Virus record (IMG/VR): IMGVR_UViG_3300005541_000008
Location: 1-64,000 of that record
DNA from: a virus
DNA: 64,000 nucleotides
Direction: 5' to 3' (one strand)
The position numbers were made by a program, and so were the translations under genes. Below are positions 1 through 64,000 of this stretch, piece by piece (within the stretch, counting starts at the first letter, position 1; each line of letters starts with the position of its first letter). The notes beneath the pieces were generated by a model. It saw nothing but the letters and a program-made list of their open reading frames with translations. It was not told where the DNA came from and did not search any database.

Positions 1-2
1 CC

Positions 3-848
3 TCAGAATTGGGTATACCAAAATTGGGCGTCCACCGCCTGAGCCGCCGAGAGATTGATGCAGACCGCCTGGCTCGCCGGGGTCGACCAAACTACATTCG
101 AAGGCGGAGCAACGTTCTGTCCCACCGGCGCGGATGAAGTCGCAGCTTGAAGGGGAACGGCAACCGAAAGGTCAGACGGAGAAGTGGCGCAGTTCACCCC
201 CGTCCCGTAAACCAGCTTCGCCGTGACCGCGGTCGTCGAGGCAGAGTTAACCGTGAAGCCGCAAATATAGACCTTCGTGCTCCCCGAAGCGGCCACTTCC
301 TGCGTGCTGCCCGAGGTCGAGAAGTTATTTATGGGCAAGAACTTATCACATATAACCTGTCCCGTAAGGTTGCCGGAAGCGTCCCCTCCGATATAAACCG
401 CCCCGCTCGGCACCCCAGAACCCGTTGCGCCCTGGCCCCAGTTTGCGATGGCCGTATTATCGGAAGCAAGGTTGGCCCTTATATTACCAGCTCCCGACAC
501 CCCATTCCCGACTGCCGTGGTAGTTCCTGCAACCTGCGACAGATTTACCGAGGCGTTAGCCGGGATATTAGCCGTGATGGTACCCGCTACAACATTAACC
601 TTGATCCCATTCGTGGCATCGCCAAGCGCCCTAACAAAACTCGTACCGTTCCAAAGCATTGGTGCGAACATAGCAACACCGTTCGTTGCACCGTCTCCAA
701 AGGAGGCGTCTTTCAAATTCGTCCACACCGTCCCGTTGGCAACCGCAAGCCCTGCTATAGTCTGAACGGCGGCCCTAACAAAAACCGTAGCGACCATCCC
801 CGCTAACACACACCCAGCAACCAGCGCTGTCCACTTTTTAACGCTCAT
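3..848 (-). CDS. Putative virion/spike protein with N-terminal signal or membrane anchor
   Basis: N-terminal MSVKKWTALVAGCVLAGMVATVFV hydrophobic segment; Gly/Ser/Thr/Asn-rich beta-type body; within the minus-strand structural operon. Confidence 0.55.
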   Translation of the reverse strand: MSVKKWTALVAGCVLAGMVATVFVRAAVQTIAGLAVANGTVWTNLKDASFGDGATNGVAMFAPMLWNGTSFVRALGDATNGIKVNVVAGTITANIPANASVNLSQVAGTTTAVGNGVSGAGNIRANLASDNTAIANWGQGATGSGVPSGAVYIGGDASGNLTGQVICDKFLPINNFSTSGSTQEVAASGSTKVYICGFTVNSASTTAVTAKLVYGTGVNCATSPSDLSVAVPLQAATSSAPVGQNVAPPSNVVWSTPASQAVCINLSAAQAVDAQFWYTQF

Positions 849-963
849 TAGAAACGCCTCCGTATATCACCGGTCCGAGCCGCGTAGACTCCCAGTTCTC
901 GAAGAGCGCCATTCCAATAAACAGCGCCATAATCGTCAAAATCGCCAAGATCACGATCTTCAT
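838..963 (-). CDS. Small single-TM protein (41 aa, not in ORF track)
   Basis: Read manually: MKIVILAILTIMALFIGMALFENW...; overlaps both neighbouring genes and fills the gap. Confidence 0.45.
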   Translation of the reverse strand: MKIVILAILTIMALFIGMALFENWESTRLGPVIYGGVSNER

Positions 964-2180
964 GTTATCTTATAATAATGATAAGTCGCATCGCCCTGCT
1001 GCAACACCCCAAAGAAGACAGGACACGTTGGCGGCGATGTGTTGTTAATAACCACATTTCCCGGGGTGCGAACGCTAAGATACTGCTGAGTGAAGAGCTG
1101 GGTGAAATGCGTCCCGTCCGTACTCGTGTACACGTAAAGGTTGTCCGCTAAATCCCCGCCGATGAAGTACATTAAATTAGAGTTGGTATTAAACGACGCT
1201 ATAGTCCAAGGGGGAGCGAGCGCCCCTATAATAGCAGGAGAGAAGACCGGCGTTGTCTGTAACCACACTCCCGGAGCTGACGTGGGCGCATGGTAGAAAT
1301 GAAAGCCGTTCGTCGAACTTACAGTAGCATAAAAAGTGCTATTAAACACAGTTCCCGTCGGGGTTGTAGGTATCCCGCCCAACTCGGTTTCTAGAAAGAC
1401 AGGCGTAAAGCTAGCCCCGTTATTGTTCGAGACCACAACCCGAGCGCTATCGGCTTTGCACGTCATAGCCGGAGGACAACCCACATTATTATCCCAATTC
1501 CCGTCCGTCGTAGCAATCAGATTAAGCCCGTCGTAATAAACCAGGGTGTCGTCCGACATAGCGTGCGGGGAGTTGTCGTCCCAAAACCTCGTCCACGTAG
1601 CCGCGCTATCAGTAGAAATGTCAATCTTCATTCCCGCGGTTATTGTACCATTCAAGTACGTAGCAAAACACGTCGTCCCCGAGCAGACTAAAGGCCCTTG
1701 CCCTGTGTATGCGCTCGCAAAATGGGGACCATTTATTCCCGTGCCGTCTACATTCGCGGTCGACCACACGCTGTAGTTATCGCTATACTCCACCTGACAC
1801 GGCAGAGCGTTATCAACACACGTAGCGTGATCGTAAACTACCACCCTACCGCTAGCCAGGGTAGCTACCCCCGAGGCCGTGGTAATACTCCCCAGCAGCG
1901 AAGTCCACGTCACGCCGTTATTCGTCGACTTCTTCGCCGTCCCCGCCGTACCAGACGAATTAATACCAAGGAACGTCGACGTTGCCGTAACAAACGAACT
2001 AACACTCACGGCACTCGCTGAGACCTCAGTCACCGCCGAGTTAGGCGCATTACACCCGGGGGTTGGATTGGGCGTTGAATCTACATTACCCCCAAAGATC
2101 ACCTGTATCTGTCCCGTAGCCTTCGCAATAACCGTCAGGCTAAGTAGAAGACATACGATCCAGCTTATCCTTGATCGCAT
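960..2180 (-). CDS. Asp-box (BNR) beta-propeller, putative receptor-binding protein with signal peptide
   Basis: Asp-box-like repeats STNNGVTW, STDSAATW, SNNNGASF, STDGTHF; signal-like MRSRISWIVCLLLSLTVIAKA from ATG 2180. Confidence 0.65.
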   Translation of the reverse strand: MRSRISWIVCLLLSLTVIAKATGQIQVIFGGNVDSTPNPTPGCNAPNSAVTEVSASAVSVSSFVTATSTFLGINSSGTAGTAKKSTNNGVTWTSLLGSITTASGVATLASGRVVVYDHATCVDNALPCQVEYSDNYSVWSTANVDGTGINGPHFASAYTGQGPLVCSGTTCFATYLNGTITAGMKIDISTDSAATWTRFWDDNSPHAMSDDTLVYYDGLNLIATTDGNWDNNVGCPPAMTCKADSARVVVSNNNGASFTPVFLETELGGIPTTPTGTVFNSTFYATVSSTNGFHFYHAPTSAPGVWLQTTPVFSPAIIGALAPPWTIASFNTNSNLMYFIGGDLADNLYVYTSTDGTHFTQLFTQQYLSVRTPGNVVINNTSPPTCPVFFGVLQQGDATYHYYKIT

Positions 2181-2367
2181 TAAACCTTTCATCATCACGC
2201 TTCTCATGCTCTTGAGCCCAAACACTAATCCCGGTAAATTTCCCGTTGATCTGAGCGACGTGTTCAGTGAGTCCTAAAACCAACATAAACATACCGCCGA
2301 CTAACACAGTAAGCACACTCACTAAAATTCCGATCAACATAACCCAAGCATCTGCGGGCACACACAA
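2140..2367 (-). CDS. Small membrane protein with C-terminal coiled coil (holin-like or virion membrane protein)
   Basis: One long TM helix followed by a charged helix. Confidence 0.5.
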   Translation of the reverse strand: MCVPADAWVMLIGILVSVLTVLVGGMFMLVLGLTEHVAQINGKFTGISVWAQEHEKRDDERFNAIKDKLDRMSST

Positions 2368-2373
2368 TTCCTC

Positions 2374-3225
2374 CTATTGGAGCTCAAACACGCTTATTGT
2401 AACTCCCGATGCAGCATTGCTCACACCGAACAATCTCACGTTCGGCCTGAAGTAGAACGTCCGGGTCTGTCCTTCGAGGAGCGGAAAACCGCTTGTCGTC
2501 GTAACACCGCCATTCCCGAGAAAGACGGCGTTCGAAACCCCGGTAGTGCCTCCAGGAAGGCCGTTCTTCAACACATATCCCACCGAGAAGGTCACCCCCG
2601 TTCCGGCCCCTGCGGTGTATGAGATCGCGAAACTTGTGTCAACGCCTAGTGCGCCGAGCGACGCGTAATAAGTCCCAACGCCCGACACTAGGTTGAAGGG
2701 CGTTTGGGTAGTGACCCAGTTTAACGAAACGGGGTCTTGCGATTGCGCGTTTATTGTGATTGTTGAGGTCCCGGCCGTGATATTGAGGAAGAGCGTGAGG
2801 TTTAAGAAGGACGCGACCCCTAACGGGTTTGCTTGTGTGTTGCCGCTTCCCAGTGCAGCCACGGCGGTCGAAGCTAATACAGCCCCCGACCCCGTAAGCG
2901 AGTTCACGGGCGTGGGGTTGAGAAATATATACCCCCGGGCAAACTTCCCGTCGACGATCTGCGTGGGCGTTGTTGTAATCGTTACGGGCCTCGCGGTAAA
3001 CGCGACCCCTATTGCTTGCAGCTCAGTCTGAATCTCGACGTTGTCGTTGATCTGCTGAAGCCACTGATCGCGCATCGCCTGTGCGGGATCGTCAGTCGGA
3101 GGAATAGTCCCTTCGGGGCGTAGGATCTTATTAAGATCCGCAGGCAAACCTCTCTCCCTCAACCCGGGATGCAAGTGCCCGCGCCCTGTCATCGATGGCC
3201 TTACTGTCCCCGTTTTATTCGCCAT
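2374..3225 (-). CDS. Putative penton/spike-base beta-sandwich protein
   Basis: Beta-rich Thr/Gly/Val composition; C-terminal VFLG...GFPLLEGQ...LFGVS segment; downstream of capsid-like genes; likely start ATG 3225. Confidence 0.5.
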   Translation of the reverse strand: MANKTGTVRPSMTGRGHLHPGLRERGLPADLNKILRPEGTIPPTDDPAQAMRDQWLQQINDNVEIQTELQAIGVAFTARPVTITTTPTQIVDGKFARGYIFLNPTPVNSLTGSGAVLASTAVAALGSGNTQANPLGVASFLNLTLFLNITAGTSTITINAQSQDPVSLNWVTTQTPFNLVSGVGTYYASLGALGVDTSFAISYTAGAGTGVTFSVGYVLKNGLPGGTTGVSNAVFLGNGGVTTTSGFPLLEGQTRTFYFRPNVRLFGVSNAASGVTISVFELQ

Positions 3226-3226
3226 T

Positions 3227-4201
3227 TTACTTCCTCGTGAAATACATAACTGCAATTCCCGCCGCTAACGCCCCCGCCGCAATAATCGCGAGCGTAGCCG
3301 TGGACATAGGACCCAAACCCCCCTGTTCTGCCGCGGCGCTAAGGAGATCGCTCTTCGTAAGTGCCTTGCCCTTATTCGCAGCCACCTGCACTAACTGCGA
3401 TGCTGTCGTGTCGGCCTGCTTCGCCGCTTGTAGCGCCTGAGCTTCGAGCAGGATCGCACGGCCCATCGCTTCCTGCTGCGCCCCATAATCGCCCTGCGCT
3501 TGGGCTGCAATCGCCTTCCCGAGCATCTCTTGGTGTTGTGCGTCGAGTGCTGTAGCGTTGGCCTGGTCGTGTCTGTACTTCAACCAAAGCCCTGCCCCTA
3601 CCAGAGCCGCCACAGCCCCAGCCCCTATCAGTGCGCCTTTCGCAACGTCGTTGCCGATGAGATTCGAGTCCATAAACCCGAGTCCTGTGCGTCCACCGTA
3701 GGTCCGGGTCGTGGCTGACAACCCCACAGGCACGTCCGCAAACGCAAAGGTCTCGACCCTCTGCAACCACCCCGGCTCCTCCGTGCGCACCGTGTACGCG
3801 AGATCCGGCGATGCTATAATCCCGAGCTTCTGCATCACGCGTTTCTTGTAGCTCTTCGCGAAGCCCCGGGTGTTGAGCGGCCCTGGTGCTGCAGGAGTCG
3901 ACCCCCTCAACACCATTGCACGGTCTGTGATATCGCTCGCAGTACGGCTAAAGCCCTGGTCCGTGTCGCGAAGATACCTCGGGTAGTATAATGCCCTAAT
4001 CCGTTCCGTGATTCCTTCCGAGGTCATTGTCCCTTTCGACCTCTTCTGGCCCCACGCAGGCCGCCGCATCACCCACTGACGCCGTCGGATTGCCCCTAAG
4101 TAAGAGTAGTTAGGCTGACTAATCACAGCGCCCTGGGTAATAGCTTCCTGCCCCTTTGCAACGTCCTGCGCAAACTTCCCGATGCTCCCGAATGTGCTCA
4201 T
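3227..4201 (-). CDS. Virion membrane-associated protein
   Basis: Basic N-half, internal TM (GALIGAGAVAALVGAGLWL), Ala/Gln helix, C-terminal TM followed by TRK. Confidence 0.55.
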   Translation of the reverse strand: MSTFGSIGKFAQDVAKGQEAITQGAVISQPNYSYLGAIRRRQWVMRRPAWGQKRSKGTMTSEGITERIRALYYPRYLRDTDQGFSRTASDITDRAMVLRGSTPAAPGPLNTRGFAKSYKKRVMQKLGIIASPDLAYTVRTEEPGWLQRVETFAFADVPVGLSATTRTYGGRTGLGFMDSNLIGNDVAKGALIGAGAVAALVGAGLWLKYRHDQANATALDAQHQEMLGKAIAAQAQGDYGAQQEAMGRAILLEAQALQAAKQADTTASQLVQVAANKGKALTKSDLLSAAAEQGGLGPMSTATLAIIAAGALAAGIAVMYFTRK

Positions 4202-4204
4202 GCA

Positions 4205-5020
4205 TCACCCCTTCTCGTAAAGCTTGACCCCGTGGAAATTCATCTCGATGCTGTTCGTCGCCCCTGAAAAATCCTGTACAGTCACGGCAATGACAGAGCG
4301 CCGCTCAATAAATCTCGGAGAAGGAAGGATATTCGGGAACATTCCACACCCCACCATATTATCAATATGCACCGGCGAGTCCATCCATTGCCTATCGCGC
4401 GCGGAGTCCTTAATCGTCACGAGCGCCTGCCCCGTCCGCGACCCCGTGATCTTGTACACGAGAAAGTGCGAGTCCGCGTCCGTGGGAATTCCCGCCGAGA
4501 ATGTGCTGTTCGCCGAGACGCTAATCAACCCCGACACATCAATCGGATACGTGTACGGGACCACAGCCCCCCATTCCTTATCCCAAGGCGCCTTACCCGG
4601 CCTAATCTTCGATCCGTGGAAGGAGAGGTAAAAATCATAAGCGGCGAGGTTTGCGAAATCTGCAGCCGAGACCGTGAAGGAGGTCGCGCCACTAATAATA
4701 TACGGCCGCGCCCAGATAAAAGGAATGAAAGAGTTCGGGGACCTATCAACCCCTTGGATCACCGAGCCGTCTTGAAGCCCCGCGATCGATCTCCCACCGA
4801 TCGTTCGGATATCCTCGGTGGCTTTCATCAAAAACCTCCCGTTCGTGTCGTCGCGATATCTTACCCTCGCACGCGCAAACCCCGGGAAGTACATGGTCTT
4901 TATAAACTCAAAGTCCGCATCCGTGTCGATCCTAATCTCGTTATCCGTAAACGCTACACCCGTGCCCGGCGCGAGTGCTGTGAACTTCGTACTATATGTA
5001 TACGACTCCTTCCAACTCAT
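4205..5020 (-). CDS. Capsid-like protein with two internally repeated beta-sandwich halves
   Basis: Repeat pairs IDTDADFEF/PTDADSHFL, RYRDDTNGRFLM/TIKDSARDRQWM, FHGSKI/FHGVKL; adjacent to the putative MCP. Confidence 0.6.
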   Translation of the reverse strand: MSWKESYTYSTKFTALAPGTGVAFTDNEIRIDTDADFEFIKTMYFPGFARARVRYRDDTNGRFLMKATEDIRTIGGRSIAGLQDGSVIQGVDRSPNSFIPFIWARPYIISGATSFTVSAADFANLAAYDFYLSFHGSKIRPGKAPWDKEWGAVVPYTYPIDVSGLISVSANSTFSAGIPTDADSHFLVYKITGSRTGQALVTIKDSARDRQWMDSPVHIDNMVGCGMFPNILPSPRFIERRSVIAVTVQDFSGATNSIEMNFHGVKLYEKG

Positions 5021-5053
5021 CCGCTGATCCTCCTCCTCACTGCCAGTGAAGGT

Positions 5054-5086
5054 TGGGACCCGAGCCGTTGAATGACCCGGGTCCCA
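5054..5086 (-). promoter_or_regulatory. Intergenic stem-loop between the two capsid-like genes
   Basis: 9-bp perfect inverted repeat TGGGACCCG...CGGGTCCCA; no U-tract, so more likely a stabiliser/attenuator. Confidence 0.45.
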
Positions 5087-5108
5087 GCTTTGATTGCGTG
5101 TTGCGTGC

Positions 5109-5795
5109 TCAGGTAGGACGTCTCATGAACCCTTGGAGCACAATCCCCACGTCCATGGCCCCCGTCAGCGTGACCGTGCCGTCGAAGTCCATTACGACCG
5201 AGAAGTTCTCGTACGGGTTCAGGGTGATGTTGATGGGTAGGGGGTACCACTTGATCCCTTGCCCACCGCCAGCCCCTTGCGCCGTGATCGTAGAGTTGTT
5301 TGCGGTCGTCGCCACGGAAGAGATCGGGTTCTGCTCAGGGAAGTTGGTCAAGGGAAGAATGAGGATGTCCTTGTCAACGATCCTGAAACGCAGAAATCCA
5401 CCCGTGAAGAAAAGATCCCGGTCCGCGGAATTCGTGACCGAGTTCTTTGTCCCGTGCACGATCATCATGGAGATGCCGATGAACTTAAAGAGCTTCGTCG
5501 GAACAACCCCAGCCTGATCGAGGTTTGTGTCGCGGAACGTTTTCGTCTTCGAAGCAGGGGCCGCGGTACCCGTGATTAGGGTCGCGGACTGCCCCTTAGG
5601 CGTCGAGAAGAATGCGTACTCAGAGCTCAGAGAGCCCCCGGCCGACACCAGGTTAATTCGGTCGTAGAGCGGCTGCCAGAGGTCCTCCGGCAACTCGGGC
5701 CTCTGTACCCGTGTGACTTGCGATTTCAGGGGGTCTCCGACCACCTGCATGCGTTGCGTCCCGTATCCGACGGGATTTGTTTGTCCGAAAGGCAT
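5109..5795 (-). CDS. Putative single jelly-roll major capsid protein
   Basis: 228 aa, all-beta pattern (WQPLYD, DTNLDQAG, ITLNPYENFSV, LQGFMRRP); strong RBS; followed by a hairpin; paralogs elsewhere in the window. Confidence 0.65.
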   Translation of the reverse strand: MPFGQTNPVGYGTQRMQVVGDPLKSQVTRVQRPELPEDLWQPLYDRINLVSAGGSLSSEYAFFSTPKGQSATLITGTAAPASKTKTFRDTNLDQAGVVPTKLFKFIGISMMIVHGTKNSVTNSADRDLFFTGGFLRFRIVDKDILILPLTNFPEQNPISSVATTANNSTITAQGAGGGQGIKWYPLPINITLNPYENFSVVMDFDGTVTLTGAMDVGIVLQGFMRRPT

Positions 5796-5885
5796 TTTAC
5801 CCTCTCATCTCTCCCCTTCAGTGAAGAGGAAAAGAAGCAGCCGACAATGCGGACTTACCGAAACGTCAAACTAAAGCTCTGCGCC

Positions 5886-6977
5886 CTAGTAGACGAGCTG
5901 CCCGGGAGCAACGTACGCCCCGAGGTCAGAGAAGCGATCTCCAGACGGGAAAGCCCCTGCCTCTGCAAAGCTTCCCTCAGCCGCAGGCGCGAGTGAGGAG
6001 CCCCCTTCGAACTGTTCCTCGGGCTCTCCAAAACTCTGATACGCCAAAGGAACCCCGAAGTCGCTCAGGCCGAACATTCCCTTGAGTACGTACTCCTTGA
6101 CAACGTCAGCGATAATGATGGAGCCGCCAACGATCATCCAGATCGTGCCGTACCCTTTTCTCTTGAAGACCATGTCGACGACCATTCCGCCCCCAATTGC
6201 CATAACGGCCTGGGACGCGTACTTTTGCCACGCACCCGTGCCGAGGAAGCTTGCTGTGAGCGTAGGCGCGACTGTGGTCGCGATCGAAGAAGCGGCGCCA
6301 ACCACCATAAGGGGAAGAGCGTGTTGCACCTTCCCAAACACGGCGGGATTGCGTCTGTAGTAACGCTTCCGGGTGTAGGTGTTACGCCGCGCGTAACGCC
6401 GTCGCGGACGCGGATTTGCCCCTGCGATCATGAGACTCTCTCCAATGTTCCGGCGGTAGCTGCGCTTTCTTCGTCTCCACCCCTTTCTCGCGGCATAAGA
6501 ATGGCGCCTCGAGGAGTCATACCAGGCATTGCGACGACGCTTCCGCCGGCGCTTCACCGGATTATACCACTGCTCCATGGGTATCTTCCGCGCCCTACGC
6601 CGAATTGCCTGATACGCGTAGTGCTGACGTGTCGCGCGCCGCTTTGCGTACGAGCGCCGCTTCACAGAGGGTCGTGCCCGGCGCTTCCTTAAGGACACGT
6701 GTCCCGCACGACGTCTTCGTGCCCATCCCTTCTTTGCGGCCTTTTTGTGGGCAGTGCGATGCCCGGGCCAAGCGTTATACCTCGCCATGTTGCTCTTCCT
6801 CCTTTTTCGCGCAGCCGCCCCTCGGCGAACTGGGGGTAGCGGTCGGGTCTCGTCCGGGCCGCCCCAGTAGCGGGCCGCGAACTTGCGCGTTTGAGCTCGT
6901 GTAGCCGTCAGACGCTTAAGTCGCGTTCGCCTCGGCCGAAAGCGTGCCGGATTTATCAAAAATGGCTCGAGGGGCAT
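5886..6977 (-). CDS. Arg-rich DNA-condensing core protein with C-terminal membrane helices
   Basis: ~200 aa protamine-like Arg/Lys tract with repeated RRN/NP motifs, then hydrophobic helices and an acidic tail; AAGGAG RBS before ATG 6977. Confidence 0.65.
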   Translation of the reverse strand: MPLEPFLINPARFRPRRTRLKRLTATRAQTRKFAARYWGGPDETRPLPPVRRGAAARKRRKSNMARYNAWPGHRTAHKKAAKKGWARRRRAGHVSLRKRRARPSVKRRSYAKRRATRQHYAYQAIRRRARKIPMEQWYNPVKRRRKRRRNAWYDSSRRHSYAARKGWRRRKRSYRRNIGESLMIAGANPRPRRRYARRNTYTRKRYYRRNPAVFGKVQHALPLMVVGAASSIATTVAPTLTASFLGTGAWQKYASQAVMAIGGGMVVDMVFKRKGYGTIWMIVGGSIIIADVVKEYVLKGMFGLSDFGVPLAYQSFGEPEEQFEGGSSLAPAAEGSFAEAGAFPSGDRFSDLGAYVAPGQLVY

Positions 6978-7255
6978 CTTATTTCTCCTTTGCTGGTGGA
7001 TAATTGCCCAGAGCACGACGCCCCAGGCCCCTTGGCCCTCACTGACAGAAGGCAACTCCCTTTTCGGTCATAACACCTTCAAACAATCTCACCGTTACGG
7101 CACGCTTGAGCCTGAACTCCACTTCCTCCCGGGAAACGCGTCGGTCGTCGAGCATCTTACGGAGCGTTGCTGCTTCCTTCTCGATGAGCGCGGCAACCGC
7201 CTTTGCAACGGGCTCGGAGAATGCGTGGACTGTACGGAGATCCTGGTTAGTCATC

Positions 7256-7849
7256 TTACCTTCCAACCTCGTCGTCGCGATAGTGAATCTGCTTGAACAA
7301 TCTCCGCCCTTTTTTCGCAGGCACGAGCAACGACCCCGCCGGCACACGCACCCTCCTCCCACCACTCAACTCGAGGGTTGCGGAGCGATCAACACCCAAG
7401 ATAGGGGTTTTGCGCTTTGTAAAATCATGCCGAAAATTCTCGCCCGGCCAATAAGAATTTTTCCCCTTCCTCGCCTCGATCGCGTGGATGTCGTCGTAGA
7501 CCTCTACGAGGTCGTCGTCTTCGTGTGGAGGGTTACTACTCATCCCCCGGTCGAGCGACTCGCGATACGATCTCGCTTCGGAAAATGCCTGCCCGAGGAA
7601 GAAATCGCGCTTCGCGCCCTTAGCCGCATCCCGAGAGTGTCGTGCCTGACCGAACGCTATCCGGTGGTATTCGGCGCCGGGGTTGGTCCTCGAAATTCTC
7701 AAATCTACATACTCCCTCGCGAGAGTATTCGACGAAAACGGTCCTATAACCCTCTCAAACTCTGGATACGTGCGCTCAGTGGGCTTTGTCGTCGTAAAGA
7801 ATATTCTCGGCCTCTCTCTTCCCGGATATATTCCAACATACCAACTCAT
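7256..7849 (-). CDS. Hypothetical virion-associated protein (IGPF motif, NP motifs)
   Basis: WYVGIY...VIGPFSS is shared with the neighbouring ORF. Confidence 0.55.
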   Translation of the reverse strand: MSWYVGIYPGRERPRIFFTTTKPTERTYPEFERVIGPFSSNTLAREYVDLRISRTNPGAEYHRIAFGQARHSRDAAKGAKRDFFLGQAFSEARSYRESLDRGMSSNPPHEDDDLVEVYDDIHAIEARKGKNSYWPGENFRHDFTKRKTPILGVDRSATLELSGGRRVRVPAGSLLVPAKKGRRLFKQIHYRDDEVGR

Positions 7850-8061
7850 GACGCTTTCCTCCCCACGCGCAAGGAGCGGCGCTTCGCAAATTCCTTCGCG
7901 GCATCATCACTCTTGAACGGCCCTATTACAGAGACGTAGAAAGGAAACTTCTCCTTGGTCATTTTCTTCTTCGACGAAAAGACGCGTCCTTTCCCCGACA
8001 CGAACATCCCTATATAGAAAGCTTTCGTCACGCCGTCGCCCTCCTCCTCCCGAACCACCAA
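7846..8061 (-). CDS. Small paralog of the N-terminal domain of 7256-7849
   Basis: FYIGMF...VIGPFKSDDAAKEFA. Confidence 0.5.
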   Translation of the reverse strand: MVVREEEGDGVTKAFYIGMFVSGKGRVFSSKKKMTKEKFPFYVSVIGPFKSDDAAKEFAKRRSLRVGRKAS

Positions 8062-8453
8062 TTCGCGAACACCAAGCCCCCTACTACGAGCGCCGGCACC
8101 GCAAGGCTCGTAACATCAAAACCCCCAATAGAGAGCGGCGACACCTTCCCTACAACCCTCTGTGCTGCTACCATATGCTTCTCGAGGAGAGTCGCGAACG
8201 CCGCGAGATTTGTGATATCCGTCAACGCATAAGTCCCTGCTTGGACCTGTTGTGCCGAGCTAAGTACCGCGGGGAGTTGCGCCTCGAGTCCGAGCTGCTC
8301 TTGATAAAGGGGCGTTGCGGCATTACGCACGTTGAGATCCGAAGAGAGCGTCGCCTTGTAAAGGGGTTCTTTGAGCGCGAGGAAGGCAGCCGCCTGCGAT
8401 TGAATTTTTGCTACCGCTGCTTCCTGAAGCGTGCCTGTAGGTTGTCCGAACAT
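8028..8453 (-). CDS. Helical protein with C-terminal TM anchor
   Basis: C-terminal LAVPALVVGGLVFANWWF followed by RRR. Confidence 0.55.
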   Translation of the reverse strand: MFGQPTGTLQEAAVAKIQSQAAAFLALKEPLYKATLSSDLNVRNAATPLYQEQLGLEAQLPAVLSSAQQVQAGTYALTDITNLAAFATLLEKHMVAAQRVVGKVSPLSIGGFDVTSLAVPALVVGGLVFANWWFGRRRATA

Positions 8454-8627
8454 AGCGCTAAGCTACCTCCTCCATTCGGTCGTCGAGCCCCGAGACAATC
8501 TCCGCCATCACGTCAACCTTATCCACCCCGTGTTCGTTCGCAATATCCTCGGCCATCGCTTCGATCGTGACCCAAGCCTGCTCACACATCTCATCAACAT
8601 CCTTAAGATACCCCGTAGCATCCCGAC

Positions 8628-9038
8628 TCACTTCGCCTTCTCCTCCTTGCCCGACGGCCAAAAGAGATAAACCAGAAGGACACCCGCCGTGACTACGAGG
8701 GGCATCGTGAAATCAATCCCCCCGAAGTTTAACAACCCTCCCGCACCCGGCGCAAAAGCCCCTTTCCCTCCCACAGCCTTCGGCGACCCGCCCTTTCCCG
8801 GAGACGACACCCCCGCCGGGGGCTTGGGTTTCATAAGACTCAGTGCTGCAGCAATCGTCGTAGGGAATGTTTGCCGCGCCTGCTGCACAATCTCCGCGCC
8901 CACAGCTTGTTGCTGGATATTGTGCCCTATAGTCTCCTGTACCACGCCCGGCCACTGGTCGCTAGAGTAATTCATCTTAATATCCGTGAATTGCTGCGGC
9001 GTGATCAATTTCGCGCTTAGTGCAGCTTCTGGACTCAC
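8628..9038 (-). CDS. C-terminally anchored membrane protein, paralog of 9035-9439
   Basis: SPEAALSAKLITPQQFTDIKM vs TPEIALQQKLITPTQFKEIKM; C-terminal TM. Confidence 0.6.
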   Translation of the reverse strand: MSPEAALSAKLITPQQFTDIKMNYSSDQWPGVVQETIGHNIQQQAVGAEIVQQARQTFPTTIAAALSLMKPKPPAGVSSPGKGGSPKAVGGKGAFAPGAGGLLNFGGIDFTMPLVVTAGVLLVYLFWPSGKEEKAK

Positions 9039-9439
9039 GTCGCCCTCCCCTTCACATACGCCGTGAGCAACGGCGGAAGAAACACATACGCCAACCCAAT
9101 CCCCAGCGCCCCGAGGAGAAGGTACTTAGCATACGAAGACGCAGCCCCCGCTACAGCCCCTGCTGCCTCTTCAACAACCGGCGCATAAGTCTCATACGCC
9201 GCCGTAGCACCCCCGCCGCCCGGAACCATTGCCCCTGCGGTTTCTATCGCCGCCGCAGTGTTTGGGTAGTGTGCTGCGAGATAATCCCACCAGGTCACGC
9301 CACTCGGTAAGGACATCTTAATCTCTTTGAACTGCGTAGGGGTGATGAGCTTCTGCTGCAACGCAATCTCGGGCGTCATACTCGCGGGAACTATACCCCC
9401 GGTGGAGACTTGTGCGAACATCGCTACTCCAAACCCCAA
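9035..9439 (-). CDS. C-terminally anchored membrane protein, paralog of 8628-9038
   Basis: Shared N-terminal motif; C-terminal TM. Confidence 0.6.
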   Translation of the reverse strand: MGFGVAMFAQVSTGGIVPASMTPEIALQQKLITPTQFKEIKMSLPSGVTWWDYLAAHYPNTAAAIETAGAMVPGGGGATAAYETYAPVVEEAAGAVAGAASSYAKYLLLGALGIGLAYVFLPPLLTAYVKGRAT

Positions 9440-10376
9440 AACATTGCGCCGATCTGTTGTCTCTGCTCTTCCAAATACCTACTCGCGATTCCTAATCTCC
9501 TCAGCGCCGCATCAAGAGTCTCTGCAAAGGTAAAGTCCGCCCTACGACTGGGTTGCATGAGCGCTATCTTTATAGCTCGGCCCAACTCGTCGTCGACAAT
9601 GTACTGCACCCTCTGGAGTTCGCTGACGAGACGCTGAGTATCGAGATCGGGGCGTTCTTGATTACGTCTGTACCTCGTATGGCGCACGGACTACTCCTCG
9701 GGTCGCGATCTCATTGCTTCGTCTATAACACGCTCTAAGAGGTCGAGATGCATACTCTCCCAGCTTATCCCCCACCACTTGTGCTCGGCTCTCGCTCTCT
9801 GCGCGATTCGTTCCGACAGTTTCTCGAAAAGCACCTGACCAAGAAGTTTTACTCTCGCGCGGTACTCTTCCTCCCGTTCTACGTTGCGGCGTAGTCGATG
9901 CGGCATCCCGCAGCTCATCTCAATCCCTTCCTACGCATATCACGCAGGATACTCATCTCCGCGTATTAGCTCTTCGAGAGAGTCCTGCATTTTCGATGCG
10001 GTCTGTTCAAGAATGCTTCGAAACTCGTCGAACATTGCTCGCGTGCTACGGTCGAGTGCTTCTTCTTCGGCCATTTCTAAGGCGTGGTCTGCTCGGACGA
10101 CAGAATTGATTGAGTCGTTCAGTAATTTTACAACCTTGCGACTTTCCTTCGGATTGTAACGCCGCGCCCCATACCGGTTAAGATGATGTATCACCGCATC
10201 CCCCTCCTCGCCCTATTAGCCCTCATTCTCTTCACCTCGAAGAGATCAATCGTGCCAAGGGCGCGTGCAAGCAGCCCCGCAATCTTCCCGAGATCCCTAT
10301 CCCCGGGGTCGCTCGCCTGGGCCTCCTCTACCTCTTCGAGTGCATACTCAATCCTCTGCTTCGCCCTTTCAAGCAT
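9424..10376 (-). other. Cluster of four small helical ORFs (9424-9687, 9691-9918, 9940-10194, 10191-10376), three with basic leaders ending in RRN/RYNP
   Basis: YRRNQE, LRRNVE, RRYNPKE followed by charged amphipathic helices; tightly packed. Confidence 0.55.
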
Positions 10377-11037
10377 ATCGCCTCCGTTTCCCGCTCGACA
10401 CGGTCATGAGATAGATCCACCCTAGGAAGAATAACGCCCCTAATCCTAAACCCGCCGTCGTCGCCGCCGTGTTCCCAATCCCGTCCCCTTGAATCGCTGG
10501 CCCCTCATCAATCAACGTGTCGCGCCTCACCGTCGCTCCCGGCGCCTCCCATCCGAAACCATACTCTAGCCTCACCGGATCGAACGACACCCACTTCCCA
10601 TCAATATTCACCATCCCATAGACATGCGTGAACTCCTTGTCCGCCCCATACCCCGCAATCCTTATCCCAGTGCGATAACCCAAACTCCGAAGGAGAGAGA
10701 GCCCCGTAACGGCATAGTCGTCGCAATCGAGACTCGGCTTTCTCCCCGCAGAGATAAGCTTAAGCACGAGGTTCGGGGTTTTGAAATACTCAAGCCCCCG
10801 GGGGTCGTTAGCGTATCTCGTGTTGCTTTGAAGAAAGTCGAAAATGGCCTTGGCCTCAGCGTAGTGATCGCGTGGTGGGACATTCTCGACCATATGTTCC
10901 GCCCAATCGCGGACGAACTGATCATTCGAGCCCTTCTTAATCGCATCAACCATGCGATTAACCGTGTTGATCGAAACGACCCGGTTACCGATCCCGAGCG
11001 CGTAGCGTTGAATCGGCACGACCGCGCCAACGTCCAT
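10369..11037 (-). CDS. Transglutaminase-like (Cys-His-Asp) protein, possible maturation protease, with C-terminal TM
   Basis: LDCDDYA, FTHVY, FDPV triad; RYANDPRGLE motif; this fold is common in tailless membrane-containing phages. Confidence 0.8.
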   Translation of the reverse strand: MDVGAVVPIQRYALGIGNRVVSINTVNRMVDAIKKGSNDQFVRDWAEHMVENVPPRDHYAEAKAIFDFLQSNTRYANDPRGLEYFKTPNLVLKLISAGRKPSLDCDDYAVTGLSLLRSLGYRTGIRIAGYGADKEFTHVYGMVNIDGKWVSFDPVRLEYGFGWEAPGATVRRDTLIDEGPAIQGDGIGNTAATTAGLGLGALFFLGWIYLMTVSSGKRRRYA

Positions 11038-11040
11038 ATT

Positions 11041-11724
11041 CTACGCCCCCAACGCGCCGCCGCCGTCGTCGTCCTCGGATAGTCCCGCGAGTCCCATCTC
11101 CAACGCTTCGAGAATCTCCTCTATGACAATCCTGAGCCTTACACCGTAGAGCCCAGAGATCTCCTCCGCCTTCTCTAAGAGCTCATCGGCGAGTTCGTGA
11201 CCGGACAGCCCTACTTCCTCGATATACTCCCCGTACAAATCGTCTTCGCCCTCAGGATTCTCTCTCCACCCTCGTCCGAACTGCCGCAATCGTCCCGCAC
11301 TCTTCACGTAGTGAAGCAAATCGTCAAACACGGCCTCGGGCGCTTGGCCGTAATCCATAGCCGCAGCCCGAGCCTCGTTGTCCATCCGATCGAGAATTCT
11401 ATGACTCAAGGAGTGAAGTGCGTCTGCGTAATCCCGCTCCCAGGCTTGGGAAGCGCGCCCTCTGAAGATAGCAGGGTTTTTGTGGTGGAGGATGGATTGG
11501 AGTTGGGTGCCGATAACGCACAGCCCTCGGCGGAAGTAGCCCTTGGGGCAGGCAGTAATCAGGCGAACGTCGGGGCGACCCGAAGGGCTTATTGTGCGGA
11601 AAGAGCCCTTAGCGAAGCGCCTCGGACTCTGTACTCTCTCGTGGACAAACTTAGAGCGGGAACTGTAAGGGTTTTCGTGATGCACGACTACGCCCCGTGT
11701 TGTAAAGGGCGAGCATAGTCGCAC
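11041..11724 (-). CDS. Hypothetical protein, basic-to-acidic modules separated by NP motifs
   Basis: HHENPY, HHKNPA, WRENPE delimit the segments. Confidence 0.55.
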   Translation of the reverse strand: MRLCSPFTTRGVVVHHENPYSSRSKFVHERVQSPRRFAKGSFRTISPSGRPDVRLITACPKGYFRRGLCVIGTQLQSILHHKNPAIFRGRASQAWERDYADALHSLSHRILDRMDNEARAAAMDYGQAPEAVFDDLLHYVKSAGRLRQFGRGWRENPEGEDDLYGEYIEEVGLSGHELADELLEKAEEISGLYGVRLRIVIEEILEALEMGLAGLSEDDDGGGALGA

Positions 11725-11748
11725 GATTTAGGTAGGGTGTAAACATTA

Positions 11749-12318
11749 TCAAGGCTCGTCTCTCTGAATAATCCTCAGCACAGCGTCTTTGGCCTTCCTT
11801 ACCACCTCGGGACAATGATGAAAAACAACCTCGGAATTATCCTGTCTCTGCGCCGTGCGCGACCAGTTCCAACTCCCAATAACCACGGTTTGCGTGTCCT
11901 CGATAACGAGCATTTTATTATGCTCTAGGACGCCCACAGGCTTCACGACAAGATCGACCCCCGCCTTGATCAAGAGGGCGTGGAGATCGGAGCGTCCTGC
12001 GGCTTGCTTCTTGTCCTCTCCGCCCTTCACAATCCGGATTAGGTCGTCAGCGAGGGCGTGATTTGAGATGCCATAAAGGGAGAAAAAGATTGGCCCTCGG
12101 GAATTACTCAACTCTTGGTGAATTACGTCCTCAATATCCTCGTAAGGCGAAAAATACACGTCGAAGGTGCACGTAGGAGGCGGTCCGATTATCGTCAGCG
12201 CCCCCGTAGCTTGCCCCCCGATGCTCGGCGCTGCGGGTTGTGCGTCGGAAGAATGAAGCCCTGCAAAGAACCTCACCAAAACCACCGCGGTTGCGACCGC
12301 TGCCCAAAATCGTCGCAT
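11749..12318 (-). CDS. Phospholipase D-family (single HKD) nuclease/phospholipase with signal peptide
   Basis: HNKMLVIED...GSWNWS...DNSE and VYFSP; hydrophobic N-terminus. Confidence 0.85.
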   Translation of the reverse strand: MRRFWAAVATAVVLVRFFAGLHSSDAQPAAPSIGGQATGALTIIGPPPTCTFDVYFSPYEDIEDVIHQELSNSRGPIFFSLYGISNHALADDLIRIVKGGEDKKQAAGRSDLHALLIKAGVDLVVKPVGVLEHNKMLVIEDTQTVVIGSWNWSRTAQRQDNSEVVFHHCPEVVRKAKDAVLRIIQRDEP

Positions 12319-12521
12319 TAATGCACTTCCTCCTTCGTCTTGAGCGTGAAAGGTCCGCGCCTCGTTACGGCAAAGAGTTCTAACTCCCGCTTCTCGGCGA
12401 TAATCATTATTTCGTTGCCCCTAAGAAGTGGGTAGCCATTCTCTCTACTCACATCAACCCCGCCAATCCACACATCCCGCTTATACGGACCTAACGTTAT
12501 CTTCCGCTTTCCGCACGCCAT
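12318..12521 (-). CDS. Small protein resembling the C-terminal part of the penton-like protein
   Basis: VWIGGVDVSRENGYPLLRG...LFAVT vs VFLGNGGVTTTSGFPLLEG...LFGVS. Confidence 0.5.
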   Translation of the reverse strand: MACGKRKITLGPYKRDVWIGGVDVSRENGYPLLRGNEIMIIAEKRELELFAVTRRGPFTLKTKEEVH

Positions 12522-13305
12522 CCGTCGCCGTCCTCGCTTCCTCCCACGCCTTCACAACTCTTTCATCGACAGGCTGCCGCAAAAACACATAAACCTGGCA
12601 CTTACACCGCGTGCAGCTCATTCTCAGCTTAAGGCGATCCGCGGCCACAAAGGGAATTAGCATGTTATGGCAATTAAGACACCTTACCTCCCCACCTTCG
12701 CTCAACTCTTTGGTCCTAAAGAAGTTTCGGCCGCCCACGTGCTCCCCTTAACGTCTTTTCGACAGCACCCTTCACGCCCTCGAGGATCTGCGACACGAAC
12801 GCTGTCGCTGTGCCCTCAAGGTCTTTCGCAAGCAACTCGGCTTCGTCGACCGCCGCACTTCTCACCGTCTCGACGATTCGCTCCGCCGCGCGACGCACCT
12901 TCCTCTCGACACTCGCACTCGTTGTTGGGGGCTTAAACCTTCTCGTCGTCATCGCCCTACCGGCTGCACCTCGAGTCCCGCGCGCTTCGCAATCCACTGG
13001 AGCACTTTCGACGTGTACTCAAGACTCGGGAGGAGGTTCTTCTCGAGTACCTCCGCCACCTGGGGGTCCGGGTTGTACTCGAGTTCAGAGTGAAGCTTCC
13101 CCACAAGCTCCTGAAGATCGCCGAGCTTCACAAACGTCGCGCTTAGCGTCTGTACGTAGCCCTGAGTTACCATCACCTGCGCTCCTTCTCCTTCTTCTCT
13201 CGCTCTTCCTTCTCACGGGACTCGTGGATTTTCTTGTTCAAGCCCTTAATCCCCCGCTCCCATTCCTCTTTCGAAATTCCCATATCTACCCACGGCTCTG
13301 CCATT

Positions 13306-13878
13306 TTACACTGGCCTCCTTGCAAATCCCGTCGCCTTAAATTGCACTTCCCAAGGCCCTGTTTGTAGCTTCGCAGAATGCGGCCACTTCACGACGAACG
13401 AAAACTTCTCGTGGGGGTTGAAAGTGAGCCTGATCCCGAGCTTTCTCCCGTTCTTGTGAATGCACACATAATTCGCGGTGAGCAGGAGTGCCATGAGGGC
13501 ATAATCACCACCCGGGAAGAGATCAGTCAAGGGCCAAGGACCGTACTCCTTGTCGCCTGCGTAGATAGAGGCGTGACCTCCCCCAACCAGCGCAGCAATA
13601 TCCGGCACGAGCAAGGCCCTGATAGGGTTTAGGCCCCTGTAAAGATAAACAACCCGAAGATCGTACACCTGGAGTAGCTTCGTTCCGAGCACTCCACACG
13701 TTATGTTCCGTCGCGAGAGATCTTCCTCCCCCGACGCGCCAAACACGAGCTCCTTCGTCTTCCCTGACACGAAAGGGAGCGTGTCGTAGAGGGTGTAGTC
13801 GACGTCCTCGGGAACAGATAACACCCGGGTCGTCCTTCGAAGCTCTGCCGTAACCGTCTCTACAACCCCAGATTCCAC
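13306..13878 (-). CDS. Divergent paralog of the putative major capsid protein
   Basis: DYTLYDT, LTFNPHEKFSFVV, ATGFARRPV correspond to WQPLYDR, ITLNPYENFSVV, LQGFMRRPT. Confidence 0.65.
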   Translation of the reverse strand: MESGVVETVTAELRRTTRVLSVPEDVDYTLYDTLPFVSGKTKELVFGASGEEDLSRRNITCGVLGTKLLQVYDLRVVYLYRGLNPIRALLVPDIAALVGGGHASIYAGDKEYGPWPLTDLFPGGDYALMALLLTANYVCIHKNGRKLGIRLTFNPHEKFSFVVKWPHSAKLQTGPWEVQFKATGFARRPV

Positions 13879-13988
13879 TTCACATCACCTCTACCGCACA
13901 GGACAAAACTTCACATTACCCTTACCGTACAGCGCCGCACCGTACCTCACCAATACTTTACGATACCATACCGACGCGCCACAAGACT
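13875..13988 (-). repeat. Orphan NGYNN/NGGYNN array filling the 5' UTR of the capsid paralog
   Basis: Reverse complement parses exactly into 18 pentamers and 4 hexamers (114 nt): agtct tgtgg cgcgt cggtat ggtat cgtaa agtat tggtga ggtac ggtgc ggcgc tgtac ggtaa gggtaa tgtga agttt tgtcc tgtgc ggtag aggtga tgtga agtgg. Confidence 0.85.
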
Positions 13989-14721
13989 AAGCTTCACGTA
14001 CGCCACCCTAAGCCCTTGGGCACCTCGAACTCATTAATTACCTCAACACCCCCGTCTTCGGTGTCCCTCTCAATTCTCACCTCTGCCGAGAGCCGAATCC
14101 GCCTAAAATCCCGACCTTCTATCGCCGCCCGATAAAACATGTCCGTGGTTCGGTGTGCTTCTTCAATCTCCGCAGCCCCTAGCAATGAACGCCCGTAGAA
14201 GACATGCGTCACTACCTCTTCCCTTTTGCGTTCCTCGCCTTCGAAGATATCCACAATAATCTTATACATAACGCAGCGCCCTGTGTTAAGTGAAGGAGCG
14301 ACCGAATCCGAGCCACCAGCTCCGGTCGCCCCCTCTCTGTCCACTTCACGCTCCCCCAACAGGGCGTAAAGGGACCCCGGCTACTACGAAGACACCCAAA
14401 TCTCCTCGAACGTGACTAATGCGCCCTGCTTAAGCTCAGCAGCGAGACCGTAGGTCTCGTAGAGACGGAGCTCTAGAGCGCACTTCCACCCCGGAGGCCG
14501 ACGCTCGCCCACATCAACCGTATACGGGATGCCCACCATTCCGACTTCTACCTGCTCCGAGTGAGGGAGATCCTCAAAACACGTATAGCACATAAAGGCG
14601 TTGCGCTTAACATTCACGCCCATATACCGCGTCGTACCGCAATACCCGCAGCGAGCGAGGAAGAAAGCCCACCGCTCCACCTCGGTCTTGAGATCGAGAT
14701 TCTGCAGAGATGGATCCACAC

Positions 14722-15315
14722 TCACACCTTATTCGCGCGAAGCGTCACGCGCAACTCATCCACAACATTAATATAATGATCGAGCGCAAATTCCTTGTGC
14801 TCTTGTGGGAGCCCTTCAAAATCCGGATGGAAGATGAGCTCTGACTTCTCGAGTGTGAAGTCTGCCTTGATCGGGTAGTGGTCAACGCCAAGCCCTAAAC
14901 GCCCCCGTGAGGAGAAGTAGTGGAAGAACGGCACACAAAGACCGCGTTTGTGCGTCGGGTCTTGATGCGTACCCACCGAACTCCAGTAAGGTCCGATGAC
15001 GGAGACCTCCGCGAACGGCGCACACACCCTCCACAACTCGTCCATGAAGCCGATCGGCTCGGGCACGTGCTCGAGGAAGTGCCTAACCACGACCTCACTG
15101 TACGTGTTGTCCTCCAAGCCCTTCCAAGGGTACTCGAAGAGGTTGAGCTCGAGGTCGCACTTCACGCGGCTGTCAAAATCGACATTCACCCAATCCTTTC
15201 GGTAATCGTGGCCGCAACCCAAGTTCAGCTTCTTAAACGTGTTTAGGGTCGCGGTCGATTTCCACGACGCACTATGCTCGACAAGCTCCTCTCCCCGTTC
15301 TTTTGTCTCCATCAC
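14722..15315 (-). CDS. Class I SAM-dependent methyltransferase
   Basis: KLNLGCG, NVD, HFLEHV, DPTH motifs. Confidence 0.85.
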   Translation of the reverse strand: MMETKERGEELVEHSASWKSTATLNTFKKLNLGCGHDYRKDWVNVDFDSRVKCDLELNLFEYPWKGLEDNTYSEVVVRHFLEHVPEPIGFMDELWRVCAPFAEVSVIGPYWSSVGTHQDPTHKRGLCVPFFHYFSSRGRLGLGVDHYPIKADFTLEKSELIFHPDFEGLPQEHKEFALDHYINVVDELRVTLRANKV

Positions 15316-15962
15316 CGCACCTTTCGTAAGTACCCAGAAGGATTAAAAGTGAGTAAGAACTTATGACACGTCTCGTCGACCTCAAACGCCGCACCTTCCT
15401 CTAAGGAGAGAAACTCCTTAACCGCTTCCATGGGTCCCGGACCCGCGCCCGGCCTTATAGGATGGCCGTTGAGATTCGTGTCTTCAACAATGAGATACGA
15501 GCCTGTAGTAACTAGGGGCGCGTACATCACCATTTCATCGAGCACGTGGTGCGCGTTGTGATCGCTATCAAGCACCACCATAACCGGCGACTTGCCCGCG
15601 ACGAGATTTTCGATAGCGTTCTGCGTAGCGATCTCCGTGCTGCTCCCGACAAGCTGCACAATCTCGGGCGTTCGCAACTCGTGACGCTGCTCGAGGTCCA
15701 CGGTAACCACAAGAGGACTCTCAATCCTCGAAAGCAACATACACCCGAGCATCCAGGCCGCAGAACCCCCAACATACGTACCCGTCTCGACAACCGCCTG
15801 GGGCCGGACCTTCGAAATAAGCTCCTGATAAAGCCAGAGATCCGTGGGCGCTTTCTTCACGGGGATGCCTAGAAAGAAAGTCCGGTTCTCCCAAACCTCG
15901 CTCTCGTGGTAGAGGCGGTTGAACTCGCGAATCGTGTCGAGTGCGTTCTCTGTTTCCTGCAT
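15312..15962 (-). CDS. CmcI / rhamnosyl O-methyltransferase family protein
   Basis: KAPTDLWLYQE, VETGTYVGGS, VLDSDH, GSYLIVEDT, TFNPSGYL. Confidence 0.9.
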   Translation of the reverse strand: MQETENALDTIREFNRLYHESEVWENRTFFLGIPVKKAPTDLWLYQELISKVRPQAVVETGTYVGGSAAWMLGCMLLSRIESPLVVTVDLEQRHELRTPEIVQLVGSSTEIATQNAIENLVAGKSPVMVVLDSDHNAHHVLDEMVMYAPLVTTGSYLIVEDTNLNGHPIRPGAGPGPMEAVKEFLSLEEGAAFEVDETCHKFLLTFNPSGYLRKVR

Positions 15963-17084
15963 CTAAAACACCCTACCGGTCACGTAATCGAAATGCCCTA
16001 TCGTAACCCGTGTGTCAACTCTCGGCTTAACTCCCGTCTCCTCCGCGCACTTTTGCCAGAACCACGCGTCCTCTGTATGTACTAAGTACTGTCTTGGTGC
16101 GACAAGTTCATGCCCTGTCTTAAACCTCGGCTTCGAAATCTTCTTAAACAACTCCGAGCGGAAAAGACAGTAATCGAGTCCCGTGCCATCGCACTCGACC
16201 AGGTCGCCGTGCTTAAAATCCCTTCCCGGTCTCAGGAGGCCGATATGCCCTGTCTTCCACATTAAGGGTTGCGGGTAGGGCATCTTCATGTGGTAGAGTC
16301 CCGCGGCTGTTTCGAGCTTGTGATCGAGAAGGGTGTCGAAGAGCATAGGCATACCCACGGGAGGCGAAAGCATATCATCGCCGAGGAAGACGAAGTAGGA
16401 AGGAAGGGGGTCGAGGGAAAGGAGGTGGTCAATACACCGTTCGCGGGCTTCTGCAACCTCGAGGCCCTTAACAATCGCCATCTCCCTTATCGACGCGACA
16501 GGAAACGCCATTTGGAAAAAGTGGAGGATAAACGCGAGCGACACATAACCCAAAGTCGGGACGGCAACTACAATTGTATGCTCCGGGTTTGTAGGAGGCT
16601 TCAGCCCTGATAACGGAGGCGGTTCTTCTTCCCCTTCCGCGTCTAAGTCGAGCCAGGAGACTTCTTTGAGCGCGGCGGTAAGTTTGCCGTCTTTGAAGGG
16701 GAGGTCTTTGAGCATCCCGGGACGGACGATAAGCGCCTTGTGATCGGGACTCACAACACCCACGACATCATCGGGCTCCTTCATCCACCTCTCCCAAATC
16801 CCGAAGGCAATATGCTTCGGTGCCTCGAGAAGAAACACTGCGTCCGGCGCTTTCGGCAACACCCGCGTGTATTGGATCGCATTATTCACGGAGCCCCCAA
16901 AGTCTGGGTGAGTAACCCCCCAAATCCCGCGCTCTACATTCGGCGGGAAGCCTATACTCAACACCTCACCCGCCCATTCAATCGGTAGGAGTTTCGCGGT
17001 TGCAATAAGGGCGAGCATGAGCGAAGGACGTTTGTAAGTGCCCTGTGCGACGATCTTGAACGCGTCCCGTGTTAGGGTTGCCAC
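15963..17084 (-). CDS. GT-A fold glycosyltransferase-like protein
   Basis: VAVPTLG, VAEARE, FLGDDM, GTGLDYCLF, TEDAWF, VDTRVTIGH. Confidence 0.7.
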   Translation of the reverse strand: MATLTRDAFKIVAQGTYKRPSLMLALIATAKLLPIEWAGEVLSIGFPPNVERGIWGVTHPDFGGSVNNAIQYTRVLPKAPDAVFLLEAPKHIAFGIWERWMKEPDDVVGVVSPDHKALIVRPGMLKDLPFKDGKLTAALKEVSWLDLDAEGEEEPPPLSGLKPPTNPEHTIVVAVPTLGYVSLAFILHFFQMAFPVASIREMAIVKGLEVAEARERCIDHLLSLDPLPSYFVFLGDDMLSPPVGMPMLFDTLLDHKLETAAGLYHMKMPYPQPLMWKTGHIGLLRPGRDFKHGDLVECDGTGLDYCLFRSELFKKISKPRFKTGHELVAPRQYLVHTEDAWFWQKCAEETGVKPRVDTRVTIGHFDYVTGRVF

Positions 17085-17450
17085 TATTGAATCCTCGCCG
17101 TTTCGTGCTTAAGATATTGATTCACATACCCCATGTACGCTTTGTACAAATCCCCTGACTCTACCCATCCATAAGCGATAACCTTATCCTTACGCACAAA
17201 GAGGGGGTCGACATAGAGGATACTGAAGAGAGGGCTCCCGACGGGCAAAAACGTCACCTGCTCTGCCCGCGCTCCTCGTACAGCTCCCGTTTGGGGCACC
17301 AAATCCGTGATCATGGTGTTTGTGGCCGCGTCGCGCAACTCAAAACACTCTGGGTCAGACGACGGGTCAGCTTCCTTCCCCACGATGAGCTCGTTTTGCC
17401 CTATCATAAGCACTATTACCCTTCCCTCCATGCCGATCCCCTCTCGTGGC

Positions 17451-17714
17451 TTACTGGATGATTGAGTGGAAGAACTGTGTCACGAGCGTCCAGGTCTCCG
17501 TGTTGCTGCCCCTGTTAAACAGGGTGACGGAGTTCGAGTCCCATTGCGCCGTTAAATACGCGGCGGGGACGTTTGTCGCGATCGTTGCGGCGGAATATGT
17601 TGCAATCCCCCAAACGATATGCGGCAGACGCCCTAGGCCGTGCGCGAAGGTTGTCGAACCGGAAGACGCTAACGACACAGTCCTCGTGTCGATAAAGGTT
17701 CCCAGTAACGTCAC
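17451..17714 (-). CDS. Small beta-sandwich protein (fibre/lectin-like)
   Basis: TFAHGLGRLP motif, all-beta pattern. Confidence 0.5.
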   Translation of the reverse strand: MTLLGTFIDTRTVSLASSGSTTFAHGLGRLPHIVWGIATYSAATIATNVPAAYLTAQWDSNSVTLFNRGSNTETWTLVTQFFHSIIQ

Positions 17715-17765
17715 GGGTCCTACCTCCTATACGGTATCGGAGGCGCACACATCCCGGCGCACAAT

Positions 17766-19493
17766 TCACGGCACCCTCTCGAGTAGTTGGCCATCATCCG
17801 CGCAGTGCGGATTCTCGGCAAGTTCTCCCTCGGAGCGAAACGTCCAATCCGTTCCACACTGAGAGCAACGAGCCATGATGAGGTTTTGCTGCTGCTCAGC
17901 TGCCCAACCCAAAAACCCCTTAAAATAGGCTTTCGCGGTAGCAGTCCCGAAGAAGTTCCCGCCCCACCGTTGCACAGTTCCCAGCACATCGTCCGGCGGA
18001 ATTTGCCCGGCGAGAATTTGCTCGAACTGTTCAGGGGTCGTTATTCTCGCGAGAAGTTCTTCGAGTTGTGGATAAAAAGCCCGGTCGTTCGCTTCTGCTG
18101 CGTTGCGTATTGCCTGAAACACGGGTAGCATTGCTTCTTCCTTTACTACCTCTGCTTGCATAACGGGTTCAGCCCCCGGTTCGGTGACTGGAATGTGCTC
18201 AACAACCGGCGCCGGAGGAGGCGGCGGAGGTGGTGCGGTTGCTTCGGGCCCGAGCGGTTCTTGCGCTTCAACCGGAGACGTCTCGGAGAGAGGAGACGGT
18301 GATGGAGACGTCTCGGCGGGTAGTGGAGGTGGTGTGAAGGAAGGAGGGAAGCCTTCCATCGGTGCTCGAGGAGGCGGCTGGACTGTCGCTCGAGGAGGTT
18401 GCTGCGCCTGAGGTGGCGGAACCGCAGCTCCCGACTTGTACGCAACAATCGCCGAAACCATCCTCGCAGTATCCCCCCAAATTTTCCCCGCTTGCGGAGC
18501 GAGTGCCCTTATAAGTTCTATCGCAGGAGAGACCGGCTCCCCTCCTCCGCCTCCGCCTCCACTCTCGTGTATTAAGGGAGCGAGGGTCGTGATGAGGGTA
18601 ATCATGCGATCCGTGTTATCGGGCTGCGGTGCGCTCGGAGGAGGTGTGAAGAGCTCCTTGAGGCGAATCGCCATCTCGATAGGGTCGACAGCAGGTGTTG
18701 TGTCCCGCGGCGCTGGAGGCGCCATCGTTTTGAGGAGGCCCCCAACCCTCTCGAGGACGGCAAGAGGATCGGGGGCTGCGGGCGGTGGTGCTGGTGCTGG
18801 GGTTAACTCTTTAATCGCTTTTGCGAGCTCGACGATTGAGGGTTGCGGGGCTTGCGCAACGGGGGTTGTGGTGGGTGCCGCAGAATCTCGTCCCGTCTTA
18901 TAAATCTCGGCAACCGCTTTGAAAACCGGTGTTATGTCGGGCGTCGGAGGTGTTGCGGGCGCAGGAGGAGGTTGCATGGACTTCACAATCTCAACGGCCT
19001 TAAGAAGGAGAGCAGTCGGATCGCTTTGCGGCGCGTTACCGTTCTGGGGGTGTGTGGCGGTGACCGCAGGAGGCGGCGGCACACTGAGCGTTATGCGCTG
19101 CGCCGCAATAATTCCCGGCGTGTTTTGCTTGATGAGCTTTGCTTCGTAGATGCCGTCTGTCCACCCCCGTGCGATCGCTGCCTTGAGAACCTCGCTCTCG
19201 ATATCCTTAAGCAGCTCGGGTTGTTCGAAGTCGAGGAGGAAGACGGGGTTGTTGCCGTACTCCTTAGGCACCGGGAAGCGCTTGTAGAGCTTTATGTAAT
19301 AGCCCTCGCCCGCCGGAATGTGCGAAAAGAGATTCGCAACAGTTTCGCCCTCTGGAGGTGCTGACGGAACGAGGATTTCGTCAGGTGGACGCTCGGGCAG
19401 CGAGCCGTCGGATTTGTCGCGGTCCGCATCCCTCACCCGATCACGTCCCATCGAGACGATTGCGTCGTCTACCGTAGCGCGCGGCTTGGCCAT
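17766..19493 (-). CDS. Large Pro-rich protein with C-terminal Zn ribbon; first gene of the late operon
   Basis: Repeated Pro-linker/short-helix units; CSQC...HCADDG at the C-terminus. Confidence 0.7.
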   Translation of the reverse strand: MAKPRATVDDAIVSMGRDRVRDADRDKSDGSLPERPPDEILVPSAPPEGETVANLFSHIPAGEGYYIKLYKRFPVPKEYGNNPVFLLDFEQPELLKDIESEVLKAAIARGWTDGIYEAKLIKQNTPGIIAAQRITLSVPPPPAVTATHPQNGNAPQSDPTALLLKAVEIVKSMQPPPAPATPPTPDITPVFKAVAEIYKTGRDSAAPTTTPVAQAPQPSIVELAKAIKELTPAPAPPPAAPDPLAVLERVGGLLKTMAPPAPRDTTPAVDPIEMAIRLKELFTPPPSAPQPDNTDRMITLITTLAPLIHESGGGGGGGEPVSPAIELIRALAPQAGKIWGDTARMVSAIVAYKSGAAVPPPQAQQPPRATVQPPPRAPMEGFPPSFTPPPLPAETSPSPSPLSETSPVEAQEPLGPEATAPPPPPPPAPVVEHIPVTEPGAEPVMQAEVVKEEAMLPVFQAIRNAAEANDRAFYPQLEELLARITTPEQFEQILAGQIPPDDVLGTVQRWGGNFFGTATAKAYFKGFLGWAAEQQQNLIMARCSQCGTDWTFRSEGELAENPHCADDGQLLERVP

Positions 19494-19512
19494 ATTGAGA
19501 ATTCCCGGGTTG

Positions 19513-19716
19513 TGTGCCGTGTTGCGGTGCGGTGCGGTGCTCTGCGCGTGGCTCGTGGCTCGGTAGGTGCGGTGATGTATTGCAACGCTGCCGCGCTGTA
19601 TACTGCCATATGCAACGTGGCAGCGTTGCGTGTGCAGTGCCTTCTAGCGCCCGCTACGGCTTTCCGACTCCGGAGTGCGTAGCGTTGCTTTGCGCCACAG
19701 GGCGCGGTGCAGCGCC
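19513..19716 (+). repeat. Degenerate NGYNN pentamer tract with embedded hairpin
   Basis: tgtgc cgtgt tgcgg tgcgg tgcgg tgctc tgcgc (19513-19547); ggtgc ggtga tgtat tgcaa cgctg (19566-19590); further short runs; stem gcaacgctgcc/ggcagcgttgc. Confidence 0.5.
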
Positions 19717-19877
19717 TTGAGGCAGATAGCGCGAGGTTGTGTAGGGCCTCTGCTATCTTGAAGTCAATTTTAACACAGAAAATTTGAATAGGCAACTCGG
19801 AATTTTGAGTTTTGAGCTCTTTTTTCTTTGAGGCCTTGAGTTATGCTCGTTATCCCCTGTTATGCTCCTTGCTTTGA

Positions 19878-19951
19878 CCTCTTATATATCATAATATACA
19901 TAGTATCTTATGTATTTTATAATAATTTGTATGTATAATAATATATAAGAG
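19878..19951. other. Very AT-rich imperfect palindrome at the strand switch
   Basis: ctcttatatat...atatataagag flanking AT-rich sequence in a GC-rich genome. Confidence 0.55.
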
Positions 19952-20018
19952 AGCAAAACAGTAGTCATTTTGTGGCCCTACTGGGGCACAAATCGCGCAC
20001 GGACCATAGGGAGGAGCC

Positions 20019-20792
20019 ATGGAAAAGCTACAACCCAAGATCATTTCCCGTCCTCGGGGTACTGGTGAGGATTGTGTTTGCGAGTGTTGGGGGTGTAATC
20101 AGCAATTTTCGAATATAATTCCTACGTTATATTGTGAAAATTGTCGTGGTTCTATGCGTGCTCCGCGCTCACCTTTGCGCTGCACGTGTAAGGAGTGCGG
20201 GCATACTTGGGAGAGGAGAACGGAGACACCATCGTACTGTCCGAAGTGTATGAGTAGAGAGTGGGACGGGCCACTAAAGAGAGGGGAAGTAGAAAAGGAG
20301 TTCGTGATTTGTCATAAATGCGGGTCGCAAAAGCAGAAGGGGAAGATTGTGTGTATCGGGTGCTTGCAACCGAACACGGAAACGGCGTATTATTGTGGTC
20401 TGACAACGAGACAGTACGAGAGTTTCAAACGGTTTGTGCTCGCATACAAAGGGGAAGATCTGGTTGTGTTAGGGTTTAGAAAGCTACTCGAGTCTCCAAC
20501 GCGCGAAATGGAAACGAGACCCGAGCCCGAAGCCCCGATCCCGATACTCCAGCTCCCTGAACCCGACCCACCGCAACTCGACCCACTTCCTAAGGAAGAG
20601 CCAGAGCCCGACCCCGAGTTACAGCCCGAAGCGCTTCCTCAACCCCCTGAACCCGAGTCGCCGAGCGAAGACGCGCTTCCGTTGTTTATGGAATTCGCAC
20701 CCCCTACTCCCGATCCGATACCCGAGGGCGAGGAAGTCCCGACGGAAGAGGCGCTCAAGCTCCTTCGGAAGATAAAGTGGGAGGTAGAATGA
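20019..20792 (+). CDS. Multi zinc-finger protein with Pro/Glu-rich tail
   Basis: Several CxxC pairs; GGAGGAG RBS. Confidence 0.7.
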   Translation: MEKLQPKIISRPRGTGEDCVCECWGCNQQFSNIIPTLYCENCRGSMRAPRSPLRCTCKECGHTWERRTETPSYCPKCMSREWDGPLKRGEVEKEFVICHKCGSQKQKGKIVCIGCLQPNTETAYYCGLTTRQYESFKRFVLAYKGEDLVVLGFRKLLESPTREMETRPEPEAPIPILQLPEPDPPQLDPLPKEEPEPDPELQPEALPQPPEPESPSEDALPLFMEFAPPTPDPIPEGEEVPTEEALKLLRKIKWEVE

Positions 20793-20796
20793 GGGC

Positions 20797-20836
20797 AAAA
20801 AAAGAGCCACTCAACTCTCGAGTGGCTCTTTCTCTT
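20797..20836. terminator. Bidirectional intrinsic terminator between convergent genes
   Basis: AAAGAGCCACTC-7nt-GAGTGGCTCTTT with A and T tracts on either side. Confidence 0.8.
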
Positions 20837-20839
20837 CGG

Positions 20840-21118
20840 TTATTTCTTCGCGCCGGCCGTTTTGGCCATCGCGTCCCGGACTTGCTGTTCCTTCCACGCC
20901 CGGAACTGCTTGATCTCTTCGGCCGTTTTCTTCCGGCGGTCCTTCGCTGCCTGCTTCGCTTCGGGGCTCTGCGTGTACTGGAGCCGTTGGAACCGAAGCT
21001 TGAGGGTCGCGTTGGCGAGGTCGAGCACCCCTTGGTCACCGTATTTCTGCTTGAGTTCTACCATGGTGAGGGGTTTGAACTCGGTCGGATCCGCAGCCGG
21101 GGTCGTTTGGGTAGCCAT
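20840..21118 (-). CDS. Small basic helical protein with its own promoter (regulator candidate)
   Basis: AGGAGG RBS; basic C-half; EEIKQFRAWK motif. Confidence 0.7.
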   Translation of the reverse strand: MATQTTPAADPTEFKPLTMVELKQKYGDQGVLDLANATLKLRFQRLQYTQSPEAKQAAKDRRKKTAEEIKQFRAWKEQQVRDAMAKTAGAKK

Positions 21119-21209
21119 TGTGTTGCCTCCTTTTATATGCGCGTGTCTCGCGCGTTGGGTTATTTTATGGGCCTTGTCTCCAAGTGGCCTTTCTCAATCT
21201 TACATCTTC

Positions 21210-21238
21210 ATTATACGCCTTCTTAAAAAACATGGCAA
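21210..21238 (-). promoter_or_regulatory. Sigma70-type promoter (leftward)
   Basis: TTGCCA-17-TATAAT on the minus strand. Confidence 0.75.
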
Positions 21239-21373
21239 CGAAAAAATCGCGCGTCGAGAAAATTTTTTTCGCGCCAAAAACGCCTCTAAAAATGTTTTTA
21301 GAGGGTTGTGCACTTTTTTGAACCCCCCGTGTTCACTAAAGTGAGACTCGCGAAGCCCGCCGGTAGGGGTTTA

Positions 21374-21512
21374 TTTTTCTACGGGTCGCGCGTGGGTACG
21401 GAAATGTTTTTCTACGGGTGCGTCCGTCGGAAAATGTTTTTCTACGGATAAACCGTAGAGATTTAGATCCGGATCGGGAACCGGATTTGTACGGGTCGCA
21501 ACGGTAGAAAAA
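21374..21512. repeat. Iteron/operator-like repeats TTTTTCTACGG
   Basis: Direct copies at 21374, 21407 and 21437; variant at 21486; inverted variants at 21453 and 21502. Confidence 0.7.
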
Positions 21513-21555
21513 GGGATCCAGAAGTCACTTTCTCGGGGAGGGAAAAAGATTTTCC

Positions 21556-21584
21556 TTGCCTTTCGGGTTTAATTGAGTTATAAT
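21556..21584 (+). promoter_or_regulatory. Sigma70-type promoter (rightward, early region)
   Basis: TTGCCT-17-TATAAT. Confidence 0.75.
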
Positions 21585-23192
21585 GATGTCAATGGGGTCT
21601 CTATACATCTCAGCGAAGGGGTAAACGATGCCCGACTTAAGTGACGACGAGTATAAGGAGTTAGTCGAGTCCGCTGTCACTGCGAGAGAAGTGACCTGTC
21701 CGATGTGCCGCGGGAGATGGCTGGCGTCCCTAACCGAGGAAGATATAGAAAACGGCGTTGGGTTTGAGATAGTGTGTTTTGAGTGTTTGCTGGGTGAGGT
21801 GCAAGGTGACCGAGGAGAGATGTGAGATTTGCGAGGAGTTGACGCGCAACGGACGGAAATTTCGGGTTGCGCTAGGGGTCAACTCTGACGGAACGCTGAA
21901 GGCGAAGCACGATCACGCGATTTTGGAGTCGTTGATTGCGTCGCCGCAGCGCAAAACCCTTACGAAAGAGGAGAGGGAAGCGTTTAGGAAGTGGAAGGAG
22001 CGGGGAAGGGGGTGAGCGAAGCGTGAAGTATATAACTACAAGCGAATTTTTTCGCGGCCGCCGTAGATTTCCTTCAATGGAAAAAGCGCAGTGGGAAACG
22101 CTCGAGTACGACACCTTAGTTGACGGGATTCCGTTTGCTGCGGGTAGTAGGTTTAAGCGGTTCGAGACACTAAACTTCGGGTATGTTGTGTTTGATAGAG
22201 AAGCCAGAACGCCGGAGGGATGGATTCCGGGACGGAGAGTGTTTAGGTGGTAGGTGGAAGGAGGTGATGTTTCGTGTATATGACACCCAACATAAGATCC
22301 ACGCTCACGCTCAATATCGGGATTGCAAAGGACCCGAAGTGTAGCGTGTGCGGGCGAAAAATCCGCAACAACGAAGACTTTGGGATTACATACACAGAGC
22401 CCTGGGTGTTTTGGCATTGGAAGTGTAAGGAGGAGCGCGATGATCCAAAAACACTGCGGTGAATATCTCCGCCGGCTCAGTTCCGACAAGGAAGGCTTCG
22501 AGCTGCGCTACCACAAGTGGCAGTGTCAGATTTGTGGACGCATATTCACGCAGAAGTCTCGTGTCGAGAATGTAGAGGCTGCGCAGAGAGACCACTTGGA
22601 CATGGCTTTTCAAGTAGTTCAAGGGGTTATGGATAGGGTACGCGGCGTAGTCGAGGTGCTCGAAACGACTCCGGAGCGCGACCAAAACATCAACGTTGTG
22701 GAGGAGTTTAAAGAAGTGCTTAGGGATATGACACGGCTCAAGCACAACCTCTACGGGATACGGAAGGAGTAGCCGATGTACCTTGAGATTCCGAACGACC
22801 CTGCGAGTAGGGCGAGAGTTTTGCGTGCCGTGAATGAGGTTTTTGTTAAAAGGGGCGAAAGTCCGCTCACGCCCGAAGAAGTCGAGCATATCTTAACGGC
22901 GAAGGGCGTTGAGATTAGCGAGGCCAAAGCGGGGTTTAGAATGAAGTTTGTGTATGGAGAGGGGGAGAAGTGAGCAAGGTAGACGATATCGACTGGTCCG
23001 CACACGACGAGTTTAGTGAAAACACGTGCTATTGTAGGTGCGGCGCCGTGTTTAGGAGTCATGTTAAGCTCATCGAGCTCGAACAACGTTGGGTCTCGGC
23101 GACACGAAAGCCGTGTTCGGGGTGCGGGTCGCGCGTTAACTGTAAGGGGATCGAGTCGGATCCTGAGACGTTCACGATCAAGGGGAAGAAGG

Positions 23193-23678
23193 ATGCACTC
23201 TAGGGTCGCAAAACTCCCGCAATACAAGGGCATCCCAATTCCCTTCAACGCTACCTACCGCACTGACGGGACCCCGGACTTCAAAGTGGTCAATGAAGAG
23301 AACCGTTGGAGATGTGCGAACGAGCGCCTCTGTTGGATTTGCGGAGAGCCGTTGGAGTATTGGATTGTTTTTGTAGGAGGGCCGCGCTCGTGCGAGAATA
23401 GGCTCTTTATCGACGGTCCTATGCACGAGGAGTGTGCGTTGGACGCGGTTGAGATTTGCCCCTTCCTTGCGGGGAGGATGGATTACGCGAAGACCTTCGA
23501 TCTTTCGAAGCACGACCCCGCGCTCAAACTCGAGGAGAGGGTGAGTCATCCGCCGCCAGAGAAGATTGGGCTCTATAAAACTAGGGGCTTCGAGGTCAAA
23601 ACCGCACGCAACTCGTGGTTTTTCTTCGCGGGGAAGGCAAAACAGATCACGTGGGTGGACAGAAAGTCGCAGGGGTAA
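23193..23678 (+). CDS. Zn-binding phage hypothetical protein
   Basis: LCWICGEPL...GGP...DGPMHEECA...CPFL. Confidence 0.6.
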   Translation: MHSRVAKLPQYKGIPIPFNATYRTDGTPDFKVVNEENRWRCANERLCWICGEPLEYWIVFVGGPRSCENRLFIDGPMHEECALDAVEICPFLAGRMDYAKTFDLSKHDPALKLEERVSHPPPEKIGLYKTRGFEVKTARNSWFFFAGKAKQITWVDRKSQG

Positions 23679-25014
23679 GGTGCGTTTTTATAAATACGAC
23701 TACTGGCCGAGTGATCCGGGAGCGCCCGTCTTCTATGTGGTTATCGTGGAGCCGTCTCTCGTAGCGCATATAAGGCGTTATAAGGGAAGGGTAGAGATCA
23801 CACAAGTGCATATGGATGGCGAACTGTGTCGAGAACTTTCTGGGTGCACTTCGAGGAGAATCAGTGAGGAGGACGTGCCGGGAGCGTTGAGACTCTGGAT
23901 CGAGAGGCAGGAAAAGCAGTTAGCCGAGTTTGGTGAGTGGTGCAAGACGTTGAGAAGGAAGTACGCGAGGAAGAAAAGGGGGGCGCGACGTGGGTAAGCC
24001 GAGTTGTTTCGAGTGCGTGCACGGGGGTATCACGGGCGCAGAGCCCGAGGTCGGGATCCTCGGTCCGTATCTCGAGGAGTGTAAGGCAGCAGCGTTGACC
24101 GAGGAGATGATAGACCAGGTTGATAAGACGAGCCTAATAACTAAGGGCGTGAAGGAGTGTCTGACCGAGAAGGAGCTCGAGGGCGTTGCCTCGTTTTGCT
24201 ACGAGGAGGAGTACGCGAAGCGTTGCGGGCACTTCGACCCCGTGCTCATTGAGAAGTGCGGGCAGTGCGGGAAGAGGATGCGGGTGCCGAGATTCTCGTG
24301 GGGGTTGTTTGCGGAGTATTACGGGGACATGCCGGTGTGTAGTGAGGAGTGTAAAAAGGCGTTCGAGGATGAGTGGGTAGGGGACGAGGAGGATTGAGGT
24401 GGTGGATTGTTTCGAAACCGTAATGGGGGTCTTCTTCACGATTGTTGTGTTCCGTGCGCTATTCACGATCGTTAGGGTAGTGCACGATCTCGCACGCGAA
24501 CGGAGGGAAAGGCAACGCGTGAAGTGGATTGAATCGGCAACGAAGTTCGGGGTTAAGAAGGAGGAGTAATATGCAAGGAGAAAAATACTACCGCGAGCTG
24601 CTCAAGAAGTATATCCGCTTGCTCGGGGTCGAAGAGGGTGTTTATTACGAAGGGGAAGTTTATGCGGGTCGCGAAGACTGTGGGGTTGCGTGGACCCGCC
24701 TAGACGTGGACGAGTTTGGAACAATCATAAGAGAGATTCGCAGGGAAGAAGAGGAGGTGCGGCTTGGCAAACGAACAAATCCCGCTTAGAGGCGCAGCAC
24801 ATGTCACAATACACTGTCCCGGGTGTGCGAAGACGCTCGGGGCGTATACGAGGCTCGATCCACCCCACCCGAAGAACGCACGGACGTATTTCGGGACGTT
24901 GGTGTGTACTGAGGCTAAGTGCGGCGTGATTATGACGATTACGATTAATGCGCAGCGGCCGACTGGAGAGCCGGATCTCGAGGCGGGGGAGACGGGGGGT
25001 GTTGAGGCGGGGAA

Positions 25015-28000
25015 GTGAGTTGCGGACTCTCGCAAGAAGTAGAAGACGCGCTCGCCCGAATCGATTTCAACGCGATAGGCTTAATGAGTTTGGTGAACAC
25101 GATGAGGAGAGTACGACACGGTAGGGCAAATACCTCGTTCAAGGCACAGCTAGTACGTGAGGACGCGGGAAGTGTGTGGCTGAAAGTTGTAATGATAGCG
25201 AGGAAGATGGAGGCCACGGCAGATCATGTTGATGGCGGCTCGGAGGTTAAGGAGTGAGTTGTGAGCCGAAGAACGTACTCGGGGCGGTTGAAGCTATCGC
25301 AGAGGACTTGCGTTTTTTGTGTGCGCGGCTACGTATGGGATTAGCGAGGAAGGAAGGCCCCTTACCTGCACTAGGCACGTGGAAGTGGATCAAGGATGAC
25401 ATAGGGAGCTTGCAGCGGGTTGTGGATCATACAGACGCGGGCGCTGAGACAGCACGGACGCTGTTTGCTGTGGGCCTTATTGACGACGCCGAGGGCCGAG
25501 GTGAGTACGAAGTGCGGTGAGAAGGATTGTAGCGCTGAAGCCGAGATTTGGACCGTGCTCGAGACAATCGACAGATCTGCTGTGTATTTGTTGGAGTACG
25601 CGAACCTCATACGGGGGGTTTCAGGGCTCGGCAAGGAAAGCAGAACGCGGGCCATGTGGAATTGGGTGATTACTATTGTAAGGGGGCGTATGTTGTATGT
25701 AGTGAAGCACGTCGACAACAACGCAGGGGGCGAGTGGTGAGTTGCGGTAAAGCGCAGGAGTTAGAGGTTGTTGTCAAGCTTATCGCGTGGAGCGTGGAGG
25801 GCTTTCCTCCTATGATCGCGGATATGAGAATTATCCCTTATAAGGGGCCTGCACCTTACACGGGCGTCGACAAAGCGCGGGTGTATTGTGATATAGACAA
25901 CGCGTGGATACGGATCAGGATTGCGACGCAGAGGCTGTTATCGCTGGTCGAGCACGTGGATGAGGTCTAGAGGAGATGAAACCATGAAGGGAGTCTTTCT
26001 GGTGTTGATCATAACTTCTGTGCTTCTGCTTGTAAGAGCGCTTTTTTTGAGACGCAGGTAGATTTTGCTGAGACGAGACGACGGGGAAGGGAAATGAGTT
26101 GCGGACACATAGACGTAGAGTCGATGCTCAGCCACCTTACTGGTTTTGTTATGGGCGTGCGGATCGACGTGCGGAGGGCGAGGGACGGGAAATTGAGTCC
26201 TTACCCTAGCCGTAAGTGGTATTGGAACGACATCAGCTCGGCCGAAGCGTGGGGACGTATTGTGATCTCGGTAGAGAGTATTAACAAGACGCTCGAGCAC
26301 GTGGATGGTGATGAGGATGGACCCGAAGGATGTGCTTGATACAATAGGGGGCATCGCGGAGGGCTTATGTTTTGTGTGTGGTGAGATGCGCTCGGGGCTG
26401 AATAAGGGAAAGGCCCTACTTGTGTGGGGTTTGATTCGGAGCGATAACGAGCACTTGCAAGATGTTGTGCAGCGTTTCGAGCGAGGGGATTAGGGATGGA
26501 GCCCGAGTTTGTTTATGAGGTAGAGGTAGCGCTCGATGTGGTGGATCATTCTACGGGGTGGTTAGTCGCGTATGCGGAGGAAGTGCGTACGGGAAAGGTC
26601 TGGATGAAACCGAGTCTTTGGTTGGAGATAGTGCGGGAAGCGGAGAGGATGATGTTTGTCGTGACGCATGTTGAGGACGGCGGCGCAGGGAAATGAGTTG
26701 TAACCTACCACACGAAATTGAAGACGCGCTTGCACGGATTAGGTTTAGCGCGATGGGTTTGAGAGGTTTGTTGAACTCGGTACGGAGAGTGCGGGATCGT
26801 GGAGCGGAAACTCCGTCCAAGGCGTTGTTAAGGCGTAAACACGCGTGGTTGAGTATTAGAGCGGTGGCGGGGAGCCTGGAAGACGTGATAAACCACGTTG
26901 AAGACGGCGGGGGCGGGAAGTGAGTTGCGGCCACGGATGGGAGCTAAAAGAGGCGGTCAACATAATTGAAGGAGGCGCCGCGCTAATCTCGCTCCACGCG
27001 CGGAGGGTTTTGAGATACACACACCAGGTTGATTATCGAGTGAATAGGGACCGTCGACATTGGAGCGAGATCGTGTCAATGGCTCGGACGTTGGATAGAA
27101 TTACGAGGCATATAGAGGGGGAAGAGGGGTGAGTTGTGACACACCTCGATGGGAATTAGAAGAGGCGCTCTTTATGATCGATAAGGGCGGCGCCCTAATT
27201 TCGCGCTGCGCACGAAGTATTTCGAGAGACAGGGACCGAGTTGATTGGTGGCGTGATGAGAACCGCACCCGCCAGCACTGGGGGGAGATCGCGTCGATGG
27301 CCCGGACGCTGGATAGAGTTGCAGGACATGTAGACGACGGGAAAGGGGAAGGAGGGTGAGTTGTGGGGAGAATCTTGAGACGGAGTTCGTGATTAAGACG
27401 TTTATAGACTACTCACAAGCGCTCCAGTCTTTAGTGCGCAATATGCGGGCATCGACGCCGTACTGGAATATGGCGTTTTGGAAGGACGTGAAGTTTCACA
27501 CTAGAAATCTAACGGCGATTATGGATCATTTGGACGGGGAAGGGAAAGGGAAAGGGAAGTGAGTTGCGGGGAAGGGCTTAAGACGGAATTCGTGCTTGGG
27601 GCGTTTGAAAAGTACCCACAGGAGCTTCAGGTCTCGGTGCACAATATACGTGTGCCGACGCCGTCGTATTGGAAAGAGATCGTATTTTGGAAGGACATAA
27701 AGTATAATATAAGGCACCTAGCACTAGTCATAAACCACTTAGACGAGGAAGGAGGGGCGGAAGTGAGCTGCGACACAAAACTCGAGGTGAACGCTGCGCT
27801 TGATGAGATCGAGCAGATTGCGAAGGATCTCCAGGCGCTGGTTGTTGAGATGAGAAATTATAAGTCGCTCGAGAAGACGCAGGCGACGTGGGATGAGATT
27901 AAGAAGAAGGTGAAGAGGCTTAATTGGGTGATTGCGCATGTGGACGATGCGGCGATCCGGAGGCATTGTGAGAGGGCTTGAGCTGGATCAGGCGCTCCGT

Positions 28001-29619
28001 GATGTTGACGGCGGCGCATGGAGCTTGTTGCGGATTTTGGCGGATGACCGTGCTGTTAGGGGCATGTGGATAGATGAGCAGATGTGGAATGGCCTGAAAG
28101 CGCAGGCGGAATTTATGCTAGAGTCTGTAGAAATGGTGGACGGATGGGAGAGTACGAGATGGATGACGCGCTAGTTGAGTTGCGCCACGTGTTGGAGTAT
28201 GTGTATGGAAGTGCGGAGAGTATGTTATGGCTCTTAGGAAGCTCTCCCCGTATTGGGGGCACCTATGTTAGGAGCACCTATACTGGGCGCGGGCAGTGGG
28301 GCGGACGGCTAGACGTGCTCTCGTGGAAGCTATTGGTGAGAGAAGTAGAGCTCATGAAAGCGCGTGTCGACACGGTAGAGGGATGAAGGAGCTCGAGGTG
28401 GGGGTGGCGTTATTGCGTATCCACGAGCATGCGCAGATTATGAAACACGTTGTATCAAATCGGCGCAGCTACCCATCAGAGTTTCCTCTGCGGTGGACAT
28501 TAGAAAGGCTCCTAGAAGAGATAACCCTTCTGCAGCTTACCATGGAAAGGGTGGATGATGAGAATACGTCTGGGAGCGTCCTGGGGTAGCGAGGGAATGA
28601 AGGAGCTCGAGGTAGGGGATGCTCTAGAGTACATCAACGAACAGGCGCGGATTATAAAGTATATCACGCTGGAAAACCGCCGCGTGTCGGTGCTTTCCAT
28701 GCAGTACACGTGGAGTAGACTCGCAGGTGCAGGGGGCTTTTTGCAGTTTGTTATGGAAAGGGTAGATGGCACGGAAGCGACAAAGACTTGAGATCCTAGA
28801 TATAGAAGAAGCGCTCCCAGCCGTTTACATGCGGCTTTCTGCTCTGAAGACGCTCGTAGAGAAGGCGAGACGCTACAAATCGCGCGCGAAAATGCGGGAG
28901 GTGATGGGGGAGATCGCGTACGAAGGGGAGCGCATGCGGGATTTTGTGGAGTGTGTGCGGGATGATGTATAGATAGCTAACACGGGAAGGAGGTGTCGAG
29001 TGTCAATAAAAGACATCCAAGAAATAGGGGTAGTAACCGACGAACCCGAGTTTGGGGACTCGTGGCAGGAAATAGTCAGGGAGATCGAAAGGACAGATAA
29101 AGTGCCATTCCACGGTGCTTTCTACGCCAGCTACGGAGAGGGCGACACTACTTTTGCTCTCCTTGAGTTTTCAGAACAAGGTAGCGCAGAGGCCCTGTTT
29201 GTTGTAGGTCAGGGAGAGGCGTTAAGGCCTTATATAGAGCATTACAAGGGCTCGAGCGATTCGGCCGCTTTAAGGGCCTTTTTCAACGCTATACAAGGCA
29301 AAGATAGGTTGACAAAGGAGTTCAAGAAGTGGACGAAGGAAGGGGGCCGTTAGCTCTACCTCGTAAAGTACCGGATCCGCGTGTGATGCAAGGAAACGGA
29401 TTTCGCTACCCCGAGACTGTTAAGGATCTCGAGGTGTTGGATGCGCTCGAGAGGATTGAAGGGCGTGTGGAGGAATTGGTGCGTTGCGTGAAGGACGGAA
29501 GGCGGTATCGGACGGAGATGATGCTTTGGATTATACGGGATCGCCTTTGGGAAGAGGGGGCAAGGTTGCGGAGGGTTGTGAATAGGGTGGACGATGGGGG
29601 AATAGCGTATGACGGTTGA
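25015..29619 (+). other. Tandem family of ~18 paralogous 60-90 aa helical mini-proteins (MSCG...E.E.AL...W...HVD/E)
   Basis: ORFs at 25015, 25254, 25501, 25737, 26094, 26496, 26693, 26920, 27129, 27356, 27559 (two fused units) and more divergent ones up to 29619; mostly GTGA/ATGA overlaps. Confidence 0.75.
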
Positions 29620-30007
29620 TGAGATTAACCAGGGCGTTGCGAAGTGGATAGAGCCTGAACCGCCGAAGATGCGCGAAGATGCTGATGTGCTCCTCGCGGA
29701 AGGGCGGACGATCGAGTCGCCGGGCGGGGGTTGGGAAGCAGCGTGGAGAGGGTTTGAACCGGATTGGGTGCCCGCACCGTTTGCGACGGATATTAGGGCC
29801 GCGTGGAAAGTGATCGAGAAGCTCCGGAACAGCGGGAAGTGGTGTTGCGTTGAGGTCGCGTCTGACTACCACTACACGTATATTGTGAACCTTAGAAAGA
29901 CGGAAGATCCCGAGCACAAGCCCGACATACACGTCGACGCGGACACAGCGCCTATGGCAATATGTCTCGCAGCGCTAAAGGTCGCAGAACTCGAGGCTGA
30001 GAGGTGA
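29609..30007 (+). CDS. Phage ABA-sandwich (BC1872-like) domain protein
   Basis: FATDIRAAWKVIEKL...TAPMAICLAALK. Confidence 0.75.
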   Translation: MTVDEINQGVAKWIEPEPPKMREDADVLLAEGRTIESPGGGWEAAWRGFEPDWVPAPFATDIRAAWKVIEKLRNSGKWCCVEVASDYHYTYIVNLRKTEDPEHKPDIHVDADTAPMAICLAALKVAELEAER

Positions 30008-30032
30008 GGTCCACATACGAAGCACTTTTCCC

Positions 30033-30061
30033 TTGCTTTTGATAACCCGTTGATATATAAT
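30033..30061 (+). promoter_or_regulatory. Sigma70-type promoter
   Basis: TTGCTT-17-TATAAT in an intergenic AT-rich gap. Confidence 0.7.
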
Positions 30062-30113
30062 AGAAGTGTTATCGAACAAAGCGCTTCGTGCGCGGAAAGG
30101 GGGTGATGTGTAG

Positions 30114-30413
30114 GTGTATAGACAGGGCGATGTGCTAGTAACCCGGTTTGACGGAAAGCTTCCGAAGAGCGTTGTGCGCAAGGAAAATTGCGTGCTTGCC
30201 CTCGGAGAGGTCACGGGTCACTCGCATCAAATCAAAGAAGGGGCGGTTATGTACGAGGACGTCGATGGAACGAAGTACGTCGAAGTGCTCGGCGAGACCG
30301 CTGATCTCGTTCACGAGGAGCATGGTACCATCTCGCTCCCAGGCCCGGACGTGTATCGCGTAACGCAACAGCGCGAGTACACTCCGGAGGAAGCAAGGAG
30401 GGTAGCAGATTGA
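30114..30413 (+). CDS. Conserved RQGDV / GEVTGHSH / HEEH small protein, usual neighbour of DUF6745 genes
   Basis: MYRQGDVL, GEVTGHSH, HEEH, QREY. Confidence 0.75.
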   Translation: MYRQGDVLVTRFDGKLPKSVVRKENCVLALGEVTGHSHQIKEGAVMYEDVDGTKYVEVLGETADLVHEEHGTISLPGPDVYRVTQQREYTPEEARRVAD

Positions 30414-31489
30414 GCATCGCGGAGGATAGTCTCAATCGCCTAGTCGAGAAGTGGACTGCGATTGAGCGCTGTACAGAACCCGCGGACCGAGCTCAGGCTG
30501 AAGCTACCATTGTTGGCATGTATGAGGAGACGGGTTTAGGCCCGTCTCCCAACATGCACTGGGTAGCTAGTCCGTGGGAAGGAATGGAAATGGCTGCGTA
30601 TATTAAGCAGCGGGATTATCGCGTTGGCACGGCCGTCTGGAGGTTTGCGGTTGACGCGATCCTTAGGTATCCTGAGAAGGCGAATACGAGGAATGTGTTA
30701 GGGCTGAGCGAGAGCGCGGTGCAGAGTGCAATCGCGAGCTTCCCTGGGGGCATTACGGAGCTTGTGAGGAGGGAAGTGCAGAAGGATCAGCCTATGCACA
30801 AGAGCGGTGTTGTGGGGAGGGCGAGAGCCGGGTCGCTTGACGCGAGCGAGGCGCTACGCGCTGAGATGTACGAAATGCAAGGGGTTGATATCGGGGGCAT
30901 GAAGTGGTTGAAGCTCATGGCCGAGTATTGCGGGTTTTGGTGGATCTTTAAAGGGGACGCGGTGTTGTGTGAGAGACCCACGGCTGTGTGTTTTGAGACA
31001 CCGACCCCGAGGAATGATGAAGAGCGTCAGCTTGCAGCGCGGGGGAGGTTGAGAAGGCGGTTGCACAGTGGCGCGGGACCTGCGATTGGGTGGAGCGATG
31101 GAACGGGGATCTATGCTTGGAGGGGGGTGTTGGTTGCGGAGAACGTGATCACGAAGCCTAACGAGATGGATCCGCAGGCGATTATCACGACACCGAACAT
31201 GGAACAGAGGCGCGTGATGATGGAGCGCTACGGCTACGATCGACTGTTCTCGAAGCTCGCACATAAGGTGCTCGATGAGGATGTGGACGGAGGGGGGCAG
31301 AAGAGAAAGCTCCTCCGGATCCAGGTGAGTGGAGATGAGGACCTCGTGGTCGTGAAGGTGTCGTGTCCGTCGACGGGGAGTGTGTATTTCCTTAGGGTGC
31401 CGCCGGATACGAGGAAGTGCGCGCAGGGCATTGCGTGGACCTGGGGGATCGCGAGTATTAAGGATTATAAGCCGTTAAAGGAGACGTGA
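30410..31489 (+). CDS. DUF6745-like domain protein
   Basis: WVASP, CERP, LHSGAGPAIGWSDG..YAWRGV, NMEQRRVMME.YG, CPSTG.VY.LRVPP. Confidence 0.75.
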   Translation: MSIAEDSLNRLVEKWTAIERCTEPADRAQAEATIVGMYEETGLGPSPNMHWVASPWEGMEMAAYIKQRDYRVGTAVWRFAVDAILRYPEKANTRNVLGLSESAVQSAIASFPGGITELVRREVQKDQPMHKSGVVGRARAGSLDASEALRAEMYEMQGVDIGGMKWLKLMAEYCGFWWIFKGDAVLCERPTAVCFETPTPRNDEERQLAARGRLRRRLHSGAGPAIGWSDGTGIYAWRGVLVAENVITKPNEMDPQAIITTPNMEQRRVMMERYGYDRLFSKLAHKVLDEDVDGGGQKRKLLRIQVSGDEDLVVVKVSCPSTGSVYFLRVPPDTRKCAQGIAWTWGIASIKDYKPLKET

Positions 31490-34400
31490 TGGGGAGGGTG
31501 AGGAGGTGGTTGAAGGATATCTTCGATCCGAGGGAGCCTCCTTCACTCCTCGCGGCGCTCGAGATCGAGTTCCTAAAGCAGCAGAACGCGGCGCTTATGC
31601 GCGAAAGGGCGTATGTGGACCGCGAGAGGTTGTATCTTAGGCAGTTATGGCTTATTGTCGAGGCGCTCAAAGCCTGGGAAGGGATTTCGAATCGCTTTTG
31701 TGTAGGACCAGGGGATAAGTGTTTGAAGTGCGCTGCGGCTGGGCGTCTCGCGGATACGATACGAAACTCGGTGCTGGAGGTGTCGTTTAAGGAGGGCAAG
31801 GGTGCAGAGACCGAGAGTGAGTCTATTTCCAGGGCCGAATGAGCCGCCTTGTCAGTATCGGTTCCCTTTGGTTTGCAGGGTTGCGCGACGTCTCAAGAAA
31901 GAGAACCCTAAGCTCGCGAAGATGTTTTTAGAGGAAGCGCGGGAGTGTGAGACGTATAAGCGCCTTGTGAAGCTTGCTGAGTGTTATGTAGAGCTTTACA
32001 CGCCGAGGGCGGTTGAAATTGTTGAGGACGTAGCACGGAAGATGTAGGGAGTAGCTCGATGTGCGGCACACAGCGCACAGTGGTTCTGGTTCACAAGGGG
32101 TGCAAGGGTCTCGTGATTGAAGACAGAAAACGCCCCCCTTACGTTTATGAGCGCGACGATGGTACGCGGGAGTATCATTTCGCGCTCGTTTGCGTTAAGT
32201 GCAGGGTTGAGATTTTAGGGGACGATATGCTCGAGGACGTGTAGAGGAGGGTGATTGAGATATGTGTTGCGGGGACATTCTTATTTGGCCCGAGGTTGAG
32301 GAAGAAGAAGGGGCGCATCTTGGTCGATGCTCGGTAACCGGGCGGGGTTTGGTCGCCCCGTTAGAATCCTCCCGACCGACGGGATTCCCGGTCCGCCGTC
32401 GGGCCCCTTTACTTAAGGGAGGGAGGGTGGTTGTCGGGGTTGTGCTAGGTATGGCGCTGTCGCTCGGCACAGTACACGCAGAACACCTCTATCCTCAGGG
32501 CGAGGACCAGGCCGACCAGCCGTGTAAGTATCGCGCGGATGGGGAGCCTTATGGGTGTAGTGCTGAGGAGGCGGTGAAGGAAGAGATAAGGGCGGCTTCG
32601 CGTAAGAACGACCGCGAGCTGTTGAAGGGTAAGGGGCTGCGCGTCGAGGCGCGGGATAGGGGGGTGACGAGTGCTCACGAAAGAGACGAGAAGGCGGGTG
32701 ATCGAGAGCTTAGAAGATGAGGTGTCCGGACACTTAGAAGGGGGGCATCCTCACTCCGTCGATTGTTGCTGCTCGGCGTGTAAAACGTTGGAGGAATTGA
32801 AGCAGGAGGAAGAGAGGTGCACGGTGGCGGAAAGAACAGGGCCAAAGCCCTCAGATAAGACGCTGATCGTAAAAGGGCTTCGCGAGGGCAAATTCACGAC
32901 GTGTAGAGGGACGAAGGAACGCCTGCATGAGTTGATTGTGTACTGGGCGGGGTTTGATACGTGCCCGTTGTGCGAGTGTAGAAGGTTGTTGGGTAGTGCA
33001 CCGAGAGACGAGCCACGGGCGAGGCATGATATGGGAGGATAGCGGTGATGGACGATCTGCTTAAGGCGATAGGGGTTTTGGGGTTGGCGGTTGTGGCTAT
33101 TATCTTGGTGGTTGGTTCTTTGCACAGGTAAAGGAGCGGGTTGTGATCGAAATTGTGGTTGTCACGTCGGAGATCGTGAAACAAGAGGGCGGCGAGAGCT
33201 ACCCTAACGTACGGGTCGCGAAGTACGCGGTTGAGGAGGAAAAGATTGGGGAGAGGGTTGCAAGGGTGGCTCAACGCCTCGAGATTGAGAGTACGGCGAG
33301 AGAGAGTGATGTGGTAGTGATTGTAGCGCGGAAGAGGCAGGTAGGGCTTGTGGGGTTTAAGCCCGTAACTGATGTGTATGAGTTTGGAATGGAGACGAAG
33401 CGGGTCGAGACCTTGGTGAATCTCCTTGCGGAGGAGTGCGTTGAGGGTGGGTGGATGAGGTTTAATCACGATGGCGCTTGAGATACCGCGATTTATATTT
33501 CCGGCACCCTTTCCCCGCGGTAGCGATAGTGCTCAGGAGATAGCGGTAAAGTACGGGATGAGTGAGAATATTTTTATCGTGGATGGCAGGGTGTTGTTGG
33601 ATCTGGATTTCTTGCTCTCTTACTGTAAACTCGACCCTCTCGGGCTGGGGTTTTGTATATTGTTTAGATATATGCGTGGCGACACGACAAGGCAACAGTT
33701 TAGCACAGAGGAGAAGCGAGATTTTTGGTTTGATGAGTTGCGGGAACGGATAAGCTTCTCGGAGGAGTTTAGGAAGATTGCGAGGAGAGCGGAGGGGCGA
33801 GGTGAGCAAACACTTGGTTACCATCGAACAGGCTAACGGGTATAAACTCGTGGTCGACCTGCGTTACGTTATAGCTGTGTCTGTTATAAACCATGACAAG
33901 CTTCGTGTTAGGCTCGTTACCGGCGAAACGATGAACTTACATTTTGATATCACAAAGGAAAGGGACGACGCCTATCACGAAGTGAGAGAGCGGTGGTACT
34001 TCTGCGGGGATTTCGAAGAAGTGGCCGTAAGAGCAGGGAACACGGAGGTCAGCGAGGAGGGGAAGCGTGCACCTGACTGAAGAGCCAAAGCCCGGGGATG
34101 TGGTGTTGTTGTGCGGGCACGGGGACGAGCATCACGTCTATAAATTTAGCGCGCCTGTACGGACTATAACGCCTTGGGGCTATTCGCTCTTTGCCCAGTG
34201 GATAGCGGCGTGTGATGCGTGTTTCGAGAAGTGCGGGCCGAACAATGCGGCGAGTATCCGGATAACAAATCACGGTATCTGGAGAGGGGAGACACGTGAC
34301 GTATAAGGCGTTCCTAGATCGGATTATCGATGACGGCGAAGCGTGGGCTGAGAGAGACTACGGCGAGGGAAACCTTAAGCTCGCAGGGGCGATTGCGGGC

Positions 34401-35027
34401 TTCGAGGCGTGTAGGGATAAGGAGCCGAAGGAGATTCGCGAGCTGCTCGATAAAGCGCACGTTGAGACTATGGAGGCTGCAGGGCGGAAGGACGCGAAGT
34501 ATTGGTGGTTTCGGGTTTATGAAGCTGAGGTGGAGTGGGTCGCGAATTGTGTAAGTGCGATGTTGGTGGTGGAGGGCAAGAAGCCGATTTCGGAAGTGAC
34601 CGCGGGAGGGTTTGATAAGGTGTGTCGCGTGCTAGGGATCAGGAAGGAAAGGCCCTTGTGGGAGTAGTGAGATGGATGAGAGGTGTCTTAAGACGATAGA
34701 GCTTCAGGATGAGGCGGGACGTGGGACTTCGATTGCGTTTGTGTGTGGGTTGCTCGTTGATCATAAGGGGCCGCACATTTCAAGCGGGAGCGAACACGTG
34801 GGGGAGCATAAAGAGTGGTGCGTGTCGTGGGTGAATCGGGACGAGCCGTATCTCGTGTGAGACCTGAGGTGAAGGAGTCGTCCTCGGGTTATTGGTTGGT
34901 TTGGTGGAGTCGTGACCTCTGGATCCAGTTTCCGAAGGGGAGGGAAGCCACTCTAGCCGACGGTTTTGGGTGGGTTACTGAAGGACATGTCGCGGAGGCT
35001 AATCTCCTAACTCGGTCGAGGTAGGGC

Positions 35028-35333
35028 ATGGTTCCGATCTACTCTCTAATCCCAGGGCGCATTCGTGGCGCGCTCCACCGATACGTCGAGCATCACATCC
35101 CGACTGGAGATTTCCTACGCGCAGTGCTCGAGAACGATCTCAAGAACGCCTTTGCTCTTGCGGACGACGACTGTCTCGCGGCGCTCTTTCACATTGTTGC
35201 GTTTTGTTATAATGAGATCCCCGGTCCGTGTTGGGGCTCGAAGGAAGCGTTTCGTGAGTGGGTTGGGGCGAGGGATTTGGACGCAGGGGGTGAGTGCGTG
35301 ACTTGCGGGAGGAGGGGGCAGGGTGATTCTTAA
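35028..35333 (+). CDS. Phage hypothetical protein
   Basis: GDFLRAVLENDL..AFALADD...CWGS. Confidence 0.55.
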   Translation: MVPIYSLIPGRIRGALHRYVEHHIPTGDFLRAVLENDLKNAFALADDDCLAALFHIVAFCYNEIPGPCWGSKEAFREWVGARDLDAGGECVTCGRRGQGDS

Positions 35334-35767
35334 TGAGGGCGATGAGATGATCTGCGTTTGGACGATCGCGGGACGCAACCGCGACTTCCAAGCGTATCTT
35401 TGCCGGAGAGCGGAAGGGAAGAAGCTCCATCTCGAGTACAGGTTTCGGTATTATGTTGATGATAAGGTGTTTGATAGTAAGGATAGGAAGTCGTGGTACG
35501 CTTTTGAAGCTACGGGCACGGAGGATGAGGCGATCGAGAAGATCGATTTTATGTGCGAGAATATTGTCGGAGAGGGATTTGCTAAGGTTGACGACGCATT
35601 TCTCGGTGCTGTGGTAGATAAGGTGGTTGTGCGCGGAGGGATAGATAAGTTCGAAGAGCTTATGAAGGGCAAGCCTTACATGCATTGGAGGGTGGAGAAG
35701 CTGCACTGATGGGTAAGGGGCACCGCTCAAGGCGGGGCTGTGTTTGAGATGCTTTGGGAGGGGGTAG

Positions 35768-36145
35768 GTGGACTACGAGTTTTATTGGATTCTCAAAGAC
35801 GGCCAACCTGTTCCCGAGCCGGATGTGATAAAGTGGGCGGAGTGGATGAAGGTCGCGGATCGGAAGGTTGCGAAAACCGACATGACTACTGCCCTGGGGA
35901 GGTTTCACGTCTCGACGATATTTTTAGGGTTCAACCATAACTTCGTCGATGACGGCCCGCCTATACTCTTCGAGACGGCGGTGTTTGATCGAACGGGAGG
36001 CGTGAATTTTCGGCCGATAGAGATGCGGAGATATGCGACTTTGGACGAAGCCTTAGCAGGGCACGAGGAAGTAGTTGGGGAGGTGGCGCGTCTGAAGATT
36101 TGGCCGGATCGGGATTGTGTTGAGGAACCGGAGCACGGGTTGTGA
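35768..36145 (+). CDS. Phage hypothetical protein
   Basis: VSTIFLGFNH...PPILFETAVF...RYATLDEALAGH. Confidence 0.6.
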   Translation: MDYEFYWILKDGQPVPEPDVIKWAEWMKVADRKVAKTDMTTALGRFHVSTIFLGFNHNFVDDGPPILFETAVFDRTGGVNFRPIEMRRYATLDEALAGHEEVVGEVARLKIWPDRDCVEEPEHGL

Positions 36146-36546
36146 AGAAGGTGGTGTTGTTGCTTATTTGGGTTCTCTGGATGAATCAGTCAGGCAACGG
36201 TTGGGTGCGATGGGCGATGTTCGACAGAGAGGATTACTGTGTTGCTACGAGACTGCTTTTTGAGGGAGCCGATAAAATGGCTAACAACAAGAACATACAG
36301 ATGCTTTGCCTGCCGGAAGGCGTGAAGCCTGGGGCTAAGATTTGAATAAGGGCTTAGTTGCGCGGGCGTGGAGTATGCGTGTTTTTTACTTCGTTGTGGG
36401 ATATACATGCGGGGTTTGGGTGGTGTTGTATAACGCGCCGCACTTAGTAGGGCTCGGACTCGAGAGTTGGGTAGTTGGTGTGTTGTCGTGCGTTGGGGGC
36501 TTTTTCTCGGCGGAGTTTGTGTGGAAGAGGCTAGGAAAGTGATAAT

Positions 36547-36738
36547 AGGTGGGCGGCGTGGAGGCTCTGGCGGGGCCTCAATAGACACGCAATAGGTTGA
36601 GCGCAGCCGGGTCACGGCGCTAGGGTCCATAGCTCGGCTGAGGCGCCTCAGGGTCCGATAAGTGGCTAGGGCGAGCCGGCCGGTCAGTGCGCACTATCCG
36701 ACGTTAAGCGCGGAGCGGGTAGAAATCCCGCCCCACCT
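36547..36738 (+). ncRNA. tRNA-like structured ncRNA with large internal insertion
   Basis: 7-bp acceptor AGGTGGG/CCCACCT; T-arm GCGGG-TAGAAAT-CCCGC; D-like stem GCGTG/CACGC with an inserted hairpin; ~124 nt multi-hairpin insert in place of the anticodon arm; lies in an intergenic gap. Confidence 0.65.
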
Positions 36739-37704
36739 TTAGAAGGAACAACCGTGAGCAACGGGAAAGAGTACGATTGGGAGACCGCGTGTCCTAAGCG
36801 CGCGGATGCGCAACATTGTAATTGTTGGTATGATGGGGAGAAGTGTTGTGCGTGCGGGGCACCGGAGATGACCGCGGAGGAGAAAAAGGAAGCGGGGGCG
36901 GAGGAGTAATGCTAATGAGTCACGATTTGAACCTACTCGCGGCTATCGCTGCGCTATTTTCTTCTGCCCTCCTCCTTCTAAAGCACAAGAGGAGAAATAG
37001 TCGGGGCATACTCGTGCGGGAAGCGCTCGCCGGAAAGAGAGCGATGTTCTGGGATATGTGGTTTAGTGGGCTCTTGGCCGGGTTGTGTTTGTTGAATTTG
37101 TGGATCTTTCTTAAGGGGAGGTGAGTATGGTTAAGAGAAACGTTGTCCATAAGGGGTGTGGTGGTTCCCTCTTCACGCAGGGTGGCAAGGTGTTGTGTTC
37201 GAAATGTAAGCTGTTGCGTCATGTGAATGAGGATGAGGAGAGGAGAGTTGCGACGAGGAACGAGGATGAGGATTGGCTTTTTAATTATGCGGTGCTCTAC
37301 GGGATTTTGGACGCTGAGCAGAGCGTTGTGATTCCGGAGCCGGAGCCCGTTCCAGAACCAGAACCGGTTCTCGAGCCCGGGGGTGGAGAGTTTGGCGGGG
37401 CGGGAGCCGAGGGGAGCTTTGCGGACGCGCCGGCGCCCGAAGCTCAGGAACACGCTGACGTAGCACCGCCGCCCGATGTTGACGTAACGCCGGATCCCGG
37501 AGGGGAGGCCTAATGTTAGGGCCGGGCAGGTACGACGACCTCTGCAACGAGGCGCGAAGGAAATCGGGGGCAGTGGGCGCTGCGTTGATTATCTTCGGTG
37601 GCAAGGACGGTCACGGGTTTTCGGTACAGGCGCCTATCTTCGTGCTTAACGATTTACCGGGCGTGTTGCGGTATATGGCGGACGAGATTGAGAAGGACTT
37701 AAGC

Positions 37705-37779
37705 TCACGGGTCGTCTAATTGGCAGGACGACGGACTCTGAATCCGTAAACGGGGGTTCGATGCCCTCCCCGTGAACCA
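37705..37779 (+). tRNA. tRNA-Gln (CTG)
   Basis: Acceptor TCACGGG/CCCGTGA, anticodon arm ACGGA-CTCTGAA-TCCGT, TTCG T-loop, encoded CCA. Confidence 0.9.
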
Positions 37780-37938
37780 AGGAGGCGCGATGAAGGTAAG
37801 GTGTCGGTGGTGCAAGAAGAACTGCGTAGAGCTGACGTTCTTTACGTGGTTAGTGTATCGAACATGGGGAACGCTGCTCTACGCAATTGTGCCGTGTGAT
37901 GATTGCTATGTAGATGTGGCAAACTGTTTTAGGGACTA

Positions 37939-38793
37939 GTGAAGAGGGGTGATGGGTGGGTAAGGAAAATGAAGCCGTGTATTCTCACCGTGAAGCGCGG
38001 GAGATATTATTGTGAGCAGCATAAGAGGTACTGCGTGCTCGATAAGAACCGGACAACCCCGACTTACCAGTGTCCTATGAGGGGGGAAGTGATAAAGATC
38101 CGCGCGAAGAAGAAGAGGGTGCCGAAGGCGCTCGAAGCCGCGTTTAACAGCGTTTACACGTTTACGGACACGCTGCGCGGGATCTTGGGTAAGTGCGGCT
38201 TCGTGGAGGGGTGTAAGATAGCGCGGATGCTCGTACATTGGAAGGGCGAGGTGGAGCGTCTCGTGGGGACAGAGGGGCAGCGTCCGGTCGATGTCGCGGC
38301 GAATATGCACACTGCAATCGACACGCTTATTGAAGAGGATAAAAGGAGGTCGCCGGATGAGTATGAGAAGGTGCGGTGCTCGAAGGGGTGCGCGTTCTGT
38401 TGCGAGTTGTATGTCACGGTTACTGAGCAGGAGGCTGAACTGCTTGTTGAAGGGGCGAAGGAGAACGGATGGGAGATTGATCGTGCTCGTCTCGAGAAGC
38501 AAATTTCATTTACTGACGGGAAGGCGTGGGCCGCTGCGCCGAGAGAGGAGAGAAGGTGCGTGTTTTTGGCGGAGAACGGTACGTGTGCGGTGTACGAGTA
38601 TAGGCCCATGGCGTGTAGGTGCTTGTTTGTGTTTAGTGAGCCGTCGGAGTGTAATGTCGAAACGAGCAAGCACGTTTGGAGGTTAGCTGTGATCGAGGCT
38701 GAGGTAGCGACGACAGCTGCGATCACGGTTCTTGGGACTGGCTCCTTAGCGGAGATGGTCCGTGCGAAGTTAGGGCAGAGTGGAGTTTTGTAG
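37939..38793 (+). CDS. YkgJ-family cysteine-cluster (Fe-S/Zn) protein
   Basis: CSKGCAFCC...CVFL...CAVYEYRPMACR. Confidence 0.85.
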   Translation: MKRGDGWVRKMKPCILTVKRGRYYCEQHKRYCVLDKNRTTPTYQCPMRGEVIKIRAKKKRVPKALEAAFNSVYTFTDTLRGILGKCGFVEGCKIARMLVHWKGEVERLVGTEGQRPVDVAANMHTAIDTLIEEDKRRSPDEYEKVRCSKGCAFCCELYVTVTEQEAELLVEGAKENGWEIDRARLEKQISFTDGKAWAAAPREERRCVFLAENGTCAVYEYRPMACRCLFVFSEPSECNVETSKHVWRLAVIEAEVATTAAITVLGTGSLAEMVRAKLGQSGVL

Positions 38794-39636
38794 AGTAGGG
38801 GCGCGGCGAGGTAGCGTTTTGTAGCGGCGTGGTATGGTAATGTATTGCGACGGCGTAGTACTGTGGCGTAGGGTAGCGGCGCGCTATTGTGGGGTAATGT
38901 AACGGCGAGGTGTGGCACTGTGTTGTAGTGTAAGGCGAAGGCGCAGCATGGTGTAGTATCGCGATGGCATGGCATAGTACCGTGTTGTAACGGCAAGGTA
39001 AAGTATCGCAGGGGATCGCGGTGGCATAGTGCAGTGTTGCAACGGTATTGCGTAGTGCAGTGTTGTATCGGTAAAGCGCGGCATAGTGCCGGCAAAGTGC
39101 AGCGGTGCGTTGGTAAAGTGTGGTATAGTGCCGTCGGGGTATAGCCGTGTGACGTATTGTGCCGGCAAAGTGCGGTGTGGTAGGGTAAGGGTAAGGTAAT
39201 GCACTGTATCGTGGAGGCAAAGTGGAGCGTGGTATGGCGCGGGTAAAGTGTAGTTTCGTGTAGTGGTGTACCGGCATTGCGATGTGTTGTGGAGCATGGG
39301 CAAGGTGCAGTATTGTATCGTGTCTGTAGGGTCCGGTAATGTATCGCGTCGGCAAGGTGCAGCATTGTTCCGTCTAGGTAAAGTGTGGTATCGCGTGGGT
39401 ATAGTTTGGTAAAGTGTGGGTATAGTTTGGTAAAGTGCGGTAGTGGTAAAGTTCAGCATCGCGTTGTGGAGTGCTGTTTGGGTGAGGTGCGGCATAGCTC
39501 TGTGCAGCGAGGGTGTAGTGCGGTGCAGTAGTGGCAATGCAGTGTGTAGCATCGGCATTGTCTTGTAGGGCGCTGTAGCGTGGGGGCATTGTCTCGTAGG
39601 GTACAGCGGGGGTGTAGCAACGTATAGTAACGGCAA
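38773..39636 (+). repeat. Non-coding NGYNN pentamer array 1 (upstream of RAMP gene)
   Basis: Near-continuous parse, e.g. cggcaa agtgc ggtgt ggtag ggtaa gggtaa ggtaa tgcac tgtat cgtgg aggcaa agtgg agcgt ggtat ggcgc; a hexamer NGGYNN roughly every 3-5 pentamers; ends at the RBS of the RAMP gene. Confidence 0.9.
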
Positions 39637-39650
39637 AGGAGGAGGAGAGC

Positions 39651-40301
39651 GTGGCAAAAGCAACGAAGGATAAAGAAGCGAAACCAGTACCGCGTGTGGG
39701 CAAGGTCGTTTACGATGTCGATATTACACTGACCGAGCCTATGTTGGGCACAGTGCCTTATAACAAGGAGATCTACGCGGAGTTTATCGAGAAGAGCAAG
39801 CCCAAGGAGATCTCCGAGGACGAGACGGCGACGGTGCCCGAGAGGGATGAGAAGACGGGGTGGACAGGGTTTCACGTTGACGAGAATGGCAAGGGCCTCT
39901 TCATCTACGATTACATGGTGAAGGGGTTTATGAAGAACGCGGCATCGTCGCTCAAGGAGTTCGACGACGTCGGGAAGGAGGAGAAGGGGCAGAAGCAACT
40001 CATCAACAACCTCGTTTTTGTGTTTCCGCGGCGGATCTTTCTCCATAAGAAGAAGGGTGATGGAGTGCTGGAACGTCCGCTGAGAGCGCAGACGATGCAA
40101 GGGCCTCGCGTAACACTCGTGCGCTCAGATCAGGTCGCAGAGGGCACCAAGTTCAAGTGCGAGATTATTGTGCTTGACGGGAATCGAATTACCGAAGCTA
40201 AGCTCCGGAAGTGGCTTGACTACGGAGCGTTTATGGGCCTTGGGCAGTTTCGTAATGGATCGTATGGGAGATTTACGTACGAGATGGTGAAGCGGCGGTA
40301 A
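39651..40301 (+). CDS. Stand-alone Cas7/RAMP-superfamily RNA-binding protein
   Basis: N-terminal strand VDITLTEPMLG, IYDYMVKGFMKNA helix, ERPLRA thumb-like region, C-terminal Gly-rich loop YGAFMGLGQFRNGSYGRF; AGGAGGAGG RBS. Confidence 0.8.
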   Translation: MAKATKDKEAKPVPRVGKVVYDVDITLTEPMLGTVPYNKEIYAEFIEKSKPKEISEDETATVPERDEKTGWTGFHVDENGKGLFIYDYMVKGFMKNAASSLKEFDDVGKEEKGQKQLINNLVFVFPRRIFLHKKKGDGVLERPLRAQTMQGPRVTLVRSDQVAEGTKFKCEIIVLDGNRITEAKLRKWLDYGAFMGLGQFRNGSYGRFTYEMVKRR

Positions 40302-41926
40302 GGCGTAGTAGGGTAAAGTACGGGCACTGTGGAGCGTTGTGAAGTGAAGGTGAAGCAGAGTGTTGTATCGGCTCAGCAGAGTGCTGTAGTGCGCTGGTAA
40401 GGTGAAGTGTAGTAAAGCTTAGGCGCGGTGTTGTACCGTGTGGCGATGGCGGGGGTGAGGTGTGGCTCAGTAGTGTGTTGGTAAAGTAAAGCGTTGCGAT
40501 GTGTCGGTAAAGTATTGCGATGCGTGGTAAAGCGGCGGTATGGTGCAGCGCTGTAACGGTAGGGTCTAGTGATGTAATGCTACGGCAGAGTAATGCGATG
40601 TCGTGCGATGGCAGAGCAGAATACCGTGATGTAGAGGTATGGCAAAGCAGGGTGTTGTAGCGTGCGGGTATGGTGTAGCGCAATGCTGTAGAGTAACGGT
40701 GTGGTGGAGCAGGGTAGCGTGGCGGTACGGTGATGCACTGCGGAGTAATGTAGCGGTCTAGTATAGCTCTGTTACGTACGGTAACGGTACTGCATAGCTT
40801 TGTTGCGTAAGGCGTAGGTAATGCGTTGTTCGGTAGGGTAGTGTGGCGGTACTGCGTAGTGTGGTGGAGTGCCGTGGTGGTACTGCCTTGTTGAGTTAAG
40901 TGGAGTTCTGGCAGAGTAAGGCAGAGCGCTGCAGCGGTGTTGCGATGTTCTGTGTGGGTATTGTGACGTATAGTGGCGGTAAAGTGGAGTCCTGTAACGG
41001 CGCTGCATGGTACCGTATCGCACAGGTATTGTATAGCATGGCCCCGCTTTGGTAGGGTATGGCATCGTACGGGTAAAGTATCGCAGAGTCCTGCTTTGGT
41101 AAAGTTCAGCATGGTTTGGTACCAGTAGTGTTGGGTGCGGTGATGTGGGGTTTTGGTAAAGTATGGTGTCGTGCTGCGTGGGTACAGCGATGTAGAGTGA
41201 CGTATTGGTAGAGTGCTGCAATGTGGCGGTACAGTTTTGTCTTGTGGCGTGTCGGCAAAGTCCGGCTTTGTGCTGTTGCGGTAACGTATGGTGTCGTACA
41301 GCGTTGGTAAAGTGTCGTCGTGTGGCGCGTAGGTAAAGTGCTGCAGTGCGGGGCTTTGGTAAAGCTTGGTGTTGTGCTGTTGTGGTATAGTAGCGTCGTG
41401 TAGCGCACGGGTAAAGTCTGGTGTTGTGCTGCGGCGGTAAAGTGTTGCGCTGTGCTGCGGCGGTAAAGTGTGGTGGTGTGGCGCGTAGGTAAAGTTTTGT
41501 GTTGTTTCGCGGTGGTCTTGTGTTGTGCCGTAATGGTTTTGTACTGGTGCAGTTTGGCGATGTGCCGTGTTGGTAAGGCGCGGTCATGTAACGTGTTGGT
41601 AAAGTCTAGTGATGCAATGCTTCGGTAAAGCGGTGTGGTGCGTTGGCATTGTGCAGTACTGTAATGCGCTGGTAAGGCGCGGTCATGTAATGCTTTGCTT
41701 TGGTAGCGCAGTGTGCAGTAACGGCAGAGTACTGTAGCGTGCCGTGACGGCAGAGCAGAGTTAGGTAAGGCGGCGGTAGAGTTAGGTAATGTAACGGTAG
41801 AGTAGCGTTGCGTAATGGCGTAGTGGAGTATAGTGATGTAATGGCGTAGCAGAGTAGAGTTATGTAACGGCGTTGTATAGTAGTGTGTAGCTGTAGGTGT
41901 AGTACAGTGAAGTGGCGTGACGGCGG
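40296..41926 (+). repeat. Non-coding NGYNN pentamer array 2 (downstream of RAMP gene)
   Basis: Begins in the RAMP stop codon (cggTAA); e.g. cggtaa agtgt tgcgc tgtgc tgcgg cggtaa agtgt ggtgg tgtgg cgcgt aggtaa agttt tgtgt tgttt cgcgg; ~1.6 kb. Confidence 0.9.
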
Positions 41927-41935
41927 AGCAACGCT

Positions 41936-42328
41936 ATGGTCAACGTCGGGATTGTGGGATCGAGAGCGAGGACAGCGCCCGAGGATAAGGAGCGCACGAG
42001 GGTGGCGCTTCTCGAGCTGCTCGATGAGTTTGGTAAGGAGAACGTTACCATTGTCTCTGGAGGGTGTCCTGACGGCGCTGATCAGTTTGCCGAGCAGTTT
42101 GCCGCGGAGTACGGCTTGCCCAAGATTATCCACCATCCCGATAAGAGTAAGTTAAGGGCGAAGGCGCGTTGGGCGTATGCGGAGATATACCACGCGCGAA
42201 ACACATTCGTGGCGCGGGATGCCGAGGTGCTTATTGCCGTGATTAATAAGGGGAAAGAGGGTGGCACGGAGCACTGCGTGAGAGAGTTCTTGAAGATGGG
42301 GAAGAAGAGGTTGGTGATTATCGAATAA
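41936..42328 (+). CDS. SLOG-superfamily (DprA/YspA-like) nucleotide-binding protein
   Basis: VGIVGSR, IVSGGCPDGAD..AE, YHARN, GGTEH. Confidence 0.8.
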   Translation: MVNVGIVGSRARTAPEDKERTRVALLELLDEFGKENVTIVSGGCPDGADQFAEQFAAEYGLPKIIHHPDKSKLRAKARWAYAEIYHARNTFVARDAEVLIAVINKGKEGGTEHCVREFLKMGKKRLVIIE

Positions 42329-42331
42329 AGG

Positions 42332-42404
42332 TGCGCCGTAGGCTAATGGTAGTCCGCTGGTCTCATAAGCCAGACGCTCCGGTTCGATTCCGGACGGCGC
42401 AACC
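42332..42404 (+). tRNA. tRNA with CAT anticodon (Met or Ile2)
   Basis: Acceptor TGCGCCG/CGGCGCA, CTGGT-CTCATAA-GCCAG, GGTTCGATTCC; CCA not fully encoded. Confidence 0.85.
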
Positions 42405-42912
42405 TCGGGAGGCGAAGTGGATGTTACGTTAACTCCGTCCATGCTGGGCATGCCGGACGTCTCTTTACTAAGCTTAATATGCGGTGTGGGGCTGCTTGTG
42501 ATCGGGTGTGTCCTGTCGATTTTCGGAATGCGCGTTCTCTTTTCTGGCGGACCCGTCGCTTTGGTCCTCGTGATCTTCGCCGTTGTCGTGATTGTCGAGT
42601 GTTTCGCCTTCAGCTTAATTGGCTTTGGTGATTTTTTAGGGTTTTTCCGTTTCGTTGTTTACGGAGGATACGGTGGCGGAAAAGGCGGTGTGGGTAGGAG
42701 TTATTATATATGATTGCGAGACGTGCCTTTTCCAGACGTTTGACCACGACGATAAGGGCGTGCGTATTACAACCTGCCAGAATTGCGGGACGCAATACGA
42801 GGTAGTGATGCGTCTCGTGCGAAAACCCGGGGAGCCGCGGTTGTAGCTTACCGGTTTGTTCCCCAGCTCAAAATTTGACCGAACTCGTTGAAAAATAAAG
42901 CAAATTTTTCTG

Positions 42913-42941
42913 TTGACTTTCATTTTAAAACGCTCTATAAT
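42913..42941 (+). promoter_or_regulatory. Strong sigma70-type promoter
   Basis: TTGACT-17-TATAAT with AT-rich UP region; palindrome CTCTATAATTGTAGAG overlaps the -10. Confidence 0.8.
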
Positions 42942-43805
42942 TGTAGAGTTAGGATTGCAACACCACTAACGTAATAGGAAATCCAGCCAATATCCAACGC
43001 AACTCCTCGTGTAGCGAGGAAACGCAAAGGAGTCAGAAATGAACCAAAGCAGTTCCGAAACCCACCAGGACGATACGAAGCTACCTAAAGGTGTGCTGTC
43101 CTTTGATCTGCTCGAGAGGGACGAGACAGTCCTTCTTCGGGGGAGAAGGAAAGCAACCCGTGAACTTGCGGGAATGATCGAGACGCAGCTTCACGATCGG
43201 CCTTTTAGCGTGTGTCGCTTCAAGATGGACGAAGGGGTCAACGGACACACAATCGCTAACACTCTCCGCAAAATGCTCAAGGGCAAGGGGGTCACGATCC
43301 AGGCCTCCGAAGGTGGCACGGTTATTTATGCGTGGCACGAATCAGCGGACCCGGAGCATAGAGAGGGGGTAGTAGCGTGACGAGGAGAAAAAGGGTAGGG
43401 AAAAAAGGGCCTTTACCTGCGGGTGAGTACACAGTGCGCATTGCACGTATGGTGCCCGTGAGTAGGGGTAGGACACTGAGAGTGACGCTACAGGTCCTAA
43501 AAGGGCCTTACAAAGGGCGCAGAATGAACGAGCATCTTGGGGCTGCTGTTGTTAACGATAAGCGGCTCCGAAGGAGGGCGTCCAAGTGAAGTATAAGCGA
43601 GCTCTCACCAGGGGACAAATAAGGTCGTGCGAAGCGGCCGAGCATCCCACGTGTAGGTGCAGGTGCGCCGGGCGAATGCACGGACAGGACCACACCGAGT
43701 TCGCAAGCCTCGTGCAGGGGATGATTGATGAGAAAGGAGAAATCACGGACGTCGAGATCAACGACATCATCGATTATCTCAAGTACGGAAGATAGGACAC
43801 TGGTA

Positions 43806-43839
43806 GCGCTACCCGCTCAACACGCGAAGCGGGTAGCGC
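43806..43839. promoter_or_regulatory. 12-bp intergenic stem-loop
   Basis: GCGCTACCCGCT-10nt-AGCGGGTAGCGC. Confidence 0.5.
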
Positions 43840-44787
43840 GCTCGGCTGCGACGTGAAAGGGGGGTTCGGTGAACGAGGTGCCGTGCGGGTATCCGTGTCA
43901 TGTGTGTAGTGAGTTGAGGCGGAAGGGGCTGCGGTTTAGTATGACCGCTCCGGTTTTGAGAGGTGGAAGAAGGTGTCCGGGCTGTAGAGGGGCGCCGTAC
44001 GAACACCACCACCACGCGATTATCGAGGAAGAGTCGCGGAAAGGCGAAACACAGCTCCACGACGACGAAAAGAGTGAGTTTAAGCGGTGGAAGGAATTAA
44101 AGAAGCTCGGAATGGCATAACGTACTCATACATTTTATAGCACGTCACGCCGAGCCACCGTTAAATCTGTTTGACACTGCACCCAAAGAACTGCTACGCG
44201 GCTAGTACTAATCCCCCTGCGTGGAGGCGTTTGTTATGGTTCGCGCTATTAGGGCTGATAAGGTCTTGGTTTATGGTGATTTTGCGGTAGAGGAATTGCC
44301 GGATGAAGAGTCGGTTTTTGTAGCCGAGATTCTCACCTTGAGGGAGGAGGTTGCGAAGTATGAGCGCCTCAGGAAGGTTGTGGGCGAAGTCTTCGCGATC
44401 AACGAGGCAGGAGGGCCAGGATCGAGAAAAGAAGTCCGAGACTTGCTCGCCCCGTTTGTACCCGCCGAGGCCAAAGTGCGAGCGGTGTAACGGGTTTCTC
44501 GTGGTTGTGGTGAATTGGCAGTTTAGTGGGATTGGGTGTGTGAATTGCGGGGACTTGTGGGATGCGGTTGTGTTAATGAATAGGGAGTTGTTTGGTGGAC
44601 GGAAGGTACAAAGAGATAACGCTCGCGAAGGTCAAAGCGAAGATTGAGGAGATGAAGCGGAGGGCCGCTACGGAGCCGGATTTTGGAGTGAGGGTCGGGA
44701 AGGCGCGGGGGTTGTTTCGAAACCCCAAGGAAAAGGAAGAGTTCAAGAAGTGGAAAGAGATGATGGAGCGCGAGGCGTTAGGGGGGA

Positions 44788-44976
44788 TTGAAAGTGCCGG
44801 TGATTAAGAGATTGTGTAAGGATTGCGGGGTTGTTTTCGACTTTGACGAGGGGGAACAGGCGTTTTTCGCGAAGAAACACTTCGATGAGCCGAAAAGGTG
44901 TGTGGCGTGTAGGAAGAAGGTGAGGGATAGGAAGAAGACCGAGACCGGAGGAAATCGGAGTGAGGTCGGATTATAA
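44788..44976 (+). CDS. Zinc-ribbon domain protein (zf-trcl-like)
   Basis: CKDCG..F.F..GEQAFF..K....PKRC..CR. Confidence 0.8.
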   Translation: MKVPVIKRLCKDCGVVFDFDEGEQAFFAKKHFDEPKRCVACRKKVRDRKKTETGGNRSEVGL

Positions 44977-45517
44977 GTATGTTGATAGGGCGACGGCGAT
45001 TGTGCTTTGTGTTACGGCAAAGGGTAAGGAATGTCTCGCGAGCTTTGCGGATCGCCCCGAACGGCTGCAAACGGATTCTAGGGCAGTGCGTATGAGAGAG
45101 CTCCTCCTCGCTCTGAACGAAGAGTACGTCGAGGTGAAGGAGGGAGAAGGCTGGATGGAGTGGTACCGCGAGTACGCGCTGCAGTTTCGGCAAGGCGCGG
45201 GACGCGTTACGGATGTGTCTTGGAACGATTTCAGAGACGCGCTTCTCGACGAGCTGATCTCGGTGCGTAAGGTAATTTGGGACGACGTTAGGTACAAAAA
45301 GGGGCGGCGTGCTTATCAACTCTTCATTAGAGAGAAGGGGTGGAAATGAAAGAACTCGTGATTAGATTCGAGGACGATGCGGCTTTCGATTACGTGATGA
45401 GTGGGTTGGTGGAAGCAGGGGCGAATATGGGGGGCAAGACGCCCGAAGAAGCGGCTGCGGTGATTCTTGAAGACGCTCTCTTCGAGGAGCCGGAGAGCGA
45501 AAACGGGGCCGAGGAAT

Positions 45518-45552
45518 CGACTAGTTAACACGGGACTAGTCGTTTTCCTTTT
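45518..45552 (+). terminator. Intrinsic terminator
   Basis: CGACTAGTT-loop-GACTAGTCG followed by TTTTCCTTTT. Confidence 0.7.
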
Positions 45553-45587
45553 CTGAACACCCAAGTACGCGACTTGAAAGGGATCCC

Positions 45588-46028
45588 GTGTCGTCTCCAA
45601 AGATTGAGGTTGTACGTAAGTTCGGTTTTGATGCTGCGCACAGGCTAATCAACCACGAAGGCAAGTGTGCGTGGCTTCACGGCCACCGCTACACTGTCCA
45701 CGTGCATTTAGCGCCGAAGCTAGGGCTCGACCCTGTTGGTCGGGTGCTTGACTTCGCCGTGATGCAACGTTGGATAGGAGGGTGGCTCGATGAGCACCTT
45801 GACCACAATACTATCCTCCACGAGGAGGACGGCACGCTTGCAGCGGGTATTGCAAAGTTCTGCAGGGGTGGTTCGCCGTTCCTCCTTCCTTATAATCCCA
45901 CAGCAGAGAATATAGCTAAATTCCTTCTCGATACGATCGCCGGGCACCTACTCAAAGGTGTTCCGGTTGTTGTGACGCGTGTCGTTGTTGAAGAAACCCC
46001 TAATTGTAGAGCGGAGGTCGAGATATGA
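45588..46028 (+). CDS. queD: 6-carboxy-5,6,7,8-tetrahydropterin synthase
   Basis: FDAAHRL, CAWLHGHRY, LDH, PTAENIA, ET. Confidence 0.92.
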   Translation: MSSPKIEVVRKFGFDAAHRLINHEGKCAWLHGHRYTVHVHLAPKLGLDPVGRVLDFAVMQRWIGGWLDEHLDHNTILHEEDGTLAAGIAKFCRGGSPFLLPYNPTAENIAKFLLDTIAGHLLKGVPVVVTRVVVEETPNCRAEVEI

Positions 46029-46883
46029 AGTTTTTCGCGGACCAGAGGATTATTATAAACCTCGAGAAGCTTTTCTACGCGGAGAAGAAGGATGTACCGT
46101 CGGGGAAGAAGATGGATTACTTTCTTATCCTCTACTTCGGTGACGAGACGGACACGGAGGTGGCGTATGGAACGGCGAGGGCGAGAGATGAGGCGTATGA
46201 GAGAATTGTAAGGGCCGTGGAGGGGGCGGAGCATGGAGATCCTGGACGAGAGGGAGATCGAACTGGCGAAGGAGGAGATACAGAAGAAGGGGCTACTGGG
46301 AATAGAGGAGGAGACAGCCAAGAAGTGGGCAGCGAGAGCAGCGGCGGCTTACGTGATGTCAGTTGACGCTGACGAAGGAGATGCGCAACAGTGGTGGGAC
46401 GACGGCGAGGTGTACAGAAATGAAGCGCTGGAGCACGCTTCGCAAGTCTCGGGAGAACTCGTAGATACGATCGCGGACGCTCTGGAGGAGTATAGGGAGC
46501 CGGCTGCACGCGAGACGGGAAGGGGGTTTTACTATAACGGCTAAGGCACGGCAACGTAAGGAGGACGGCAATGAACATTAGACAGAGACTACTAGACTCG
46601 GGGAATTTTAAGTGTGCGTGCGGGTGTGGGGAGGTGTTAAAGGACGCGGAGTGTGTGATACCGGCAACGGCGTACGTGCTTAAAGACCACTTTTGGAACC
46701 TCGTACCGAGGCCGGCGATGACACAGGCTGAGGAGGAGGTAGAAGCCGAGCGTACGGGGGTACATCCGAATCCTGAGGCGGAGAGAGAAAGGCAGGGCTT
46801 TGAGTTGTCGAGAGCGGTGTCGCGGCGGGTGAAGCTCTCGAGGGAGGAGAGGGAAGAGTTTAAGAGGTGGAAGGGGGAGAAGG

Positions 46884-47543
46884 ATGAAGGTGGTGAGCCT
46901 GCTTAGCGGGGGTTTGGATTCGACGGTGATGCTTTACGCCCTGCGCGCTGCAAGACATAAGGTGAAGTGCGTGTCGTTTGATTACGGGCAGAGACATAGA
47001 GTTGAGTTGGAGAGCGCGCAGAGTATCGCGATTAATGCGGGGGTCGAGTATAGGAGGGTTGACCTCACAACGATTACGGATCTCCTAAAGGGCTCTTCGC
47101 AAACGGATGAGGCGGTAGACGTGCCCGAGGGGCATTACGCGGCTGAGAGCATGAAGCTGACGGTGGTGCCGAATCGTAATATGATTATGCTCTCGATTGC
47201 CGCAGCTTGGGCAATTAGCACGGGCTATGATGCGGTGGCGTACGCCGCGCATGCCGGGGACCATGCTATCTATCCGGATTGTAGGAGGGAGTATGTGAAG
47301 GAATTGTCAGGGGCTTTCCTCCTCTGCGACTGGCAGCCAATCGCGCTTTACACCCCCTTTATCGACCTCACAAAGGCGGAGATTGTGCAGCTCGGCGTTA
47401 AGCTCGACGCGCCGTTTCACCTTACCTTCAGCTGCTATAAGGGGAAGGCGGGTGTGCATTGTGGCCGCTGCGGAACGTGTACGGAGCGGAAGGAGGCTTT
47501 TACACTAGCGGGGGTTACGGACCCTACAACCTACGAGGCGTGA
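46884..47543 (+). CDS. queC: 7-cyano-7-deazaguanine synthase
   Basis: SGGLDS, FDYGQRH, VPNRNMI, YPDCR, SCY..CGRCGTC. Confidence 0.95.
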   Translation: MKVVSLLSGGLDSTVMLYALRAARHKVKCVSFDYGQRHRVELESAQSIAINAGVEYRRVDLTTITDLLKGSSQTDEAVDVPEGHYAAESMKLTVVPNRNMIMLSIAAAWAISTGYDAVAYAAHAGDHAIYPDCRREYVKELSGAFLLCDWQPIALYTPFIDLTKAEIVQLGVKLDAPFHLTFSCYKGKAGVHCGRCGTCTERKEAFTLAGVTDPTTYEA

Positions 47544-47544
47544 A

Positions 47545-48384
47545 GTGGCGACGAGATTGGTGCTTAGGAACCACGAGATTGATAACTTCCTCCAGTGTCG
47601 TAGGAAGTATAAACTCAAGTGCGACGGGTGGACTGAGCACGATCGCGATGAGAACCTCTTGATCGGCTCTGCCGTGCACGCAGCCCTCGCGGATTGGGCT
47701 TTGAAGAAGGACGAGACGGCGGCGCTCCAACTCGCGTTTAAAGAGGTTGGAACGGTCGAAGGGGAGATTGCGGAGCATGTTTATTTGATCTTATCGGAGT
47801 ACTTTGTCCGGTATAAGAACGACCGCCTCGTGCCTATTGCGACGGAGACAGAGTTTACGGTGCCGCTCGCCGAAGTCACGGTGGACGGTGTGGAGTACGA
47901 TGTCCAAATTGGAATGCGCACCGACGGCCTCGTGTCGTATGAGGGCGGAATTTGGGTAAAGGAGAGTAAGACGACGGGGTTTCCGCCTGCGACGTTCTGG
48001 AGGAAGTTCCTTCTCGATCGACAAACGCTCGAGTATTATTGGGGGTGGCGGAAGAAGTCAGAGCTCAGGATTAGTGGGGTTGTTGTAGATGCGATGTTCA
48101 AGCCGCGTAAAAACCAAAACCCCGAGCCTAAGTTTGACCGTCAATACTTCTCGCCAACGCCCTTCGACGTCGCTCGTTGGGAACGGGAGACGATCTCCAT
48201 TGCACGGGATATAATCCGGACGCGCCACGACAACGACTACTACGGCTCGGGGAAGTGCCAGAGCTACGGGAAGTTTTGCGAGTTTTACGATTATTGTTGC
48301 AACGGCGAGAACCCCGCAGTGCTCGCAAGTACCCACCGCCCCGAGACCGAGGAAGAACGGAAGCGAAGATTAGGGGTGCGGTAG
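47545..48384 (+). CDS. PD-(D/E)XK exonuclease (RecB/Cas4-like recombination nuclease)
   Basis: QCRRKY, GSAVH, TE.EF, RTDGLV, ESKT, Q...Y, C-terminal Cys residues. Confidence 0.8.
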   Translation: MATRLVLRNHEIDNFLQCRRKYKLKCDGWTEHDRDENLLIGSAVHAALADWALKKDETAALQLAFKEVGTVEGEIAEHVYLILSEYFVRYKNDRLVPIATETEFTVPLAEVTVDGVEYDVQIGMRTDGLVSYEGGIWVKESKTTGFPPATFWRKFLLDRQTLEYYWGWRKKSELRISGVVVDAMFKPRKNQNPEPKFDRQYFSPTPFDVARWERETISIARDIIRTRHDNDYYGSGKCQSYGKFCEFYDYCCNGENPAVLASTHRPETEEERKRRLGVR

Positions 48385-48385
48385 G

Positions 48386-48925
48386 GTGCAGGCGCATATC
48401 TACGCGGATGAGGATATTGTTATTATCAAGGCGCCTTGGCGTCCGGGGTTTGCCGATGCGCTCAAGAACGAGTTGCCCAAGGGCGATCGCGCGTGGAATA
48501 ATGAGGACAAGGTTTGGGAGTGTCATCCGCGCCATCTCGAGACGATTGTGGAGATTGCGCAGGACTACTTTGCGGAGGTGATAGTTGACGAGTCGGTCGA
48601 GGCTTTCGAAGCGGAGAAGAAGCAGAAGCCGCAACGCGGACAGCCCACCTTCACCGCGGATGAAGTGCGTAAGCTCAAGGTGGAGTGGGAGAAGAGTATG
48701 CGGGAGAAGATTGAGGCAGAGGTGAGGGCGCGGTATAACTGGGAAAGGTCGGGCACTGGGAAGAATAAGGGGCCGTGGGATGAGCTGCGCGCTATACTCT
48801 CCCAAGATGATATGAAGACGGTGTTTAGGGCGTTGGCAAAGAAGCACCACCCGGACGTCGACGGGAATGACGGGGAGAAGATGAAGAAGCTAAACGCGGT
48901 ATTCGAGAAGATGGGGGTGAAGTAG
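48386..48925 (+). CDS. Protein with C-terminal J-domain-like HPD module
   Basis: FRALAKKHHPD...MKKLNAVFE; N-terminal WNNEDKVW HARP-like segment. Confidence 0.7.
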   Translation: MQAHIYADEDIVIIKAPWRPGFADALKNELPKGDRAWNNEDKVWECHPRHLETIVEIAQDYFAEVIVDESVEAFEAEKKQKPQRGQPTFTADEVRKLKVEWEKSMREKIEAEVRARYNWERSGTGKNKGPWDELRAILSQDDMKTVFRALAKKHHPDVDGNDGEKMKKLNAVFEKMGVK

Positions 48926-49201
48926 GTGGAGGAGATGCCTTTCACGCCGTGGTCGAAGGCGCGTATTGCGCAGGGGAGGAAATGGGCAACAACGAGAACG
49001 AGGAGCTGGAACGATCCGAGGGTGATCGATATGACGTGGCTCCCGTTAGGGTTTGTGCGGGATCACTTATACGCGATAGAAGGGGCCGACTCTCCGGAAG
49101 AGTTTGAGAGGGTGTGGAAGGGTATTCATAGGGGCCATTTCGATCCGACTAAGGTGGTGTGTGTGCACTTTGGGGATTTCTCTAGGGAGGTAGGGGGATG
49201 A
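48926..49201 (+). CDS. ASCH-like domain protein
   Basis: IAQGRKWATTR, EGADSPEEF..W. Confidence 0.55.
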   Translation: MEEMPFTPWSKARIAQGRKWATTRTRSWNDPRVIDMTWLPLGFVRDHLYAIEGADSPEEFERVWKGIHRGHFDPTKVVCVHFGDFSREVGG

Positions 49202-49462
49202 AAGAACCTATCAAGTTTGTATACCTCTGGTCGAACGGAATGGTAATGGTGTTTGATGATGAGGGCGAGCAGGTCACCGAACTCCAAGGGCCGAAGCACG
49301 TCGCAACCGCTAAACTCCTCGACGTGAATTTGGAGAAGGCGCGGTTTTACATGGGGAATTGGGAGACACGGGAACTAATAGAAATACCCAGAGATTCCTT
49401 CTTCTGCGAAGCGTGGGAAGTGACTAGTGAATATCACGAATGGAAAGGGAGGATCGTTGCAT

Positions 49463-49927
49463 ATGACCCCTCTTGATTCAGGAGTGTGGCGCGGTCCGCG
49501 GCCGGTGACTGTAAAGGACGTATACGCCCTTAAGGAGGCCGGGATTAAGGCGTGTTTGAGTTTGCAAAGCGGGTGGTATGAGGCGCTTCGCGACGAGGTA
49601 TATGAAGAGGATGAGATGCTCGAATCGCGGGGGATAAGGTCGTTCCACCTCCCGCTGAGTGATTGGAGACCCCCAACGCGCGAAGTGTTGGAAACAGCAA
49701 AAATGCTCATGACGGACGTAGCAAACCATCCTATCTACGTGCATTGTCTACACGGGGTGGATAGGACGGGGATTGTGTGTGCGTATTATCGGGTTAAAGT
49801 ACACGGATGGGCGATCGACCGTGCTTTGGGCGAAATGTACACTCTCGGGTTTCATACTATGCCGTATAGATGGCCGTTGGGATGGGTATGGGCTTTGAGA
49901 AAGATAGTAGGAACACCCTCGGCGTAA
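49463..49927 (+). CDS. Cys-based (tyrosine/dual-specificity) phosphatase
   Basis: VHCLHGVDRTG, CX5R motif. Confidence 0.9.
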   Translation: MTPLDSGVWRGPRPVTVKDVYALKEAGIKACLSLQSGWYEALRDEVYEEDEMLESRGIRSFHLPLSDWRPPTREVLETAKMLMTDVANHPIYVHCLHGVDRTGIVCAYYRVKVHGWAIDRALGEMYTLGFHTMPYRWPLGWVWALRKIVGTPSA

Positions 49928-50047
49928 AATGCAGATAGTCCTTTTAGACATTAATGTCGTCCTCACCGCACAGCACCTTCCGCGATTAGTATCTTAGCAC
50001 AGCTCCCCACTTGACCTATTTTCGGCCTTGAGGCCTTGGAGGAAAGC

Positions 50048-51013
50048 ATGGCAGACTTATTTGACGACTCAGGAGAGGTTCAGCAGGCCTATCTTAAGGT
50101 ATTGATCTATGGCGGCTCAGGGGCCGGGAAGACGTATACCGCGCTGCAGGTCGCGACGGCGCTCGGGAAGACGGGGATTGTTGACACCGAGAGGGGATCT
50201 GAGCCTTACCGCCCGATATTCAAAAACCCCGACGGGACGCCGTTTTCCGTAGCGCCTACGCGCTCGTGTAAGGTTGTAGTCACGCAAGCTATCCCCGAGG
50301 CAATTAAGAAGGAGTATGCGTGCTTAATTGTCGACCAAGTTTCGACAATGTGGGACGACCTAAAGGATCAGTATATTCTTCAAGAGTGGCGGAAGCAGAG
50401 TAAGGCGTGGTACTTCATCGAGAAGAACGGCAAACTCCCCTTCCAAGCGTGGTCCTTTATAAAAGGGCCTTTCCGCAAGATGATCCGGGAACTCCTCGAC
50501 GCACCTATGCACGTCTTTATCGTGGCGCGCGGTATGGACGAGTTCCAGGTCTCGCAGGACGGCGGAGAGCCGCTGAAGACGGGTGAGCGGCCTGAGGGTG
50601 AGAAGAATACGAAGTTCGAGCCCCCGATTATGGTTAAGATGGAGGGGGACGTGAAGAAGAAGAAGTGGGCCGCGTTTGTGGAGAAGGATAAGTGGAGGGC
50701 GATTGAAGGGCAGGTTTTCATCAACCCGACGGCGGAGATGTTTGCCCCGGTACTCGCGAAACTGGGTTCCGTACACGGAGCAATCCCCGCTCCGGCGGAA
50801 GAAGAGGCCCTGGATATAGGGGAGGTAGCTACGGTAGGCGCGGGGCCGGATCAATTACTGCTCATAAGGAAACTCGCAGAGAAAGGGGGTGTTGCCAATG
50901 ACGTAGTCGAGAAGAGACTCACGAACATTTCACGTGTGGAAGCAGCAGAGATCGTCAACCGTGTGACGCTCAATGATTGGAGCGTCTTTGAAGTTAAAGA
51001 GGAGGTAGGGTAA
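50048..51013 (+). CDS. AAA ATPase (Sak4/AAA_24-like)
   Basis: YGGSGAGKT, VDTERGS, LIVDQ; adjacent to SSB. Confidence 0.8.
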   Translation: MADLFDDSGEVQQAYLKVLIYGGSGAGKTYTALQVATALGKTGIVDTERGSEPYRPIFKNPDGTPFSVAPTRSCKVVVTQAIPEAIKKEYACLIVDQVSTMWDDLKDQYILQEWRKQSKAWYFIEKNGKLPFQAWSFIKGPFRKMIRELLDAPMHVFIVARGMDEFQVSQDGGEPLKTGERPEGEKNTKFEPPIMVKMEGDVKKKKWAAFVEKDKWRAIEGQVFINPTAEMFAPVLAKLGSVHGAIPAPAEEEALDIGEVATVGAGPDQLLLIRKLAEKGGVANDVVEKRLTNISRVEAAEIVNRVTLNDWSVFEVKEEVG

Positions 51014-51453
51014 TGAGTGTGCTGGACTTGGACTGGGAAACATTGCCCGATAGTGACGCGTTGCCACCGGGCGAGTATACGCTACGCATCGACAAAGTCT
51101 CGGAAATTCAGCTCGACAAGAGACAAAATCAATACCTGGGCTTCGAGTACTCGGTTATCGAAGGCGAGTATGTGAATCGGAAGGTCTTCGATCCGTACGT
51201 GCCTTTGCAGGGCCGCTCGACGCTCAAAAAGATCCTGCGTGCGACAAAGTTCCCGCAGCAGCGTCTCGGCAACTCCGATCAACTAATCGGACTCACGTTC
51301 AAAGCGGTGCTTCGTGTTGAGAAGACAGAGGAGTACGGCGAACAGAACCGGATTGTCGCGTACATCGACCCGGATAACCGGCAGTCGATGGATATGTCGG
51401 CACCTCCGGTGGGTGCAGGGGCAGCGAAAGCGGGAGCAAGGAAAGGACGGTAA
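51013..51453 (+). CDS. DUF669-like single-stranded DNA-binding protein
   Basis: LPPGEY, EGEY.NRKVFD, YGEQNRI. Confidence 0.75.
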   Translation: MSVLDLDWETLPDSDALPPGEYTLRIDKVSEIQLDKRQNQYLGFEYSVIEGEYVNRKVFDPYVPLQGRSTLKKILRATKFPQQRLGNSDQLIGLTFKAVLRVEKTEEYGEQNRIVAYIDPDNRQSMDMSAPPVGAGAAKAGARKGR

Positions 51454-52145
51454 GAGAAGGAGGACGAATGGTGAGCTTAGCGGACATGCTTCAAGGGTTT
51501 TTGGTGGCTGCGGCGTCAGTAAGCTTCGGCGCCTGGATGGGGAGCTGGACCGCTGGGCTCACCGCGTTCTTCGTGCTGTTGCTCTTAGCACTTATTCGGT
51601 AGGGGAGGTGATATGGAGGACGGAAAGGTAAACCCCTGGCTCGCAGCCGAGGATATAGCGGTGGGGGTGGTGCGCACGGTAGGGGTGAAAGGGATAGTGA
51701 GCTTTCTGAAGAATGTGTTTAGGGGGGCGTCGAATCAGAGCGTACCGCGGGCGGAGGACGTGTATTTAGCGCTCGTAGACCTGGAGAAGACGCTCGAGGT
51801 TGGTGTGCGGGTGGATGTTGAGAAGTTACTAAAAGGGGGAGGCGGGTGAGATGGGAGGGTTAATTGAAGGGGTGATGTTTGGGGTGCTGACCGACTGTCA
51901 TACTTCGAAGGAGCGTAGGGTTAAGTGCACGTTTAAGGTAGTGCCCGTAGACGGCCGCGATGCGTTTCAACTATACGGAGGGCCTACGGGGTTTGAGGGC
52001 TTCTACATGGACGGTAGTAAGGAAGCGACGCATCGCACGGGAGGATGGTGCGCGTGTGAGGGTACGAAGGAGCAGTGGGATACACTCAAGTTTTCCGCCG
52101 AGGAAATGACGCACGTTTACGATCACATAGCGAAAGCGAGGAGAA

Positions 52146-52799
52146 ATGGCAATGATAGCCGTTAATGAGGTGTTTGATACGATTCAGGGCGAGGGGGTGC
52201 ATACCGGAAGGCCGGCCACTTTCGTACGACTCGCGCGGTGTAATCTAGCGTGTATGAAATGCGACTCGGAATTTAACAACCCCGTGATGGAGATGACAGT
52301 GGCCGAGATTATAAAGCGCCTTAACACCAAAATCCCTATCGTGGTGATAACAGGGGGCGAGCCGACGCTGCAAAATCTCGACGCGCTACTAATTGAGCTG
52401 GTGGAAAGGGGATACCAAGCTCATCTGCAAACCAACGGCACACAGAAAATCCACGAGTTCTTCACTTGGGTGTGCGTGAGTCCTAAGCTTAAGTATATGG
52501 AGCCGCTCTACGAATCGGTAATTCGCGCCGACGAGATTAAGATGCCGATTACGTGCGCGGAGGACATTGAGGAGGCCGAAGCCTTCCGCGCTAAGTTTGC
52601 GGGAGCGAAGGCTGAGTGGTACCTACACCCCTGGAATGATAATTTCGAGCAAATCCGCCACGGAAAGAATCTTAGCCCTGGGGCTAGGTCGCTCGAGGGT
52701 TTCAATTCCGATAATAACCGTTTGTGTGTCGAACACGCGGTAAAGACGGGACGCTGGAGAGTTTCTGTTCAGGTACATAAAATTCTTGGCGTAAGGTAG
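52146..52799 (+). CDS. queE: 7-carboxy-7-deazaguanine synthase (radical SAM)
   Basis: TIQGEG, CNLACMKCD, TGGEP, TNG, SPK, Q.HK. Confidence 0.93.
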   Translation: MAMIAVNEVFDTIQGEGVHTGRPATFVRLARCNLACMKCDSEFNNPVMEMTVAEIIKRLNTKIPIVVITGGEPTLQNLDALLIELVERGYQAHLQTNGTQKIHEFFTWVCVSPKLKYMEPLYESVIRADEIKMPITCAEDIEEAEAFRAKFAGAKAEWYLHPWNDNFEQIRHGKNLSPGARSLEGFNSDNNRLCVEHAVKTGRWRVSVQVHKILGVR

Positions 52800-52800
52800 T

Positions 52801-53226
52801 ATGTTGGACTATAGATATATCGCCGGTCTCTTCGACGGAGAAGGTAACTTTTGTATCTCCAAAATCCGGACGAACAACGGCCCCGCAGGTAATTGGGCCT
52901 TCCGTATTTCGCTAGGTATGGCGTATAACCCTATCATAGAAGAGTTATACAAGATGTTCGGAGGGCATCTCAGATCGTATAAATCGAAAAACTGCAACAT
53001 CTTGCGTTGGTATATAAGCAATGCTGCCGAAGCACGGTGGTTTCTGGCAGCTATGTATCCACTATTAATAGTAAAGAGAGAGCACGCCGAGATTATGGGG
53101 ATCTTCCTAAACACTGTAGGGACGCCTAGTAAAGGGCTCTCGGACGAAGCGCGCCAAACACGAGAGCTTTGTGTTGAACTGTTACAGAGTATAAACTTAA
53201 AGAAAGGTAAACGGAAGAGCGGATAA
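52801..53226 (+). mobile_element. Free-standing single-motif LAGLIDADG homing endonuclease
   Basis: YIAGLFDGEG, FGG, YPLLIVKREHA; visibly lower GC. Confidence 0.85.
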
Positions 53227-53453
53227 ATGGAATCTTCTGAAAACCCAACTCAGGTAGAGATTAAGATCGTAAGCCCGCTCCCTCCGCGTTTGATATTTAA
53301 GGGGCAGTCCTACGTGCAGTTTGAGGACCCTTTCCTTAAACAATGGGAGACGTTCGGGAGGATTGTGTTTAGCGTTATGCAGCGGGAGCTTTCGCGGGGT
53401 ATGGCACCGGTGATTAGGATTATTATCGACGAAGCGACACTACGGGGAGGAAA

Positions 53454-54029
53454 ATGAAGGGGATTATTGATAAGGAGCAGGCTAAGAAAGCAGTCTCGTC
53501 ACTACTCGAGTTTTTTCACGTTCCGGATTCGGACGGGATTTACACGGAAACGCCCGAGCGGTTTTTGAACGCGCTTTATGAGATTGTAGGGGGGCAGGGA
53601 GTTGCAGCGCCGTCGCTTAGGACCTTCGAGACCAAGAGCTCGTCGGACATTGTGTTCTTCGGGCCTCTGAAAAGCACGAGTTTATGTCCACACCACCTCT
53701 TCCCGTATCTCGTGGAGGCGTTCTTTGCGTACACGCCGGGTGAGAGGGTGGTAGGGATTAGCAAACCCGGGCGTCTCCTGCAATGGGTGTGTAGTAGAAC
53801 GGGACTCCAAGAGGAGATGGGCGGAGCGTTTCTCGATGAGTTCGAGAAGCAAGTGCCGAATAAGGGCGCGATGCTCCTCCTTAAGGGGTGGCATTTGTGT
53901 GCTTCGATCCGCGGCGCAAAGCAAAGTGAGGCCGAGACGATTACAATCGACACACGAGGAGTTTTCCACACGCAGCACGCCCAGGATAGGTTTATTAGCC
54001 TCGTGAAGCTTGCAAGAGGGGCTGCGTGA
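53454..54029 (+). CDS. folE: GTP cyclohydrolase I
   Basis: ETPER, SLCPHHLFP, GISK, LQE, HLC...RG. Confidence 0.9.
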   Translation: MKGIIDKEQAKKAVSSLLEFFHVPDSDGIYTETPERFLNALYEIVGGQGVAAPSLRTFETKSSSDIVFFGPLKSTSLCPHHLFPYLVEAFFAYTPGERVVGISKPGRLLQWVCSRTGLQEEMGGAFLDEFEKQVPNKGAMLLLKGWHLCASIRGAKQSEAETITIDTRGVFHTQHAQDRFISLVKLARGAA

Positions 54030-55063
54030 GGCATCCAGCCGCGTATCCGTCATCGAAGTGCGAGAAGTGTCCGTTACTTGAGCGCGTCGACAAGTACCAC
54101 GTGAGCGCCGAGAAGCCGGACACTGCGCGCATTGCTCTCGTGGGCGAGGCGCCCGGGGAGAAGGAGGTGACGTTGCGCAGGCCGTTTGTCGGGCGCTCGG
54201 GAATCCTTATGGACCAGCTCATTGCTGCTGCGGGGATTCGGCGCTCGGAGTGTGTCGTGACGAATGTGCTTAAGTGTCAGCCGCAGGGGAATAAGCTCCC
54301 AAACGATTACCAACTCGACATCGCAATCGGTTGTTGTTCTGAGATCCTCGCCGAGGATACCTCGGGCGTCGAGGTGATAGTGGGTTTTGGGGCGACGCCT
54401 CTCCGCGCGTTTATGCGACTCGACCGGATTACGCAACGCCGGGGCTCTGTGTACAGACTCCCCTCAGGGCAGCTTTATGTTGCGACCCTCCACCCGGCAT
54501 TTCTCCTCCGCGGCACGTTCGTACAAGCGAAGCAAGACGAGACGAAGGTGCTCCCGCCTCAGGTCGTGATAAATGACTTGCGTAAGGCGCGGAGGATATT
54601 GGATGGGAGTTTTGAGGAGGTCGTCGAGAACTTTGTGCTGTATCCCACCGCTGATGATATGATGGCGTTCCTAGAGCGCCTCGAAGAACCTGACGTCCTC
54701 GTCGGCGTGGATATTGAAACGACGTATGTTGACACGTGGAGAAGTGCACAACTCCGTACGATAGCGTTCGCGTTTCCCGATCTCGCGATTGCGGTTGCTG
54801 CGGATACCGATGAGAATTTGATGTTTATTATCGAGGCGCTCGAGAGTCCCGCGAGGAAGGTGTTTCACAACGGGATTTTCGATGTGAGCGTCCTCGAGGA
54901 GACGGGCTTTGAGGTCGTGAATTGGTTCGCCGACGACCAATACATGCACCACCTCGGGTATGCAGAGCTCCCGCATTCGTTAGCCTTTGTGCAGAGTATT
55001 TATAATAATATGCCCTACCATAAGGACATGAGGGATGAGATCGCCGAGGAGTATGAAAAATGA
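54026..55063 (+). CDS. Family-4 uracil-DNA glycosylase fused to the N-part of a 3'-5' exonuclease (N-half of split DNA polymerase)
   Basis: VGEAPG..E..PFVG.SG, TNVLKC, HPAF; then DIET (ExoI) and HNGIFD (ExoII). Confidence 0.85.
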   Translation: MRHPAAYPSSKCEKCPLLERVDKYHVSAEKPDTARIALVGEAPGEKEVTLRRPFVGRSGILMDQLIAAAGIRRSECVVTNVLKCQPQGNKLPNDYQLDIAIGCCSEILAEDTSGVEVIVGFGATPLRAFMRLDRITQRRGSVYRLPSGQLYVATLHPAFLLRGTFVQAKQDETKVLPPQVVINDLRKARRILDGSFEEVVENFVLYPTADDMMAFLERLEEPDVLVGVDIETTYVDTWRSAQLRTIAFAFPDLAIAVAADTDENLMFIIEALESPARKVFHNGIFDVSVLEETGFEVVNWFADDQYMHHLGYAELPHSLAFVQSIYNNMPYHKDMRDEIAEEYEK

Positions 55064-56373
55064 GCGACGACCTAACCCTACTCACGTATAACTGTCGGGA
55101 TGCGTTGTCGACGGTGCTCTCCGCCGAGCCTTTATTAAGGGAGCTCGAGACCGACGGCCTGAGCGAGTTCTACTTCCGGATTGTGCAGCCCATGGCACAG
55201 ATCATCGTCAAGATGAACCGGAAGGGCATCTTCGTCGACACTGCGAAGCGCAACGCGGCCGTAACAACCGTCGAAGCAGAGATCGAAGAACTCGAGCATA
55301 AATTCGCGGATCTCGTCGGACGGCCGATGAACGTGAATGGTGCGGAGTTTGGGGATTTCCTCTTCGGAGAATTAGGGCTGCGCGGCTCGCGTCGCGGGGA
55401 CTCCGGACGCTGGCAGGCGGATGAGGAGACGCTGAAACGGGTGTTGCGCGAGTACCCAGACGTCGCGCCCGCAATAAACATGGGGCTCGATATTAGGGCG
55501 AAGAAGAAGATCATCTCCACGTTTCTCCTCCACGCAATCCCCGAGGAGGATAGCCGGGTTCACCCCTCCTTCAAGATCGGTCCCACGACCGGGCGCTTAG
55601 CCTGTCGGCGCCCTAACTTCCAAAACCATCCCGCAGGGGTGTGTAGGAGCGTGTATTGTGCGCCGCCGGGGTTTGTACTCGTGGGGGCGGACTACTCTCA
55701 GCTCGAGATCCGGATCCTCGCAGTCCTCGCTAACGACGCGCCTCTCCTCGAGGCTTTCGCAAACGGGTGGGATATCCACAACACCAATGCCTGGGTGTTG
55801 TTTGGTCTCGAGCAGGGCTCGCCGGTCACAAAACTCCAACGGGTCATCGCGAAGATGTTCCTCTACGGCCTTATGTACGGGGCGGATGACGACACCCTCC
55901 ATACGAACCTGTGTCGTGATATCCCCGAAGGTGTGCCGATGAGTGTTGTGAAGACAATGACCTCGAGGTTCTTTGCTGCGCACCCTGCAATCCGCGCCTT
56001 CCGAACAGTACTCGAGAACAATGTCCGGACGAAGCGGAGACTCGTAAACGCGTTTGGAAGGCGGCGCCTCTTTTTCGGGGAGATACAGAGCGCGATTCGT
56101 CAGGGCTATAACTTCCCGATGCAGGGTGGGGGCGCGGATCTCATTAGCGACCGGATGATCAAGCTCGATCGAGAGATTAGGATCCCGCCGGTTCTCCAGG
56201 TGCACGACTTTGTCGCGTATGAGGTTGAGGAGTCCCGAGGGCAAGAGCACGCGGTGGTCTTGAAGCAAGTGCTCGAGGAGAAGTGCCCCGAGCTTAGTGG
56301 GTACTCATTCCCCGTGGAGACTAAAGTGGTGCAGAATTGGGCGCAGTTCGATCCGGAGTATGCGGATTTGTAG
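55060..56373 (+). CDS. polA: Family A DNA polymerase, polymerase domain
   Basis: TTGRL...PNFQN, DYSQLEIR (motif A), R..AK..LYG..YG (B), QVHD (C); ExoIII YNCRD at the N-terminus. Confidence 0.92.
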   Translation: MSDDLTLLTYNCRDALSTVLSAEPLLRELETDGLSEFYFRIVQPMAQIIVKMNRKGIFVDTAKRNAAVTTVEAEIEELEHKFADLVGRPMNVNGAEFGDFLFGELGLRGSRRGDSGRWQADEETLKRVLREYPDVAPAINMGLDIRAKKKIISTFLLHAIPEEDSRVHPSFKIGPTTGRLACRRPNFQNHPAGVCRSVYCAPPGFVLVGADYSQLEIRILAVLANDAPLLEAFANGWDIHNTNAWVLFGLEQGSPVTKLQRVIAKMFLYGLMYGADDDTLHTNLCRDIPEGVPMSVVKTMTSRFFAAHPAIRAFRTVLENNVRTKRRLVNAFGRRRLFFGEIQSAIRQGYNFPMQGGGADLISDRMIKLDREIRIPPVLQVHDFVAYEVEESRGQEHAVVLKQVLEEKCPELSGYSFPVETKVVQNWAQFDPEYADL

Positions 56374-56899
56374 GAGGAGATCATGACACCGAAGGAAAAC
56401 GTATTAAATATGGAATCGAGCGCGATATGTCTTCCCGTAAAGGTAAAGTATAGCGGACACCTAGAAGACCCTATCAAAACCGACGAGATAAAAGCGGAGT
56501 TCGAGATCCATATCACGGAAGGGCCGATCGCGGGGATTTGGGGGAACGCCAGCACGGAGGAAGAAGCATGGATAAGGGCGGAGGAGAGGCTATTACGATT
56601 CCACCTAGCGCAAAAAGCTGGGGAGGCACAAGGATCGAAGAGCTCGTCGGAAAGCTCGAGCGAAGAGAAATCGGCTTAGGCGACTTCTACACGGGTGCGC
56701 TGGAGATTGCGACCGACCACTTTATGGCGACGGCATCGCGACGCGAGGCCGAGCTCGTCGAGGCGCTCCGTGAGGTCGCGACGCGCAACCACAAAGACCT
56801 CCACAACGCCTATCAACAAGCGGGACACGTCATACCGCACTTTGAGGACTGTCACGCTCCTGCGTGCGTGTTAGCCCGGGAAACTTTGGAGAAGCGGAG

Positions 56900-57670
56900 A
56901 TGAAAATACGGATAGCTCACGAGACCCCAACACAGTACATTGAGTACACGCAACGCATCACAGACTATGATTTTGCGATCGCATCGATGGTGCTTAAGAA
57001 TAAATTCTACGCAGGGATGTTTGCCCGACGCGCCGCAGGGCGCCTTCTCATTCTCGATAACGGCTTCTTCGAAGATGGCGCGCCGCAGTCCTCCGACGAG
57101 CTGTTAGCTGCTGCAGATCTCGTACGCGCGGATTATGTTGTCGCTCCCGACGTGCTCGGGGATAAGAAGAAAACCCTCGAGCTGTATGAACCGTTCATGG
57201 AGAAATTCGCAAGCCCTAAATACCGTCTCGCCGCGGTTGTAGTGGGGAGCGACGCCAAGGAGCTCGTGGAGTGTTATGAGTATTATGCTAAGGACCCGCG
57301 CGTCGACATGTACTGCTGGGCGTTTGGGTCGGATAGGAGAGAAGCGCTTCGAATACTCCGACACAGCGCGAGGAGCGCGGGCGTGGACACCTCCCGACGT
57401 CACCACCTCTTCGGCTTCCGTACTCTCGAAGAGCTCGCAGCGTGCGTCTCATACCTCGAAGAGGTGGACGAGGTCACCATCGACACCTCGAAACCCGCAT
57501 CCGCAGCTTTCGCGGGAAAGCAGCTCGAAGACCTAGGGCGAAAGGCTTACGCACGGCCCGATTGGAACCAGGCACTCGACCCAGGACTGCTCTCCTTTAA
57601 CATAGGGGTTTTCCGTGGGTGGATGCAGAGTGTAGCGCGTGCGCCGGAAGCATTTACGAGGGGTGCGTGA
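56900..57670 (+). CDS. TGT-fold, DpdA-like 7-deazaguanine DNA transglycosylase candidate
   Basis: ILDNGFFE, APDVLGD, HHLFG, IDTSKP follow TGT/DpdA motif order; lies among replication genes in a genome with folE/queCDE. Confidence 0.6.
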   Translation: MKIRIAHETPTQYIEYTQRITDYDFAIASMVLKNKFYAGMFARRAAGRLLILDNGFFEDGAPQSSDELLAAADLVRADYVVAPDVLGDKKKTLELYEPFMEKFASPKYRLAAVVVGSDAKELVECYEYYAKDPRVDMYCWAFGSDRREALRILRHSARSAGVDTSRRHHLFGFRTLEELAACVSYLEEVDEVTIDTSKPASAAFAGKQLEDLGRKAYARPDWNQALDPGLLSFNIGVFRGWMQSVARAPEAFTRGA

Positions 57671-58815
57671 GCTGGTTGGAGCAGTACGTTGCCTACGCAG
57701 GCAATACGGAAGCACCGAAACAATTTCACTGGTGGGCGGGGGCTACAATTCTCGGAGCAGCGCTACGACGCAACGTTTCCTTCCAACAGGAGTATTTTGC
57801 GACCTACCCTACGCTCTGGACACTTGTCGTAGCCCCCTCCGGGACTAAGAAAACGTCTGCTGCGACTATTGCTCACAACATCGTCTCGAAGATTGAGGGC
57901 GTTCGGATCTTAGCAGACCGCATCACCCCCGAGGCGCTTGCGGACGCGCTAGGCGAGGCTGATGAATCAGGGCACATCGAATCGCAAGGCCTGATCTACG
58001 CACCAGAGCTCGTGGGGTTCTTAGACAAGCGCTCATATAACGAGGCGATGGTAAACTTCATGCTCCGTCTTGCTGACTTCCCAGAGAAGTGGGTGACTCA
58101 AACCCGAGGAGGAGGGCGCGTTGAGCTTCGCAACGTCGCAGTGAGCTTTCTCGGGGCGACTGCAAACGACCTCCTCTACGAGGCAGTACCCGCCCTCGCC
58201 CTTAAATCGGGTTTCCTGGCCCGGTTTATCTGCGTGTACTCCGCCGGGAGCAATATGGCCGTGCCCTTCATGTGGAAGGACCGAGTGCTCGAGAAGGAAG
58301 TGCTCAACAGCCTCTACGACCTTTCCCTCCTCCGAGGGGAAATGGTAATGGGGAGACCGGCGCGGGATTGGTATATATCATTCTACTACGACCACAAAGC
58401 GATGATGGGAAAAGAGGCCTCGTCGAAGCTACGCGCCTACTACGAAAGGAAACCCGACCACCTCCTCCGCCTTGCAATGATCACGTCTATCGCCCGCTCA
58501 CGTCGGTGTGAGTTTAGCGTCCGCGCATTCGAAGAAGCCCTAGCACGTCTCGAGGAGGCCGAGAAGGGGCTTCCCTACCTCTACGACGAGATTGAAGCGA
58601 GCGACATGGGACGGTATCAAATCCGGGTGTTAGAGCAACTCGATCGTGCCGGGGGACACCTCTCCCACACAGACCTCGTGAGGCGGAACGCGGCGGTTGT
58701 TGGGGACGCGGCTGTGATTAAGAGGGTCGTGCAGACGCTTATTGAGAGCGGCCTTATGGTGATGGAGAGGTCGGCAACCGGGGCGATTGCGTATCGCAGG
58801 AGGAAGGTGTCGTAA
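57667..58815 (+). CDS. DUF3987/YfjI-like P-loop protein (putative replicative helicase) with C-terminal wHTH
   Basis: EAP..FH.W, APSGTKKT, TPEAL, SGFLARF. Confidence 0.75.
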   Translation: MSWLEQYVAYAGNTEAPKQFHWWAGATILGAALRRNVSFQQEYFATYPTLWTLVVAPSGTKKTSAATIAHNIVSKIEGVRILADRITPEALADALGEADESGHIESQGLIYAPELVGFLDKRSYNEAMVNFMLRLADFPEKWVTQTRGGGRVELRNVAVSFLGATANDLLYEAVPALALKSGFLARFICVYSAGSNMAVPFMWKDRVLEKEVLNSLYDLSLLRGEMVMGRPARDWYISFYYDHKAMMGKEASSKLRAYYERKPDHLLRLAMITSIARSRRCEFSVRAFEEALARLEEAEKGLPYLYDEIEASDMGRYQIRVLEQLDRAGGHLSHTDLVRRNAAVVGDAAVIKRVVQTLIESGLMVMERSATGAIAYRRRKVS

Positions 58816-58816
58816 A

Positions 58817-59071
58817 ATGAGGGGAGAAACGAAAGAAGGTGGAATAACTGCTCGCGAGATAATGCAAGCAATCGTAACTTGGAAGCCGCCGATATTTCCC
58901 CGCGACCTACACACAAAACTCGGTATACCGACGGAGCAGTGTGGTCGCAGGATGCAGGTGCTTCATCATTGGGGATGCGTAAAATACGCGGAGCCGGGGA
59001 AGCGTGGGTGGCGCGGCTATGAGGTCACGGAGTGGGGAAGGAGATATGCAAGAGGAAAAGAGGAAGTGTAG
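58817..59071 (+). CDS. Small winged-HTH protein
   Basis: DLHTKLGI...RRMQVL...G.V...YEVTEWG. Confidence 0.55.
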   Translation: MRGETKEGGITAREIMQAIVTWKPPIFPRDLHTKLGIPTEQCGRRMQVLHHWGCVKYAEPGKRGWRGYEVTEWGRRYARGKEEV

Positions 59072-60836
59072 TAAGTGTGGACTCGAAAAGGGCGCCGGAG
59101 ATTTCTACGTCGGGCCCGGTAATTGGTGTAAAGAGTGCAGAAGAAGCTATGTGCGAGGACGCCGGTCTACTCGTAGAGAGCGCGGTAAGCAGCGTCTCTA
59201 TCCTGAGCAGTGGCCTATTCTTTTACAGCACGTAACAAATAAGGAAGCGCTCCTCCTTTTTGACTTACTGCAGAGTTGCGGATTACGCCCCACAGAAGCG
59301 CTCGCTCTCAGAGCCGAGAGTTTTGATTTTTCTCGAGGTACCGTAACGGTAAAGAATACAGATCGCGGGGAAGAGAGAACCCTAATCATGCTCGTGCGTG
59401 CGGATTTGCTAATCGCTTTGGAGGAAAGGAAGGGGTCCATCGATATAAAGCCCCAGATAGCCCGTAAGGTTTTTAGAGAGGCAGTAGCTGCCGGAAAGTC
59501 TGCTCTCGAGAAAGTCACAGAGGAGTATCCTAACGAGGAAAAGCCGGACACGGATGGTCTGAGTATGGCGTCGCTCCGCTACACCTTCGGCCTGCGCCTC
59601 TACAGCATCGGTGCACGAGAGCCCGAGTTTTCCGCTCTCCTTCGGCTCAGATCACGCGAGCCAGTGTGGCCTAACTTCGAGCTTATGAACGAACTCCTAA
59701 AGAAAAGCTGGGAACAGCAACCAAGACTCTGGACTCCGCGTGAGACTTTGGTGGTTTATAATAAGGACGGACTCAAGAAGTGCACACGATGCAGCCAGGA
59801 GAAACCTCCGGAACAGTTCACTCCCGGAGTGAGTAGGTGTCTACAATGCGTTAATGAAGTAGTCCAACCTTATATGGAGAAGCGTAAGAAGGGAGAAGAC
59901 GGTAAACGCAACAAACGCAAGAAAGCGTGGTATGTGTATCCAGATCGCGCGAAGTGGTCACCTAGAGAGAGAATACTCTATCCTGAGCAGTGGCCGAGAT
60001 TCTGGCGGGCTGTGAAGGAGTATAAGTTCCGGATGATCTTCGATCTTATGCAGAGCTGCGGACTCCGTGCTAGAGAAGCCCTCTATATCGGACCGAAGGA
60101 CTTTGACTTCGACCGCGGAGTACTTGCCGTGCGCACGCTAAAACAAGTAGAACGACCAGTGCACGACGTGTTTGTGCGTCCTGACATACTAAGGAGGCTA
60201 AGGAGTATAAAAGTAGACACGGAAGGAAGATACTTCGACTTCGAGTACCCAACCCTATGGGACGAGTTTAAAAGGGTCGCCAAAGAAGTAGGCCTCGATC
60301 CGAAACTCGGAACACACGCGCTACGTCATTGTTGTGCGGTAAGACTAGGGCGGCTTCCTTCTGCAAACGAGATGCAAGCTAGAGCTCTCCTTCGACACAG
60401 TCCAATCAACGTAACACAAGGCTACGCGCAGCCTATAGAAGACCCGCTAAAGCATCAGGAGATTTGGGATCAGTCTTGGACCGAGCAAGAGTGGATCTGG
60501 ATAGCTCTCTTAACAGGGGCTCCTGATTGGGATCAGAGTGAACTAGGATGGATAGAAGAAGATCGCAAACGCGCGACTCGTGACGGATGGATAGATCCCG
60601 AGAGGTGGCAGGCCCTCGTAGACTCGTTGGGGAATAAATGTCTCTGTTGCTGGAAGCAGCCTCCTGATACGACGCTCTACGCAGATCATATAGTTCCGCC
60701 GAGCGCCGGAGGGTTGTGGATCGAGTCCAATCTTCAGCCTCTTTGCCGCACCTGCAATAGCTCGAAGGGTGCAAGGAAGGTAAACTTTCGCAAAAACCCC
60801 CAAGCGGATAGGTCATGGTGCGCTCATCCCCGCTAA
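59046..60836 (+). CDS. Zn finger-tyrosine recombinase (degenerate)-Zn finger-tyrosine recombinase-HNH fusion
   Basis: Duplicated LYPEQWP...FDL.QSCGLR..EAL; second copy has R, K, HALR, H, Y; C-terminal CLCC...DHIVP..GG....NLQPLCRTCNSSKG. Confidence 0.8.
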   Translation: MQEEKRKCSKCGLEKGAGDFYVGPGNWCKECRRSYVRGRRSTRRERGKQRLYPEQWPILLQHVTNKEALLLFDLLQSCGLRPTEALALRAESFDFSRGTVTVKNTDRGEERTLIMLVRADLLIALEERKGSIDIKPQIARKVFREAVAAGKSALEKVTEEYPNEEKPDTDGLSMASLRYTFGLRLYSIGAREPEFSALLRLRSREPVWPNFELMNELLKKSWEQQPRLWTPRETLVVYNKDGLKKCTRCSQEKPPEQFTPGVSRCLQCVNEVVQPYMEKRKKGEDGKRNKRKKAWYVYPDRAKWSPRERILYPEQWPRFWRAVKEYKFRMIFDLMQSCGLRAREALYIGPKDFDFDRGVLAVRTLKQVERPVHDVFVRPDILRRLRSIKVDTEGRYFDFEYPTLWDEFKRVAKEVGLDPKLGTHALRHCCAVRLGRLPSANEMQARALLRHSPINVTQGYAQPIEDPLKHQEIWDQSWTEQEWIWIALLTGAPDWDQSELGWIEEDRKRATRDGWIDPERWQALVDSLGNKCLCCWKQPPDTTLYADHIVPPSAGGLWIESNLQPLCRTCNSSKGARKVNFRKNPQADRSWCAHPR

Positions 60837-61112
60837 CAAGTTTCACGAGCTTTTAATCCTATTAGGAATTGAACTAACATTTCTTAGTTCAGTAGAGAGG
60901 TGAACTTTGTTATAGGAGGGCATAAGAGATGAATCCAACAGCTAAGCTAATCCTCACAATACTCTCTACTGTAGTTGTAACGGCCCTATTTATCTTCGGC
61001 TTCGAGGTGTGGAAGAATGGGCCTCCGGCTTCACCGAGCTTTGCGTTTGGGTATTATGAGAAGGGGAATGTGTGGAATAGGATTCATATTGATGAGAAGG
61101 GAAGGGTGTTGT

Positions 61113-61539
61113 GTGCTAAGGAGTGATGTCACGGAGTTCAGGGGGGCGTTTAGGTTCCTGAGCAATTTCTACCCCTCTGAAGTGCTGTGCGATGGGCTTA
61201 AGTTCCGGACTGTGGAGCATGCGTATCAGGCAGCGAAGTTTAGGGATTGGGATCAGAAGCTAAAGATTAGGAAGGCGAGGTTTCCGAGTGAAGCAAAGCG
61301 TCTAGGCAAAGCGCTCGGGATCAGGGAGGATTGGGACGAGGTTAAGGTCGGGGTGATGGAAGAGTTGCTTAGGCAGAAGTTTGCCCCGGGAAGGCCCTTA
61401 CACGTTTTGCTTGTTGCAACCCGCCCGCGAACGCTAATCGAGGGGAATAATTGGGGGGATAAGTTTTGGGGGGGTGTGTAATGGGGTTGGGGAAAATGTG
61501 TTAGGAAAGCTACTCATGAAGATTAGGGAGGAGCGATGA
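61113..61539 (+). pseudogene. NADAR (YbiA-like) family gene interrupted by an extra G in a G7 run
   Basis: FLSNFY, TVEHAYQAAK, LIEGN.WGD.FWG; removing one G at 61468-61474 restores VCNGVGENVLGKLLMKIREER, ending in an ATGA overlap with mazG. Confidence 0.75.
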
Positions 61540-61859
61540 CGATTCAGGAGTACCAAGATCAGGTCGGTGATGTGCTTAATCAGAGATGGAACTTTCCCGA
61601 CTCAACGGGGATTGCGTATTGCGGCCTCGGACTTGCGGGCGAGGCAGGGGAGTGTGCTGAGGAGATTAAAAAGGCCTTGCGCTACTCGAAGGGGCACTTT
61701 GATAAAGGCCGTAAGGCTAAGCTCCAGAGCGAACTTGGTGACGTTTTGTATTACATGGCCCGGGTTGCGAACGAAGTGGGGATTAGGCTCGAGGACGTGT
61801 TGAGCGCTTCGATCGATAAAATGTATCAGCGCCTCAACCACGGGAAGGACGGGGAGTGA
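61536..61859 (+). CDS. mazG: MazG-like nucleotide pyrophosphohydrolase
   Basis: LGLAGEAGE..E.IKK, ELGDVLYY. Confidence 0.88.
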   Translation: MTIQEYQDQVGDVLNQRWNFPDSTGIAYCGLGLAGEAGECAEEIKKALRYSKGHFDKGRKAKLQSELGDVLYYMARVANEVGIRLEDVLSASIDKMYQRLNHGKDGE

Positions 61860-62103
61860 CCTTCGACGAGACGATAAAGAAGATCCACCTCTTGAGAGTG
61901 AGTGCTGTAGAGCTCGCTATGCACTTCCACGAACGCTATCATGATAAGAGGGTGGAGTGGAGAGTGTGTAAGGATCCACTTTGTGCGAGAGCTAAGTACC
62001 TTTTTGGCGAGATGTGATTTTGGTTCAAAAGAGCGACTAGAGCGCTTCAAATCCTTTCATAACTGCGATATACAAAGAGATTCTAAGTTTAGAGGGGTTT
62101 AGT

Positions 62104-62589
62104 ATGCATCACGGCCAACCTTTCTTCTTTCTCTCTACAAGCAGCGTTCGAACCTCGATGCCCCCTTTAATGAGCTTTGCCACAGCTACCTTTTCGGTAC
62201 ATTGGGGCGAGGAGAAAGGTTTCCTCGACTCAAAGAACAGGCCCTGTCAGTATAGGATGATAAGACTCAACTCAATAGTGTTTGACGGCGATTGCATCGT
62301 ACACGCGCTCTACGTTGACGATCGAGTCGAAGCGACTTGTCCAGTGGATAGGGGTCCTTTCCTTTACCTAGGGTTCGACGTCGCGCAACACCAAGTGCTT
62401 AGAGTGTGTTGTTCCGCCGTTTACACTTTTGCGATCGATCCCGAGAGAGGGTGGAGCGCTAAGGATCTTCTTGTGTGCTCAGGATGCGGCGTGGTGCAAG
62501 AGAAAAGGTGGGATGAGGAGCACACGTTGTGTAAAGAGTGTTTTGTAGAGATGCTCGGGATAAAGACCTATCACGGAGTTGTGAGATGA
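62104..62589 (+). CDS. Hypothetical beta protein with C-terminal Zn finger, paralog of the next gene
   Basis: GFLDSKNRPCQYR, LRVCCSA, CSGCGVVQ, EHTLC shared with 62586-63194. Confidence 0.65.
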   Translation: MHHGQPFFFLSTSSVRTSMPPLMSFATATFSVHWGEEKGFLDSKNRPCQYRMIRLNSIVFDGDCIVHALYVDDRVEATCPVDRGPFLYLGFDVAQHQVLRVCCSAVYTFAIDPERGWSAKDLLVCSGCGVVQEKRWDEEHTLCKECFVEMLGIKTYHGVVR

Positions 62590-63194
62590 AACGCCATAGT
62601 CAAAAATTCCTCGTAAAGGCGCGACGACGCAGAGTGACGAAGCACCGCAACCCCGCTTTCGAGTTTATGCAAAACGCCCTCGTAGCGATAGTGCGCGGAA
62701 TCCCTAGTAAAATCGAGGACCTCTGGCAACCCTTATACGAGCGTGTCTATTCCCGGTGCGAAGAGCTAGGGTTTCTCGACACTAAGAACCGGCCGTGTCG
62801 TTATAGGAGGATAAGGATCTTACGGGTTGAGTTTGATGGCCCTTGTAGACTGCACGTGCTTTATAGGGGCAATGTGCGCTTGCTAACCGGTTCCCGCGGC
62901 CCCTACGTAAACTCGTACTGCGCGCCGGAGGTAGAGATTAAACGACACGAGGAGTTGAGAGTGTGCTGTTCTGCAGCGTACGTCTTCGAGATTATTGATC
63001 GCCGACACAAACCCCGTGGTCGTGCTTACCCTGTAGGACGGCGTACGTGTTCGGGGTGTGGTGTGGTGCAGAAGTATAAGCACCCAGAACACACTCTGTG
63101 TTTGGGGTGTTTTAGGGAGATGATCGGGGTTCCAACCTATCTCGTGGGGATGAAAGAGTGGCGTCCCGGGTTTAAAGGAGGTGGGAGTGACTGA
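62586..63194 (+). CDS. Chimeric protein: basic leader, MCP-like EDLWQPLYER segment, paralogous Zn-finger domain
   Basis: EDLWQPLYER vs EDLWQPLYDR in 5109-5795; remainder matches 62104-62589. Confidence 0.65.
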   Translation: MKRHSQKFLVKARRRRVTKHRNPAFEFMQNALVAIVRGIPSKIEDLWQPLYERVYSRCEELGFLDTKNRPCRYRRIRILRVEFDGPCRLHVLYRGNVRLLTGSRGPYVNSYCAPEVEIKRHEELRVCCSAAYVFEIIDRRHKPRGRAYPVGRRTCSGCGVVQKYKHPEHTLCLGCFREMIGVPTYLVGMKEWRPGFKGGGSD

Positions 63195-63789
63195 CTGGCC
63201 TTGGCAACCTGAGAGGAAGGACCCTCTAGAGGAGCGTGCGTGGCGGCGCAACCCTAACCCTGAAGTAATCCACCAACCCGTCTACACACGCATCACGATC
63301 CCCGCACACACACCGGGCTTTGCGAATTACGCATTCGGCTACGCAAGGGGACAGCACATCCCAGAGCTCGGTCGGGTATCGACTCTCCACGACACTAACC
63401 TCGACCAAGCGAATGTGATGCCGTCGAGAAAGTTCGAGTTTCAGACCTTAGTAATTGTAATCACGGCCGCAACACTCAGCGACTACCTCGACGTGTACAA
63501 TAACCTCTTCGGCGAGTTTAGGGTGGTAGATAAGAACATGCTCTATTTCGTGATGCAACATCTTTGCCCTATGTATGTTGCAAACCTCCGCCCTGCGAGT
63601 ACTTTGCCGAGGAATGTAAAGGATCTTCATCTCAACCCGCGCTACCGACGGTTCTCGCACAAGCTCCAAACCCCGATCCTTATCAACCCCTACGAGTTCT
63701 TCCAGCTCCGAGTTGACTGCGACGTGGACTTGGCGTATGCTGTTGGGTTGTATATTGCGCTCGATGGCTTGATGTGGAGACCTGTGTAA
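63181..63789 (+). CDS. Paralog of the putative major capsid protein
   Basis: HQPVY, DTNLDQANVMP, FRVVDK, LINPYE, LDGLMWRPV align with the MCP motifs. Confidence 0.75.
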   Translation: MGVTDWPWQPERKDPLEERAWRRNPNPEVIHQPVYTRITIPAHTPGFANYAFGYARGQHIPELGRVSTLHDTNLDQANVMPSRKFEFQTLVIVITAATLSDYLDVYNNLFGEFRVVDKNMLYFVMQHLCPMYVANLRPASTLPRNVKDLHLNPRYRRFSHKLQTPILINPYEFFQLRVDCDVDLAYAVGLYIALDGLMWRPV

Positions 63790-64000
63790 TGGAGGAGATC
63801 GAGCGCTTAAAGGAACGCTTGGCCCTAGCAGAACGCCTCATCCTCTCAATCCTCGCCCACGAGTCGAAGATGGACCATTTCGAGTATAAGGACCTTGCCG
63901 ACCACAACGCTGCGGTGGAGAATATCCGTGTGATGATTGCAGAGTTTCTCCGCGGGAGGAAGGCGTAGTGTGGTCTTCGGTTATGCCGTATAAGATCGAG

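Follow-up and report, generated by a model that had tools for sequence, protein, structure and literature searches.

A 24-unit pentamer array remote from the vipr gene of a virus, a candidate dispersed guide of its own VIPR system

A non-coding pentamer repeat of 24 unbroken units, wedged between two genes of a virus recorded in IMG/VR, is interpreted here as a dispersed (solo-type) vrRNA array of the virus's own VIPR system, which would use the Vipr protein encoded 25 kb away. On the comparison of its repeat units with those flanking the vipr gene and with published VIPR biology, we consider this reading on balance probable. The window is the whole stretch of DNA that was analysed (64,000 nt, positions 1 to 64,000 of record IMGVR_UViG_3300005541_000008), and all coordinates refer to it.

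In VIPR, Vipr proteins, RAMPs encoded by phages, polymerise along vrRNAs with one protomer on each repeat; the vrRNAs consist of 9–16 pentamer repeats (GGY/NN), the NN bases read double-stranded DNA with every third target base skipped, and competing phages and satellites are silenced (bioRxiv 10.64898/2026.04.26.720920, 10.64898/2026.04.26.720927). Variant repeats including YNNNG are named in the methods of the VIPR paper, which also describes vrRNAs other than type II that have no tails (bioRxiv 10.64898/2026.04.26.720920, 10.64898/2026.04.26.720927). In the DNA-bound filament, according to the structural VIPR preprint, one helical turn takes up five Vipr protomers. Solo or orphan vrRNAs were described in satellites and in phages that lost vipr (Lopez et al. 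2026, bioRxiv 10.64898/2026.10.15.759431). The VIPR system and the solo-guide concept are therefore already published (2026), and what is new here is a further dispersed array.

Extent and authenticity of the array

Read directly on the minus strand, positions 13988 to 13875 parse without a break into 22 units (18 NGYNN and 4 NGGYNN, 114 nt), exactly as the original prediction had stated, and a dynamic-programming parse lengthened the run to 24 units by moving its start to 13998. The core of the array lies at approximately 13892–13988. The array and its immediate surroundings are as follows.

13875–13998, minus strand: orphan pentamer array, 24 units (20 NGYNN, 4 NGGYNN), 124 nt
13885–13891, minus strand: SD-like GAGGTGA, 6 nt upstream of the GTG at 13878 (7 nt from the AGGTG core), within the 6-nt unit AGGTGA
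13306–13878, minus strand: downstream gene, 190 aa, predicted jelly-roll, paralogue of 5109–5795
13994–14359, minus strand: co-directional ORF upstream of the array, of 121 aa if read from the first start but more likely of 91 aa from the ATG, matching no family

The 115-nt gap between ORF 13994–14359 and ORF 13306–13878 is exactly filled by the array. The TGA stop of the upstream ORF (13996–13994) falls in the first unit, and the GAGGTGA (13891–13885) and GTG start (13878) of the downstream gene lie within the last three units; this position of the GAGGTGA and the GTG had been pointed out before, and direct reading of the sequence bears it out.

To put the length of the run against chance, shuffled sequences were parsed with the same grammar. 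When the 18-kb sense strand was shuffled 300 times with dinucleotides preserved, the longest NGYNN/NGGYNN run reached 9 units (mean 5.3), and shuffling the segment within its own G/T-rich composition 5,000 times produced runs of 10 units at most. Chance is ruled out as the source of the orphan run, which has 24 units against a maximum of 10 in shuffles; the scan against shuffled sequence that had been proposed as a check thus returned no comparable run. Across the whole 77,360-nt virus genome, runs longer than 8 units occur only at the orphan site and at 38763–41942 on the plus strand. A profile HMM made from the 26-nt modules of the main arrays, searched against the rest of the genome, found the orphan site only (E 3.6e-9 and 2.5e-6), the next-best match in the genome having an E of 0.9. 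The repeat is thus real and also present away from the main locus, so that the earlier view of a portable grammar, as opposed to local slippage, stands. The distance from the array to the RAMP gene (39651–40301), estimated at 25 kb in that prediction, measures 25.7 kb, with the two on opposite strands.

The stretch is non-coding: read in frame with the downstream gene it contains stop codons, and neither strand has an ORF of at least 40 aa across it. Its RNA is predicted to be unstructured (folding z-score 0.65, no better than shuffles), and an Rfam search of the stretch found no family. The orphan array lies on the sense strand of a leftward gene string and the main arrays on the sense strand of a rightward string; this common placement on the sense strand of the local operon fits a role at the RNA level. 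One public sequencing run with this DNA was found, a DNA metagenome that is its probable source and contains a contig identical over the stretch; a search for RNA runs with the same sequence had no listed match.

Comparison with the main arrays

Two much longer arrays of the same grammar, together of approximately 480 units, flank the vipr gene.

38763–39636, plus strand: main array 1, upstream of vipr, ~166 units in NGYNN/NGGYNN grammar
39651–40301, plus strand: vipr gene, encoding a 216-aa Cas7-like RAMP with G-loop GLGQFRNGSYGRF, the presumed trans-acting partner of the orphan RNA
40285–41942, plus strand: main array 2, following vipr, ~316 units, most of them in 26-nt modules

Unit by unit, the orphan and the main arrays compare as follows.

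G and Y positions: invariant in the orphan, invariant in the main arrays
Y as T rather than C: orphan 85%, main arrays 70%
Purine after Y (position 4): orphan 80%, main arrays 83%
Remaining unit positions: variable in the orphan, variable in the main arrays
Share of 6-nt units: orphan 17%, main arrays 21%
Spacing of 6-nt units: orphan 4, 6 and 6 units; main arrays 4–6 units, mode 5 (26-nt modules)

Mean unit length is 5.17–5.2 nt. The 26-nt module of the main arrays consists of one 6-nt unit (N-GG-Y-A-N) and four pentamers, often beginning GGTAAAGT; of the 90 distances from one 6-nt unit to the next, 52 correspond to this module. The nucleotide gained over every five units may, judging from the published structure, reflect the turn of the filament; alternatively, it may correspond to the shift by 1 nt in 'staggered' arrays.

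Duplication of a main-array segment was considered as an origin of the orphan and rejected, the longest shared match being 19 nt. Not having been copied from the main arrays, the orphan carries its own code in its own variable bases. A CRISPR array was likewise rejected: identical repeats of 25–40 nt with unique spacers are lacking, and there is just a 5/6-nt period with two fixed bases.

The partner protein and its family

The gene 25 kb away had been called a RAMP, and structure prediction agrees. The AlphaFold2 model of the 39651–40301 product (pLDDT 88) gave Cas7 (type VII) and Csm3 (type III-A) as its top Foldseek matches, with E values of 3e-8 to 1e-7, and its G-loop aligns to the SUSP1 Vipr structure. 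Judged on this model, the product is a minimal RAMP, with an RRM core, a glycine-rich loop and a thumb. With E values of 1e-3 or lower, the search collected more than 1,100 homologues (clusters at 90% identity), and no Pfam domain or informative name is attached to any of them; in an alignment of 36 of them the C-terminal G-loop is nearly invariant. A homologue is encoded on 326 IMG/VR contigs, records of 100–270 kb among them. The closest Vipr relatives are 59–64% identical, the 64% one being encoded on a 49-kb contig and the 59% one on a 53-kb contig, and their loci lie outside the set compared below.

Searched against PDB sequences, the family profile weakly matched Cas7, Csm4 and the chain 36pp_D, which bears the name 'SUSP1 Vipr protein' (E 0.066 over PDB). 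Scored against SUSP1 Vipr alone, it reached 16 bits (HMM) and an hhalign probability of 74%, over 38 G-loop columns only, and tblastn did not reach SUSP1. At the sequence level direct homology to SUSP1 Vipr therefore appears weak; fold and protein-array linkage match.

At one edge of the VIPR locus lies a gene for a CxxCxxCC zinc/iron-chelating-domain protein (37939–38793, plus strand), and at the other edge, after main array 2, one for a small SLOG/YspA-like protein (41936–42328, plus strand). Either product could be that of the accessory (vap) gene of this VIPR type. The SLOG-family gene is directly followed by a tRNA gene (42332–42402, plus strand; Rfam 57.7 bits).

Arrays in related viruses

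Linkage between protein and array was assessed in 80 of the 326 IMG/VR loci encoding a homologue, with 10-kb flanks. In nearly all 80, an array of the same grammar follows the vipr homologue on the same strand, and in some an array is also found upstream. Array lengths range from 10 units to >1 kb, and several relatives have a single array of 10–24 units, which is the size of the orphan.

No genuine remote array was present in the 80 loci with their 10-kb flanks, in three whole related genomes subjected to a full parse, or among the matches listed for 44 whole records searched with one pattern (58 further matches fall outside that list). One remote candidate, in locus L079, was rejected as a GGC coding repeat. 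The remote position is therefore unusual in this clade. A search for relatives of the genes flanking the orphan found none, and no sister genomes were found. In three of the loci (L113, L062 and L081, of records G033, G007 and G019) the fixed pyrimidine is almost always C; such GCNNN arrays satisfy the grammar on both strands, which leaves their strand ambiguous from sequence alone.

In this virus and in the 80 related loci the motif strand follows the direction of transcription. This bears on the most improbable of the readings weighed here, that the tract acts as double-stranded DNA, as a protein-binding or bending element, or is a by-product of G/T-rich composition. The spacing would suit a DNA element: successive G-Y pairs stand 5.2 bp apart on average, or half a turn of the helix, and the 26-nt modules correspond to 2.5 turns. 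Set against it are the constant agreement of motif strand and transcription, the fact that composition alone never exceeds 10 units, and the linkage to a RAMP RNA-binding protein, which together with the published RNA role explains the pattern with no function at the DNA level.

Neighbouring genes and the ribosome site

The gene downstream of the array had been described as a capsid paralogue. The paralogy itself is confirmed, as a word-based search with ORF 13306–13878 found no homologue besides one other gene of the virus, to which it is 27% identical (E 2e-6).

5109–5795, minus strand: paralogue, 228 aa; its family counts 138 representative proteins and has no match in Pfam or PHROG

The capsid part of the description holds to the extent that the structural model resembles capsid proteins, with match scores that are middling. 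Folded with the paralogue family, ORF 13306–13878 gave an AlphaFold2 model of a jelly roll (pLDDT 81). VIA-align placed the FLiP major capsid protein at Z 8.3 (rmsd 3.4 over 129 residues) and SPV1 at Z 7.5, both middling values, and HHIV-2, HCIV-1 and P23-77 VP17 also appear; the best Foldseek match was SPV1 (E 2.5e-3). Based on these models, 'capsid-like paralogue' is a reasonable name for the product, as a candidate capsid protein of membrane-containing-virus type. Upstream of the array, ORF 13994–14359 was considered as a second vipr, its C-terminal ...GLGWRT recalling the G-loop, and was rejected when it did not match the Vipr profile.

Both jelly-roll products (5109–5795 and 13306–13878) are candidate capsid proteins, and none of the scanned ORFs matches a tailed-phage structural family. 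Replication genes comprise a family A DNA polymerase, a UDG-exonuclease, a DUF3987 helicase-primase-like protein and an integrase-HNH fusion. Gene content of this kind fits an idea put forward earlier, that the virus has a membrane and no tail and that its genome is unusually large for such a virus.

The position of the array over the ribosome site raises the question of control in cis. Vipr could polymerise along the repeat within the polycistronic mRNA, covering the SD (13891–13885) and the GTG (13878), so that translation of the jelly-roll paralogue would fall as Vipr accumulates; such an operator could coexist with a guide role. The grammar does run unbroken through SD and start codon, the array exactly fills the space between two co-directional genes, the start at 13878 agrees with the N-terminal length of the protein family, and the published binding of one protomer per repeat on single-stranded RNA would block access to a ribosome site by steric hindrance. 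Incidental origin of the last three units is nevertheless possible, because both AGGTGA and the GTG-rich spacer satisfy the grammar in any case. Overlap with a ribosome site is also not peculiar to the orphan: the gene at 41936 has its SD and ATG inside main array 2, the arrays of relatives end at the ribosome site of the next gene, and the arrangement looks like compact packing. Moreover, twenty units far exceed what is needed to mask one ribosome site, and a role of this kind is unreported for Vipr. We therefore regard a cis-operator as unlikely. Slightly more doubtful is the specific proposal that the orphan is a Vipr-responsive leader, in which a RAMP filament would coat a repeat-coded 5' UTR and set the translation of the jelly-roll capsid paralogue. 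If true, the guide machinery would double as a gene-expression switch, for instance with structural-protein output tied to the level of Vipr.

Target searches

Targets of the orphan were sought under the published rule and under seven alternatives, and none was found, which is counted against the guide reading. Exact gapped seeds of 10–11 units had no match in viral, metagenome and genome collections. Seeds of 8 units had 34 and 46 viral matches, approximately the number expected by chance; on extension they agreed poorly, at 16 of 32 bases or fewer, and many of them fell in AT-rich frames that are not open. Windows of 12 units compared with 1.5 Mb of related loci remained at chance level, and among the proteins compared at the level of degenerate peptides there was no match to the orphan above chance. 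Self-targeting was scored with the full 24-unit guide and a 19-unit core, in two registers, with skips of 0–3 and an extra skip at 6-nt units; it was rejected, as the best scores in the virus's own genome equalled those of shuffled guides and the neighbouring genes were not enriched. The blank is uninformative, given that the collection scans were exact-match only and that the YNNNG variant may be read in either of two registers (positions 4–5, or 5 and the next 1).

For validation of the code, arrays were compared with related loci in 361 12-unit windows under six models and in 1,704 9-unit windows under eight models. Across the related loci no model gave an overall excess, and there was a single match only. 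Under the published rule, twelve consecutive units of the array at L116:3015–3214 match L105:593–628, which belongs to another virus, at 23 of 24 read bases. The matched segment lies inside the L105 vipr gene (509–1072), in frame and with the skipped base at the wobble position. When the L116 guide was shuffled 600 times the best score was 22 of 24, and the alternative models gave no such match. Targeting of the L105 vipr by the L116 array is suggestive and not secure, as the segment is a low-complexity acidic/lysine one and 361 windows were compared under six models.

The lack of a target in the searches run would also suit a relic or decoy, that is, a moved array fragment that is non-functional or serves as a sponge titrating Vipr (the virus's own or a rival's) with no guiding to DNA. 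The remote position, unique to this genome among those examined, and the lack of a tail, promoter or terminator point the same way, and the satellite study took titration by competing vrRNAs into consideration (bioRxiv 10.64898/2026.10.15.759431). All 24 of 24 units are intact, on the other hand, where an unselected relic should gain breaks at G-Y; the orphan is not copied from any main-array segment, and it lies on the transcribed strand. An inert or titrating remnant is accordingly judged improbable, to much the same degree as the cis-operator.

Interpretation as a dispersed guide array

The interpretation as a dispersed guide draws first on the run itself, 24 units against at most 10 in shuffles and, by two independent methods, without a counterpart anywhere in the 77 kb except at the vipr locus. 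It draws further on unit statistics like those of the main arrays, on the sense-strand position, and on the non-coding and unstructured character of the RNA. The Cas7/Csm3-like fold of the partner, the protein-array linkage in relatives and the single arrays of 10–24 units found there add to it, as do the published YNNNG variant, tail-less 'staggered' arrays and solo vrRNAs. A stand-alone guide had been one of the two functions proposed originally, and it is the one that fits published VIPR biology, in which solo vrRNAs are described (bioRxiv 10.64898/2026.10.15.759431). Counted against it, no sigma-70-like promoter or intrinsic terminator was found near the array; the lack of a tail or hairpin of the type II kind, the rarity of a remote position among the relatives compared and the restriction of the partner's similarity to the type Vipr to its G-loop weigh on the same side.

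Transcription, processing, Vipr binding and targeting of the orphan are steps that we infer by analogy with the published system. The array would be transcribed on the minus strand together with the surrounding leftward genes, and the resulting G/U-rich, unstructured RNA would be coated by Vipr from 39651–40301, one protomer per pentamer. Each protomer would grip the invariant G-Y and leave the variable bases exposed; these would read a double-stranded DNA target through a gapped 'NN, skip one' code, leading to silencing of some competitor element.

Guide arrays, on this interpretation, need not adjoin the protein gene, and surveys confined to the vipr neighbourhood would miss guides. The branch of the family to which the array belongs is also poorly characterised; it has a YNNNG repeat, no tails, 26-nt modules and kilobase-long arrays. 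Its overlap with a ribosome site makes it a simple test case for Vipr acting on mRNA as well as on DNA.

Comparison with known systems

The VIPR locus of the type example, Escherichia phage SUSP1 (KT454805, 27.5–29.5 kb), has a 195-aa gene between GGYNN tracts, each with a hairpin tail. The virus described here shares with VIPR of SUSP1 a small virus-encoded Cas7-like RAMP (~200 aa) between non-coding pentamer tracts on the same strand, with fixed G/Y, variable bases between them and no CRISPR repeat-spacer structure. Unlike the GGY of SUSP1, G-Y alone is invariant here, which corresponds to the YNNNG variant and not to YNNGG. A purine is preferred after Y in this virus's arrays, a 6-nt unit recurs at about every fifth unit to give 26-nt modules, and the main arrays continue unbroken over 0.9 and 1.7 kb, their guides not being separated by leaders or 40-nt pseudoknot tails; none of these features is shared with SUSP1. 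Sequence similarity of the 39651–40301 product to SUSP1 Vipr is confined to the G-loop.

TRAP/CsrA-type leaders carry periodic short RNA motifs on which a multimeric protein binds, one motif per subunit, so that the SD is masked. The orphan resembles them in layout only, with a motif every 5–6 nt in a leader within which the SD and start codon fall; it differs in that a RAMP filament would take the place of a ring or dimer and in that the repeat is ten times the length of a ribosome site.

The structured 3' tail of type II vrRNAs is absent from the orphan, which runs straight into coding sequence, and no boundary motif common to the orphan, the main arrays and the arrays of relatives was found. 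The lack of a 3' tail excludes type II only, since other vrRNA types have none. In being a continuous tract with no tails between guides, the arrays are like the tail-less 'staggered' arrays of the VIPR paper (fig. S18); as far as that figure describes them, the next guide begins there where the previous one ends, with a 1-nt offset, which the periodic extra nucleotide observed here could match.

vrRNAs are recognised as pentamer tracts of at least nine units with invariant G and Y, and the orphan, with 24 such units, stands apart from any vipr/vap operon, its neighbouring ORFs not being Vipr-like. The solo vrRNAs of F5 satellites and of VIPR-null SUSP1-family phages belong to elements that lack vipr or mark the site of a deleted vipr-vap, whereas the genome of the orphan has an intact vipr and very large arrays. 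Those solo vrRNAs keep a conserved 3' tail, and the orphan is tail-less, wedged between two genes and overlapping a ribosome site; their targets have been identified (REP elements, vipr, satellites), in contrast to the orphan, for which none was found. What the orphan has in common with them is a tract with no adjacent vipr or vap, in a non-coding gap of a mobile element, which presumably uses Vipr supplied in trans.

What the first reader, a model, noticed from the sequence alone, without database searches (positions are those of the whole stretch)
38773..41926. Lone Cas7/RAMP-like gene between two long NGYNN pentamer arrays: candidate non-CRISPR RNA-guided system
Seen: about 0.86 kb upstream and 1.63 kb downstream of 39651-40301 parse almost without breaks into 5-nt units N-G-Y-N-N, with a 6-nt NGGYNN unit (often nggtaa/nggcaa) roughly every 3-5 pentamers, giving mostly 21/26/31-nt modules. 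The GY is fixed and the other positions vary, so this is neither a simple satellite nor a repeat-spacer CRISPR. The arrays abut the gene exactly: array 1 ends at its RBS and array 2 starts in its stop codon. Established: the protein has RAMP hallmarks (N-terminal strand, C-terminal Gly-rich loop), and Cas7-type RAMPs polymerise on RNA with a fixed nucleotide step. No cas1, cas2, cas3, cas5, cas6, large subunit or CRISPR array is seen in the window. Inference: each protomer grips one GY and displays the variable bases, so the target is encoded discontinuously in the NN positions, with hexamers marking register shifts or processing sites. A plausible role is silencing competing viruses or host genes. 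From memory, a phage RAMP system with GGY/NN repeat RNAs ('VIPR') has been reported recently. I cannot verify that here; this locus would be a variant with a free first position and hexamer punctuation, in an apparently tailless virus.
Basis: partly seen in the sequence, partly recalled or inferred. Interest (0 to 1): 0.96.

Follow-up and report, generated by a model that had tools for sequence, protein, structure and literature searches.

The report
Viral VIPR locus with giant arrays
This 77-kb uncultured virus carries a VIPR system, a CRISPR-like RNA-guided DNA silencer first described in 2026 preprints. It is a real and unusually large example (about 98 short guide modules around one Cas7-like gene) of a published class, not a new kind of system.

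Summary
The sequences 38773-39635 and 40296-41926 parse, with one unassigned base in 2.5 kb, into 98 modules. Each module is one NGGY(A/G)N hexamer plus 3-6 NGYNN pentamers, giving lengths of mostly 21, 26 or 31 nt. The arrays abut the gene at its RBS and at its stop codon.

The 216-aa protein folds as a Cas7/Csm3 RAMP (pLDDT 91, Z 12.8). It is a remote full-length homolog of the SUSP1 Vipr family (hhalign 96.7%, E 3.8e-10). Of 160 homologous loci fetched, 158 carry a 5-nt-periodic array next to the gene with the same 5n+1 punctuation. Near-identical phages differ by whole-module indels of 26 and 31 nt.

It probably belongs to the preprint's YNNNG-repeat and tail-less "staggered array" forms. 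It stands out in four ways:
- It has the largest array of the 161 loci compared.
- It has no recognisable vap gene.
- It has an orphan array 25 kb away.
- Both residues that contact G1 in SUSP1 are lost, which fits N at repeat position 1.

No targets were found. Expression, processing and the reading rule remain inferred. This scan has noted VIPR-like loci in over 300 other genomes.

The parts
38773..39635 (+). vrRNA array 1: 33 modules of NGGYRN plus 3-6 NGYNN. It starts inside the last 20 nt of the upstream ORF (stop at 38793) and ends at the vipr RBS.
   Evidence: Autocorrelation; DP parse; parse score far above the genome background.
39636..39645 (+). Shine-Dalgarno-like AAGGAGGAGG upstream of the GTG start of vipr.
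   Evidence: Read directly from the sequence.
39651..40301 (+). vipr gene: 216-aa stand-alone Cas7-like RAMP. G-loop GLGQFRNGSYGRF at residues 196-208; thumb hairpin at about 138-162.
   Evidence: AF2 pLDDT 91. Foldseek E 1e-8 to type VII Cas7 and Csm3. VIA Z 12.8, 12.7 and 12.6. hhalign to the SUSP1 Vipr family 96.7%, E 3.8e-10, 185 columns. 1550 clusters of relatives.
40296..41926 (+). vrRNA array 2: 65 modules. The first hexamer, CGGTAA, contains the vipr stop codon. The array ends 10 nt before the next gene.
   Evidence: TRF periods of 21, 26 and 78 occur only here and in array 1.
13860..13999 (-). Orphan mini-array of about 5 modules (26, 21, 31, 31 nt ...) with the same grammar. It lies in the intergenic leader of ORF 13306-13878, 25 kb from vipr.
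   Evidence: Period-5 scan; sequence; DP parse, highest-scoring window outside the main arrays.
19507..19590 (+). Short, degenerate NGYNN tract next to the divergent intergenic region. Whether it belongs to the system is uncertain.
   Evidence: Period-5 scan; weak parse score of 0.18-0.19 per nt.

Best explanation
This is a VIPR (Viral Interference Programmable Repeat) system with a tail-less, punctuated array.

Proposed mechanism. The locus is transcribed on the + strand together with its neighbours. Vipr protomers bind the RNA one per 5-nt unit. They sequester the fixed G and Y and expose the variable bases. Each NGGY(A/G)N hexamer adds one nucleotide and carries the only canonical GGY. It therefore breaks the filament register and marks the boundary of a short guide of 4-6 units (21-31 nt). 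The locus would then supply about 98 different mini-guides, plus about 5 from the orphan array. Following the published type II system, each Vipr-vrRNA filament should bind double-stranded DNA through gapped pairing. In that code the variable bases pair and one target base per unit is skipped. Binding would repress transcription of competing mobile elements or host genes.

Shown here: the repeat grammar; the RAMP fold; homology to Vipr; the gene-array linkage across the clade; and that the module is the unit of gain and loss.

Inferred: transcription, processing at the hexamers, DNA rather than RNA targeting, the reading rule, and the targets.
For: Grammar and boundaries.

Fold: pLDDT 91. The top 36 VIA rows are all CRISPR RAMP subunits, mostly Cas7-type; Csm3 scores Z 12.8 and 12.7 and type VII Cas7 scores Z 12.6. 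Foldseek gives E 1e-8.

Homology to the characterised Vipr: profile-profile hhalign of 67 clade members against 35 SUSP1-family members gives Prob 96.7%, E 3.8e-10 over 185 columns. The PDB chain 36pp_D, 'SUSP1 Vipr protein', appears weakly in the profile search.

Linkage: 78 of 80 IMG/VR loci, and 158 of 160 loci overall, have a co-oriented period-5 array abutting the gene. In these arrays lags 26 and 31 exceed lags 25 and 30, so the 5n+1 punctuation is clade-wide.

Module as unit: phages with 99.7-99.8% identical vipr differ by clean indels of 26 and 31 nt bounded by the boundary motif. In this locus all 98 modules are distinct, and nearby modules are slightly more alike than distant ones (0.36 against 0.305, p about 0.004).

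Residue logic: the SUSP1 residues that read G1 are H17 (31/35) and D177 (29/35). In this clade H17 falls in a 5-residue loop that is absent, and D177 is replaced by Gln (64/67). The W178 and R179 equivalents are kept as W/F and R (66/67). This fits NGY instead of GGY.

No CRISPR components or array.

Published mechanism and variants.
Against: No RNA or binding data exist for this locus or, as far as the texts I could read show, for staggered arrays. The preprint says only the ribozyme and single-vrRNA forms were confirmed by sRNA-seq.

No target was found in the virus's own genome, in 3.3 Mb of related loci under seven reading rules, or in IMG/VR by four exact patterns.

A 5-unit guide read as NN carries only about 17 bits. 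That is too little for a unique site in a bacterial genome. Either a third base per unit is read, or guides act together, or guides span several modules.

No vap gene and no conserved 3' tail are present. No promoter or terminator signal exceeds chance. The residue mapping rests on a remote alignment, and the thumb residue R138 could not be mapped.
Confidence: 0.82

Rival explanations
1. It is the same VIPR system, but the hexamers are tolerated one-base bulges inside long guides. Several modules, or the whole array, would form one long filament that reads a long target. The extra base would re-phase the filament about once per helical turn.
For: The published DNA-bound filament has five protomers per turn and the RNA-only filament has six. 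That is close to the modal 5 units per module here and 5-6 in the clade. Longer guides would solve the low information content of one module. TRF also reports a 78-nt, three-module period in 41301-41495.
Against: Module length varies from 4 to 7 units. Near-identical phages gain or lose single modules cleanly. Position 4 is a purine in 83% of units (C 6%), whereas codon position 1 in this virus is 21% C; a run of hundreds of consecutive codons could not satisfy that. Two two-module xNN patterns found nothing in IMG/VR. 8-unit windows spanning module boundaries found nothing in the virus's own genome. There is no higher-order periodicity.
Confidence: 0.12
2. The Vipr-RNA filaments target RNA, like type III and type VII Cas7 backbones, or serve mainly as decoys that soak up or redirect Vipr proteins of rival elements. 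They would not silence DNA.
For: The closest solved folds are RNA-targeting Csm3 and type VII Cas7. The profile hits type VII Cas7 (E 2e-4) more strongly than SUSP1 Vipr (E 0.13) in a plain sequence search. Satellite-encoded solo vrRNAs that redirect VIPR to decoy sites are published. The variable dinucleotides correlate best with sense codon positions 1-2 (r 0.56), which is also compatible with mRNA-like targets.
Against: The only tested members of the family bind dsDNA. The full-length profile match to the SUSP1 family is strong. The arrays sit around their own vipr gene and are not solo. No nuclease or other effector partner is seen.
Confidence: 0.05
3. The flanks are not guide genes. They would be a degenerate satellite, or coding sequence for the long minus-strand ORFs (38154-39365, 40273-41112, 40772-41587).
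For: Long ORFs of 210-403 aa are open on the minus strand.
Against: Three minus-strand frames are open at the same time, and the sequence has period 5 with no period-3 signal. A plain satellite would not keep two positions fixed at 99-100% while three drift. The same grammar follows the homologous gene in 158 of 160 unrelated genomic contexts with no other conserved neighbour.
Confidence: 0.01

Closest known systems
Type II VIPR of Escherichia phage SUSP1 (Vipr + vap1 + four vrRNAs; bioRxiv 10.64898/2026.04.26.720920 and .720927; PDB 36pp)
   Same: A lone small RAMP with RRM core, G-loop and thumb. Full-length profile homology. Co-oriented 5-nt repeats with fixed G and Y and variable bases on both sides of the gene. 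Phage-borne, with no cas genes.
   Different: SUSP1 has strict GGYNN units, 9-16 per guide, each guide ending in a tail of about 40 nt with a pseudoknot, four guides in all, and a vap1 gene. This locus has NGYNN units, 4-6 per module, no tails and one extra base per module. It has 98 modules and no vap. Both G1-contact residues are lost.
VIPR 'staggered vrRNA arrays' and YNNNG/NNNNG repeat variants (same preprint, fig. S17-S18 and methods)
   Same: [quoted passage not shown] Both match the 5n+1 modules and NGY units seen here and across this clade.
   Different: I could read only the legends, not the figures or data tables. Identity of the grammar and assignment to one of the seven types are therefore unverified. 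The preprint does not report sRNA-seq for this form. This locus is the largest of the 161 loci compared here: 2611 bp, against a median of 634 and a next largest of 1618.
Non-canonical VIPR-like clusters found by a genomic language model (bioRxiv 10.64898/2026.10.21.760802)
   Same: Period-5 arrays with units such as WGT/NN or TGH/NN next to Vipr-like folds. The unit here is close to WGT/NN: position 1 is 65% A or T.
   Different: That text describes units repeated about 10 times and does not mention periodic hexamers or module structure.
Solo or orphan vrRNAs of phages and satellites (bioRxiv 10.64898/2026.10.15.759431)
   Same: A vrRNA-like array located away from any vipr gene, like the array at 13860-13999 here.
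   Different: Here the orphan array shares the genome with a complete vipr locus. It lies in the leader of a putative structural gene, and its role is untested.
Cas7 backbone subunits of class 1 CRISPR (Csm3 of type III-A, Cas7 of type VII)
   Same: The best structural matches (Z 12.6-12.8, rmsd 2.8-3.5 A). Shared G-loop motif. These proteins polymerise on RNA with a fixed nucleotide step.
   Different: There is no CRISPR array, Cas1, Cas2, Cas6, large or small subunit. The step is 5 nt rather than 6. The protein does not match Pfam RAMPs PF03787.

Membership tests
VIPR system | Stand-alone small RAMP protein (Vipr) with RRM core, glycine-rich loop and thumb | tested here: met
   AF2 model with pLDDT 91 and pTM 0.85. 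Csm3 and Cas7 are the top hits, Z 12.8 to 12.6, Foldseek E 1e-8. G-loop GLGQ(W/F)RNG(G/S)YGRF is conserved. Beta-hairpin at residues 138-162.
VIPR system | Sequence homology to characterised Vipr proteins | tested here: met
   hhalign of clade profile A1 against SUSP1-family profile A3: Prob 96.7%, E 3.8e-10, 185 aligned columns. Against the single SUSP1 sequence: 86.6%, E 4.4e-6.
VIPR system | Flanking co-oriented tandem 5-nt repeats with fixed GGY (or related) and variable NN | tested here: met
   381 pentamers with G2 at 99% and Y3 at about 100%, and variable positions 1, 4 and 5. The unit is NGY, not GGY; the preprint allows a 'related consensus', including YNNNG.
VIPR system | Gene-array association conserved among homologs | tested here: met
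   158 of 160 homologous loci from IMG/VR and GTDB genomes have an adjacent period-5 array.
VIPR system | No cas genes and no CRISPR array; viral or proviral context | tested here: met
   Cas1, Cas2, Cas6 and RAMPs Pfam models do not match in the 77-kb virus record. There is no CRISPR-like repeat. The record is an IMG/VR virus encoding family A polymerase, primase and integrase. Cas3, Cas5, Cas8 and Cas10 were not searched individually.
VIPR system | vipr-accessory gene (vap1-6) next to vipr (typical, not universal) | tested here: inconclusive
   No ORF lies between vipr and the arrays. The neighbours are a CxxCxxCC-domain protein and a SLOG/YspA-like protein. Neither is conserved next to homologs. 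The vap families themselves were not available for comparison.
VIPR system, type II (SUSP1-like) | Each vrRNA has 9-16 GGYNN repeats followed by a conserved structured 3' tail | tested here: not met
   Modules have 4-7 units, abut one another without tails and are separated only by a one-base register shift. For the SUSP1 locus.
VIPR system, type II (SUSP1-like) | Residues that read G1 (H17, D177), G2 (R138, W178) and Y3 (R179) | tested here: inconclusive
   The W178 and R179 equivalents are kept (W/F200; R201 in 66/67). D177 is replaced by Gln199 (64/67). H17 lies in a loop that is absent here. R138 could not be mapped. The pattern fits a clade that reads GY only.
VIPR system | vrRNAs are expressed and co-purify with Vipr | not testable with these tools
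   No expression data are available. The promoter and terminator scan is at chance level.
VIPR system | Natural targets matching the variable bases under the 1-nt skip rule | tested here: inconclusive
   No excess of matches in the virus's own genome or in 3.3 Mb of related loci. Four exact IMG/VR pattern scans gave no hit. The databases and exact matching used give low power for 10-15-nt guides.
Class 1 CRISPR-Cas | CRISPR repeat-spacer array plus cas1/cas2 adaptation genes and a multi-subunit effector | tested here: not met
   None was found. There is only one RAMP gene.

The most novel reading that the evidence does not exclude
In this clade the guides are single-turn mini-filaments of 4-6 protomers cut from a tail-less array at the hexamers. 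Because the G1 pocket is lost, three bases per unit (GY/NNN) would be read instead of two. That is a different gapped code from the published xNN rule. It would give each 26-nt guide about 26 bits instead of 17, and it would let one virus field about 100 independent guides.
Probability: 0.15. Interest if true: 0.7.

Novelty: new member of a known kind. Interest (0 to 1): 0.42.

Why it matters
VIPR was described only in 2026, and only type II systems have been tested at the bench. This locus is a clean, very large natural example of the tail-less, punctuated array form.

Together with its 160 relatives it gives testable predictions:
- Guides of 21, 26 and 31 nt end at the NGGY hexamers.
- The module is the unit of array evolution.
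- Loss of the His and Asp contacts frees repeat position 1.

If single modules really are guides, their low information content forces one of two conclusions. Either the reading rule differs from the published one, or many guides act together. Either outcome would bear on how short a programmable DNA-binding guide can be.

The locus also extends VIPR to a 77-kb virus whose structural genes match no known phage family.

Tried and rejected
Self-targeting. 8-unit windows and whole modules were tested under NN rules with skips of 0-3 and NNN rules with skips of 0-2 against the masked 77-kb genome. The results matched shuffled guides.

Clade-wide target search. 1702 unique modules were tested against 3.3 Mb of held loci by exact and one-mismatch gapped k-mers. 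Only the period-5 rules (NNN skip 2, NN skip 3) showed an excess, which I attribute to unmasked array-like DNA rather than targets. NNN skip 1 gave 26 exact matches against 15-19 in shuffles, which is not convincing. Two earlier versions of this script timed out.

IMG/VR exact pattern scans. Two two-module xNN patterns and one 7-unit module read as xNNN and as contiguous NNN all gave zero hits.

Decoding the arrays as pseudo-peptides for a protein-motif search was left out.

A conserved accessory gene was sought. Nothing in this genome's neighbourhood recurs next to homologs. The neighbour clusters among the loci are dominated by one population of about 45 near-identical phages.

Direct sequence searches gave nothing. 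There was no Pfam or PHROG hit, and plain phmmer against the PDB gave only noise.

RNA folding of two 300-nt array pieces gave z-scores of -0.88 and -3.16, which is uninformative. Rfam found only the two flanking tRNAs.

Other assemblies of the same virus. Strain-level comparison of this virus's own arrays was therefore not possible.


Full report
OBSERVATION. Base-match autocorrelation peaks at lag 5 (0.42-0.44) and more strongly at lags 21, 26 and 31 (0.46-0.51). Background is about 0.26. The gene itself and two control regions are flat. A dynamic-programming parse that allows 5-nt units (N-G-Y-N-N), 6-nt units (N-G-G-Y-N-N) and penalised junk bases splits 38773-39635 into 33 modules and 40296-41926 into 65. 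Only one base is left over. 376 of 381 pentamers and 96 of 98 hexamers fit the pattern. Modules are 21 nt (19 modules), 26 nt (58), 31 nt (15) or 36 nt (2). Pentamer position 2 is G (99%) and position 3 is C or T (about 100%). Position 4 is a purine in 83%, and positions 1 and 5 are near random. The hexamer is N-G-G-Y-(A 73%, G 22%)-N and is often followed by A-G-T. The same parse applied to every 180-nt window of the 77-kb genome on both strands has a median of 0.036 per nt, against 0.30-0.34 in the arrays. The best 27 windows all lie in the two arrays. No periodicity above the module level exists, and all 98 modules differ. The arrays abut the gene exactly. Array 1 runs into the AAGGAGGAGG ribosome-binding site, and the TAA stop codon is part of the first hexamer of array 2.

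THE PROTEIN. Pfam, PHROGs and a plain PDB sequence search give nothing. An exhaustive HMMER search finds 1550 clusters of relatives at E<=1e-3, of which 158 are at E<=1e-30. With 66 of them as the alignment, AlphaFold2 gives a confident model (pLDDT 91.2, pTM 0.85). Foldseek against the PDB puts type VII Cas7 and type III Csm3 at the top (E about 1e-8, probability 1.00). An independent all-against-all structural search gives Csm3 at Z 12.8 and 12.7 and type VII Cas7 at Z 12.6. All of the first 36 rows are CRISPR RAMP subunits, mostly Cas7-type. The C-terminal motif GLGQ(W/F)RNG(G/S)YGRF is the glycine-rich loop.

LINK TO VIPR. Two April 2026 bioRxiv preprints describe Viral Interference Programmable Repeat systems. 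In these, a lone ancestral RAMP (Vipr) polymerises one protomer per repeat on vrRNAs made of GGY/NN pentamers. The complex binds dsDNA by pairing only the NN bases while skipping every third target base, and it represses transcription of rival phages and satellites. I located the reference vipr gene in phage SUSP1 (KT454805.2) and collected its family. I then compared profiles: 67 members of the present clade against 35 SUSP1-family members gives hhalign probability 96.7%, E 3.8e-10, over 185 columns, which is nearly the whole length of both. The protein is therefore a remote but genuine Vipr homolog.

COMPARATIVE EVIDENCE. Eighty relatives from IMG/VR and eighty from GTDB genomes were fetched with their flanks. 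The GTDB genomes are MAGs of Bacillota, Chloroflexota, Patescibacteria, Bacteroidota, Thermodesulfobacteriota and others. In 158 of the 160 loci a period-5 tract lies directly next to the gene, usually downstream and on the same strand. Almost all show lags 26 and 31 above lags 25 and 30. The 5n+1 punctuation is thus a property of the clade and not of this locus alone. Parsed examples show the same module design with slightly different boundary motifs. In some subclades the motif is a terminal NGCAA unit before NGGC, and position 3 is sometimes A. Apart from vipr, no gene of this genome recurs widely next to the homologs, so gene plus array moves as a self-contained cassette. Five phages whose vipr genes are 99.7-99.8% identical differ in their arrays by clean indels of 26 and 31 nt, each exactly one module. 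This is the best available evidence that the module, and not the pentamer or the whole array, is the functional and evolutionary unit. Within this locus, nearby modules are slightly more alike than distant ones (0.36 against 0.305 identity at variable positions, p about 0.004). TRF sees local 26-nt and 78-nt tandem structure. Both fit growth by duplication and divergence.

DIFFERENCES FROM THE CHARACTERISED TYPE.
- SUSP1 has four guides of about 100 nt, each with about 12 strict GGTNN units and a structured tail, plus a vap1 gene. Here there are no tails and no vap-like ORF.
- The first repeat position is free.
- One extra base is inserted every 4-6 units.
- The array total of 2611 bp is the largest of the 161 loci compared (median 634, next largest 1618).

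The structure preprint names the residues that read each fixed base. In the SUSP1 family H17 (31/35) and D177 (29/35) read G1, and W178 and R179 (35/35) read G2 and Y3. In the present clade the W and R equivalents are kept (W/F200; R201 in 66/67). The Asp is replaced by Gln (64/67), and the His lies in a 5-residue loop that is missing. The loss of both G1 contacts matches the loss of G at repeat position 1. This is an inference from a remote alignment, and the thumb Arg could not be mapped.

PRIOR DESCRIPTION OF THESE DIFFERENCES. They are probably already in print. The discovery preprint states that some types use NNNGG, YNNNG or NNNNG repeats. It also describes 'staggered arrays' in which vrRNAs follow one another with a 1-nt overlap. 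An October 2026 preprint lists WGT/NN- and TGH/NN-type VIPR-like clusters, and another describes solo vrRNAs. I could read legends only, not the figures or tables. The match to 'staggered arrays' is therefore likely but unverified. The preprint says sRNA-seq confirmed the other two array forms, not this one.

LIKELY MECHANISM. The arrays, vipr and both neighbours are co-oriented and packed without gaps. Two tRNA genes bracket the block. No promoter or terminator signal exceeds chance inside it. I infer a long + strand transcript on which Vipr protomers assemble at 5-nt steps. Each hexamer carries the only canonical GGY and adds one nucleotide. That should interrupt the protomer-to-protomer register and define guides of 4-6 units. 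The filaments would then bind DNA by gapped pairing, as published.

Two observations favour separate short guides over one long filament. The first is the whole-module indels in relatives. The second is the strong purine bias at position 4 (C 6%, against 21% at codon position 1 in this virus), which a long run of consecutive codons could not meet.

The open problem is information. Five NN pairs carry about 17 bits, and adding position 1 gives about 26 bits. Either three bases per unit are read, or guides act together, or guides are longer than one module. The variable dinucleotides correlate best with sense codon positions 1-2 (r 0.56). This agrees with the published wobble-skip logic, but it is weak evidence.

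TARGETS. None was found. Searches of the virus's own genome, of 3.3 Mb of related loci under seven rules and of IMG/VR with four exact patterns were all negative or at chance. The only excess was under the two period-5 rules, which I attribute to unmasked array-like DNA. These tests have low power for guides this short, so the negative result does not count against the model.

CONTEXT. The record is a 77,360-bp linear IMG/VR virus contig with a CheckV completeness estimate of 70%. It encodes family A DNA polymerase, a primase and an integrase-HNH fusion. Its six largest minus-strand (probably structural) proteins match no Pfam or PHROG family. The same Vipr protein is recorded on a 73,265-bp Logan/ENA contig and on two JGI contigs (one of 77,360 bp, this record's length), so the locus is unlikely to be an assembly artefact. 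An orphan array of about five modules with identical grammar lies on the minus strand at 13860-13999, and a weak tract lies at 19507-19590.

VERDICT. The locus is a VIPR system of a published class, so it is a new member rather than a new kind. This scan has already noted VIPR-like loci in more than 300 genomes. Its value lies in its size, its clean grammar and the clade-level predictions it yields. Expression, processing, the reading rule and the targets remain to be shown.

Noticed in passing
window 37705-37779 and 42332-42404: tRNA-Gln(CTG) and tRNA-Met(CAT) bracket the block made up of the CxxCxxCC gene, array 1, vipr, array 2 and the SLOG gene. RNase P/Z cleavage at the tRNAs could release the array-bearing transcript, or the block may have moved as a unit.
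   Followed up: no
window 13860-13999 (minus strand): An orphan array of about five modules with the same NGGYNN/NGYNN grammar sits in the leader of ORF 13306-13878, 25 kb from vipr. It resembles the 'solo vrRNAs' described in an October 2026 preprint.
   Followed up: partly
window 1-19500 (minus strand): The six largest proteins of the leftward gene block (for example 17766-19493, 575 aa, and 960-2225, 421 aa) have no Pfam or PHROG match. The structural module of this virus is unrecognised, and the 'tailless' idea was not tested here.
   Followed up: no
window 19740-19990: A very AT-rich stretch lies between the two divergent gene blocks, exactly where the GC skew changes sign. It is probably a replication origin or a divergent promoter region.
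   Followed up: no
window 59004-60836: A 610-aa protein combines two tyrosine-recombinase matches with a C-terminal HNH nuclease domain.
   Followed up: no
window 37939-38793 and 41936-42328: The immediate neighbours of the VIPR block are a CxxCxxCC (PF03692) zinc/iron-chelating-domain protein and a small SLOG/YspA-like protein. Neither is conserved next to vipr homologs, so they are probably not accessory (vap) genes.
   Followed up: partly
L056:4001-4300: One related phage contig has a second period-5 tract 2 kb upstream of vipr that is strictly periodic. Lags 25 and 30 are high and lags 26 and 31 are low, and it is GGY-rich, so it has no hexamer punctuation. It may be a canonical-type solo vrRNA beside a punctuated array.
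   Followed up: no
L027:11801-12425: A strong 15-nt period (autocorrelation 0.63-0.65 at lags 15 and 30) occurs in a related viral contig. It is unrelated to the pentamer arrays.
   Followed up: no
L021-L080 (IMG/VR sample 3300045988): About 45 near-identical phage contigs of about 58 kb from one sample carry vipr with arrays that differ by whole modules. They are a ready-made data set for studying array turnover.
   Followed up: partly
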